DNA of 32,000 nucleotides from Bradyrhizobium erythrophlei (GTDB lineage: Bacteria; Pseudomonadota; Alphaproteobacteria; Rhizobiales; Xanthobacteraceae): positions 1,010,278 to 1,042,277 of the forward strand of contig NZ_LT670817.1 in assembly GCF_900129425.1 (NCBI RefSeq), read 5' to 3'. The position numbers and the translations under genes were made by a program. Within the stretch, counting starts at the first letter, position 1, and every line of letters starts with the position of its first letter. This document shows, piece after piece, positions 1 through 32,000 of this stretch. Below the pieces are notes generated by a model, which ran no database searches, was not told where the DNA came from, and saw nothing but the letters and a program-made list of their open reading frames with translations.

Positions 1-124
1 TGATGCGGGCGGCCAAAGGCGCCGGCTTTTCGCTGCCCGCATCCGCGAGGGGTGCTTTCTCGCTGCCCGACAATACAGTGCGGCTTTGAGTGGCGAAGTG
101 AGGAACGGATTTTTTCGATGCCAT
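1..124 (-). CDS. Partial CDS, N-terminus only, continuing off the left edge; hypothetical protein
   Basis: Minus-strand ATG at 124 lies 6 nt downstream of GGAGG (complement of 131-135). Hand translation MASKKSVPHFATQSRTVLSGSEKAPLADAGSEKPAPLAAARI stays open to position 1. Absent from the ORF track because fewer than 60 codons fall inside the window. The LSGSEKAPL stretch recalls N-termini of S53 pro-peptidases, but this is weak. Confidence 0.35.
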   Translation of the reverse strand, partial: MASKKSVPHFATQSRTVLSGSEKAPLADAGSEKPAPLAARI

Positions 125-372
125 TTTGGTCCTCCAAGGCGGATAAATTGTGAGGAGTTGGCAAAAAAATGCTGTTTTCGACCACCGGGTTATAAGCTTG
201 TCGGCGACGGTCCTGGCTTCTCACCGACTTCCCTAGATGAGTGTTTTTACACGGCCAAGGTCCAAAGCGCACGACGCGCCGTCAAGTCAGAGGTAATCGA
301 GAAGCCGCGACCGCAACGCCGCGAGCGACGACGTTGCGAACCAAGTGGATCGCCGACCACTTTCGGAGGCCA

Positions 373-1248
373 TCAGGCGGCGATGGTTGCGACGCCCTCC
401 AGCTGCTTGATGACATCGTCGGACAAAACGATCGCGGTCGCCGCCAGATTTTCCTTCAAATGCACCATCGACGAGGTGCCGGGAATGAGAAGGATATTGG
501 GCGCGCGACGAAGCAACCAGGCAAGCGCGACCTGCATCGGCGCAGCGCCTAGACGCGCGGCGACGGCGGACAAGGTGGACGATTGCAGCGGATTGAAACC
601 GCCGAGCGGGAAGAACGGCACGTAGGCGGTGCCGTCGCCCGCAAGATCGTCAATCAGCGCGTCGTCGTCGCGGTGCGCCAGGTTGTAATAATTCTGCACG
701 CAAACGATCTCGCAAATCTTGCGTCCTTCCGCGATTTGCGTCGGCGTGACGTTGCTTAGTCCAATGTGACGCACCATGCCTTTGCGTTGCAGTTCGGCAA
801 GGACAGTGAGCGGCGCTTCGAGCGATCCTTCGGCAGGGCCATGCACGTCGAACATGCTGCGCAGGTTGACGACGTCGAGCACGTCGACTCCGAGATTGCG
901 CACATTTTCGTGCACGGCTTGCGTCAGTTCATCCGGTGACATGGCCGGAATCCACGATCCATCGGCGCCGCGCCGTGCGCCAACTTTTGTGACGATGGTG
1001 AGATCGTCGGAGTATGGGTGCAGCGCTTCGCGGATGATCTGGTTGGTGATGTGCGGCCCGTAGAAATCGCTGGTGTCGATGTGGTTCACGCCTTGCCCGA
1101 CGGCCTCGCGCAGGACGGCCAGCGCTCCGTCGTGATCCTTGGGCGGGCCGAAAACGCCGGGGCCTGCAAGCTGCATGGCGCCATAGCCCAGGCGATTAAC
1201 AGTGCGGCCGCCGAGAGTGAAAGTGCCGGACTTTTGAACACTGGTCAT
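373..1248 (-). CDS. Aldo/keto reductase family oxidoreductase
   Basis: ORF 373..1272. The preferred start is ATG at 1248 (MTSVQKSG...), preceded by AGGAG (complement of 1256-1260). AKR-typical N-terminus: GYGAMQLAG, then INHIDTSDFYG, then a VDVVNLR-type segment. Confidence 0.9.
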   Translation of the reverse strand: MTSVQKSGTFTLGGRTVNRLGYGAMQLAGPGVFGPPKDHDGALAVLREAVGQGVNHIDTSDFYGPHITNQIIREALHPYSDDLTIVTKVGARRGADGSWIPAMSPDELTQAVHENVRNLGVDVLDVVNLRSMFDVHGPAEGSLEAPLTVLAELQRKGMVRHIGLSNVTPTQIAEGRKICEIVCVQNYYNLAHRDDDALIDDLAGDGTAYVPFFPLGGFNPLQSSTLSAVAARLGAAPMQVALAWLLRRAPNILLIPGTSSMVHLKENLAATAIVLSDDVIKQLEGVATIAA

Positions 1249-1342
1249 GGTCGATCTCCTTGTTGCGACCACCCTCAGCTAGACCTTGCCAGCATGCACG
1301 AAAATAGGCACAATTTGCACAGGTCGTGCGGAAATCCGAACA

Positions 1343-2236
1343 ATGAAAGCGAATCTGGCTGACCTCAATGCATTCGTCTCGGTGGCCCGCGCCGGCGGCT
1401 TTCGCGATGGCGCGCGCGCGAACGGCCTCAGCGCATCGGGCCTGAGCGAGGCGGTTCGCAGGCTGGAGGCGCAGCTCGGCGTCAGGCTCCTCAACCGAAC
1501 AACGCGCAGTGTCGTTCCAACCGAGGCGGGCGAGCGCCTGCTGGAGCGGCTCACCCCGGCGCTGGCCGAGATCGAAGCCGCCATCGACGTGGCCCATGGC
1601 CTGTGTGACCGGCCGGCAGGTACGCTAAAGCTGAATGTCCCGGTCAGCGCCGCGCGGCTGGTGCTGCCGGCGATCGTTCCGGCGTTTCTCGCTGCCTACC
1701 CGGACATTCGCCTGGAGGTAATCGCCGAGGAGAGTTTCGTCGACGTGCTCGCGGCCGGTTGCGACGCCGGCATCCGGTATGGTGAGCGGTTGGAGCAGGA
1801 CATGATTGCGGTGCCGATCGGTCCGCATCAGCAGCGTTTTTCCCTGGGCGCGGCCCCGGCCTATCTCGATCGACGAGGAAGACCGGAGCACCCGCGCGAT
1901 CTGCTCGGCCATACCTGTCTGCAAGGCCGGTTTGCGAGCGGGGCGACGATGACCTGGGAGTTCGAGCGCGACGGTGAAGTCGTCAAGGTCGACGTGACGG
2001 GGCCGCTGACGGTGCGCATCGGCGGCGCCACCGATCTCCTTGTCGACGCCGCGATCGCAGGCACCGGCATCGTGCCCTTGTTCGAGGACTGGCTGCGCCC
2101 GCACTTTGAAAGCGGCGCTCTCGAACCGGTCCTCGAACCCTGGTGGCAGCGTTTCGCGGGGCCGTATCTCTATTACCCTGGACGGCGGCTTGTGCCGGCG
2201 CCGCTGCGGGCCTTTGTCGATTTCATCAAGGTATAG
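1343..2236 (+). CDS. LysR family transcriptional regulator
   Basis: ORF 1286..2236. The internal ATG at 1343 gives the canonical LysR N-terminal HTH (MKANLADLNAFVSVARAGGFRDGARANGLSASGLSEAVRRLEAQLGVRLLNRTTRS) followed by a substrate-binding-domain-length C-terminus. Divergent from the AKR gene, the classic LysR arrangement. Confidence 0.9.
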   Translation: MKANLADLNAFVSVARAGGFRDGARANGLSASGLSEAVRRLEAQLGVRLLNRTTRSVVPTEAGERLLERLTPALAEIEAAIDVAHGLCDRPAGTLKLNVPVSAARLVLPAIVPAFLAAYPDIRLEVIAEESFVDVLAAGCDAGIRYGERLEQDMIAVPIGPHQQRFSLGAAPAYLDRRGRPEHPRDLLGHTCLQGRFASGATMTWEFERDGEVVKVDVTGPLTVRIGGATDLLVDAAIAGTGIVPLFEDWLRPHFESGALEPVLEPWWQRFAGPYLYYPGRRLVPAPLRAFVDFIKV

Positions 2237-2421
2237 GCCCACAAAGTTTCGCAGCGGCCGTCAAAAGGCTGGCGCCTGATGCATCTGCATCTAGCACGAC
2301 TGTCGTGGTTCGTAGTAAATTGTTTGAGGGGGAGCGCGAGAGCCATCGGCTAGGGCGCGCACCGCCAGTCGTGGAACTACTTTAGCGCTGCCCTCGGACC
2401 CTCATTGAAGGAGGCGCAGCA

Positions 2422-3783
2422 ATGGCCATCGATTTCAGGCTGACGACAGAACAGCAGAATCTGCGGGAGACCGCGCGTGACTTCGCGCAGAACGTGCTCG
2501 CACCGCTGGTTCCCGATGCAGATGCAACGCGCGACCCGCATGAGGCCTTCGCCAAGACCAAGCCGGCTTATGTCGAGTCTTATAAGCTTGGGTTCGCCAT
2601 GGGATTCCTTCCCAAGGAGTACGGTGGCGGCAGCGTCAGCAACCTCGACCTCCAGCTGGTCGCCGAGGAGATTTGCGCCGTTGACCCGGGCTTCGCGACG
2701 ACGCTCCTGGTCAATGGTTTGGGCCTTATGAACGTCGCCTGGTTCGGCACCGATGCCGAAAAGGAGAAGTGGCTTCGGCCGGCCTGCACGGATGCGAAGG
2801 GAGAGTACCTTGCCGGCTGGGTGGTAAGCGAGGCAGGGGGCCGTCCCGGCGGCACCGCAAATTTCGATGCACCACAGCCGTCACCCGTAGGCATCGGTCT
2901 CACCGCCGAGCTGACGAACGGCGAGTACGTGCTGAACGGACGCAAATACTGGCCGTGCAATGCCGGCGGGTGGGACAAACAGGGCGCCGACGTCAACGTA
3001 TGCATCGTCAGGACGGACAAGACGAAGGGCGGCAAGGAGGGTCTGAGCGCAATCATGGTGCCGAGAGGCGCGCCGGGCTTCCGCGTCGAGAAGGTCATCG
3101 ACACGATGGGCCATCGCCTCTGTCAGAACAATTCGCTCGTGTTCGACAATGTGCGTGTTCCCGAAGAGAACATCATCTCCGGCACGAAGGGCAACGGCGA
3201 CCTCGTCATCAGCAAGGCCTTCACGTGGTCGGGCCCGGTCGCGGCGATCGCCGCAGTCGGTGTCGCCAGAGCCGCCTATGAATACACCCTCGAATGGGCC
3301 AAGGGTCACACGGCAGGTGGTGCTCAGCCGATCATGCAACACCAGCATGTGGGTTATCTGCTGTCGGATGTGGCTATGAAGATCGAGGCTGCGCGCTATC
3401 TCTCCTGGAAATCGGCCCAATACCTCGATCTCTATGACAGCGAGGGCCATGTCCCAGGCGCCTGGTCGAAGATTTTCGGCGGGGAGACCTGCGTCGAGGT
3501 CGTATACACGTGCATGCGCATCATGGGCGTCAACAGCTACGATCGGAGCCATCCGCTCGAGAAATATATGCGTGAGGCCCTGTGCTTCCCGATCTACGAC
3601 GCCGGCAACATCGGCATGCAGCGTCGCAAGATTCATGGCGTGATGGCCCACGATTCATTCGACCCGCGCGCCTTGGTCGACAACAAGGCGATGGTCTTCT
3701 CGAAGGAGATGGAAGGATTGGACACGTCCCCGAACCTGGTCGAAACGGGGACGCCTCCGGAGCCGCACAGAGTGGCGGCTTAG
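2422..3783 (+). CDS. Acyl-CoA dehydrogenase family protein
   Basis: 453-aa ORF with GAAGGAGG at 2408-2415. N-terminus (FRLTTEQQNLRETARDFAQNVLAP) and middle/C-terminal segments (YVLNGRKYWPCNAG; EALCFPIYDAGNIGMQR) fit the ACAD fold pattern. Confidence 0.88.
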   Translation: MAIDFRLTTEQQNLRETARDFAQNVLAPLVPDADATRDPHEAFAKTKPAYVESYKLGFAMGFLPKEYGGGSVSNLDLQLVAEEICAVDPGFATTLLVNGLGLMNVAWFGTDAEKEKWLRPACTDAKGEYLAGWVVSEAGGRPGGTANFDAPQPSPVGIGLTAELTNGEYVLNGRKYWPCNAGGWDKQGADVNVCIVRTDKTKGGKEGLSAIMVPRGAPGFRVEKVIDTMGHRLCQNNSLVFDNVRVPEENIISGTKGNGDLVISKAFTWSGPVAAIAAVGVARAAYEYTLEWAKGHTAGGAQPIMQHQHVGYLLSDVAMKIEAARYLSWKSAQYLDLYDSEGHVPGAWSKIFGGETCVEVVYTCMRIMGVNSYDRSHPLEKYMREALCFPIYDAGNIGMQRRKIHGVMAHDSFDPRALVDNKAMVFSKEMEGLDTSPNLVETGTPPEPHRVAA

Positions 3784-3843
3784 TGCGCAGTCCGGAGCGG
3801 GTGGACGATCCGCGGGCCGAGCGAAGGCCGAGGCCCAGCGCTC

Positions 3844-3878
3844 GGCCGCTGCCGTCAGCGCCCCTGACGGCAGCGGCC
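3844..3878 (+). terminator. Perfect 15-bp stem hairpin downstream of the ACAD gene; no U-tract, so a possible terminator or REP-like element
   Basis: ggccgctgccgtcag (3844-3858), 5-nt loop, ctgacggcagcggcc (3864-3878). No T-run follows. Confidence 0.4.
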
Positions 3879-3970
3879 GGCGATCGGTAGCTGTAGCCCG
3901 GCGCCGCAAGATCAAGCAGTTGGACGCGAGTGATCGCCAGGATCATCGACGAGGTCCTTACTGGTCCCTC

Positions 3971-4780
3971 ATGCGCGAGAACGAAGCGATTGTCCGGGTA
4001 TATCCGGGACACGTATCGGAGCGGGAGCGGCCCATGACGCTGATGCTGTTGCCGGACCTTCCGAAAGGCATACGACCGCTCGTGACGCCAATCGTCGACA
4101 CCGCCGATGCCGCCTTTGTCATGTCATTAGACTGCCAATTCCTGGCCTGGGGCTCTCGCGCTCAGCAGCTGTTCGGCTTCTCCCCTCCCGATGTCCTGGG
4201 CCGGTATTGCTACGATGTGCTGCCGGCACGCGACGCCTCAGGTCGATGCCTGTGCAGCGTGAATTGCCCGATGGTCGTCGGCGCGCGTTATGGTTATAGC
4301 GTACCCCCGTCGGAGGCTCGCATCTGTACGAAACAGAACGGTGCGATCTGGGTGCGGTTGAGCCCGATTGTGCTCCGCGCACCGCACGGAGCCATTTGCG
4401 CCATCTTGGTCCTCGCCACCGACGTGGGTCGCTACAAGCTTGCCGAACAGCTCGTACGCTGGATCGCAAGCCGCCTCGATGCGGGTGAGGATTCGTCGAC
4501 CTTTGCGGCTGGCGATGCCGCAACCATGCTCAGAACCTGCTTCCCGGATCTGACCCAACGGGAATCGGAAGTGTTGTGGGAAGCGGTCATTGGCAAGGAC
4601 TACCACGAGATCGCCACGGCGCTTGGCATGCAGCCGACGACGGTGCGCAACCATCTTCAACGCATCCTCACCAGACTGGACGTGCACTCACAACGACAAG
4701 CCGTCCTCAAGGCAGTGCTGGCTCTTGTAACGCCACGGACGGGATCCCAAGCTGCACCATCAATGTCGCGATCTTATTAG
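3971..4780 (+). CDS. LuxR/GerE-family transcriptional regulator with an N-terminal PAS-like, Cys-rich sensor region
   Basis: ORF 3920..4780, whose first codon is TTG. ATG candidates are 3971 and 4034; the latter has GGAG upstream. C-terminus LTQRESEVLWEAVIGKDYHEIATALGMQPTTVRNHLQRILTRLDV is a LuxR-type HTH. The N-terminal half resembles a PAS fold (FLAWGSRAQQLFGFSPPDVLGRYCYDVLP). Confidence 0.75.
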   Translation: MRENEAIVRVYPGHVSERERPMTLMLLPDLPKGIRPLVTPIVDTADAAFVMSLDCQFLAWGSRAQQLFGFSPPDVLGRYCYDVLPARDASGRCLCSVNCPMVVGARYGYSVPPSEARICTKQNGAIWVRLSPIVLRAPHGAICAILVLATDVGRYKLAEQLVRWIASRLDAGEDSSTFAAGDAATMLRTCFPDLTQRESEVLWEAVIGKDYHEIATALGMQPTTVRNHLQRILTRLDVHSQRQAVLKAVLALVTPRTGSQAAPSMSRSY

Positions 4781-4813
4781 GTCGGGTTCGTAATATAAGT
4801 TGTCACCAAATCT

Positions 4814-5968
4814 CTACAGGATGGCGTGCGGCAAAAATCGCGACGTATTGCCGGTGATCGGATTCTCGTCCTCGCGGATCGACAGCCCGCACGGCGTGTG
4901 GTCGACCAGCCAGCTGCCGAGCACCGGATACTGGCTGGAAAAATTCGGCAGCGGCGCCAGGGCCTGGCGAATAAATCCTTCCGCGCCGTACGGTCCCTCT
5001 TGCTCCACAACCGTTACGCCCTCGCTGACCAGCGCGACGTTGGCGCCTTCGCGCGAATAGAGCGGCTTGCGCACGAACGAGGTGCCGAGCCGCGCCGCGT
5101 TCGGATCATCCTCGAAATAGGCCGGCAGCAAATTGGGGTGATTTGGAAACATCTCCCACAGCAACGGAAGAATGCCCTTGTTGGACAGGATGGCTTTCCA
5201 TGGCGGCTCGATCCAGCGCGTCGGCGCTTTTATGAGCCGCTCGCCGAACGCATCGTGAAACATCCATTCCCATGGGTATAGTTTGAACATCAGTTCGATC
5301 GAACGCTCGGGATCGACGAAACGGCCATCATCGCGCCATCCGATATCCTCGACATCAATCAAGGTGGTCGCCAGCCCGGCCTGCCGCGCGGTGTCCTCGA
5401 GATAGGCCAGCGTGCCGGCATCCTCGGGGTTTTCGATCGTTCCCGCCAGATGAAGGTGGCGGTCGCCGCCGAGCTTGGTCCACGCCTCGATCAGACGTTC
5501 ATGGATCGAATTGAACTGGTCGGCGTGGGACGGGATGATGCGCCGCTCGATCGCCTGCTCCAGCCAGGTCCACTGAAACACCGCCGCCTCGAAAATCGAG
5601 GTCGGAGTGTCCGCGTTGTATTCCAGCAGTTTCGCCGGGCCGCGTCCGTCGAAGCTGAGGTCGAGCCGGCCGTAGAGGCTGGCTTCGTCGCGATACCAGC
5701 TTTCGGAAATCAGCGGCCAGAACGCTTCCGGTATTTTCAGCCGGCGCAACGTATTCTCGTCGTCGATCGCGGAGGCGACGAGTTCGAGGCACATCGCGTC
5801 GATCTCGGCCGTGGGCGCCTCGATCTGGCGCTCGATTTCATCCAGGGTGAAGGCGTAGCAGGCGCGTTCGTCCCAATAACGCTCGCCGTCGATGGTATGA
5901 AAATCGAACCCGGTCTCGTCAGCGGTGATGCGCCAGTCGTCGCGCTCGGGGCAGGCGAGGCGCTGCAT
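4814..5968 (-). CDS. Glutathionylspermidine synthase-family ATP-grasp protein (YgiC/YjfC-like)
   Basis: 384-aa ORF. Sequence pattern typical of the GspS pre-ATP-grasp family: RYWDERACYAFTLDEIE, YGRLDLSFDG, LLEYNADTPTS, ILSNKGILPLLWEMFPNHPNLLPAYF, VRKPLYSREGANV. Confidence 0.85.
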   Translation of the reverse strand: MQRLACPERDDWRITADETGFDFHTIDGERYWDERACYAFTLDEIERQIEAPTAEIDAMCLELVASAIDDENTLRRLKIPEAFWPLISESWYRDEASLYGRLDLSFDGRGPAKLLEYNADTPTSIFEAAVFQWTWLEQAIERRIIPSHADQFNSIHERLIEAWTKLGGDRHLHLAGTIENPEDAGTLAYLEDTARQAGLATTLIDVEDIGWRDDGRFVDPERSIELMFKLYPWEWMFHDAFGERLIKAPTRWIEPPWKAILSNKGILPLLWEMFPNHPNLLPAYFEDDPNAARLGTSFVRKPLYSREGANVALVSEGVTVVEQEGPYGAEGFIRQALAPLPNFSSQYPVLGSWLVDHTPCGLSIREDENPITGNTSRFLPHAIL

Positions 5969-5977
5969 CGACGGCCG

Positions 5978-6199
5978 CTAGCCGCCGCCGTGCGCGTGGC
6001 CGTGGAATCGATGCGGTCCGCCACCGAAGCCGCCATAGGTTACGCGGCAAGTCTCGATCAGCCGCCCGTCCGGGCCGCGCACCGGCTGCAACACGAATCC
6101 AGGACCGCAGTACCCGCCTCGCGGGACGAATCCCATCGATACCGCGCCGGCGGCCGCGGTCCCCATCATGGTCAAGACGACACGGCGCGAGCGTTTCAT
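5978..6199 (-). CDS. Small secreted or membrane-anchored Gly/His-rich protein, DUF1190/YgiB-like position
   Basis: ORF 5978..6232. The ATG at 6199 gives MKRSRRVVLTMMGTAAAGAVS, which is signal-like. It has two Cys and a C-terminal tail GGFGGGPHRFHGHAHGGG. Its stop lies 9 nt upstream of the ATP-grasp start, as in the E. coli ygiB-ygiC layout. Confidence 0.55.
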   Translation of the reverse strand: MKRSRRVVLTMMGTAAAGAVSMGFVPRGGYCGPGFVLQPVRGPDGRLIETCRVTYGGFGGGPHRFHGHAHGGG

Positions 6200-6261
6200 G
6201 GTGCGGCCCCTAACGGATTTCCCTGTCGTCATTCAGGCATGCGCGACGCGATGAGGCAAGC

Positions 6262-6294
6262 CCAAAACAAAAACCCCGCCGTTCGCGGCGGGGT
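6262..6294 (-). terminator. Rho-independent terminator of ctrA
   Basis: On the minus strand: CCCCGCCG-CGAA-CGGCGGGG (6293-6274), followed by TTTTTGTTTTG (complement of 6273-6263). It begins about 46 nt after the ctrA stop. Confidence 0.75.
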
Positions 6295-6339
6295 CCACTC
6301 GGGAGGTTGCGAGCTGCAAAGCTCGCCGAAACTTTTCGA

Positions 6340-7041
6340 TCAGGCGGGAATGCGCTCTTCGACCTCGTGCGGCTCGCGCAGCACGTAGCCACGGCCCCAG
6401 ACGGTCTCGATGAAGTTGCGGCCTTCGGAGGCGTTGGCGAGCTTCTTGCGCAGCTTGCAGATGAAGACGTCGATGATCTTGAGTTCCGGCTCGTCCATGC
6501 CGCCATAGAGATGATTGAGGAACATCTCCTTGGTCAGGGTGGTGCCCTTGCGGAGCGAGAGCAGCTCCAGCATCTGGTATTCCTTGCCGGTCAGGTGCAC
6601 GCGCTGGCCGCCGACCTCGACCGTCTTGGTGTCGAGATTGACCACGAGATCGCCGGTCTGGATCACCGACTGGGCGTGGCCCTTGGAACGGCGCACGATC
6701 GCATGGATCCGCGCCACCAGTTCGTCCTTGTGGAAGGGCTTGGTCATGTAGTCGTCGGCACCGACGCCGAGACCCTTGACCTTGTCCTCGATGCCGGCAA
6801 GGCCGGAGAGGATCAGAATCGGGGTTTTGATCTTGGAGACCCGAAGCTGCTTGAGCACGTCGTAACCGGACATGTCAGGCAGGTTGAGGTCGAGCAGGAT
6901 AATGTCGTAGTCGTAAAGTTTGCCGAGATCGACGCCTTCTTCCCCGAGATCCGTCGTGTAGACGTTAAAACTCTCGGATTTAAGCATCAACTCGATCGAC
7001 TGCGCGACGGCGCTGTCATCTTCAATCAGCAAAACGCGCAT
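6340..7041 (-). CDS. ctrA: Cell-cycle response regulator CtrA (OmpR family)
   Basis: 233-aa [70 protein letters not shown] ... [14 protein letters not shown] ... [13 protein letters not shown] is the recognisable CtrA sequence. Confidence 0.97.
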
Positions 7042-7116
7042 GCCAGTCCCCTATAGTCGCCGCTCCGGGCGTCAGGTCGGCCGCACTTGCGGCACTCAAA
7101 ACGCCTTTGAACAACT

Positions 7117-7285
7117 GATTCGGATCCTGACGACATATGGTTAACAAAATCTGATTCGAGTTCGCAAGCTCTATCGGTGCAATTTTTGTCGAATCGCCCT
7201 AAGATATTGCAGCGAAGCAGATTTTTGTATCCGTTCTCGTTCAGGTTCCACATTAAGAGACGGGCCCAACCGACTCCTGCGACTC
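7117..7285. promoter_or_regulatory. Cluster of five GANTC (CcrM methylation) motifs in the ctrA-fliI divergent intergenic region
   Basis: GATTC at 7117-7121 and 7153-7157, GAATC at 7191-7195, GACTC at 7272-7276 and 7281-7285. That is five sites in 169 bp. Confidence 0.5.
7137..7144 (-). promoter_or_regulatory. TTAACCAT motif (CtrA 8-mer half-site) upstream of ctrA
   Basis: Plus strand atggttaa at 7137-7144 is TTAACCAT on the ctrA-coding strand, about 100 nt upstream of the ctrA start. Confidence 0.4.
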
Positions 7286-7407
7286 GCCCTTCCTTCTGAC
7301 GGTCGAGCGTCCTCAGTTACCAAAGACAGTGACGTAATGATTAACGATGCGGGTAAACACGAAGTTAAAGCCGGGGCTGAAAAGCGCTGAAACTTAAGGT
7401 TTTCGCA

Positions 7408-8733
7408 ATGAAAGCACTCGCCGAGCAGATCAGCGACATCGACGGCGTCAACATTTATGGCCGCGTGGTCGGCGTGCGCGGCCTGATGGTCGAGATCGCC
7501 GGGCCGATTCACGCCATGTCGGTCGGCGCCCGCATCGTGATCGACACCGGCGGCAACCGCTTCATTCCATCCGAGGTCATCGGCTTCACCGGCAGCAACG
7601 CCGTGGTGATGCCGTTCGCCGGCCTCGAGGGCGTCAGGCGCGGTTGCCGCGCTGTCATCGCCAATGCCGCCAGCCAGGTAAGGCCTTCGCCGGCATGGCT
7701 CGGCCGCGTCGTCAATGCGATGGGCGAGCCGATCGACGGCAAGGGGCCGTTGCCGCAAGGCGCCTCGCCGATGCCCTATCGCAACTCGCCGCCGCCGGCG
7801 CATTCGCGCAAACGGGTCGGCGCGCCGCTCGATCTCGGCGTGCGGGCGCTCAATACGTTTTTGACCTGCTGCCGCGGCCAGCGGCTCGGCATCTTCGCCG
7901 GTTCCGGCGTCGGCAAGTCGGTGCTGCTGTCGATGCTGGCGCGCAATGTCGACGCCGATATCACGGTGATCGGCCTGGTCGGCGAACGCGGCCGCGAGGT
8001 GCAGGAATTCCTGCAGGATGACTTGGGCGACGACGGTCTGGCGCGCTCGGTGGTGGTGGTGGCGACCTCCGACGAGCCCGCCTTGATGCGGCGGCAGGCG
8101 GCCTACCTGACGCTGGCGATAGCAGAATACTTTCGCGATGAAGGCAAGGATGTGCTGTGCCTGATGGATTCGGTGACGCGTTTTGCGATGGCGCAACGCG
8201 AAATCGGCCTGTCGGCGGGCGAGCCGCCGACCGCCAAGGGCTACACGCCGACCGTGTTCACCGAATTGCCGAAGCTTTTGGAGCGCGCCGGTCCGGGCAC
8301 CGGCGTCGGCACCATTACCGGCATCTTCACGGTGCTGGTGGACGGCGACGACCATAACGAGCCGATCGCGGACGCGGTCCGCGGTATTCTGGACGGCCAT
8401 ATCGTGATGGAGCGGGCGATCGCCGAGCGCGGACGCTTTCCCGCGATCAATATTCTGAAGTCGGTGTCCCGCACCATGCCGAAATCGGCCGATCCGGTCT
8501 ATCTGCCGACCATCATGAGGGGGCGTCAGGTGATGGCGACCTATGCCGACATGGAAGAACTGATCCGACTTGGGGCCTATCGCGCCGGCTCGAGCGCCGA
8601 GGTCGACGAGTCGATCCGGCTGCATGGCCCGCTCGAAGGGTTCCTGCGCCAGGCCAAGGACGAGGTGACCGGCCTGAGCGAGGGTTACCGCCAACTTGAG
8701 CAAATCCTCGGAAGTTTGGAAACGGAACGCTAA
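7408..8733 (+). CDS. fliI: Flagellum-specific ATPase FliI
   Basis: 441-aa ORF. Walker A GSGVGKS. F1/FliI-type segments: [59 protein letters not shown] and [32 protein letters not shown]. Confidence 0.95.
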
Positions 8734-8842
8734 CTTTGTCAGGCCATCATCCGCGCGACACAAATAGCGATGCCGGCGGGGCCCTCGGGGGATGCCGGTC
8801 CTGTCCCGCGTTCAGATTGGGACTTCTGGGGAGTATGAGTCG

Positions 8843-9262
8843 ATGAAGTCACGTGAAACCCTGATCCGCCTGAAGAAGTTTCAGGTCGACGAAAAGCGCC
8901 GAAGGGTCACCCAGATTGAAGGCATGATCGCCGATTTTCAGCGTATGTCGGTCGACCTGGAGCGCGAGATCCACACCGAGCAGGAGCGCGCCGGGATCAA
9001 TGATCCCACGCACTTCGCCTATCCGACCTATGCCAAGGCTGCGATCCAGCGGCGGGAAAACCTGACCCGTTCCGCCGACGAACTGCGGATTCAGCTCGAA
9101 GACGCCAAGAGCCTGCTGACCGAGGCGTTCGAAGAGCTCAAGAAAGTCGAGCTGCTGGACGAGCGCGATCAGGCCCGCGAACGCGCCGAAGAAAACGCCC
9201 GCGAACAGGCCGATCTCGACAGTATCGGCCTGATGCGCGCACGCATCGGGGCCGTCGCCTGA
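8843..9262 (+). CDS. fliJ: Flagellar export protein FliJ
   Basis: ORF 8792..9262. ATG at 8843 is preceded by GGGGAG. The 139-aa coiled-coil protein MKSRETLIRLKKFQVDEKRRRV lies immediately after fliI. Confidence 0.8.
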   Translation: MKSRETLIRLKKFQVDEKRRRVTQIEGMIADFQRMSVDLEREIHTEQERAGINDPTHFAYPTYAKAAIQRRENLTRSADELRIQLEDAKSLLTEAFEELKKVELLDERDQARERAEENAREQADLDSIGLMRARIGAVA

Positions 9263-9295
9263 GGCGCAGCACTCCGTCACCTGCCAAAGCACATC

Positions 9296-9328
9296 AAAAC
9301 CCGGGCCGCGAGGTCCGGGTTTTCTTGT
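9296..9328 (+). terminator. Rho-independent terminator after fliJ
   Basis: aaaacccgggcc-gcga-ggtccgggtttt followed by cttgt; GC-rich stem with a T-run. Confidence 0.7.
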
Positions 9329-9455
9329 GATGTCCACAGGTCGGCGACCGCCGACTTGGTGGACTGGTTCGGCGCAAGCTATGATACGACGAGTCAGGAA
9401 ATGCCGCTTAGATGTGTAGAAAAGCGATGTTGAATCGCGACTTTGGGGGCAATGA

Positions 9456-10001
9456 ATGCTGACGCCAGCTGAGCTGGTCTGGCTGATCGCCGCCGTGGCG
9501 AAGGGGGATGAGGCCGCTTTCGAGCGCCTGTATGCAGCCACACGGGCGAAACTCTTCGGCCTGGTGGTGCGTATCTTGCGCCGGCAGGATCTCGCGGAGG
9601 AGGTCATTCAGGAGGCATACGTCAAGATCTGGAACAGTGCAGGACAGTTCAATCCCGGCCTGGCGTCGCCGATCACGTGGATGGCGTCGATTGCCCGAAA
9701 CCGTGCGATCGACGTCGTGCGCAAGAAGAGCGAGCTCTCGATCGAGGAGGAGCCGGCGGCGATGGAGGTGGCTGCCGAAAGTCCGGATCCGCTGGCGCGC
9801 CGGGAGATGAGCGAAGAGTTGAAGCGGTTGCTGGAGTGCATTGGCCGTCTGGAGCCGGATCGGCAAAAGCTGGTGCTGCTGGCCTATTACAACGGTTGGA
9901 GCCGCGAGCAGCTGGCGGCAAAGTTCGAGACGCCGGTGAATACCGTGAAGACCTGGCTGCGTCGCAGCATGATGGACATCCGGGAGTGTCTTGGACTCTA
10001 G
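9456..10001 (+). CDS. ECF-type RNA polymerase sigma-70 family factor
   Basis: 181 aa. Region 2 (FERLYAATRAKLFGLVVRILRRQDLAEEVIQEAYVKIW) and region 4 (LVLLAYYNGWSREQLAAKFETPVNTVKTWLRRSM). Confidence 0.9.
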   Translation: MLTPAELVWLIAAVAKGDEAAFERLYAATRAKLFGLVVRILRRQDLAEEVIQEAYVKIWNSAGQFNPGLASPITWMASIARNRAIDVVRKKSELSIEEEPAAMEVAAESPDPLARREMSEELKRLLECIGRLEPDRQKLVLLAYYNGWSREQLAAKFETPVNTVKTWLRRSMMDIRECLGL

Positions 10002-10038
10002 AAGACCTCGGACTTTAGCAGATCTTGGACTTTGAATA

Positions 10039-10917
10039 ATGGCCTACAGCGAAGACCATATCGCGCTCGCCGCGGAATATGCCCTCGGCACGCTCGATAC
10101 CGAGGAGCGGGCGCAGGTCGAGGCTATGATGGCCGTCGACAAGGATTTCACCGCGATGGTTCAGGCCTGGGAGCACAAGCTCGGGATCCTGAATCAGATG
10201 GTTGGATCGGTCGAACCGCGCGCGGAAGTCTGGGACAGGATCAGAACCGCCGTGGGACACTCCGAGCCGCAAGGGCCGCTGATGCTTCCCGACGCGCCGC
10301 GACCGCCGCCGGCTGTGCCCGAAGTCGAGACGCCCGCCGTCGTGGATACGTCCAACCTCATTCGGTTGTCCGCCCTGGCGAGGCGCTGGCGCAATATTGC
10401 GACGTTGACGACGGCGATCGCCGCCGCACTGGTCGCCATGATCGCGGTCGGGGTCTATCAGCCGGATCTGCTTCCCGAAGCCATTCGCCCCAAACCGCGG
10501 ACCCAGGTGGTTGAGGTCAAAGCCCCCGCGGCGCCGACGCCGCCGTCCGCCCAGTATGTCGCGGTGTTGCAGAAGGAGGGCGGATCTCCCGCCTTCATTC
10601 TCACCGTCGACGCGGCGACCAAGGACTTCACCGTCCGCAAGGTCGGCGCGGCAGCCGATCCCGGCAAGAGTTTCGAACTCTGGCTGATCTCCGACAAGTT
10701 GCCGCGGCCGCGTTCGCTGGGCGTCATCGGCGACGGCGATTTCACCGCGCGTCCGGTACTGGCGTCGTACGATACCGACACCATCAAGACGGCAACCTAT
10801 GCGGTGACGCTCGAGCAGGCCGGCGGCTCACCGGACGGCAACCCGCACTCGGCGCCGGTCTATACCGGCAAGCTGATCGAGACCGTTCCGCCGGCCGCGC
10901 CGACGCCGCCGCGGTAG
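10039..10917 (+). CDS. Anti-sigma factor, RskA (anti-sigma-K) type, single-pass membrane protein
   Basis: 292 aa. N-terminal anti-sigma domain (AAEYALGTLDTEERAQVEAMMAVDKDF...WEHKL), a central TM helix (IATLTTAIAAALVAMIAVGVY), and a C-terminal RskA-like domain (FELWLISDKLPRPRSLGVI ... YAVTLEQAGGSP). Lies 37 nt after the sigma gene. Confidence 0.85.
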   Translation: MAYSEDHIALAAEYALGTLDTEERAQVEAMMAVDKDFTAMVQAWEHKLGILNQMVGSVEPRAEVWDRIRTAVGHSEPQGPLMLPDAPRPPPAVPEVETPAVVDTSNLIRLSALARRWRNIATLTTAIAAALVAMIAVGVYQPDLLPEAIRPKPRTQVVEVKAPAAPTPPSAQYVAVLQKEGGSPAFILTVDAATKDFTVRKVGAAADPGKSFELWLISDKLPRPRSLGVIGDGDFTARPVLASYDTDTIKTATYAVTLEQAGGSPDGNPHSAPVYTGKLIETVPPAAPTPPR

Positions 10918-11054
10918 AGCCTGATCAGTCGGAAGAAAAGGACAGGCGTCTTGCGCACCGTCCGCTCTCTCCCTTTGGAGGGGGCGATGGCGAAAGTGGG
11001 GGAGAGAACGCACCCGCTTCGCAACCGAGAGTAAGACCAGACCAGCCCACAAAA

Positions 11055-11085
11055 TGAAAACGCCCGTGGGGAGCGGGCGTTTTCG
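11055..11085. terminator. Bidirectional rho-independent terminator between convergent genes
   Basis: aaaacgcccg-tggggag-cgggcgtttt (11057-11083), with A-runs and T-runs on both sides. Confidence 0.7.
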
Positions 11086-11175
11086 GTAGTCAACTTGGGG
11101 GTAGTTGGGTCTTCTTATATCCACGAGGCGACTTTGGGGGGCTGGTTAAAGAGCCACGTGAATTCCTTAAACTCC

Positions 11176-11376
11176 TCAACGGACGAGCGACGTATCCGAA
11201 CTGGTGACCGCCACCGGTTTGCCGGCCTTGATGACGCGCGCAGTCTGGGTATAGCCGTCGTCCGAATTGTTCCGAGCCGAGACGCTGAGGCCGACCACCA
11301 CGATACCTGCCACGAGGGCTACGACCACGATCTTGAGGTGAGTCGAGCGATCCGCGCTGTAGATCGAATGGTTCAT
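11176..11376 (-). CDS. Small single-pass membrane protein, hypothetical
   Basis: ORF 11176..11403. ATG at 11376 is preceded by GGGAGG. MNHSIYSADRSTHLKIVVVALVAGIVVVGLSVSA has one clear TM helix. Confidence 0.5.
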   Translation of the reverse strand: MNHSIYSADRSTHLKIVVVALVAGIVVVGLSVSARNNSDDGYTQTARVIKAGKPVAVTSSDTSLVR

Positions 11377-11708
11377 GGAAGCCTCCCGGCGTCTCCCCTG
11401 CACCCTACGGATTTGTCTCTGTCGCCCGCTGGCAGGTTCAACAGCTCATGGCAAGCAAAGTAGGAATTCGGCTTTAAGTTCCTAAGAGGCGATCACAAAG
11501 CAGTGAAAAGACTTGAACGCCCGCGATCAGCGTTCTCGGCCGGAACCCTCCAGCTGACGATAACTAAATTATTTCAAAATGTTATTAGAGATTAAGAGTT
11601 TGGTGCGAGCTGTGGCGCCAAACGGCCCCCAACCCGGCTTGGCAGAAAATCGTTTGCCTGTGGCAAAAAAGATGCGGCTTCGGTGCTTCGGCCAGCCCTC
11701 GCTGCTAG

Positions 11709-13841
11709 CTAGATGCTTCCGACCGTCTTCAGCCGCGCGCGGGGATGGATTTCGGCCTGCGACAACACCGTCGTTTGCGACCTGAAGCGCTCCACCAGCG
11801 AACGCACGAAGGGACGGATCGCCGCCGAGGTCACCAATACCGGCGCCTCGCCTTCGCGGGCCGCCTGTTCGAAGCGCTCGCGTACCACGGTCATGAACTC
11901 CGACAGTCTTGAAGGCTGCATCGCAAGACTGCGCTCCTCGCCCGTGCCGATCAGCGACTCGGCAAAGGCCTGCTCCCATTTTGCCGACAGCGCGATCAGC
12001 GGCAGGTAGCCGTTATGGGAGGTATTCTGGGCGCAAATCTGCCGCGCCAGCCGGGCGCGAACATGCTCGACCATGGTGGCCGGGTTGCGCGAAAACGCCA
12101 GCGCGTCGGCGATGCCTTCGAGAATGGTCGAGAGATCGCGGATCGAGATGCGCTCGGCGAGCAACAGCTGCAGCACGCGCTGAATGCCCGAGATCGTGAC
12201 CAGGCTCGGCACGATGTCCTTGACCAGTTCGCCCTGCTCCTTCGGCAGGTCCTTCAGGAGTTTCTGCACCTCGCCATAGGACAACAGGTCCGACATATTG
12301 TTCTTGAGAAGCTCGGTGAGGTGGGTCGAGAGCACGGTGGCGGCGTCGACCACGGTATAGCCCTTCAGCGAAGCCTCCTCCTTCAGGCTGGCATCGACCC
12401 AGGTTGCCGGCAGCCCGAAGGTCGGCTCGGTGGTATGTATGCCGGGCACTCCGACCTGGTTTCCTGCGGGGTCCATGACCATGAACTGGTTCGGCCAGAT
12501 CCGGCCGGTGCCGGCATCGACTTCCTTGATCTTGATGACGTAGGTGTTGGCCTCGAGCTGCACGTTGTCGAGGATGCGCACCGCCGGCATCACAAAGCCC
12601 ATCTCGATCGCGAGCGAACGGCGCAGCGCCTTGATCTGCTCGGTCAGGCGGTCGGTTCCGTCGGGGCCGTTGACCAGCGGCAGCAGCGCATAGCCGAGTT
12701 CGATCTTGAGATCGTCGATCTTTAGCGCGGTTGCGATCGGCTCTTCGGCCGCGGCGTTCGCCGCGGCGGCGGCTGCGGGAGCGGCGGCGGCGACCGCCGC
12801 GGCTGTCGAGGCCGCGCGTTTGCGTTTGCCCGCCGTGATCGCCAGCGCCGCCGCGCCGCCGCCCAGCAGCAGGAAGGGAATCATCGGAATACCCGGCAGG
12901 ATCGCCAGCACCAGCATCACACCGGCCGACATGCCGAGCGCCTGCGGATAGCCGGAAAGCTGCTTCATCAGCGCCTTGTCGGCGGCGCCGCTGACGCCCG
13001 CCTTCGAGACCAGCAAGCCCGCCGCGGTGGAGACGATCAGCGCGGGCACCTGCGTCACCAGGCCGTCGCCGACGGTCAGCAGCGTGTAGCTGCGTGCGGC
13101 TTCGCCGAAACCGAGGCCTTGCTGGAAGACGCCGATGATGATGCCGCCGATGATGTTGATGAAAACGACCAGAAGGCCGGCGACCGCGTCGCCGCGCACG
13201 AATTTCGACGCACCGTCCATCGCACCGAAGAAGCCGCTTTCGTCTTCCAGTGCCTTGCGGCGCTCCTTGGCGACTTTCTCGTCGATCAGCCCGGCGGACA
13301 GATCGGCGTCGATCGCCATCTGCTTGCCCGGCATGGAATCGAGGTGAAAGCGGGCCGCGACTTCCGCGATACGTCCCGAACCTTTGGTAATGACGACGAA
13401 ATTCACGATCACCAGAATCGCGAAGACGATAATTCCGATCACGAAATTGCCGCCCATCACGAAATTGCCGAAGGCTTCGATGACGTGGCCGGCGGCGTCG
13501 CTGCCCTCATGTCCGCGTGACAGGATCAGCCGGGTCGAGGCCAGGTTGAGCGACAGCCGCAGCATGGTCGAAATCAGCAGAATGGTCGGGAACGAGGAGA
13601 ATTCCAGCGGCGCCTGGATGAACAGCGATGTCATCAGGATCAGGATCGACAGCGTGATCGAGATCGCGAGAAAGAGGTCGAGCACGATCGAGGGCAGCGG
13701 CAGGATCAGCACGACCAGAATGGTGAGGATACCGAACGCCAGCGCGAGATCGCCGCGCTTCAGGATGGTGCCGATTTCGCTGAAACTCGGAATGCCGCTT
13801 CCGGGCGCCCTTGCGATCTGCCCTGCCGTGACATCGACCAT
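11709..13841 (-). CDS. flhA: Flagellar biosynthesis protein FlhA (export gate)
   Basis: ORF 11709..13943; the likely start is ATG 13841 (MVDVTAGQ...). FlhA hallmarks: LALAFGILTILVVLILPLP, FPTILLISTMLRLSLNLASTRLIL, ITKGSGRIAEVAARFHLDSMPGKQMAIDADL, KFVRGDAVAGL. Confidence 0.95.
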   Translation of the reverse strand: MVDVTAGQIARAPGSGIPSFSEIGTILKRGDLALAFGILTILVVLILPLPSIVLDLFLAISITLSILILMTSLFIQAPLEFSSFPTILLISTMLRLSLNLASTRLILSRGHEGSDAAGHVIEAFGNFVMGGNFVIGIIVFAILVIVNFVVITKGSGRIAEVAARFHLDSMPGKQMAIDADLSAGLIDEKVAKERRKALEDESGFFGAMDGASKFVRGDAVAGLLVVFINIIGGIIIGVFQQGLGFGEAARSYTLLTVGDGLVTQVPALIVSTAAGLLVSKAGVSGAADKALMKQLSGYPQALGMSAGVMLVLAILPGIPMIPFLLLGGGAAALAITAGKRKRAASTAAAVAAAAPAAAAAANAAAEEPIATALKIDDLKIELGYALLPLVNGPDGTDRLTEQIKALRRSLAIEMGFVMPAVRILDNVQLEANTYVIKIKEVDAGTGRIWPNQFMVMDPAGNQVGVPGIHTTEPTFGLPATWVDASLKEEASLKGYTVVDAATVLSTHLTELLKNNMSDLLSYGEVQKLLKDLPKEQGELVKDIVPSLVTISGIQRVLQLLLAERISIRDLSTILEGIADALAFSRNPATMVEHVRARLARQICAQNTSHNGYLPLIALSAKWEQAFAESLIGTGEERSLAMQPSRLSEFMTVVRERFEQAAREGEAPVLVTSAAIRPFVRSLVERFRSQTTVLSQAEIHPRARLKTVGSI

Positions 13842-14010
13842 CGTTGCTGCTTCCCCCCGCGAATGCCGGTCACGGGCGCCAAACGTCTGCGCGGCGGCCG
13901 AAGGACCACCGTTTCGAAAGTGAGGCACCGCACTGGCGTCCACGGGTACTCCCCCGTTTTACGCGGCTGACGACACTCAACTTTTTTACTGGGCAATTTT
14001 TGCCCGGTTT

Positions 14011-14030
14011 ATGGTTAGGAAAGGGTTAAC
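14011..14030 (-). promoter_or_regulatory. Near-consensus CtrA box upstream of flhA
   Basis: The minus strand reads TTAA-CCCTTTC-CTAACCAT, i.e. TTAA-N7-TTAAC(CAT) with one mismatch. It lies about 170-190 nt upstream of the proposed flhA start. Confidence 0.4.
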
Positions 14031-14068
14031 GGCGTCCCTCAGTCGTTCCGGGCGCGAAGCGAACCTCA

Positions 14069-14086
14069 GATGCGCAATTGCGCATC
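14069..14086. promoter_or_regulatory. Perfect 18-bp palindrome, candidate operator
   Basis: GATGCGCAATTGCGCATC equals its own reverse complement. It sits in the flhA/MFS divergent region and overlaps the first ATG of the MFS ORF. Confidence 0.45.
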
Positions 14087-15464
14087 GGGGAACCTCGAGA
14101 TTCCGGGTTCGATGCCAGTGCATCGCCCCGGAATGACGGAAACCCTGTTGCACTGCATCTGCATGCCCAATATCGCGCCATGTTGCTTGACCCACGGGCC
14201 GCGGGCAGGGAAGTTGCCCGTCGTGCACGCTCCCTCCGATTCCCAAGGTCGCCAAGCTTTCGCCCCTGATTCCCGCCAGGCTTGGGTGCGGCTTGCGCTC
14301 GCGCTGGTGATCGGCTCGATCGGCAGCGTCGGCATGTGGTCGGTCGTGGTCGTGCTGCCGGGGGTGCAGGCCGAATTCGGGGCCAGCCGCGGCGATGTAT
14401 CGTTGGCCTTTACCTTCACCATGCTCGGCTTCGGTCTCGGCGGCGTCGCCGCCGGAAAGATCACCGATCGCCTCGGCATCGTGGTGGCGATCGGGCTTAG
14501 CATCGGCTTTCTTGGCGTGGCCTATGTGGCCGCCGGCCTTTCGACCACGCTGTGGCAGTTCATTGCCGTGTATTTCCTGATCGGACTGGGGACGTCGGCG
14601 ACCTTCGCGCCGCTGATGGCGGAGGTTTCGCACTGGTTCGAACGCTATCGCGGGCTGGCGGTGACCATCGTTGCCAGCGGCAATTATGTCGGCGGAACGA
14701 TCTGGCCGCCGCTGGTCAATTGGGGCGTGCAGTTGGCCGGCTGGCGCACCACCCATATCGCTGTCGGAATTTTCTGCGCCGTGACCATGACGATGGTGCT
14801 GCTGCTGCTGCGCGCCCAGATCGGCGGCGCAACACGGCGAGATCATGAGAACGCGCCGCCGCCGCGGGTCGATCTGCGGCTCAGCAACAATACGCTGACG
14901 GCGCTGCTGTGCATCGCCAGCGTTTCCTGCTGCGTGGCGATGGCGATGCCGCAGGTTCACATCGTCGCCTATTGCGGCGATCTCGGCTACGGTGTGGCGC
15001 GCGGCGCCGAAATGCTGTCGCTGATGATGGCGTTCGGGATCGTCAGCCGCATCGGATCGGGGTTTCTCGCCGACAGGATCGGCGGCGTCAGAACGTTGAT
15101 GATCGGATCGGTGGCGCAGGGTTTTGCGCTGCTGTTCTATCTGTTTTTCGACAGTCTCTCCTCGCTCTATATCATCTCCGCGATGTTCGGGCTGTTCCAG
15201 GGCGGTATCGTGCCGAGCTACGCCATCATCGTCCGCGAATCGATGCCGGCCAGCGAAGCCGCGACCCGGGTCGGCATCGTGATCCTGGCTTCCGTGGTCG
15301 GGATGTCATTCGGCGGCTGGGTCTCCGGCGTGATCTTCGACGCGACCGGCTCCTACGCGGCGGCTTTCCTCAATGGCCTTTTGTGGAATGCGCTCAACAT
15401 CACCATCGGGGCCGGGCTGTTGCTCCGGGCGCGGCAACGGCTGGCGATGGCGTCAACGACCTGA
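14070..15464 (+). CDS. MFS transporter
   Basis: 464-aa ORF with about 12 hydrophobic segments and MFS-like loops (GKITDRLGIV; FLADRIGGVRTL). The start is uncertain. In-frame alternatives are ATG 14133, ATG 14163 and GTG 14223. GTG 14223 follows AGGGAAG and leaves about 20 aa before TM1. Confidence 0.85.
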   Translation: MRNCASGNLEIPGSMPVHRPGMTETLLHCICMPNIAPCCLTHGPRAGKLPVVHAPSDSQGRQAFAPDSRQAWVRLALALVIGSIGSVGMWSVVVVLPGVQAEFGASRGDVSLAFTFTMLGFGLGGVAAGKITDRLGIVVAIGLSIGFLGVAYVAAGLSTTLWQFIAVYFLIGLGTSATFAPLMAEVSHWFERYRGLAVTIVASGNYVGGTIWPPLVNWGVQLAGWRTTHIAVGIFCAVTMTMVLLLLRAQIGGATRRDHENAPPPRVDLRLSNNTLTALLCIASVSCCVAMAMPQVHIVAYCGDLGYGVARGAEMLSLMMAFGIVSRIGSGFLADRIGGVRTLMIGSVAQGFALLFYLFFDSLSSLYIISAMFGLFQGGIVPSYAIIVRESMPASEAATRVGIVILASVVGMSFGGWVSGVIFDATGSYAAAFLNGLLWNALNITIGAGLLLRARQRLAMASTT

Positions 15465-15657
15465 GCATGCCCATGGAAGGCCGCCCCAACAACCGCCGGG
15501 GCCGACGGCGCCGTTTCATTGACGCTGTCCGTGAAACGTGCATCATACCATCAGGACAACCGAACGCCAGTTCGACATTTGAAATGCTTGATTATCGAAG
15601 CGTCATTTGTATTGCGGGAGTATCGTTCGCGTCATTGCACCATTCCAAATTTTTCAA

Positions 15658-15789
15658 AGTCCGATTATTCAGATTGAGGAGAAAGTCATGCGGCATCTCG
15701 TGCGCATTGTCCTTTCCATATTTGTCGCCGCTCTGATCGTTCAAACGACAGCCATCTCGAAGTCTTTCGCCGATTGTCCGCCGAATTGC
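15658..15789 (+). repeat. Direct repeat copy 1 (5' UTR, signal peptide and DCPPNC-coding part of mini-protein A)
   Basis: Aligns with 18124..18259. Within it, 49 of 50 nt are identical (ctcgtgcgcattgtcctttcNatatttgtcgccgctctgatcgttcaaac). Both copies share AGGAGAnAGTCATG at the start. Confidence 0.85.
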
Positions 15790-15852
15790 AGAAAGGGGAA
15801 TCAGAGTGCGCCTCCGGCCTCGCCCCCGCCCTCGAACCCACCCCCCAAATGA
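15688..15852 (+). CDS. Secreted mini-protein A (54 aa): signal peptide, DCPPNC motif, Pro/Ser-rich tail
   Basis: ATG at 15688 follows GAGGAGAAAGTC. Sequence MRHLVRIVLSIFVAALIVQTTAISKSFADCPPNCRKGNQSAPPASPPPSNPPPK. A paralog lies at 18158. The synonymous-only divergence across ISKSFADCPPNC argues for translation. Confidence 0.65.
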   Translation: MRHLVRIVLSIFVAALIVQTTAISKSFADCPPNCRKGNQSAPPASPPPSNPPPK

Positions 15853-15953
15853 GAGCGTTGCTGTCTGCGATTAGACGCGCCGGCGCTGGTGCGGCTTTCC
15901 GTATTTGATATGCTTTTCCAATGCGAACGAATTGACGGACGAGCCACGGCACC

Positions 15954-18137
15954 ATGCTCAGGGCTTCCAAAAAGGCAACGAGCCAGGAATCGCCAGACCA
16001 TCGGCAACGTTTGAGCGCCTGGGCACCCAAAACGCAGCGCGCGGCGGCACGCTGGTTGAAAGCCGGTCGAAAAGTCTGGTCTTTGCAAGGCGCGGGGCTA
16101 ATGACCGCCGCGGCGGCGCTGATCAGCATCATCCAAATTCTCGTTGCGGTTCAGGGCAAGCTGGTGATTCTTCCGTTCGAGGTCAGGAGCGATCAAAATA
16201 CGCCGAGCGATCTGGGAGCGTCGTTTTCGGCCAGCCTGTCGATCGCTCTGAATGAATACAGGTCGCTATTTCCCTCCTCGGCTCCGAACAGCGCACGGCA
16301 GACTGTTACGAGCAAAAACTATCCCGACCTCGTTCAATCCTTCATGTCGGACCTGCCGTTTGTTGAGATTCCGAGATCTTCACCCTTGAACAAAGGTGCG
16401 ACGGTCCTCGAGGCAATTAAAATCGGGCCGATTTCGATACCGGTCAGTCAGGTCGTGTTCGAGAATCTGGCTTTCTTTCACGACGACACGTTGCGAGGAA
16501 CGCTTGAGATCTGGGGAAACGAACTCGTTGCGAGGATTTCGCTGGGGAACGACGATGCAACGACCACCATTTCTGTTCCGAAAGATCAGGGCTACCGTGC
16601 GCTGATAGATCGTATAACCGTGGAATTGCTTCAAAAGAAGAAGTGGATTTCTCCAATCCCGATGAAGCTGTCAGCTTTGACGTTGTTCAGTGAAGGGCTG
16701 CACAATTATTTGAACTTCGACTTATATGCAGAAGACAGGTTCATCAGCGCTGCCCGGGAAAAGTACCAAGCCGCGTTGCAGGCGGACCCTGATGCCGATC
16801 TGGCCCGTCTCCATCTAGCCGCTACGCAGTACATCAGCACCGACCCGGCAATCATCGCAAAGGCGGTAGAGAATTTCTCGCTGCTGGTCGGAGACCGGCA
16901 TTTCAACCGCGCCGCCAGAATTGGATATGTCGCTTCTTCTTTGCGATACATTGAGCGCGCGGGCGGGTGCACCGGGTTATACCGGTTTCTGGCTCCGACC
17001 CTCCAGGAGGTCCGATCATGGGAGCAGGACGGGAAACCCCCCGCTGGAATCGAAGAACTGCTGCTTTGGAGTGCAACGTTTCAATTGACCGCTGACTTTC
17101 TGCTCCCCGGCAAGCCGTGCGCGCAATGGATTAAATCGACGTTACGGGAAGACAGCGTCACCAAGCTGTTCGAGAAGGCACAACAGGGCTACGAACAGGC
17201 AAAGGCGAAGATCGCGGAACCAAAGCGATACCCGGATAGCGTAGTTGCACGATATCAATTTTACGTTCTTCTCAGCACCAAATATTTGCTCGATGACATG
17301 GTCGATTATTCCCTGCTTTTGAAAACCCCAAATCTGGAGCTTGCAAACGCCGCGCTGGAACGCGGCAAGGAAATCGAGAAGCAGAAGGACGCGATGCCCG
17401 AAGCGCAGCAGCGCTTTTTCGCAACCAGCATCGCCGGCTCTGTTGCAGACAGCTATTTGCGGATAGCGAAGATATACGAATCGAACGCATCAGCGGCAGG
17501 ACCGCTTGTTTCGGCCGCCATCGATCAACTACGGCTGGCGGCAGGATCAACCGAACCGCTCACCGCGCAATGGGCTTTGTTCCGGCTGGCTGACCTTGAA
17601 CTGGGCCGATCGAACGCGCGAACGTCAATGGAGTGGTTGACCCGGGCCTATAGCGGTTTGCCGTCGTTTTCCAGCGCCTTCGATGAATCCTATTTTCCGT
17701 TTGGCATCCTGGTCGAAAAGCCCAGCCAGCGCTGCGAGGCCATCACGCTGCTCAAAAAAGGAAGCGCAGCAGGAAGCGTCGCGAGTAAACTGCTTCTTAT
17801 CGACGCGCTGCGGCGGATGGGCGATTTGCCCAACGCATTGGCGACTGCGGACACGCTTCGAACGTCCGTCGATTGGTCGACCAAGTGGATGGGCGGCGCG
17901 ATCCAGCAAAAGCTCTCGCTGGTCGAAGCGAAACTGAAGCCGCACAACACAGTTCCTGTCGATATGGAGGCGCTGTGGAAACAATCCGATTCGCTGGGCC
18001 CCGAAAACGAGTTTCTGAAATTTGACGTTTACGAACTGGCGGAAATCATCGGGGATGAAGCGCTCTTGACAAAGCTGAAAGCGAGAATATCGTTTCCGCC
18101 ATTGCATCAATCTGGAGTTGTCCAGTCCAATTGTTGA
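15954..18137 (+). CDS. Membrane-anchored TPR-like repeat protein, hypothetical
   Basis: 727-aa ORF. Basic N-terminal tail (11 K/R against 2 D/E in 48 aa), one TM helix (MTAAAALISIIQILVAV), then KLVILPFEV and a long helical region containing at least one clear TPR-like unit (AREKYQAALQADPDADLARLHLAATQY). An alternative start is ATG 16101. GC is lower than in neighbouring genes. Confidence 0.8.
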   Translation: MLRASKKATSQESPDHRQRLSAWAPKTQRAAARWLKAGRKVWSLQGAGLMTAAAALISIIQILVAVQGKLVILPFEVRSDQNTPSDLGASFSASLSIALNEYRSLFPSSAPNSARQTVTSKNYPDLVQSFMSDLPFVEIPRSSPLNKGATVLEAIKIGPISIPVSQVVFENLAFFHDDTLRGTLEIWGNELVARISLGNDDATTTISVPKDQGYRALIDRITVELLQKKKWISPIPMKLSALTLFSEGLHNYLNFDLYAEDRFISAAREKYQAALQADPDADLARLHLAATQYISTDPAIIAKAVENFSLLVGDRHFNRAARIGYVASSLRYIERAGGCTGLYRFLAPTLQEVRSWEQDGKPPAGIEELLLWSATFQLTADFLLPGKPCAQWIKSTLREDSVTKLFEKAQQGYEQAKAKIAEPKRYPDSVVARYQFYVLLSTKYLLDDMVDYSLLLKTPNLELANAALERGKEIEKQKDAMPEAQQRFFATSIAGSVADSYLRIAKIYESNASAAGPLVSAAIDQLRLAAGSTEPLTAQWALFRLADLELGRSNARTSMEWLTRAYSGLPSFSSAFDESYFPFGILVEKPSQRCEAITLLKKGSAAGSVASKLLLIDALRRMGDLPNALATADTLRTSVDWSTKWMGGAIQQKLSLVEAKLKPHNTVPVDMEALWKQSDSLGPENEFLKFDVYELAEIIGDEALLTKLKARISFPPLHQSGVVQSNC

Positions 18138-18259
18138 GGTTGGTTCAGGAGATAGTCATGAGAGCCCTCGTGCGCATTGTCCTTTCAATATTTGTCGCCG
18201 CTCTGATCGTTCAAACCGCTGGTATTTCCAAATCGTTCGCCGATTGTCCGCCAAACTGT
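18124..18259 (+). repeat. Direct repeat copy 2
   Basis: Matches 15658..15789. It starts inside the last codons of the TPR gene (agtccaattgttga) and ends at the second Cys codon of mini-protein B. Confidence 0.85.
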
Positions 18260-18292
18260 AAGCCGAAAGAAGCTCCGCCCCCGAAGCCATAA
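18158..18292 (+). CDS. Secreted mini-protein B (44 aa), paralog of A; not in the supplied ORF track
   Basis: Hand translation from ATG 18158, preceded by CAGGAGATAGTC and lying 20 nt after the TPR stop: MRALVRIVLSIFVAALIVQTAGISKSFADCPPNCKPKEAPPPKP, stop TAA at 18290-18292. 31 of the first 34 residues are identical to mini-protein A. Confidence 0.65.
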   Translation: MRALVRIVLSIFVAALIVQTAGISKSFADCPPNCKPKEAPPPKP

Positions 18293-18567
18293 CGCCTGAA
18301 GAGCCTCGGGGCCCCGAATTCATTTCGCCTGCGCGATATGGTTATTTTGGCGATCGCGCGGGGATTTGTTTCGTCTTCTGTCCTGAAGTCGGCAAGGCTG
18401 ACCGGACGGATGCTGAATTTTCGTCTTCAGGCCGCAAATTGTTTTGATGTATCTTGACGCGAACCGGTACGGCCCCGGATTGCGTCGGGGCAGGCTTTGG
18501 CTCCAAAACGCTTCACACCCCCTGGCCCGCCTTGCCGGTGCGGAAGCGACCGCAAACGTTGTTTTCA

Positions 18568-20148
18568 TTACCGCGGCATCCCCCGCAGATTTTGCTTCGC
18601 TTCGGGATTGCCGAGCGCCGCCGCCTTCTCGAACCACTGGCGCGCGGCCCTGACATTGCGGCGAACGCCGTCGCCTTCGTTGTAGATCACCCCGAGGTTG
18701 TTCATCGCGGCGGCGTTGCCGAGCGCCGCGCCTTGTTCGAACAGGTGCCGTGCCTCGCCATAATCGCGGGGTACGCCTTTGCCATAAAGATAGATCAGGC
18801 CAAGATTGCCCATGCCTGCAGGCACGCCGGCCTTGGTCGCCAATTCGTACAACCGGCGGGCTTCCGCCAGGTCCTTGACCACGCCGTGCCCGGTCTCATA
18901 GAGCCAGCCGAGGTCGACCATGGCGATCGGTTCGCCGGCCGCCACACCCCTCGCGTACCAGCGGCCCGCCTCGACATAATTGGTGGGTACGCCCTCGTTA
19001 CCCTCGTACACGCTGCCCAGATTGTTCATCGCCATGCCGTAACCGGCGGCGGCTGCTTGCTCGTAGAGCCGCCGCGCCTCGACATAGTCCTTCCGCGCGG
19101 TGGCCACGCGTCCGGCCTCGAAGGTAAATCTCACCACTTCCGGATAGTGCGCGATCGCGTCGTTGCAGGCTGTGGAGGCCGCGGCGACGTTGATCCTGTC
19201 CACTTCCACGCCTGCGAGGTCCGGCGCATGCCCGGTATCGTAGGGCATCCCGGCCAGCCGGTCGCAGTCGGTGACGAGATCGCGGCGGAGCGGATCGTCC
19301 GGCGGCGTGATCCGGGCTTCCTGAACGGGCGTATCAGGCGGTGCCAGCGCCGGCCAGGCGTCCACCGTCGGCGGCTTGCCGGCGAAATAGAAATTGCCCG
19401 CGATCGGCGAGGAGGACACCCACGGCAGTTGCTGGCCGCCGGTCGCCTTCTCCACCGCAAGGCCGACTTCGTTGAACGACTTGAACAGGCCGAAGCCGGG
19501 CCGCTGCATCGTTTCCGCCAGCGCGCGCGTATACGGGCTGTGACCGTCGTCGCCATCGAGCGAGACGCTGCGCGGCTGGGTCGCAAACGAAATCAAGGTC
19601 CCGATGGGTGCCTGCATCTGCGCAAGGCCGCCCGTGGTCGAGCGTACGCCGCGGTCCCTGAACGGGTTGTCGCGACAGGCGTCGAGCAAGACCAGGTTGA
19701 TCCGCGCCCCGGCTTTTTCCATCTGGCCGAGAATGCTCGCAAGACCGGTCATCTGCGCAAACACATCGCCTTCATCGGCCGGATGGGCGTCGACCGGGAC
19801 CAGATAGTTGAGGCCGTGCGTCTCCACGCCGTGGCCGGCATAATAGAACAGCGCGACGTCGGCTCCGGTCAGCGCCGTGCCGAACTTGCGCAGGGCCTCG
19901 TCGAAGCCTGCCTTGTCGAGGTCAAGCTGGGCGCCGCCGCCGACGATGGCAAAGCCGAGCGAGGACAGCGTATCCGCAATCAGCCTGGCATCGGCCGTGG
20001 GGTTGGGCAGCGCCGGCACGGTGCGGTACGCCGAATTGCCGATCACCAGCGCGACGCGTTTTTCCGCATGCGCCGCCGAGCAGCGGCCGGCGCACATCAA
20101 CAATGCCGCGAGTATCCATCGCGACACGATGCCGATCCGGCCGTCCAT
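18568..20148 (-). CDS. Secreted caspase-family (peptidase C14) protein with C-terminal Sel1 repeats
   Basis: ORF 18568..20343. The likely start is ATG 20148, with GGAGAG 9 nt upstream, giving a signal-like N-terminus MDGRIGIVSRWILAALLMCAGRCSAAHA/EKRVALVIGNSAY. C14 His and Cys motifs: FYYAGHGVE and LVLLDACRDNPF. The C-terminus has four full and one partial 36-aa Sel1 repeats (e.g. AGRWYARGVAAGEPIAMVDLGWLYETGHGVVKDLAE). Confidence 0.85.
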   Translation of the reverse strand: MDGRIGIVSRWILAALLMCAGRCSAAHAEKRVALVIGNSAYRTVPALPNPTADARLIADTLSSLGFAIVGGGAQLDLDKAGFDEALRKFGTALTGADVALFYYAGHGVETHGLNYLVPVDAHPADEGDVFAQMTGLASILGQMEKAGARINLVLLDACRDNPFRDRGVRSTTGGLAQMQAPIGTLISFATQPRSVSLDGDDGHSPYTRALAETMQRPGFGLFKSFNEVGLAVEKATGGQQLPWVSSSPIAGNFYFAGKPPTVDAWPALAPPDTPVQEARITPPDDPLRRDLVTDCDRLAGMPYDTGHAPDLAGVEVDRINVAAASTACNDAIAHYPEVVRFTFEAGRVATARKDYVEARRLYEQAAAAGYGMAMNNLGSVYEGNEGVPTNYVEAGRWYARGVAAGEPIAMVDLGWLYETGHGVVKDLAEARRLYELATKAGVPAGMGNLGLIYLYGKGVPRDYGEARHLFEQGAALGNAAAMNNLGVIYNEGDGVRRNVRAARQWFEKAAALGNPEAKQNLRGMPR

Positions 20149-20350
20149 GACAATGCACTCTCCGCGCGCGAGCGAATTCCCGCTGTCTGTTGGTGTCGTA
20201 ACGGCAGGGATTGGTTCGATCAGTGAAGGCCGCCGCGGTCCGAAACGATCGGCGAGTGTGGCCATCTTATTCATTTTAGTTGAATGGCTGGATGCAGCGT
20301 CACAGATCCAATCTTTCCAGAGGTCCGGATACCGGGCTACCACACCTATC

Positions 20351-20388
20351 TTGCATCAATGGTAGAAATTATATATAATTCTACCATG
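20351..20388 (+). promoter_or_regulatory. vapBC sigma70-type promoter with an overlapping inverted-repeat operator
   Basis: TTGCAT (20351-20356), 17 nt, TATAAT (20374-20379). Perfect 9-bp inverted repeat ATGGTAGAA (20359-20367) and TTCTACCAT (20379-20387), separated by an 11-nt AT spacer. Confidence 0.6.
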
Positions 20389-20397
20389 AGGAAGGCG

Positions 20398-20649
20398 ATG
20401 CATCTGAACATCAAAAACGACGAGGCCCATAAGCTTGCAACCGAGCTTGCCGAACTGACCGGCGAAAGCCTGACCTCGGCCGTCACGCTGGCCTTGCGGG
20501 AGCGTCTCGCGCGAGAGCGCCGTCGCCGTCGAACCGACCGCATCGCGGCCCGATTGATGAAGATTGGTAGCCAGTTTGCTGCGCTCGCCGATACCGGACG
20601 CGGCCCGGACGAAATCCTCGGTTATGACGACGACGGCTTGCCGACATGA
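20398..20649 (+). CDS. vapB: Type II antitoxin, VapB/FitA-like
   Basis: ORF 20284..20649. The preferred start is ATG 20398, after GAGGAAGG (20388-20395). MHLNIKNDEAHKLATELAELTGESLTSAVTLALRERL is typical of antitoxins partnered with PIN toxins. Its stop overlaps the vapC start (ATGA). Confidence 0.8.
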   Translation: MHLNIKNDEAHKLATELAELTGESLTSAVTLALRERLARERRRRRTDRIAARLMKIGSQFAALADTGRGPDEILGYDDDGLPT

Positions 20650-21047
20650 TCGTGGTCGACAGTTCGGCCGTCATCGCAATCTTTCGCCAGGAGGAGGATG
20701 CAGAGGTTTATGCGGAAAGCATCGCAGCCGATGAAGATCCGGTGATGTCCGCAGCCAACCTGGTGGAGGTATCGGTTGTGTTGCGTGGGTTGAAAAAGAC
20801 AGTGCCGGAAAAGGCTGAACGATGGCTTGACGATTTCATCAAGGCGGCGGGCATCCGGATAGAACCGGTAACGCCAGAGCAGGCGCAGGCGGCGCGTTTG
20901 GCACACTTGAGATACGGCAAAGGTACCGGGCATGGCGCGGCGCTGAACTATGGCGATTGCTTCGCCTATGCACTGGCAAAGGCAATGGACGCGCCGCTGC
21001 TGTGCAAGGGGAACGATTTTCCGTTGACCGACATAGGCATCGCGTAG
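20646..21047 (+). CDS. vapC: Type II toxin VapC (PIN-domain ribonuclease)
   Basis: 133 aa. MIVVDSSAVIAI (N-terminal Asp), NLVEVSVVL (Glu), YGDCFAYALA (Asp) and LLCKGNDF match the PIN acidic-residue pattern. Confidence 0.9.
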   Translation: MIVVDSSAVIAIFRQEEDAEVYAESIAADEDPVMSAANLVEVSVVLRGLKKTVPEKAERWLDDFIKAAGIRIEPVTPEQAQAARLAHLRYGKGTGHGAALNYGDCFAYALAKAMDAPLLCKGNDFPLTDIGIA

Positions 21048-21168
21048 TCGGAGTGTTCGGACGGACCGGCCTTCATCGCGCGCGGGCGATGCGCTATCGT
21101 TTACAAAGGCTCCTTCCACCACGAATGCCGCCCAAGGACGCAATGGAGGACGTGCCATTCGCGCGAGG

Positions 21169-21687
21169 TCAAGTCCGCCCACTCGGGCGCTTCGCCAGAA
21201 AGCGATCGATCGAAAGAGGTCCGGATCCTCCCAAGACGAGGGTCAACAGGCACGCGAGATAAAGAAGATCGGTTTCATAGCCCGGCGGCCCGAACTGTGC
21301 GCCGGCTGCCGTTATTGCCTGAAGCTTGATTGAGCTGAAGCCATAGGGCAGGTGCACGGTGAATATCGCGGTCAAAAGGACGATCGCCATCGGGATGCTG
21401 GCTAGCGGCACAAGTGCGCCAAGTAACACGGCCAATCCGCCCAGGATCTCCACCGTGATCGTGAGCCATCCCAGCAAATGAGGCGCGGGAAGGCCTATCG
21501 CCGACAAGATGGCAGGGAACGCATCGAAGCCCCGCGCCGCCTTGGCGAAGCCGTGTTCCATGAATCCGTATCCAACGATCAGGCGCAGGGGGATCGGAGC
21601 CCAGCGGGCGAGCGACGGCCGGGTGCTGGGGTAGAGAAGACGGTGCCACGTTCGCGGCCCTTCTTCATGATAACTCATTGATTCCAT
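21169..21687 (-). CDS. DoxX family membrane protein
   Basis: ORF 21169..21759. ATG 21687 follows GAGGGAA. LRLIVGYGFMEHGFAK ... LLGWLTITVEILGGLAVLLG ... AIFTVHLPYGF is DoxX-like with four TM segments. Confidence 0.8.
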   Translation of the reverse strand: MESMSYHEEGPRTWHRLLYPSTRPSLARWAPIPLRLIVGYGFMEHGFAKAARGFDAFPAILSAIGLPAPHLLGWLTITVEILGGLAVLLGALVPLASIPMAIVLLTAIFTVHLPYGFSSIKLQAITAAGAQFGPPGYETDLLYLACLLTLVLGGSGPLSIDRFLAKRPSGRT

Positions 21688-21784
21688 TTCCCTCACTCCG
21701 TTTTTATTTTGGAAAACCGTTGCATGGCGAGAATTTAACGCGAACTCCATTGACATCAAGACATCATGACGTCACGATGGCGTT

Positions 21785-22531
21785 ATGTCACCTGTACCCC
21801 TCTACGAAACGGTCGAGGCCACTCTGGCGGCCGGCATCGCTAACGGCAGCCTGCCGCCCGAAACCCAGTTGCCGCCCGAAGAAGGTCTGACTGAACGGTT
21901 CAAAGTCAGTCGCACCACGGTGCGGAAGGCGATCCAGAATTTGATCGAGCGTGGCCTCGTCGAAGTGCGACGCGGAAAGGGGACTTTCGTCACCCAGCCG
22001 AAGATCACGCAGGAGCTGACCGAGTTGACCGGTTTCGTCGAGGACATGCAGGCGCTGGGGCGAAGCCCGACCGCCCGCTTGCTCGACAAGCGCATCGTCG
22101 CAGCCGACGAAGCCGTCGCCCGCCAACTTGCATTGGCACCCGGGACGCTGGTGGTCAGACTCCGGCGTGTTCGCCTGGCCGACGGCGTTGCCATGTCGTT
22201 CGACGAAACTTATTTGCCGCGCGACATAGGTGAGAAGATTGCGGACAACGACCTCGAGGCTGAGCCGGTCTTCGCGCTGCTGGAGGAGAAGTACAACACG
22301 CCTCTGGTCGAAGCTGAGTACAAGCTGGAAGCGACAGCGGCGGACGCTGTCGCTGCAGAGGCGCTTGAAGTGCCGACCGGCAGTCCGATCTTCCTCGTCG
22401 AGCGCACGTCCTACACGACAGGCAATCGGCCCGTCGACTATGAGCGGTTACACTATCGCGGCGATCTGATCCGGTTCGTGACGCGGCTTGCCCGACGCAC
22501 CAGGACCTCAACCCAAACCAAAGAAGCCTGA
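21785..22531 (+). CDS. GntR family transcriptional regulator, HutC subfamily (UTRA effector domain)
   Basis: 248 aa. N-terminal winged HTH (LPPEEGLTERFKVSRTTVRKAIQNLIERGLVEVRRGKGTFV) and a UTRA-like C-terminus (LVVRLRRVRLADGVAMSFDETYLP ... YRGDLIRF). Confidence 0.9.
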   Translation: MSPVPLYETVEATLAAGIANGSLPPETQLPPEEGLTERFKVSRTTVRKAIQNLIERGLVEVRRGKGTFVTQPKITQELTELTGFVEDMQALGRSPTARLLDKRIVAADEAVARQLALAPGTLVVRLRRVRLADGVAMSFDETYLPRDIGEKIADNDLEAEPVFALLEEKYNTPLVEAEYKLEATAADAVAAEALEVPTGSPIFLVERTSYTTGNRPVDYERLHYRGDLIRFVTRLARRTRTSTQTKEA

Positions 22532-22532
22532 C

Positions 22533-23396
22533 ATGGATGCCGGTTCCGGATCGTGGCTGTTCGTCATGTCCGTCGGCGCGAGCGCGCTGGGCGGGATGCT
22601 CGGCATGGCCAGCGGCATCTTCATCGTGCCGATCCTTACCCTGTTTGGCGGCGTGGACCTGCGCACTGCCATCGGCGCAAGCATCGTCTCAGTGATCGCC
22701 TGCTCCTGCGGCAGCGCGGCATCCTTCCTTGACGGGGGACTCACCAACGTTCGCCTCGCCATCGTGCTGGAGACCACCACGACGCTCGGGGCTCTCACGG
22801 GCGTGTGCTTCGTCGGGTTCGTCCCGGTGTCCTTCCTTTACGGCCTCTTCGCCGTCGTGTTGCTGGTGTCGGCGCATCAGATGCTCGCCCGGCGCGGCGA
22901 TCCGGTCGACATCGGCATTGCCGACACACCCGGCAATTGGGCGGACACACTTCGACTGCACGCGAGCTATCCCGACCATATGCTCGGCCGCAGCGTCACC
23001 TACCGGGTACGACAGCTGCCCCTGGGAATGTTCCTGATGTACGGCGCCGGTGTTATCTCGGCGCTGCTTGGGATCGGCAGCGGCGTGCTCAAGATCCCCG
23101 CGATGGACACCGCCCTCCGCCTGCCGATCAAGGTGTCCTCGGCAACCTCCAACTTCATGATCGGCGTGACCGCGGCGGCCAGCGCGGGGGCGTACTTCAT
23201 CCGAGGTTCCATCGTTCCCGCCGTTGCGGGTCCCGTCGCCTTGGGGTCGGTTCTGGGATCAGTCGTTGGAGCCCGTATCCTGATGCGAATCTCAAATGAA
23301 AGAGTCAGAGCCCTGTTTGTTGTTGTGCTCATAGCCCTTGCGGCGCAGATGCTGCTCTCTGCCTTCCACATCGAGTTGTTCGGAAAGGCCGCATGA
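22533..23396 (+). CDS. TauE/SafE (DUF81) family anion exporter
   Basis: ORF 22488..23396. ATG 22533 lies 1 nt after the GntR stop. Polytopic, with duplicated GxGGG-type segments (GGMLGMASGIFIVPIL; LLGIGSGVLKIPAM). Confidence 0.85.
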   Translation: MDAGSGSWLFVMSVGASALGGMLGMASGIFIVPILTLFGGVDLRTAIGASIVSVIACSCGSAASFLDGGLTNVRLAIVLETTTTLGALTGVCFVGFVPVSFLYGLFAVVLLVSAHQMLARRGDPVDIGIADTPGNWADTLRLHASYPDHMLGRSVTYRVRQLPLGMFLMYGAGVISALLGIGSGVLKIPAMDTALRLPIKVSSATSNFMIGVTAAASAGAYFIRGSIVPAVAGPVALGSVLGSVVGARILMRISNERVRALFVVVLIALAAQMLLSAFHIELFGKAA

Positions 23397-23740
23397 TCAT
23401 GGACGACAAGGCCGTGGACGAAGCTCGCAGGATGGAGTGGCTCGTTTCGCGGCAGCTCAAATACGGTATCTGGCTTGCGTCGAGCGTGACTGCGCTCGGG
23501 ATGATCGTTGCCCTGTTTGGCCGATCCCTCGTCCCGCATGGGCACACCATGACGCTGGGCACGAGCATCGTCATGAAGGGCATCGCACTGATCATCCTGC
23601 TGCCGATCTTGCGTGTTGTCTTGATGCTGATCATGTTCTTGCGCGAGCGTGACTATCTCTTTGGGATGATTTCCGGCATCGTGCTCGTAACGATTGGCGT
23701 AAGCGTAGTTGCCGGGCTGTACGCACCGGCGATTCACTGA
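23393..23740 (+). CDS. DUF1634-like small membrane protein, the usual TauE partner
   Basis: 115 aa, overlapping the TauE stop by 4 nt (ATGA). RRMEWLVSRQLKYGIWLASSVTALGMIV and a second TM pair. This pairing with DUF81 genes is common. Confidence 0.7.
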   Translation: MIMDDKAVDEARRMEWLVSRQLKYGIWLASSVTALGMIVALFGRSLVPHGHTMTLGTSIVMKGIALIILLPILRVVLMLIMFLRERDYLFGMISGIVLVTIGVSVVAGLYAPAIH

Positions 23741-23754
23741 GGCCTTGGTGGACG

Positions 23755-23776
23755 CCGGGGAAATCCCGGGTTTTCT
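23755..23776 (+). terminator. Weak terminator after the TauE/DUF1634 operon
   Basis: ccggg-gaaat-cccgg followed by gttttct. Confidence 0.45.
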
Positions 23777-23848
23777 CGAGCACAGCTTAAGCCGGGCAGC
23801 AAAGGGGCCTCTAAGCGGAATGCCCGATATCTGCAACCGGCGAAACGC

Positions 23849-23922
23849 GGTGGGCCCGCCAGGACTCGAACCTGCAACCAGACCGTGAGTGACCGCCAGA
23901 CCACAAGGCGCACTTCGCGCCC
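23849..23922 (-). other. tRNA-derived 3' fragment (T-arm plus 3' acceptor strand); putative island att remnant or tRNA pseudogene
   Basis: Minus strand 23879 to 23849 reads GGTTGCAGGTTCGAGTCCTGGCGGGCCCACC. That is a T-loop TTCGAGT flanked by GCAGG/CCTGG (one G-G mismatch), a 7-nt acceptor strand, discriminator A and CC. The 5' part (to 23922) gives 6 of 7 acceptor pairs, but I could fold no D arm or anticodon arm. It also contains an internal GGTCTGG direct repeat. Confidence 0.5.
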
Positions 23923-24066
23923 GTCTCTGCATTCAAAACTTCCGTTCCCGGCGGCTGGGCTTGAGCGCGGAAAGCCCGACCATAATTGGGCCCGTCTTCA
24001 GGCCCATCAAAACGGCCCTGTCGACCAGCACAGTCCTGCGCCGTCGGCGACAGTTGGAGTTTGATC

Positions 24067-24246
24067 ATGCTAAATGACCGAGAGAATATCCTGAGGGCGC
24101 TCCGCGAGAAGCCGCTCAAAGTCTATGAGATCATGAAACGCGCCAATGTCGTGAATGAGGAAGCCTGCCAGTCCCTCCTGTTGAAAATGCGAGGCGAAGG
24201 TCTGGTAAAGTTCGATATTCACAAAGGACGATGGCTCATCGGATAG
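24067..24246 (+). CDS. Small winged-helix-like protein, hypothetical
   Basis: ATG 24067 lies 8 nt after GGAG. MLNDRENILRALREKPLKVYEIMKRANVVNEEACQSLLLKMRGEGLVKFDIHKGRWLIG resembles a stand-alone wHTH. Confidence 0.5.
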   Translation: MLNDRENILRALREKPLKVYEIMKRANVVNEEACQSLLLKMRGEGLVKFDIHKGRWLIG

Positions 24247-24298
24247 ACCCGGCGAAGAGATGGCGATTACGCCAATCGATTGAACGCTGACAACAACA

Positions 24299-24508
24299 AT
24301 GGTCGGAACAGCACCCATGACCGGCGATCAATCCAGAGGACTCAAAGTCGGCGACCGTGTTTGTTGGGGAGCCACGACAACGGATCTGGGCACGGTTATC
24401 GCAACGTCCTGGAGTGAAGTCACCATTTCTTGGGATGACGGAGATGCAAGTTCAGTCTCGCACAACGATATGGTGAAGGTTGAACGGGTGCCTATGAAAC
24501 CGATGTGA
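24299..24508 (+). CDS. Hypothetical small protein
   Basis: 69-aa ORF. LKVGDRVCWGATTTDLGTVIATSWSEVTISWDDGD looks like a small beta-rich domain. No homology recognised. Confidence 0.4.
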   Translation: MVGTAPMTGDQSRGLKVGDRVCWGATTTDLGTVIATSWSEVTISWDDGDASSVSHNDMVKVERVPMKPM

Positions 24509-24673
24509 GCGACTGTTCCGGCAAGGGTCGAACTGAATCGACGGGCACGGGCGTGGTGTGAGGTTGCAAGATGAACTATTCAAAAGTGAACGCCGAATAA
24601 CGCCGCTATATCGCGCAACACGATGGTTCACAGCAACGCTCGCCCGGGCTTAAAGATCGCTGGGCCCGGACGA

Positions 24674-24703
24674 GGAAAGGGAGCGCCGGTTCACGCCGGC
24701 GGG
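24674..24703 (+). terminator. Rho-independent terminator
   Basis: cgccgg-ttcacg-ccggcg followed by ggttttgtttgc. Confidence 0.5.
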
Positions 24704-24879
24704 TTTTGTTTGCTTGCCCTAATACCGCGGACCGCCGACTTGCGCGTTGCGCGGTTGGCGGCGCTATCTTCGGCAATCAGTTTCAAAGCCGAAGCTTCGT
24801 CGCTACAAGAAGCGATGCTTAGCCGATCAGCGTACACGATCCACTGATGGCCAATTTCCTTGACCGAATATTCTGTCAT
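24691..24879 (-). CDS. Hypothetical small protein
   Basis: ORF 24691..24921. The internal ATG 24879 gives MTEYSVKEIGHQWIVYADRLSIASCSDEASALKLIAED. No homology recognised. Confidence 0.35.
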   Translation of the reverse strand: MTEYSVKEIGHQWIVYADRLSIASCSDEASALKLIAEDSAANRATRKSAVRGIRASKQNPPA

Positions 24880-25091
24880 TTCGAGGCCTACCACTGTGAG
24901 ACCCCCAGCCAGAATTGGCATTTACACCTGACTGGCCTTACCGTTCGGTTAACTGGCAAAGGAAAGCCGTCAGCACTCGCGCCCCGCATGCGGGCTCCTC
25001 TTGGCCAATCCGCTGTTTTGATAATCCAGGTAATGGACGCAACGGGTCAACACGGCACTCATTTCTGACACTTCGAGGCGAGACAAACCTG

Positions 25092-26471
25092 ATGTTGCGG
25101 AAACTGATCTGGCTCTTGTCGGTCCTTGTTATCTCGGCGGCTGTGTTTATAGGCGTCGGCCTCGATCGCGCGTTTCGTGTGGTCACCGGTCTTGTGGCGC
25201 ATGACATCTGCTCAAAAACGTTCATATCAGGTTTCGACCCACAAATTGTTTTTGCGGAAACCATCGAACGTCAAGGCGTTCGTCGGCTGAAGTGGGCACT
25301 GAACTATGAGGTCGACAGTTCCAACAAAGTGGTTCGGGCGTCGTTAGCGGGTTGGGCAGTGAGCCGCGCGGCCTTTCATGATGGACTTGGCTGCATCATT
25401 TTGCACGGCTCTGCTGAACCGCTTCTGCCCAAGTCCAGTATTGCCGAGTTGAAGGTAGCAACGCCGTTGCTGGCGGAAATCGGAGGCCCAACTGCCGTTG
25501 AAACGTCCAACCTCAAACTTGAAGCCGCGCTCGATCACGCCTTTGAGGAGCCCGCGGCGCCGCCCTATCGACGAACCAAGGCAGTTGTTGTTGTGCTGGA
25601 TGGGGCCATCGTTGCTGAGCGCTATGCCCCTAATGTCGGCATCGATACGCCACTGCTCGGGTTCTCCATGACCAAATCTGTGGTCAATGCACTGGTCGGA
25701 ATTCTGGTCGAACAGGGCCGGCTTTCCGTCGCGGAGCCAGCACCGATCGCAGAATGGCGCAACGACACCAATCCGCGTCGCGACATTACGATCGAACATC
25801 TGATGCGCATGACGAGCGGCCTCGCATTGGATGAAGATAAACTCGGCTTCGACGCTTCCAGCCAGATGGTCTATTTGCACAACGACATGGCGGCATACGC
25901 AGCACGCGCGACCGTCGTCGCCCCGCCGGCTACCCGGTTTGCTTACAGCAGTCCAAGCGTTCAACTGCTGGCGCGGATAATTCGTGACAGTGTCGGCGGT
26001 CCTGAGCAGACCTTGGAATTTGCGTGGCGTGAACTCTTCAACCCACTTGGAATGCGAGACGTTACTCTGGAATTCGACGCAACTGGCACGCTTCAAGGTT
26101 CATCCTATATGTTTGCAAGCGCGAGAGATTGGGCGCGGTTCGGGTTGCTCTATCTGTACGACGGTGTGGTTGGCGGCCGCCGCATCTTGCCGAATGGCTG
26201 GGTCGAGTTTTCGGCGAGAGCGACACTTGATACCGATTATGGCGCCGGCTTCTGGACCAATCGCAGCCATAACCAGCAAGCCGTTAATCGAGTCAGCTGG
26301 GGCATGCCGCGGGACGCATTTTTTGCCCTGGGGAATCTTGGCCAGATAATTGTCATCTTGCCATCTCAGCAGCTCGTCATCGTTCGCCTTGGCGACTCCG
26401 TCGATCCGCTCGGAGAAATGCGCGGCTTGGCGCGATTGGTGCGCGAAGTCATTTCCGCGACCCCGCGTTAG
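25092..26471 (+). CDS. Serine hydrolase, beta-lactamase/transpeptidase-fold family, N-terminally membrane-anchored
   Basis: ORF 24915..26471. The likely start is ATG 25092 (MLRKLIWLLSVLVISAAVFIGVGL). SxxK motif in GFSMTKSVVNALVGIL. Later HLMRMTSGL and a YSS element fit class-C-like serine hydrolases. Confidence 0.85.
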   Translation: MLRKLIWLLSVLVISAAVFIGVGLDRAFRVVTGLVAHDICSKTFISGFDPQIVFAETIERQGVRRLKWALNYEVDSSNKVVRASLAGWAVSRAAFHDGLGCIILHGSAEPLLPKSSIAELKVATPLLAEIGGPTAVETSNLKLEAALDHAFEEPAAPPYRRTKAVVVVLDGAIVAERYAPNVGIDTPLLGFSMTKSVVNALVGILVEQGRLSVAEPAPIAEWRNDTNPRRDITIEHLMRMTSGLALDEDKLGFDASSQMVYLHNDMAAYAARATVVAPPATRFAYSSPSVQLLARIIRDSVGGPEQTLEFAWRELFNPLGMRDVTLEFDATGTLQGSSYMFASARDWARFGLLYLYDGVVGGRRILPNGWVEFSARATLDTDYGAGFWTNRSHNQQAVNRVSWGMPRDAFFALGNLGQIIVILPSQQLVIVRLGDSVDPLGEMRGLARLVREVISATPR

Positions 26472-26494
26472 TCGTCGGTGAAGGCGGTCGCTGC

Positions 26495-26803
26495 TCAGTA
26501 GGGCACAGAAATTGCGCTTGTGGTCTCAATCGATGGCGCACACGTCAAAATCGGGCCGTATCGGTAGACATGGCGTCGAAAGAACGGCTCCCAATTTGCA
26601 ACAGGAAAATGGAGTCTAAAGGGCGGCCAAGGATAAAGGTAAGTAAGCGGTGGTGGACCAATGCTGCAGCTGGCCTCACTCACCAAATAATCGTCGTATT
26701 CCGCAACGTGCCGGTAACGCCGGGCTTCCGCAGAATTCATCGTCGCTACCGCAGTCGTCCCAAGCACTACCGATGCGGTCAATATCAGCTTTAAGTTTTG
26801 CAT
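26495..26803 (-). CDS. Secreted hypothetical protein, aromatic/Pro-rich
   Basis: ORF 26495..26905. ATG 26803 follows GAGGGAC. Signal-like MQNLKLILTASVVLGTTAVATMNSAEA, then YLYPWPPFRLHFPVANWEPFFRRHVYRYGP. Confidence 0.5.
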   Translation of the reverse strand: MQNLKLILTASVVLGTTAVATMNSAEARRYRHVAEYDDYLVSEASCSIGPPPLTYLYPWPPFRLHFPVANWEPFFRRHVYRYGPILTCAPSIETTSAISVPY

Positions 26804-27432
26804 GAGGTCCCTCGACTCCTGACGAGTGGATGGTGCCATGAAATTGTACGTCGAATTGGCAGGTTTGGGAATATGGCTCCGACAGTTCAATCGAGCTTTT
26901 CGCAATCCCGGGCGAACGCAAGGGGTCCAACCAGTAATCCGAGACTATTGCGCGGCATCCAAACGGTGGCCAGGGGAGAGCGGGGACCATTGCCGTACCC
27001 ACAATGCCCCGAGAGATCCGCGTCACGACATAACCACCGCCCTGAGCCGCAGCAGAGGTCTGGGTGTCAGAGGCGAGCAGATATGATCTCCTGCTCCTTC
27101 GCCGCAAATGCGGGATGACCTCTCACGGTCCTTCTTCACTCGATGTTGCCTATGTGGTAGCATGCCCAATCATCTAGCGGGTAAAACCTATAATGGGCGC
27201 CCGCTGGACTGGCGAACGCTAACATTGCTCCCAAGATCGCGCCAAAATACTGCCGCGTAGATCATCCAGGGTTCGAGCGGCGGAATCAACCTGAAGTAAA
27301 GTAATGGGCTGCCAGTACGTACCGCTGAACACATCACGTTGGTTGATATCGTGCAGTTCTTCTTTTCGATTGGCAATTTGGAGCAATTCCTGACGGTCGG
27401 AACTCTCGATGAAACATTGATTTAGAGAAACC

Positions 27433-27903
27433 ATGAAGCATCTGTCGGTTTTCCTTCTCACGGTCACGAGTAGCGCCGCTCTCGCTCAGACAACCGGTAC
27501 GGTGAATCCGAGCCGCGCTCCCGCGGAGCCTTCAGTGAAGGAAGATGTCCCGCCCGGCGCCTGTATGCCGATCGGGCTGACCGCTTCTGGAGAAATCGTT
27601 TTCCCGATTCAATGCAAGGAGTTTATCGAACGCCAACGCGGAAAGGCGGTGGAGCAGAAACCCGCTGCAGAAGGGGCGCCCGCGCAGGCCGCAAAGCAGC
27701 CGGATAGCGCGCCTCCACCGGAGAGCAAACCGGTTGCTCAACCCGTCGAAGCACTTCCACTGCCGAAGAAGCGCGTTGAGCAGGAGCCGGGCGAGCGCGC
27801 CAAGAGCCCAGAGGATGGCCACCGCTGCCTCCACTATCGGAGCTACAATGCAGAATCCGGAACTTACACGGGCTTTGACGGACAGCGCCATTCCTGCCCC
27901 TAA
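27433..27903 (+). CDS. BA14K-family secreted protein
   Basis: Signal peptide MKHLSVFLLTVTSSAALAQ, a Pro/Ala-rich linker, and a C-terminal BA14K signature CLHYRSYNAESGTYTGFDGQRHSCP. Confidence 0.8.
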   Translation: MKHLSVFLLTVTSSAALAQTTGTVNPSRAPAEPSVKEDVPPGACMPIGLTASGEIVFPIQCKEFIERQRGKAVEQKPAAEGAPAQAAKQPDSAPPPESKPVAQPVEALPLPKKRVEQEPGERAKSPEDGHRCLHYRSYNAESGTYTGFDGQRHSCP

Positions 27904-28744
27904 GTTCAAGTCGGCACTTGGGACATATGTCAGACTAATCCGGCAGAGGCGTGACGGCTCTAGCATTGAAGCGCGGCAGGCGGCGGAATGCGACCGTGCT
28001 AATCGACGAGGCCGCCGTCGGCGCAAAAACGGACCGGCCATACTGGCCAAATTAATCGCTTCCTGAAAACCGGTGACACTCTTGTCGTTAAGAGGACCTA
28101 GCAAAGTACACCATTGATCTGCTGCTGCTTCCTAAAGGCCATTACAGACCAAAGCGTCAGTCCGATCCCTCGGGGAGAATGGACAGACACCACGACAACT
28201 GCCGGTCGGCTGATGTGACCATCTTGGGCGGCTTTCCGGAATTCGAACGCGAATTCATCAAGGCCTAAACAGCGCAGTGTCGCGACCGCGTCCATGGGCG
28301 TGGAGTTCGGATGGGGGCGTAAGCAAAAGCGGACGCCGCACCTGCAAGGGGAAGTCAGGATGCGTAAGGCAAAGGGCGGTTGGTTCGAGAGTTCGGCAGT
28401 TCGTATGGAGTTTCGCCGACCAAGATCAGCCGCGCCAGATAGGCACGGAGGATAGCCATCCTGCCGTTTGAATTATTAAGAAGTTCGCGTTCAACTACTA
28501 GCAAACGAGCCTGGGTCGCTGGACGTCAAGGTTGCAAATTAACTCTGTCGTGGACCTGACGGATGACGGAATCCACCACCGGGGTGCCTTCCGCAGGCCC
28601 ATATTGTGCTGAAGGCACATTGCCGCATACGGATATTTCCTCTGGTGATCGTCTCCGTATTGTCGCAAAGTTACGTGAACATCAGTTCATTCTGGAGAAG
28701 TGGGGGCCGAATTATATCTTTCCGTTCAGAGTAAGGATTAGAAA

Positions 28745-28996
28745 ATGGGCTCGCAATTTACTTTTGGGAATGAAAGTGGAGAAGATATCTACACCCGCGC
28801 ACAGATTAAGGGTGAAATTTGCCGGCATGAGTTGTCCCTTCGCAAGATCGATGAAGAGCGCCAGCAGCTCGCGGAAGGACTGGCAAAAAACGATTTTCTG
28901 CGGCGACTGATCATTCGCCGACGTCGCGAAGCCTGGCTGTCGGTTGACCGGACCAAATGGCGCAATCGGGCGTCCAGGTCCATGGCCCTCCGTTAG
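28745..28996 (+). CDS. Hypothetical small coiled-coil protein (weak call)
   Basis: 83-aa ORF with AAGGA upstream. RHELSLRKIDEERQQLAEGLAKNDFLRRLIIRRRRE. It overlaps alternative ORFs in a low-coding-quality region. Confidence 0.3.
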   Translation: MGSQFTFGNESGEDIYTRAQIKGEICRHELSLRKIDEERQQLAEGLAKNDFLRRLIIRRRREAWLSVDRTKWRNRASRSMALR

Positions 28997-29511
28997 CGAA
29001 GGGCGACTAACCAGACATATCGTTTTTCCGGTTGAGTTTCTCCAACTACGTTGCGGTAAATCCCGGGAAAAGGGACCGGATTTCGAAGCCGCGGTGGTTT
29101 TCAAAACCGTATCGCGAGGTCATCTCGGCAACAGTTGTTGTGCGACTTGGATTGCTCAATTCCTTGGCCGCAAGTCACGACGCGTCGAATGGCCGGCTAA
29201 CATGTCCATCGTCGTGATGAACCCTTTCATTGAACTCTTCGGTCAACGGGCGCAGCGACCCGGATTCTGTCCAAACGGACAATTGCAGCTCCGCGGGGAG
29301 GGTAAACGCACCGCAACATCAGCAATCTGTCATTTCTCGGCGCGAATCGGAGGCCCAATTCAATGGTGAGGAGAAGTTCAGAATTTTGTTAACAGTGCGA
29401 AAAAATGCTCAAACGACAATCAGAAGCATTGAAAACGGAAGGTTTAATGGTTTACATGAGAAAGGGCGCTGAGCGGCCAATTTTGGTATTGGCACAAATC
29501 CTGGAACTGTG

Positions 29512-29883
29512 ATGAAGTTGAGCAAGTACCATCTAACCTCGTTGTCCGCGGACGAATTGTGGGCTCTCCACGAACAGGTAGGGGCAATTCTGTCAGAAAG
29601 GATCTCTTCGGAGAAACGCGAGCTAGAAGAGCGCCTTGCCAAACTGAACGGCAGTTTGAATGCTGATCGAGCGAAGAACAAAAACGAAAATTCGTCGCCC
29701 AGTGAACGCCGTGCGGTCCGCCGGAACTATCCCCCGGTCGTTCCTAAATTCCGAAACCCCTCGGACCCGTCAGAGACTTGGGCCGGTCGCGGTAAGCAGC
29801 CTCGGTGGATGGTGGCGCAGCTCAAGGCAGGCAAGAAAATGGATGATTTCTTGATCGATCGTTCGAAGCGCAGGCGGGGGTAG
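29512..29883 (+). CDS. H-NS family nucleoid-associated protein
   Basis: N-terminal coiled coil (LSADELWALHEQVGAILSERISSEKRELEERLAKL). C-terminal H-NS DNA-binding motif: PKFRNPSDPSETWAGRGKQPRWMVAQLKAGKKMDDFLI. A GTG at 29509 is an alternative start. Confidence 0.85.
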   Translation: MKLSKYHLTSLSADELWALHEQVGAILSERISSEKRELEERLAKLNGSLNADRAKNKNENSSPSERRAVRRNYPPVVPKFRNPSDPSETWAGRGKQPRWMVAQLKAGKKMDDFLIDRSKRRRG

Positions 29884-30123
29884 GACGACGATTTTTGAAG
29901 GCGCTGGTGGGCGGCCGTCGGTTGATCCAAAATTCATAATCCGGGTGCCTTGGCATTCTCGAGTGCTCGAAACGAGCGACCGACGAGGGGTCTCGCGCCG
30001 AGGTTGCCCTGATGCCTTGCGAATAACGTGCCGCCGCACCGCATTGCCAAGTGCAAGAAGATCCAGCTTCCCTTGTGATCAATTAGTGCGGTGCATCCGC
30101 TCAGGCGATCTTGGTATTGAGGT

Positions 30124-31623
30124 CTATTCAGGCCGATAAAACTCGCGCCGGAGCTGCGATGATATGTGCAGGTCCGATCGAGGTCGTGTTTTTAAGTCAT
30201 CGGGGCGCCGCTCGCGATTGCCGGCTTTCTGGGCCGAACTCAGATCGATCTCAGAAAAGCTGCCGTCCCAAGGAGCCGCGTCGCTGCTGATATTCCTGAG
30301 AGCTAGCTGACGCGCCATGAACGCATCAACTAGCTCCCTTGGGACATCACTCGTTCCGCCCTGCCCAAAGGTCACCACCGGTGGTAGTTCCGGATGCATA
30401 AGAGTATGCGCCATGCCGTACGCCGGCCAAACCGGAGGGTGACTCAAATTTGGCAACCCGAATTTCGTGGGCTCAGCACAAAAACTACAGCTCTCGACGC
30501 TCACGAACCCTGAGTATTGTGACAGCTCTTTGTCTAGCCGCAGTTGATATCGAAATGCATCCAAACTTGCAGCAATGCTGACGCCATAGAACCCCGCTAG
30601 AAACGTTATCGCCAGATCACGTAACGGCCTCTCTCCGAACCAATCGAAGAATCGGGACGGCCATTCAACAAGGTCGCGATTAAGAATGATCGGTAATGAA
30701 GCGATCAACGCCACAATGCCGGCGCTGTAAATGCGGGATGGATAAGCGTACTGAAATTCCCGCGTACGAAGGCCAATCAATTCCGGTACGATTAAAATGC
30801 AAAGCGGAACAGCGAACGCAACAAGAGGAGCGGCGGTCCGGAGAACAAAGTTTTCTCCAATAAGCTTCAAGTAGATCGCCCCCACCAATAGTGCCGCAAT
30901 AAAGATTCCGCTTATTGCAAACACGAACCAATGAAACGCGTCGTGACCCGGACGCGTGGTCTCGCCATAATGACAAATTATTTGAAACGGCAGGGCGAGG
31001 ACAAGGATTGCAACTAGCGCAAGCTCCTTGGACGAGACCCTTTTGGATCGCCGGCCGGTATAGACGCCAATTGCCAGCACAATGTTTGACAGCGCGACAA
31101 TTTCGTAGCTCGCCAGAAGTAAAAATCCAATAAAGAGCCGCCGGAACGCTTGAGGATCTCGCTCAGCGTCAAGGGAATATACGACGAAAATCGTTGTAAG
31201 ACCCAATGCAAAAAGGAGCTCCGTTGCGGCGAAATTGGAAAGAAAGATCGTGGCGGAAATAAACAATGTGACCAGCAGGCTCTTAGTGGGAGCATTCAAC
31301 CTGGAATTTATAATAATAATCGCCGGAAGCGCTATCTGACAGTAGGTAACAACTCCGTACGCGAAGGTTGCAAGCTGAATCTGTGAAGGAAAGAAGAGAC
31401 CGATCAGCCGAACCGGGGCAGTCGTCCACAGTACGGCAAAAAAGCGTCTCGGCGTTTCTTGGTCCTGTGGATACCACAATGGATCGAGAAACGACTGCAC
31501 GACAGAGCTTGCTCCGTCCATAAAAAATTGACGACCAGCAATCGCACTGACAATAAGTACCAAAGTGATAGTCACACTGTGCGCAGCGGCACCGTCCTTC
31601 GTGAGCCATGTACGCAAATGCAT
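30124..31623 (-). CDS. Polytopic membrane protein, hypothetical, with a soluble C-terminal domain of about 130 aa
   Basis: 499-aa ORF with about 10-11 hydrophobic segments. The C-terminal part (from FVSVESCSFCAEPTKFGLPNLSHPP) is hydrophilic. No family recognised. Low GC, with an AT-rich upstream region. Confidence 0.75.
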   Translation of the reverse strand: MHLRTWLTKDGAAAHSVTITLVLIVSAIAGRQFFMDGASSVVQSFLDPLWYPQDQETPRRFFAVLWTTAPVRLIGLFFPSQIQLATFAYGVVTYCQIALPAIIIINSRLNAPTKSLLVTLFISATIFLSNFAATELLFALGLTTIFVVYSLDAERDPQAFRRLFIGFLLLASYEIVALSNIVLAIGVYTGRRSKRVSSKELALVAILVLALPFQIICHYGETTRPGHDAFHWFVFAISGIFIAALLVGAIYLKLIGENFVLRTAAPLVAFAVPLCILIVPELIGLRTREFQYAYPSRIYSAGIVALIASLPIILNRDLVEWPSRFFDWFGERPLRDLAITFLAGFYGVSIAASLDAFRYQLRLDKELSQYSGFVSVESCSFCAEPTKFGLPNLSHPPVWPAYGMAHTLMHPELPPVVTFGQGGTSDVPRELVDAFMARQLALRNISSDAAPWDGSFSEIDLSSAQKAGNRERRPDDLKTRPRSDLHISSQLRREFYRPE

Positions 31624-31803
31624 GGTGGAACTCGTTTTTTACAACAGAAATTCTGAAAATAGCCTTCGAGAACGATTTATTGATTTGGCCCCGAATAGCG
31701 TATTGATTTTAAATGATAATTAATATTATTTGTTAAATCAAGCTCATCATTAAAATGGCTCGTTTTAATTCTGTGAGGTTCTCGCCTGTCTAAGCTGTTG
31801 TTC

Positions 31804-32000
31804 TTAGGCTGTTCTTGCTAAAAAAGATCGGATGCCACTTAAAACGCCAATTAATTTGCCCGCCAGAGCAAGCCCCCAGGCAGGTATCGCAAAGAACGCC
31901 CGGTCTGTGGTCAAGGTGAGATCGACCGGACTGTTCGCCACCGATCCGGTGCTGCGGAAGCTGGGGAAAGCCAACACCTTTAAGACTGGCCACTCCTGGT
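31804..32000 (-). CDS. Possible C-terminal end of a membrane protein entering from the right edge (partial)
   Basis: Hand translation of the minus strand from 31998: QEWPVLKVLAFPSFRSTGSVANSPVDLTLTTDRAFFAIPAWGLALAGKLIGVLSGIRSFLARTA, stop at 31806-31804. Open to the window edge with a hydrophobic C-terminus. A competing ORF in another frame (31790..31993) looks less protein-like. Confidence 0.3.
   Translation of the reverse strand, partial: QEWPVLKVLAFPSFRSTGSVANSPVDLTLTTDRAFFAIPAWGLALAGKLIGVLSGIRSFLARTA

What the first reader, a model, noticed from the sequence alone, without database searches (positions are those of the whole stretch)
15658..18292. Two paralogous secreted mini-protein genes bracket a TPR gene; one is invisible to the ORF track
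Reading the DNA after the TPR stop (18137) shows a 44-codon ORF (18158-18292) below the ORF-track cutoff. It is a paralog of the 54-codon ORF at 15688-15852. Both start with AGGAGAnAGTCATG. 31 of the first 34 residues are identical: MR(H/A)LVRIVLSIFVAALIVQT(TA/AG)ISKSFADCPPNC. The divergence pattern is informative. The signal-peptide-coding 50 nt are 49/50 identical. The 12 codons for ISKSFADCPPNC carry 7 differences, all synonymous (atc/att, tcg/tcc, aag/aaa, tct/tcg, ccg/cca, aat/aac, tgc/tgt). That is the signature of purifying selection on a translated peptide, not of a non-coding repeat. After the second Cys the sequences are unalignable (20 versus 10 residues), but both are Pro-, Lys- and Ser-rich. 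I do not recognise this family.
Basis: seen in the sequence. Interest (0 to 1): 0.8.

Follow-up and report, generated by a model that had tools for sequence, protein, structure and literature searches.

The report
Tiny exported Cys-loop protein genes
Two very small genes flanking a large membrane-protein gene in a soil Bradyrhizobium are real genes for exported mini-proteins that share an invariant Cys-Pro-Pro-Asn-Cys loop. This kind of mini-gene always accompanies that large gene, so the two form a previously undescribed gene pair whose function is still unknown.

Summary
miniA (15688-15852, 54 aa) and miniB (18158-18292, 44 aa) share 31 of their first 34 residues. Thirteen codons differ, ten of them synonymously (dN/dS 0.06). 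Each has an AGGAG ribosome-binding site, a Sec-type signal peptide, a conserved [S/A]-x-A cleavage site, then CPPNC and a short tail with almost no hydrophobic residues, often Pro/Lys-rich.

The conserved unit is not the bracket. It is the 727-aa gene followed 10-22 nt later by one mini-gene. This holds in every orthologous locus, and also in a relative whose large protein is only 40% identical. There the uncalled mini-ORF reads GCPPDC after an unrelated signal peptide. The upstream copy is a lineage-specific duplicate.

The "TPR gene" has no Pfam or NCBIfam family. Its model (pLDDT 83) shows a membrane anchor, a periplasmic α/β domain and a TPR-like solenoid, with four conserved cysteines, the last at or near the C-terminus.

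The pair is rare: 45 clusters among 1.84 billion proteins, and 2 of 185,579 species genomes. It does occur in cultured Bradyrhizobium erythrophlei, where miniB has no NCBI protein record.

Most likely the mini-protein is a periplasmic partner of the large protein. That step is inferred, not shown.

The parts
15688..15852 (+). miniA: 54-aa precursor MRHLVRIVLSIFVAALIVQTTAISKSFA|DCPPNCRKGNQSAPPASPPPSNPPPK. It is the lineage-specific upstream duplicate. The predicted signal peptide is 15688-15771, the CPPNC codons are 15775-15789 and the stop codon is 15850-15852.
   Evidence: sequence; dN/dS. One search shows the exact sequence annotated as hypothetical protein SAMN05443248_1034 of Bradyrhizobium erythrophlei. 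Orthologous A copies occur in L019, L021, L022, L025 and L027.
15677..15681 (+). Shine-Dalgarno AGGAG of miniA, 6 nt before the ATG.
   Evidence: GGAG-type sites lie 6-9 nt upstream of the ATG in most orthologues; L005 has the weaker AAGGAA.
15954..18137 (+). Large partner gene (727 aa). Residues 1-45 form a basic cytoplasmic N-terminus, about 46-66 a TM helix, 69-230 a periplasmic α/β domain and 239-709 a TPR-like α-solenoid. The tail is disordered and ends in an invariant Cys727. The periplasmic cysteines are C339, C389, C594 and C727.
   Evidence: TPR hits below threshold only; no NCBIfam family. AlphaFold2 model with pLDDT 82.9 and pTM 0.79. Foldseek matches only generic TPR solenoids, E >= 1e-3. 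Cys conservation and topology.
18147..18151 (+). Shine-Dalgarno AGGAG of miniB, 6 nt before the ATG and 10 nt after the large gene's stop codon.
18158..18292 (+). miniB: 44-aa precursor MRALVRIVLSIFVAALIVQTAGISKSFA|DCPPNCKPKEAPPPKP. It occupies the ancestral position directly after the large gene. The predicted signal peptide is 18158-18241, the CPPNC codons are 18245-18259 and the stop codon is 18290-18292.
   Evidence: A positional orthologue follows the large gene in most fetched loci that extend past its stop codon; the exceptions are decayed copies in L013/L014 and L027 and the anomalous junction in L025. No NCBI accession exists for this sequence.
15674..15782 (+). Upstream arm of the nucleotide-level repeat, covering the ribosome-binding site through codon 32. 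Its partner is 18144-18252.
   Evidence: blastn 85% identity over 110 nt, E 2.5e-29.
18144..18252 (+). Downstream arm of the nucleotide-level repeat.
15519..15546 (+). Promoter-like site (TTGACG-16-CATCAT). It follows a terminator-like hairpin (15494-15510) downstream of the MFS stop codon and may mark the start of a miniA-large-miniB transcription unit.
   Evidence: This is a consensus match only, not evidence of function.
14070..15464 (+). MFS transporter gene. It is the syntenic upstream neighbour in the close clade only, and no MFS gene precedes the large gene in the 400 nt available at the distant locus L030.
   Evidence: MFS_1. Searches (synteny; L030 upstream region).

Best explanation
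Both small ORFs are real protein-coding genes.

Each encodes a precursor with a Sec-type signal peptide. Signal peptidase I probably cleaves it after a conserved [S/A]-x-A, releasing a 12-28-residue periplasmic mini-protein. The only conserved element of that mini-protein is a Cys-Pro-Pro-(Asn/Asp)-Cys loop starting at residue 2 or 3. The loop is probably closed by a disulfide in the periplasm. A variable tail with almost no hydrophobic residues follows; it is Pro/Lys-rich in most members and usually ends in Lys.

The mini-gene is the constant genomic partner of the preceding 727-aa gene. That gene encodes an inner-membrane-anchored protein with a periplasmic α/β domain and a TPR-like solenoid. 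The mini-gene starts 10-22 nt after the large gene's stop codon, so the two are probably translationally coupled.

Inferred mechanism: the mini-protein acts in the periplasm as a dedicated ligand or subunit of the large protein. The loop or the extended tail may dock on the solenoid, or the loop may engage the large protein's conserved C-terminal cysteine.

miniA is a recent duplicate covering the ribosome-binding site, the signal peptide and the CPPNC segment, with a new tail. It appears to be functionally redundant with miniB.

Shown: coding status, purifying selection, the conserved pairing of the two genes and the domain layout. Inferred: export, cleavage, the disulfide and the physical interaction.
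For: Coding status:
- dN/dS is 0.06 between miniA and miniB and 0.1-0.35 among orthologues, with dS saturated.
- A Shine-Dalgarno site lies 6-9 nt upstream of the start codon in most copies, weaker in L005.

Conserved pairing:
- Most fetched loci that extend past the large gene's stop codon carry an intact mini-ORF 10-22 nt downstream. The exceptions are decayed copies in L013/L014 and L027 and the anomalous junction in L025.
- A metagenome scan seeded with the mini-protein motif returned only loci that also hold the large gene, plus one chance match.
- At L030 the large protein is 40% identical to the window's. An uncalled ORF, MRKTIKLLLLVATVVTALQAIAVRPSQAGCPPDCGSEQGKPP, follows its stop codon after 22 nt.

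Export features:
- The N-terminus is basic and is followed by an uncharged run of 12-26 residues.
- [S/A]-x-A always lies 1-2 residues before the first Cys.
- The first Cys is always at precursor position 29 or 30.
- The L030 signal peptide is unrelated in sequence but has the same layout.

The large protein lies in the same compartment:
- Its N-terminus carries 11 K/R against 2 D/E. The TM helix is at about residues 46-66.
- 23 of 28 family members have exactly four periplasmic Cys.
- The model shows a TPR-like solenoid, a fold that typically binds extended peptides.

Redundancy of the copies:
- In L027 miniA is intact and miniB is frameshifted.
- In L013 the copy next to the large gene has decayed and a second downstream copy is intact.
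Against:
- No signal-peptide predictor was available. Cleavage rests on the (-3,-1) rule and the length of the hydrophobic region.
- Within the close clade the signal-peptide region is more conserved than the mature tail, and its synonymous sites are unusually conserved. That could mean the N-terminal segment does more than direct export, for example by acting as an uncleaved membrane anchor.
- In L013/L014 the large gene is frameshifted while one mini copy stays intact. This is not what strict co-dependence predicts, although the frameshift may be recent or an assembly error.
The L030 mini-gene was also uncalled, so this is weak evidence.
Confidence: 0.6

Rival explanations
1. The mini-protein is not cleaved. 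Its N-terminal hydrophobic segment stays in the inner membrane as a signal anchor, like small membrane regulators such as MgrB. It pairs with the TM helix of the large protein and displays the CPPNC loop and tail in the periplasm.
For: - Within the close clade the N-terminal 28 residues are better conserved than the mature part: I7, L9, S10, A14 and Q19 are invariant or nearly so, including two polar residues inside the hydrophobic run.
- The uncharged run is 17-18 residues in most copies, which is borderline for a TM helix.
- Synonymous sites of codons 4-19 are unusually conserved.
Against: - The L030 hydrophobic region has no sequence similarity to the others, and only its layout is kept.
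- An [S/A]-x-A site sits at a fixed distance before the first Cys in all 13 sequences.
- The strictly hydrophobic core is only about 12 residues, and a charged residue (K25 or R24) precedes the cleavage motif.
Confidence: 0.2
2. The CxxxC pair is a thiol-based metal-binding or redox site, for example Cu(I), reminiscent of the CPDVC site of Sco proteins (motif recalled from memory). On this reading the mini-protein is a periplasmic metal or redox shuttle serving the large protein or nearby efflux genes.
For: - Both Cys are invariant, with fixed spacing.
- A Cus-type RND pump, its adaptor and a YtkA-domain gene lie just upstream of the MFS gene in L001 and in the 8-kb P0002 contig. An OEP-type gene (a faint Pfam hit) lies nearby in L009.
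- The large protein has four conserved Cys, one of them at the C-terminus.
Against: - The efflux genes are not conserved neighbours. The window and L013 have flhA in that position, and no such genes appear in the short contig L030.
- The tails contain no His or Met ligands.
- The N/D interchange in the loop fits a turn-forming role better than a metal ligand.
- A periplasmic Cys pair is expected to be oxidised.
Confidence: 0.1
3. The mini-genes encode precursors of a modified peptide or bacteriocin, and the large protein is its maturation, export or immunity factor.
For: The layout is a small, variable-tailed, Cys-containing peptide gene, duplicated repeatedly, next to a large gene of unknown function. 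An MFS transporter lies upstream in the close clade.
Against: - The large protein has no enzymatic, protease or ABC domain.
- The N-terminus is a Sec-type signal, not a leader with a double-glycine or similar site.
- No MFS gene precedes the large gene at L030.
- The conserved core is only five residues and the tails drift freely.
Confidence: 0.05
4. The two copies are a non-coding direct repeat, such as a regulatory RNA or DNA element or a recombination site, that happens to contain open reading frames.
For: - The 48-nt block covering codons 4-19 is nearly identical between the copies. It is also unusually conserved between lineages at synonymous sites.
- A short pairing between the Shine-Dalgarno site and UCCUU is present in the four close-clade copies folded individually, and a 4-bp version is kept in 7 of 9 aligned sequences.
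Against: - Ten of the 13 differing codons are synonymous, and the frame is kept across saturated dS.
- At L030 the protein layout and the CPPDC motif persist with no nucleotide similarity.
- RNA folding is no better than for shuffled sequence (z +0.1 to +2.0) and shows essentially no covariation: one compensatory change among four predicted pairs.
Confidence: 0.03

Closest known systems
Rap-Phr and other RRNPP cassettes of Firmicutes (TPR receptor gene followed by a small gene for a Sec-exported pro-peptide)
   Same: - The gene order is the same: a large TPR-type gene followed immediately by a 40-55-codon gene with a Sec-type signal peptide.
- The small gene evolves fast outside a short core.
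- Rap structures appear among the Foldseek matches to the solenoid.
   Different: - The matches are weak (E about 1e-2) and generic for TPR folds, with no sequence homology.
- The receptor here is membrane-anchored with its solenoid in the periplasm, so no Opp re-import would be needed.
- The conserved peptide core is a Cys-Pro-Pro-Asn/Asp-Cys loop at the mature N-terminus rather than a linear C-terminal penta- or hexapeptide.
- The host is an alphaproteobacterium.
- The large protein has no effector domain (phosphatase or HTH).
MgrB-PhoQ type small membrane-protein regulators (established knowledge, not tested here)
   Same: Both are proteins under 60 aa with a basic N-terminus, one hydrophobic segment and a short periplasmic part whose two cysteines are essential. 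Both act on a larger inner-membrane protein.
   Different: - There is no sequence relationship.
- The partner here has no kinase domain.
- The mini-protein has a conserved signal-peptidase-type site, so it is probably released.
- It is encoded adjacent to its presumed partner, whereas mgrB is encoded elsewhere.
CadC periplasmic sensor domain and the transmembrane anti-σ factor DdvA (single-pass proteins with large helical periplasmic domains)
   Same: All are single-pass N-in proteins with a large periplasmic helical-repeat domain and conserved periplasmic cysteines. Foldseek gives weak hits to both: 3lya and related CadC entries at E about 9e-3, and 8rw5/8rot at E about 3e-3.
   Different: - The large protein lacks a cytoplasmic DNA-binding domain (CadC) and a zinc-binding anti-σ domain (DdvA).
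- It lacks the CHAT protease domain that defines the DdvA periplasmic region (PMC11506125).
- The TM-scores are 0.15-0.28.
Sco/SenC CxxxC copper site (motif CPDVC, recalled from memory)
   Same: Both have a Cys-Pro-x-x-Cys motif in an extracytoplasmic protein.
   Different: Sco is a thioredoxin-fold protein of about 200 aa with an additional His ligand. The mini-protein is a peptide of 12-28 residues with no His. The resemblance is in the motif only.

Membership tests
TPR repeat proteins (Pfam TPR clan) | [quoted passage not shown] | tested here: not met
   The window protein's best hit is TPR_11 at 15.9 bits against a cut-off of 26.8, E 0.01. Across the family, 8 of 28 members hit TPR_19, with a best E of 1.6e-7.
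TPR repeat proteins (Pfam TPR clan) | Right-handed α-solenoid of paired antiparallel helices | tested here: met
   The AlphaFold2 model (pLDDT 82.9) has about 22 helices over residues 239-709. The top Foldseek PDB matches are mostly TPR-type helical-repeat solenoids (Ctr9, SPINDLY/OGT, Ski3, LGN, Rap), with probability up to 1.0 but E >= 1e-3 and low TM-scores.
Rap-Phr / RRNPP peptide-receptor cassettes | Small gene with a Sec signal peptide directly downstream of the TPR receptor gene | tested here: met
   The mini-gene starts 10-22 nt after the large gene's stop codon at most loci that extend past it.
Rap-Phr / RRNPP peptide-receptor cassettes | Cytoplasmic receptor that binds the re-imported mature peptide and carries an effector (3-helix or HTH) domain | tested here: not met
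   The large protein has a TM helix at about residues 46-66 and a basic N-terminus (11 K/R against 2 D/E), so it is N-in with the solenoid in the periplasm. No effector domain was found.
Rap-Phr / RRNPP peptide-receptor cassettes | Sequence homology to Rap/NprR/PlcR/PrgX | tested here: not met
   There are no Pfam or NCBIfam hits. The PDB profile search finds only designed TPR/PPR proteins.
Sec (type I) signal peptide | Basic n-region, hydrophobic h-region, small residues at -3 and -1 | tested here: met
   All 13 sequences show M[RK] near the start and an uncharged run of 12-26 residues. All have [S/A]-x-A placed 1-2 residues before the first Cys. This was judged by inspection and a simple script; SignalP was not available.
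Sec (type I) signal peptide | Actual cleavage and export | not testable with these tools
   Needs reporter fusions or peptide mass spectrometry.
Bacterial lipoproteins | Lipobox L-[AS]-[GA]-C with Cys at +1 | tested here: not met
   The residue before the first Cys is D, E, K, Q or G. It is preceded by A, G or D in the forms FAD, FAE, FAK, AGQ, AAQ, ADK and QAG. No sequence fits the lipobox except marginally L030, with S-Q-A-G-C.
Cytochrome c haem-binding motif | CXXCH (or CX3-4CH) with His after the second Cys | tested here: not met
   The second Cys is followed by R, K, G, P, D or E, never by His.
CadC-type periplasmic sensors / DdvA-type anti-σ factors | Cytoplasmic DNA-binding domain (CadC), or zinc-binding anti-σ domain plus periplasmic CHAT domain (DdvA) | tested here: not met
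   The cytoplasmic part is only about 45 residues and has no Pfam domain. The model has no β-rich CHAT-like domain. The DdvA features are taken from PMC11506125.
Known anti-phage defence systems (PADLOC) | Match to a PADLOC protein model | tested here: not met
   The large protein and both mini-proteins have no hits. Only the unlinked caspase-Sel1 neighbour hits a generic caspase model.

The most novel reading that the evidence does not exclude
The pair could be an entirely extracytoplasmic peptide-receptor or thiol-relay module of Gram-negative bacteria. The disulfide-closed CPP(N/D)C loop of the released mini-protein would be recognised by its membrane-anchored TPR-like partner, or would exchange disulfides with that partner's invariant C-terminal cysteine. 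The pair would then report on periplasmic redox or envelope state. The short basic cytoplasmic helix of the large protein would pass the signal inward. This would resemble Rap-Phr in gene layout but work without peptide re-import.
Probability: 0.15. Interest if true: 0.75.

Novelty: new variant of a known kind. Interest (0 to 1): 0.45.

Why it matters
- It is a clear case of a real small gene that standard annotation misses. miniB has no NCBI protein record, and the L030 copy was not called by the gene finder. Its coding status can nevertheless be established by comparative genomics alone.
- It defines a previously undescribed two-gene module: a membrane-anchored α/β plus TPR-like periplasmic protein with four conserved cysteines, and a 12-28-residue exported peptide with an invariant five-residue Cys loop. 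The pairing has survived divergence of the large protein down to 40% identity.
- The module occurs in a cultured strain, Bradyrhizobium erythrophlei, so export, processing, disulfide state, binding and phenotype can all be tested directly.
- Its narrow distribution limits how general the finding is: 45 clusters in 1.84 billion proteins and 2 of 185,579 species genomes.

Tried and rejected
- **Protein families.** Pfam, NCBIfam and PADLOC gave no family for either mini-protein or the large protein.
- **DdvA lead.** The match is to its TPR part only, and its defining CHAT and zinc-binding anti-σ domains are absent here.
- **RNA element.** No stable or covarying structure explains the near-identical 48-nt block.
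- **Neighbouring genes as functional partners.**
  - The caspase-Sel1 gene is present only in the window.
  - flhA and the Cus-like efflux cluster alternate between lineages.
  - The MFS gene is syntenic only in the close clade.
- **L026.** This is a chance SFADCPPNC match inside unrelated integrase-containing DNA.
- **Viral contigs.** There are no relatives. The A3 alignment was too divergent to seed a scan.
- **Literature.** A search for "CPPNC" returned only unrelated acronyms. A small-protein/TPR/Bradyrhizobium search found nothing relevant.
- **Other distant relatives.** The contigs for P0019, P0021, P0025 and P0032 returned no DNA, so the presence of a mini-gene there could not be checked.


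Full report
**1. The observation**

- miniA is 15688-15852 (54 codons). miniB is 18158-18292 (44 codons), starting 20 nt after the large gene's stop codon (18135-18137).
- Both are preceded by AGGAGA(A/T)AGTC-ATG.
- 31 of the first 34 residues are identical.
- Over those 34 codons, 13 differ. Ten of the changes are synonymous, including all seven in ISKSFADCPPNC.
- Nucleotide homology spans 15674-15782 versus 18144-18252 (110 nt, 85%, E 2.5e-29). It ends just before the last two codons of the CPPNC motif, and the tails are unrelated.
- Nei-Gojobori dN/dS between the two copies is 0.06.

**2. The ORFs are genes**

I recovered 13 distinct copies: the two in the window and 11 from other loci.
- Homologues of the large protein led to metagenomic contigs.
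- The same gene was found in two MAGs.
- A metagenome scan was seeded with the mini-protein itself.
- A second lineage carrying both copies was also recovered.

The features they share:
- Most copies have a GGAG-type ribosome-binding site 6-9 nt upstream of the ATG; in L005 it is the weaker AAGGAA.
- The N-terminus is basic and is followed by a hydrophobic stretch.
- An [S/A]-x-A motif lies 1-2 residues before the first Cys.
- That Cys is always at precursor position 29 or 30.
- The CPPNC pentapeptide is invariant.
- The tail is 6-22 residues long with 0-1 hydrophobic residues, Pro/Lys-rich in most copies. It ends in Lys in 9 of the 13.

Among orthologues dN/dS is 0.1-0.35 with dS saturated.

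The strongest single result comes from L030. Its large protein (P0063) is only 40% identical to the window's. The gene caller found nothing after it. Yet 22 nt after the stop codon, behind a GGAGG, lies MRKTIKLLLLVATVVTALQAIAVRPSQA|GCPPDCGSEQGKPP. The signal peptide shares no sequence with the others but has the same layout, and the core reads CPPDC. So the functional core is x(1-2)-C-P-P-[N/D]-C at the mature N-terminus, and the pairing with the large gene is old.

**3. What the conserved unit is**

The bracketing arrangement is not ancestral.
- Most loci have the large gene followed by one mini-gene 10-22 nt later.
- The upstream copy exists only in the sub-clade whose large proteins are at least 77% identical to the window's: the window, L019, L021/L022, L025 and L027.
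- Only the ribosome-binding site, the signal peptide and the CPPNC segment were duplicated. The A-type tail is a new low-complexity stretch that changes by in-frame slippage:
  - a 4-codon deletion in L019, whose large protein is 98% identical to the window's;
  - a run of 12 prolines in L025;
  - a frameshifted 73-aa variant, P0001.
- Duplication has recurred. L013/L014 carry two tandem downstream copies. The one next to the large gene has decayed (its start is lost and CPPNC has become RPSNC) and the second is intact.
- In L027 miniB is frameshifted while miniA is intact. This suggests the copies are interchangeable.

Every true hit of the motif-seeded metagenome scan lies next to the large gene. 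The one exception, L026, is a chance match inside unrelated DNA.

**4. The large gene**

Its label as a "TPR gene" rests on Pfam hits that are below threshold, and it has no NCBIfam family.

An exhaustive profile search of 1.84 billion representative proteins found only 45 clusters. Their full-length members are 700-790 aa. Only 2 of 185,579 species-representative genomes carry the gene.

With a 28-sequence alignment, AlphaFold2 gave a model with pLDDT 82.9 and pTM 0.79. Its layout is:
- a basic cytoplasmic N-terminus of about 45 residues, with 11 K/R against 2 D/E;
- a TM helix at about residues 46-66;
- a mixed α/β domain at 69-230, with no detectable relatives;
- a TPR-like solenoid at 239-709;
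- a disordered tail.

Foldseek finds only generic TPR solenoids (OGT/SPINDLY, Ski3, LGN, Rap). It also gives weak hits to CadC and DdvA. No match has E <= 1e-3.

Exactly four periplasmic cysteines are present in 23 of 28 members. C339 and C389 are invariant. The last Cys lies 0-5 residues from the C-terminus in 22 of 28, and it is the terminal residue in 10 of the 12 close members.

**5. Mechanism**

*Shown:*
- The mini-ORFs are coding genes under purifying selection.
- They are strictly co-inherited with the large gene, with spacing compatible with translational coupling.
- Both products have the features of extracytoplasmic proteins.

*Inferred:*
- Sec export and cleavage after [S/A]-x-A.
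- Oxidation of the CPP(N/D)C loop.
- Binding of the released peptide of 12-28 residues to the periplasmic part of the large protein.

TPR solenoids typically bind extended peptides. The conserved C-terminal Cys also leaves open a mixed-disulfide interaction.

*Rivals:*
- An uncleaved membrane-anchored mini-protein. The strong conservation of the hydrophobic segment within the close clade favours it. L030 and the conserved cleavage motif argue against it.
- A thiol metal or redox peptide. Cus-like neighbours in three lineages favour it, but they are not conserved neighbours.
- A modified-peptide or bacteriocin precursor. No enzyme domain and no conserved transporter support it.
- A non-coding repeat. 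This is refuted by the codon pattern and by L030.

**6. An unexplained detail**

Synonymous divergence inside the mini-genes is uneven.
- Codons 4-19 show 1 synonymous change per 14 sites between miniA and miniB. They show only 1-2 per 13 sites between the window's miniA and its orthologues in L027 and L025.
- The adjacent large gene has pS 0.43 and 0.51 between the same lineages.
- Codons 20-34 of the mini-genes are saturated (pS 0.75-0.93).

Gene conversion explains the similarity between miniA and miniB but not the low divergence between orthologues. RNA folding gives no stable or covarying structure. With only about 13 sites this could still be chance (binomial P about 0.01).

**7. Origin and annotation**

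The exact miniA and large-protein sequences are on record from Bradyrhizobium erythrophlei, which has a 9.09-Mb genome.
- miniA is SHG29121.1 (SAMN05443248_1034).
- The large protein is SHG29149.1 and WP_154072014.1.
- Both are annotated as hypothetical proteins.
- The 44-aa miniB sequence has no NCBI accession.

No paper mentions the motif.

**8. Verdict**

It is a new, rare two-gene module that resembles known pairs of a small exported peptide and a larger partner. It belongs to none of the known families considered, and its function is unknown. Interest is moderate: the evidence for a missed small gene and a deeply conserved five-residue core is unusually clean. Against that, the taxonomic range is narrow and nothing yet points to a surprising mechanism.

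Noticed in passing
L009 3814-3964 vs 6512-6662; L010 3398-3546 vs 6096-6244; L013 7759-7866 vs 10675-10782; L027 100-202 vs 3062-3164: In four lineages the large-plus-mini cassette is flanked by direct repeats of the 3' end of the upstream MFS gene (104-151 nt, 75-98% identical). An intact MFS gene lies upstream, and a C-terminal MFS remnant with its own stop codon lies just after the mini-gene. This suggests the pair was inserted or acquired as a unit at the MFS 3' end. The remnant is absent from the window and from L019.
   Followed up: partly
L025 2521-2715: In this NCBI metagenome contig the large gene's stop codon is followed by a mini-type ribosome-binding site (AAGAAGAAAGTC). Where the mini-gene's ATG is expected, the sequence continues with the last 56 codons of the MFS gene. 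This is either a deletion of miniB by recombination or a chimeric assembly.
   Followed up: partly
window 15697-15744 and 18167-18214 (mini codons 4-19): Synonymous sites in this block are far more conserved than in the adjacent large gene or in codons 20-34. This holds between the paralogues and between orthologues. No RNA structure was found to explain it.
   Followed up: partly
window 15954-18137 (residues C339, C389, C594, C727): The large-protein family keeps exactly four periplasmic cysteines in 23 of 28 members. The last Cys is the C-terminal residue in 10 of the 12 close members and lies within 5 residues of the C-terminus in most distant ones.
   Followed up: partly
L013 8001-10198 (= L014): The large gene is split by a frameshift near residue 405. 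The same frameshift appears in two contigs from different samples that are 100% identical over 3,656 nt. It may be a pseudogene or a shared assembly error.
   Followed up: partly
window 15954 vs GenBank annotation: Two start-site calls exist for the large protein in public records: 678 aa (SHG29149.1) and 727 aa (WP_154072014.1). The 727-aa form matches the full-length orthologues, including the basic N-terminus.
   Followed up: no
window 18066-18093 (+): The best promoter-like match in the region (TTGACA-16-TATCGT, 10 of 12) lies inside the 3' end of the large gene, about 65 nt upstream of the miniB ATG. It could give miniB its own transcript. This is a consensus match only.
   Followed up: no
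window 18568-20343 (-): Convergent neighbour encoding a caspase-like (Peptidase_C14) domain followed by four Sel1 repeats, probably with its own signal peptide. It is not a conserved neighbour of the module, since other lineages have DUF4864, patatin or SnoaL genes there.
   Followed up: partly
window 20284-21047 (+): A VapBC-type toxin-antitoxin pair: an Rv0623-like antitoxin (PSK_trans_fac) whose gene overlaps the following PIN-domain toxin gene by 4 nt.
   Followed up: no
window 6340-13943: Scattered flagellar-export genes sit close upstream of the module. fliI (7408-8733, +) and flhA (11709-13943, -) are interrupted by an ECF sigma factor gene (9456-10001) and an RskA-type anti-sigma gene (10039-10917). 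An OmpR-type response regulator gene lies at 6340-7041 (-).
   Followed up: no
L001 1-3792; 8-kb contig of P0002 (no DNA); L009 341-1780: A Cus-type RND efflux cluster (pump, adaptor, YtkA-domain protein) lies just upstream of the MFS gene in two lineages, and an OEP-type gene (faint Pfam hit) lies there in L009. In the window and L013 that position holds flhA. The region upstream of the MFS gene has therefore been rearranged repeatedly.
   Followed up: no

What the first reader, a model, noticed from the sequence alone, without database searches (positions are those of the whole stretch)
15688..20148. Candidate four-gene envelope module: peptides, TPR scaffold and a convergent secreted caspase-Sel1 protease
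All four products carry export or anchoring signals and so should meet in the envelope. The neighbour on the opposite strand is a C14 (caspase/orthocaspase-type) protease fused to Sel1 repeats, another TPR-class peptide-binding module. Bacterial orthocaspases and metacaspases characteristically cleave after Arg or Lys. The peptide tails have basic residues right after the CPPNC loop (C-RK-G in A, C-KPK-E in B). A protease, repeat scaffold and small substrate or ligand peptides would form a coherent processing or signalling unit that I cannot match to a described system. Linkage of the protease to the cassette is the weakest part: it is convergent, 275 nt away, and has core-like high GC.
Basis: inference. 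Interest (0 to 1): 0.7.

Follow-up and report, generated by a model that had tools for sequence, protein, structure and literature searches.

The report
Periplasmic TPR protein with CPPNC micropeptide partner
The two tiny secreted peptides and the large repeat protein between them are a real, conserved and undescribed gene cassette, but the neighbouring caspase-like protease is an unrelated gene that ended up next door only through a recent 427-base deletion.

Summary
They are pepA (15688-15852), a 727-aa membrane-anchored helical-repeat protein (15954-18137), pepB (18158-18292), and a convergent C14 caspase-type protease with four Sel1 repeats (18568-20148).

About ten cassette lineages were examined, from 17 to 99% protein identity. 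Only the window's own lineage has a C14 gene nearby. In a 97%-identical relative (L006) a DUF4864 gene sits between pepB and the protease; the window has lost it through a 427-nt deletion. C14-Sel1 proteins are common on rhizobial plasmids, and none of those plasmids carries the big protein.

What is conserved is a two-gene unit. The TM-anchored periplasmic TPR-like protein is followed within 0-22 nt by a 40-56-aa peptide. That peptide has a Sec-type signal, an AxA cleavage site, an invariant CPP(N/D)C one or two residues later, and a variable Pro/Lys-rich tail. The pairing holds down to 23% identity of the big protein.

The cassette is low in GC, has its own conserved promoter-like site, and lies at the 3' end of an MFS gene. 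No Pfam, NCBIfam, PADLOC or Rfam family, and no paper found, describes it. The most likely function is a periplasmic peptide-receptor pair using cysteine chemistry. That function is inferred, not shown.

The parts
14070..15464 (+). MFS_1 transporter gene. It is the insertion-site neighbour of the cassette, not a conserved functional partner.
   Evidence: NCBIfam and Pfam MFS hits. An MFS gene lies upstream of the big gene in all Xanthobacteraceae-type loci. It is absent upstream in distant loci: recA in L026 and TctC in L029. GC is 0.65 against 0.55 for the big gene.
15519..15546 (+). Sigma-70-like promoter candidate for the cassette (TTGACG-16 nt-CATCAT).
   Evidence: Found by the consensus scan. 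The block TTGACGC...GTGCAT(C/A)AT...CAACCGA is conserved just after the MFS stop in the window, L006, L001, L002 and L008. It is a consensus and conservation match only. No transcription has been shown.
15614..15687 (+). Non-coding remnant of the 3' end of the big gene plus the Shine-Dalgarno site, duplicated together with the peptide gene to give pepA.
   Evidence: Window 15614-15788 aligns with the pepB region 18081-18258.
15688..15852 (+). pepA: a 54-aa precursor with a Sec-type signal (cleavage SFA|D), a CPPNC loop and a Pro-rich tail. It is a lineage-specific second copy.
   Evidence: An upstream copy is present only in the window, L006, L023, L025, L005 and L024.
15954..18137 (+). 727-aa protein with a basic cytoplasmic N-terminus, one TM helix (about residues 47-70), a conserved VILPFE-containing domain, and then a TPR-like helical solenoid. 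It has four invariant Cys: 339, 389, 594 and 727 (the last residue).
18158..18292 (+). pepB: a 44-aa precursor with a Sec-type signal, a CPPNC loop and the tail KPKEAPPPKP. It sits in the ancestral, conserved partner position, 20 nt after the big-gene stop.
18512..18533 (-). Last codons of a DUF4864 gene and the junction of a 427-nt deletion.
   Evidence: Window 18293-18533 equals L006 12340-12579, and window 18533-18700 equals L006 13007-13174. The missing L006 segment encodes DUF4864. DUF4864 is the downstream neighbour in L001, L002 and L005.
18568..20148 (-). C14 (orthocaspase-type) protease with four Sel1 repeats and a signal-like N-terminus. It is a core-genome neighbour and NOT part of the cassette.
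   Evidence: Pfam, PDB sequence matches to the MALT1 paracaspase domain and to Sel1 proteins, motifs, and absence from all other cassette loci.

Best explanation
The functional unit is a self-contained cassette with its own promoter-like site. It encodes a membrane-anchored periplasmic TPR-like protein and one or two copies of a Sec-exported micropeptide.

**Shown by sequence and comparison**
- The big gene and a CPP(N/D)C peptide gene are strictly linked, 0-22 nt apart and each with its own Shine-Dalgarno, across relatives from 23% to 99% identity.
- The peptide has a canonical n-h-c signal with small residues at -3 and -1. The first Cys lies at +2 or +3 of the predicted mature peptide.
- The big protein is N-in / C-out, and all four of its Cys lie in the periplasmic part.

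**Inferred**
- After signal-peptidase cleavage, a 12-28-residue peptide is released into the periplasm. It has an N-terminal Cys-Pro-Pro-Asn/Asp-Cys loop (a disulfide-closed or metal/thiol-active CxxxC) and a Pro/Lys-rich extended tail.
- That peptide is bound by the TPR solenoid of its co-encoded partner, as TPR domains bind extended peptides.
- The invariant loop is the recognition or reaction element. It probably works with Cys594 and the C-terminal Cys727, through a mixed disulfide or a shared metal or thiol site.
- The output could be signalling or assembly through the single TM helix. This is unknown.

**The protease**
The C14-Sel1 protease is an independent periplasmic protease of the core genome. 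It became adjacent only when the intervening DUF4864 gene was deleted.
For: **Linkage of the two genes**
- Every close-family locus has at least one intact CPPNC gene next to the big gene.
- The distant loci L027 (about 38% identity), L026 (22-31%) and L030 (23%) each have signal + [G/A]CPPDC + tail directly after the big gene.

**Exclusivity**
- A profile search of 5.8 billion proteins with the peptide alignment returns only 15 peptides, all carrying the motif.
- For the nine that are identical to peptides read from fetched loci, or that share a contig length with a big-protein hit, the context is a cassette locus. The other six were not looked up.

**Translation and selection**
- The five motif codons change synonymously while the amino acids do not. 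All 12 peptide genes with readable upstream sequence have GGAG-type Shine-Dalgarno sites.

**Topology and fold**
-.

**Cysteine co-occurrence**
- Four lineages with the Cys594 equivalent plus a near-C-terminal Cys have the peptide.
- Three lineages lacking Cys594 have no peptide (P0045/L029, P0058/L028, P0062). Two of these also lack the terminal Cys.
- L030 was chosen as a prediction from this pattern, and the peptide was there.

**Independence from neighbours**
- The upstream and downstream genes differ between distant loci.
- The cassette GC is 0.51-0.57 against 0.64-0.66 for the MFS gene in 9 loci.
- The promoter-like block is conserved.

**Protease exclusion**
-.
Against: - No binding, export or processing has been observed. 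The mechanism is inference from anatomy.
- The AlphaFold2 model is only moderate (mean pLDDT 66.6) and poor for residues 1-260. Structural matches are generic TPR with low TM-scores.
- The peptide tail is highly variable in length and sequence. This is unusual for a specific TPR ligand unless only the loop matters.
- In L002 and L003 the big gene is frameshifted while the peptide gene is intact. In L005 pepB is frameshifted. Parts of the cassette can therefore decay.
- Some distant homologues of the big protein have no peptide.
- The cysteine-peptide correlation rests on 7 lineages that are not phylogenetically independent.
Confidence: 0.6

Rival explanations
1. One reading: a four-gene processing unit in which the secreted C14-Sel1 protease cleaves the peptides after Arg/Lys next to the CPPNC loop, with the TPR protein as scaffold.
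For: - All four products look exported or anchored.
- Non-caspase C14 proteases prefer Arg/Lys at P1, and orthocaspases fused to Sel1 or TPR domains are known (PMC5756287).
- Both window peptides have K/R right after the loop.
Against: - C14 is absent from every cassette locus outside the window's own lineage.
- In L006 a DUF4864 gene lies between pepB and the protease, and the window carries a 427-nt deletion there.
- C14-Sel1 proteins are widespread without the cassette.
- The basic residue after the loop is not conserved.
- The protease gene is convergent and differs in GC.
Confidence: 0.04
2. The small proteins are not cleaved. They stay in the inner membrane as single-pass subunits (N-in, CPPNC tail out) that pack against the TM helix of the big protein, like small accessory membrane proteins of larger complexes.
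For: - The hydrophobic core with a conserved polar Q/T (IVQTT) is unusually well conserved for a signal peptide.
- The two genes are translationally close-coupled.
Against: - The h-region is only about 12-14 residues, followed by a canonical AxA site in all 13 orthologues, including the very different signals of L026, L027 and L030.
- Signal sequences of distant members share no sequence. Only the motif that follows them is shared.
Confidence: 0.15
3. The peptide is an exported effector in its own right, such as an antimicrobial, a metal-chelating peptide or a RiPP-like product. The TPR protein would serve as its immunity, chaperone or export helper.
For: - It is a short secreted Cys-containing, Pro-rich peptide.
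- CxxxC motifs can bind Cu(I), for example the CPDVC-type motif of Sco proteins (my own knowledge, not tested here).
- The cassette looks horizontally acquired: low GC and different genomic contexts.
Against: - No modifying enzyme (MNIO/DUF692, radical SAM, YcaO), no dedicated exporter and no metal-homeostasis gene is conserved next to it.
- The leader is an ordinary Sec signal.
- There are no PADLOC hits.
Confidence: 0.13
4. The cassette is decaying horizontally acquired DNA with no current function in this host.
For: - Low GC.
- Frameshifts in L002, L003 and L005.
- Extremely narrow distribution: 2 of 185,579 species genomes.
- Duplications and deletions around it.
Against: - The 727-codon ORF is intact in the window and in 12 clusters at 52-100% identity.
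- The peptide motif is under clear purifying selection.
- Every lineage keeps at least one intact peptide gene.
Confidence: 0.08

Closest known systems
RRNPP peptide-TPR receptor pairs of Firmicutes and their phages (Rap/Phr, NprR/NprX, PlcR/PapR, PrgX, AimR/AimP)
   Same: A TPR-type helical solenoid is encoded next to a small gene for a secreted, signal-peptide-bearing peptide that is its presumed ligand. Rap-Phr complexes are among the structural matches.
   Different: - RRNPP receptors are cytoplasmic, carry HTH or phosphatase domains, and sense re-imported peptides.
- Here the receptor is membrane-anchored with its solenoid in the periplasm and has no HTH.
- The organism is an alphaproteobacterium.
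- The peptide carries an invariant CxxxC loop.
- Sequence and TM-score similarity is only generic TPR.
NlpI-Prc and other TPR adaptor / periplasmic protease pairs
   Different: No protease is conserved with the cassette. The big protein is TM-anchored and is not a lipoprotein.
CcmI/CycH-type membrane-anchored TPR chaperones of apocytochrome c
   Same: - A single TM anchor with a periplasmic TPR domain that handles a Sec-exported client bearing a Cys pair near its N-terminus.
- Two family members give weak TPR_CcmH_CycH Pfam hits (best E about 1e-3).
   Different: - The client motif is CxxxC without His, so it is not a CxxCH haem site.
- No ccm genes are nearby.
- The similarity is below any family threshold.
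Bufferin-type RiPP precursors (Sec-signal, Cys-containing, with MNIO enzymes); comparison from my own knowledge
   Same: Small precursors with a genuine Sec signal and conserved Cys, in Proteobacteria.
   Different: The defining MNIO (DUF692) and DUF2063 partner genes are absent from the window and from all loci.
Bacterial orthocaspases (Peptidase C14) with Sel1/TPR C-terminal domains
   Same: The neighbouring gene is an ordinary member: a p20-type domain, a His/Cys motif pair and Sel1 repeats (PMC5756287).
   Different: It is not linked to the cassette.

Membership tests
Peptidase C14 (orthocaspase) - the 18568-20148 gene | p20-type caspase domain detected above the curated threshold | tested here: met
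   PF00656 scores 119.9 bits against a cutoff of 21.4, E 1.8e-34. The MALT1 paracaspase domain matches at E about 1e-12.
Peptidase C14 (orthocaspase) - the 18568-20148 gene | Catalytic His-Cys dyad | tested here: met
   YYAGHG (His106) and LLDAC (Cys158) motifs lie in the expected order within the domain. This is motif level only; no activity was tested.
Peptidase C14 (orthocaspase) - the 18568-20148 gene | Cleavage after Arg/Lys | not testable with these tools
   This is a literature property of the family (PMC5756287).
Sel1-like repeat proteins | Tandem Sel1 repeats | tested here: met
   PF08238 gives 4 stretches at E 3.2e-35. Solved Sel1 repeat proteins match at E 2.5e-60.
   C14 is found only in the window, L004, L006 and L023, which are one lineage. 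It is absent from all other cassette loci. DUF4864 intervenes in L006.
TPR proteins - the 727-aa protein | TPR repeats recognisable by sequence profile | tested here: inconclusive
   The window protein scores only E=0.01, below the gathering cutoff. Across 19 relatives TPR_19 hits 11, with best E 1.6e-7. A PDB profile search hits designed TPR/PPR proteins at E 4e-6 to 2e-4.
TPR proteins - the 727-aa protein | Alpha-alpha superhelical solenoid fold | tested here: met
   In the AF2 model, residues 260-710 are helix pairs at pLDDT about 80-90. Foldseek top matches are all TPR superhelices, with probability 1.0 but TM 0.5 or lower.
RRNPP quorum-sensing receptors | Cytoplasmic receptor with an HTH or phosphatase effector domain | tested here: not met
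   The protein has a TM helix and predicted N-in topology, with the solenoid in the periplasm. No HTH or other domain is found.
RRNPP quorum-sensing receptors | Adjacent small gene for an exported peptide ligand | tested here: met
RiPP systems (including MNIO/bufferin, radical-SAM and YcaO types) | Precursor gene next to a modifying-enzyme gene | tested here: not met
   No such Pfam family appears in the window genes or in the called genes of any locus.
Bacterial lipoproteins (for the peptides) | Lipobox with Cys at +1 of the cleavage site | tested here: not met
   The first Cys is at +2 or +3 after AxA in nearly all orthologues. Only P0029 (IAG|C) and L030 (AAG|C) resemble a lipobox.
c-type cytochrome haem-binding peptides | CxxCH motif | tested here: not met
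   The motif is C-P-P-N/D-C, with three intervening residues and never followed by His.
Anti-phage defence systems (PADLOC) | Match to a defence-protein model | tested here: not met
   There is no hit for the big protein or the peptides. The protease gives only a generic 'caspase' hit.

The most novel reading that the evidence does not exclude
The cassette is a periplasmic counterpart of Gram-positive peptide-TPR signalling pairs. It would be an autonomous, horizontally mobile two-gene module in Alphaproteobacteria and other Gram-negatives. In it, a Sec-exported micropeptide with an N-terminal redox- or metal-active CPP(N/D)C loop is captured by a membrane-anchored TPR receptor. Capture would be covalent through a mixed disulfide, or through a shared metal, using the receptor's co-varying Cys594 and C-terminal Cys. 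That would give a peptide-based envelope sensing or thiol-relay mechanism of a kind not yet described.
Probability: 0.2. Interest if true: 0.75.

Novelty: new variant of a known kind. Interest (0 to 1): 0.45.

Why it matters
If the pairing is functional, it defines a new family of Gram-negative envelope micropeptides with a dedicated TPR partner. Secreted sub-50-aa proteins are rarely annotated, and almost none has a known receptor. The invariant five-residue loop, the four invariant cysteines of the partner and the small size of the cassette make it easy to test, using a synthetic peptide, one soluble domain and two Cys mutants.

The finding also shows how adjacency can mislead. The attractive protease-substrate story rests on a 427-bp deletion in one strain.

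The practical scope is narrow. The family is very rare: 45 clusters among 1.8 billion representatives, and 2 of 185,579 species genomes.

Tried and rejected
- **Metagenome scan:** the 19-sequence alignment A4 was too divergent to derive search patterns. The narrower A5 gave 4 loci.
- **Third word-indexed protein search:** run with the distant members, it returned only 5 proteins.
- **Rfam:** no RNA family was found in the whole window at gathering threshold, or in 15300-18700 at E up to 1. There is therefore no riboswitch clue.
- **PADLOC:** nothing for the cassette.
- **NCBIfam:** nothing for the big protein or the peptides.
- **Literature:** full-text searches for 'CPPNC' and 'CPPDC' returned only unrelated abbreviations.
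- **Phage and plasmid carriage:** there were no viral-contig relatives and no plasmid relatives of the big protein.
- **Contig-length clustering:** many homologue contigs cluster at about 2.85 kb. I first suspected a small circular or repeat-bounded element. I rejected this because L004, L005, L023 and L024 are simply short metagenome contigs that run into the normal flanking genes.
- **MFS as a functional partner:** rejected. The cassette has a different GC and its own promoter-like site. It is flanked by a duplicated MFS 3' end, and it sits next to recA or TctC in distant lineages.
- **Complex prediction:** a peptide-linker-receptor fusion for AlphaFold was prepared but not submitted.
Full report
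**1. What is in the sequence**

The region holds, on the + strand, two small genes and one large ORF.
- pepA (15688-15852, 54 aa).
- A 727-codon ORF (15954-18137).
- pepB (18158-18292, 44 aa).

On the - strand, after a 275-nt gap, lies a gene whose likely start is the ATG at 20148.

Features of the small genes:
- Both have a GGAGA Shine-Dalgarno site 6-7 nt before the ATG.
- Their first 34 residues are almost identical: MR(H/A)LVRIVLSIFVAALIVQT..ISKSFA|DCPPNC.
- They arose by a DNA duplication that also copied about 70 nt of the big gene's 3' end.

Features of the big protein:
- A basic N-terminus (11 K/R against 2 D/E in 47 residues).
- One strongly hydrophobic segment at residues 47-73.
- Exactly four Cys, at positions 339, 389, 594 and 727; the last is the C-terminal residue.

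Features of the - strand gene:
- It scores Peptidase_C14 (E 1.8e-34) and four Sel1 repeats (E 3.2e-35).
- It has AGHG and LLDAC motifs and a signal-like N-terminus.
- It matches the MALT1 paracaspase domain and solved Sel1 proteins.

GC is 0.52-0.59 across the cassette, against 0.64-0.68 on both sides.

**2. Is the big protein a 'TPR scaffold'?**

By sequence, only weakly. Pfam TPR hits in the window protein are below threshold. NCBIfam and PADLOC give nothing.

Across 19 relatives, TPR_19 hits 11, with best E 1.6e-7. A family profile hits only designed TPR/PPR chains in the PDB.

An AlphaFold2 model built from 12 homologues has mean pLDDT 66.6. Residues 260-710 are a confident all-helical solenoid, and residues 1-260 are poorly predicted. 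Foldseek against the PDB returns only TPR superhelices, such as the LGN TPR, Rap-Phr receptors, the OGT TPR and designed CTPRs. Probabilities are high but TM-scores are low. 'TPR-like periplasmic solenoid on a single TM anchor' is a fair description.

**3. What is conserved elsewhere**

The big protein is rare.
- 15 proteins were found in a 5.8-billion-protein word-indexed search.
- 45 clusters at 50% identity were found in an exhaustive HMM search of 1.84 billion representatives. About 19 of these are full-length, at 17-79% identity.
- Only 2 of 185,579 species genomes carry it. One is an uncultured alphaproteobacterial MAG that is 97% identical to, and syntenic with, the window (L006). The other is a Xanthobacteraceae MAG (L007).

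In every close-family locus the big gene is accompanied by at least one intact CPPNC peptide gene. In most loci it lies immediately downstream. In L024 it lies only upstream. In L005 the upstream copy is intact and the downstream copy is frameshifted.

The pairing persists in three deeply divergent lineages.
- L027 (about 38% identity)...PSQA|GCPPDCGSEQGKPP.
- L026 (22-31%)...AQA|ACPPDCVQDKEDSGNGR.
- L030 (23%)...AAA|GCPPDCGQNNPPPPPK.

Their signal sequences are unrelated to the window's. What they share is the architecture: an n-h-c signal, small residues at -3 and -1, the first Cys at +2 or +3, CPP(N/D)C, and then a short Pro/Lys-rich tail.

Across 13 orthologues the five motif codons change synonymously (TGT/TGC, CCN, AAT/AAC or GAT/GAC). 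All 12 with readable upstream sequence have a GGAG-type Shine-Dalgarno. This indicates translation and purifying selection.

A profile search with the peptides finds only 15 proteins in the database, all carrying the motif. Nine of these are traceable to cassette loci, by identity to peptides read from fetched loci or by a contig length shared with a big-protein hit. The contexts of the other six were not looked up.

**4. The protease is not part of it**

The downstream neighbours of the cassette vary between lineages.
- DUF4864 in L001 and L005.
- A beta-lactamase-fold gene and then DUF4864 in L002.
- SnoaL in L008 and L009.
- An unknown gene in L012.
- A DDE transposase in L019-21.
- Other genes in L026, L027 and L030.

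A tblastn of the window's C14-Sel1 protein against all fetched loci hits only L004, L006 and L023, which belong to the window's own lineage.

In L006 an intact DUF4864 gene (12559-13029, - strand) lies between pepB and the protease. Window 18293-18533 aligns to L006 12340-12579, and window 18533-18700 aligns to L006 13007-13174. The window therefore lacks 427 nt that encode DUF4864. DUF4864 is the ancestral neighbour, so the 275-nt 'spacer' is a deletion scar.

Conversely, C14-Sel1-type 'caspase family proteins' occur in 129 plasmid records at 80% coverage or more (Rhizobium, Bradyrhizobium, Rhodobacter and others). The big protein has no match in any of the 72,556 plasmids searched.

It applies to only 4 of 13 orthologues.

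Non-caspase C14 proteases cleave after Arg/Lys, and orthocaspases carry Sel1 or TPR domains (PMC5756287). This only makes the protease an ordinary member of a known family.

**5. The cassette as a unit**

The big gene has GC 0.51-0.57 in nine loci, against 0.64-0.66 for the upstream MFS gene.

Just after the MFS stop there is a sigma-70-like site: TTGACG-16-CATCAT at 15519-15546. The surrounding block is conserved in L006, L001, L002 and L008. This suggests the cassette has its own promoter, with pepA inserted between it and the big gene in this lineage.

Downstream of the cassette, several lineages retain a duplicate of the last 114-210 nt of the MFS gene, ending at its stop codon.
- L012: 151 nt at 95%.
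- L002: 114 nt at 86%.
- L001: degraded.
- L005 and L024: visible at protein level.

The cassette therefore sits in a duplicated MFS 3' end, as integrative elements do. It encodes no recombinase.

In distant lineages the neighbours are recA or TctC instead. The MFS gene is therefore an insertion site and not a partner. No phage or plasmid copies were found. No Rfam element lies in or near the cassette.

**6. Mechanism**

Shown:
- Strict genetic coupling of the two genes.
- Export signals on both products.
- An invariant loop at the extreme N-terminus of the predicted mature peptide.
- Four invariant periplasmic Cys in the partner.

Suggestive:
- The four lineages whose big protein keeps the Cys594 equivalent and a near-C-terminal Cys all have the peptide.
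- The three that lack Cys594 have none (P0045, P0058, P0062). Two of these also lack the terminal Cys and instead have a Peripla_BP_6 gene 24 nt downstream.
- L030 was picked as a test of this pattern and had the peptide.
- The sample is small and not phylogenetically independent.

Inferred:
- The peptide is cleaved by signal peptidase I.
- Its CPP(N/D)C forms a disulfide-closed or thiol/metal-active loop.
- The TPR solenoid binds it, with Cys594 and Cys727 taking part.

I put about 0.8 on 'two-gene periplasmic pair, protease unrelated'. I put about 0.4 on the specific ligand-receptor / cysteine-chemistry mechanism. The combined confidence is 0.6.

Rivals are an uncleaved membrane micro-subunit, an exported effector with the TPR protein as helper or immunity, and decaying acquired DNA. 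The last draws on the frameshifts in L002, L003 and L005.

**7. Comparison with known systems, and novelty**

Functionally, the closest analogues are RRNPP peptide-TPR pairs. The defining features of that family are not met, because those receptors are cytoplasmic and carry an HTH or phosphatase domain.
- CcmI-type TPR chaperones resemble the topology, but the motif is not CxxCH.
- RiPP or bufferin membership fails for lack of any modifying enzyme.
- Lipoprotein membership fails on the lipobox.

Neither protein belongs to any Pfam, NCBIfam or PADLOC family, and no paper mentions the motif. I rate the cassette a new variant of a known kind, a TPR protein with a cognate secreted peptide. The function is untested and the distribution is very narrow.

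**8. Verdict**

- Interest is 0.45. The cassette is real, cleanly defined and undescribed, and the hypothesis is testable.

Noticed in passing
L012 3814-3964 vs 6512-6662; L002 9759-9872 vs 12675-12788; L001 9584-9795 vs 12486-12647; L024 2554-2715; L005 about 2613-2732: The cassette is flanked downstream by a duplicate of the last 114-210 nt of the upstream MFS gene, ending at its stop codon. Each remnant is closest to its own lineage's MFS gene (95%, 86%, about 72%). This suggests gene conversion or repeated site-specific insertion, yet the 2.5-kb cassette encodes no recombinase. The remnant is absent in the window, L006, L007, L008 and L019.
   Followed up: partly
window 15614-15852 vs 18081-18292; L005, L024: pepA arose by duplicating the big-gene 3' end together with pepB to a site upstream of the big gene. 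Lineages then kept different copies: both in the window, only pepA in L024, and pepA intact with pepB frameshifted in L005. Pro-rich tails expand and contract, for example a run of 12 Pro in L024 and loss of SNPP in L006 pepA.
   Followed up: partly
window 18533 (junction); L006 12580-13006: The window, L004 and L023 carry a 427-nt deletion that removes a DUF4864 gene relative to the 97%-identical MAG L006. In L006 the C14-Sel1 gene and DUF4864 lie in tandem, 13 nt apart on the same strand, so they may be co-transcribed there.
   Followed up: yes
L028 917-4378; contig of P0062 (no DNA held): A distant subfamily of the big protein lacks Cys594 and the C-terminal Cys. It is followed 24 nt downstream by a Peripla_BP_6 solute-binding-protein gene instead of a CPPxC peptide. 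The partner may have been swapped within the family.
   Followed up: partly
L002 10001-12198 and L003 169-2366: The big gene is split by a frameshift into overlapping ORFs of 465 and 279-323 aa in two independent metagenome samples. The CPPNC peptide gene about 300 nt downstream remains intact.
   Followed up: no
window 20284-21047 (+): A VapBC-type toxin-antitoxin pair lies right after the protease gene. It comprises an Rv0623-like antitoxin (PF07704, E 6e-27) and a PIN-domain toxin (E 1e-19), with overlapping stop and start.
   Followed up: no
window 20318 vs L006 14803-15471; window 24983 vs L006 20134-20345; window 6260 vs L006 87-253: Three further indels separate the window from the 97%-identical MAG L006. 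They are about 668 nt, about 211 nt and about 165 nt, and are present in L006 only. The 668-nt one lies between the protease gene and the vapB-like gene. Their content was not examined.
   Followed up: no
window 30500-32000 and ORF 30124-31623 (-): GC falls to 0.46-0.50 at the right end of the window. The 499-aa ORF there has no Pfam hit at E up to 1e-5. This may be another acquired segment.
   Followed up: no
window 16161-16740 (big protein residues about 70-260): The most conserved part of the big protein is GKLVILPFEVRSDQ...LGASFAASLSIALNEYR...KIGPVSIPVSQVVFENL. It lies between the TM helix and the solenoid and is not modelled confidently (pLDDT 25-55). From memory, the 'VxVLPFE' start resembles the N-terminal periplasmic modules found before TPRs in some rhizobial cyclase or regulator proteins. 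This was not tested.
   Followed up: no
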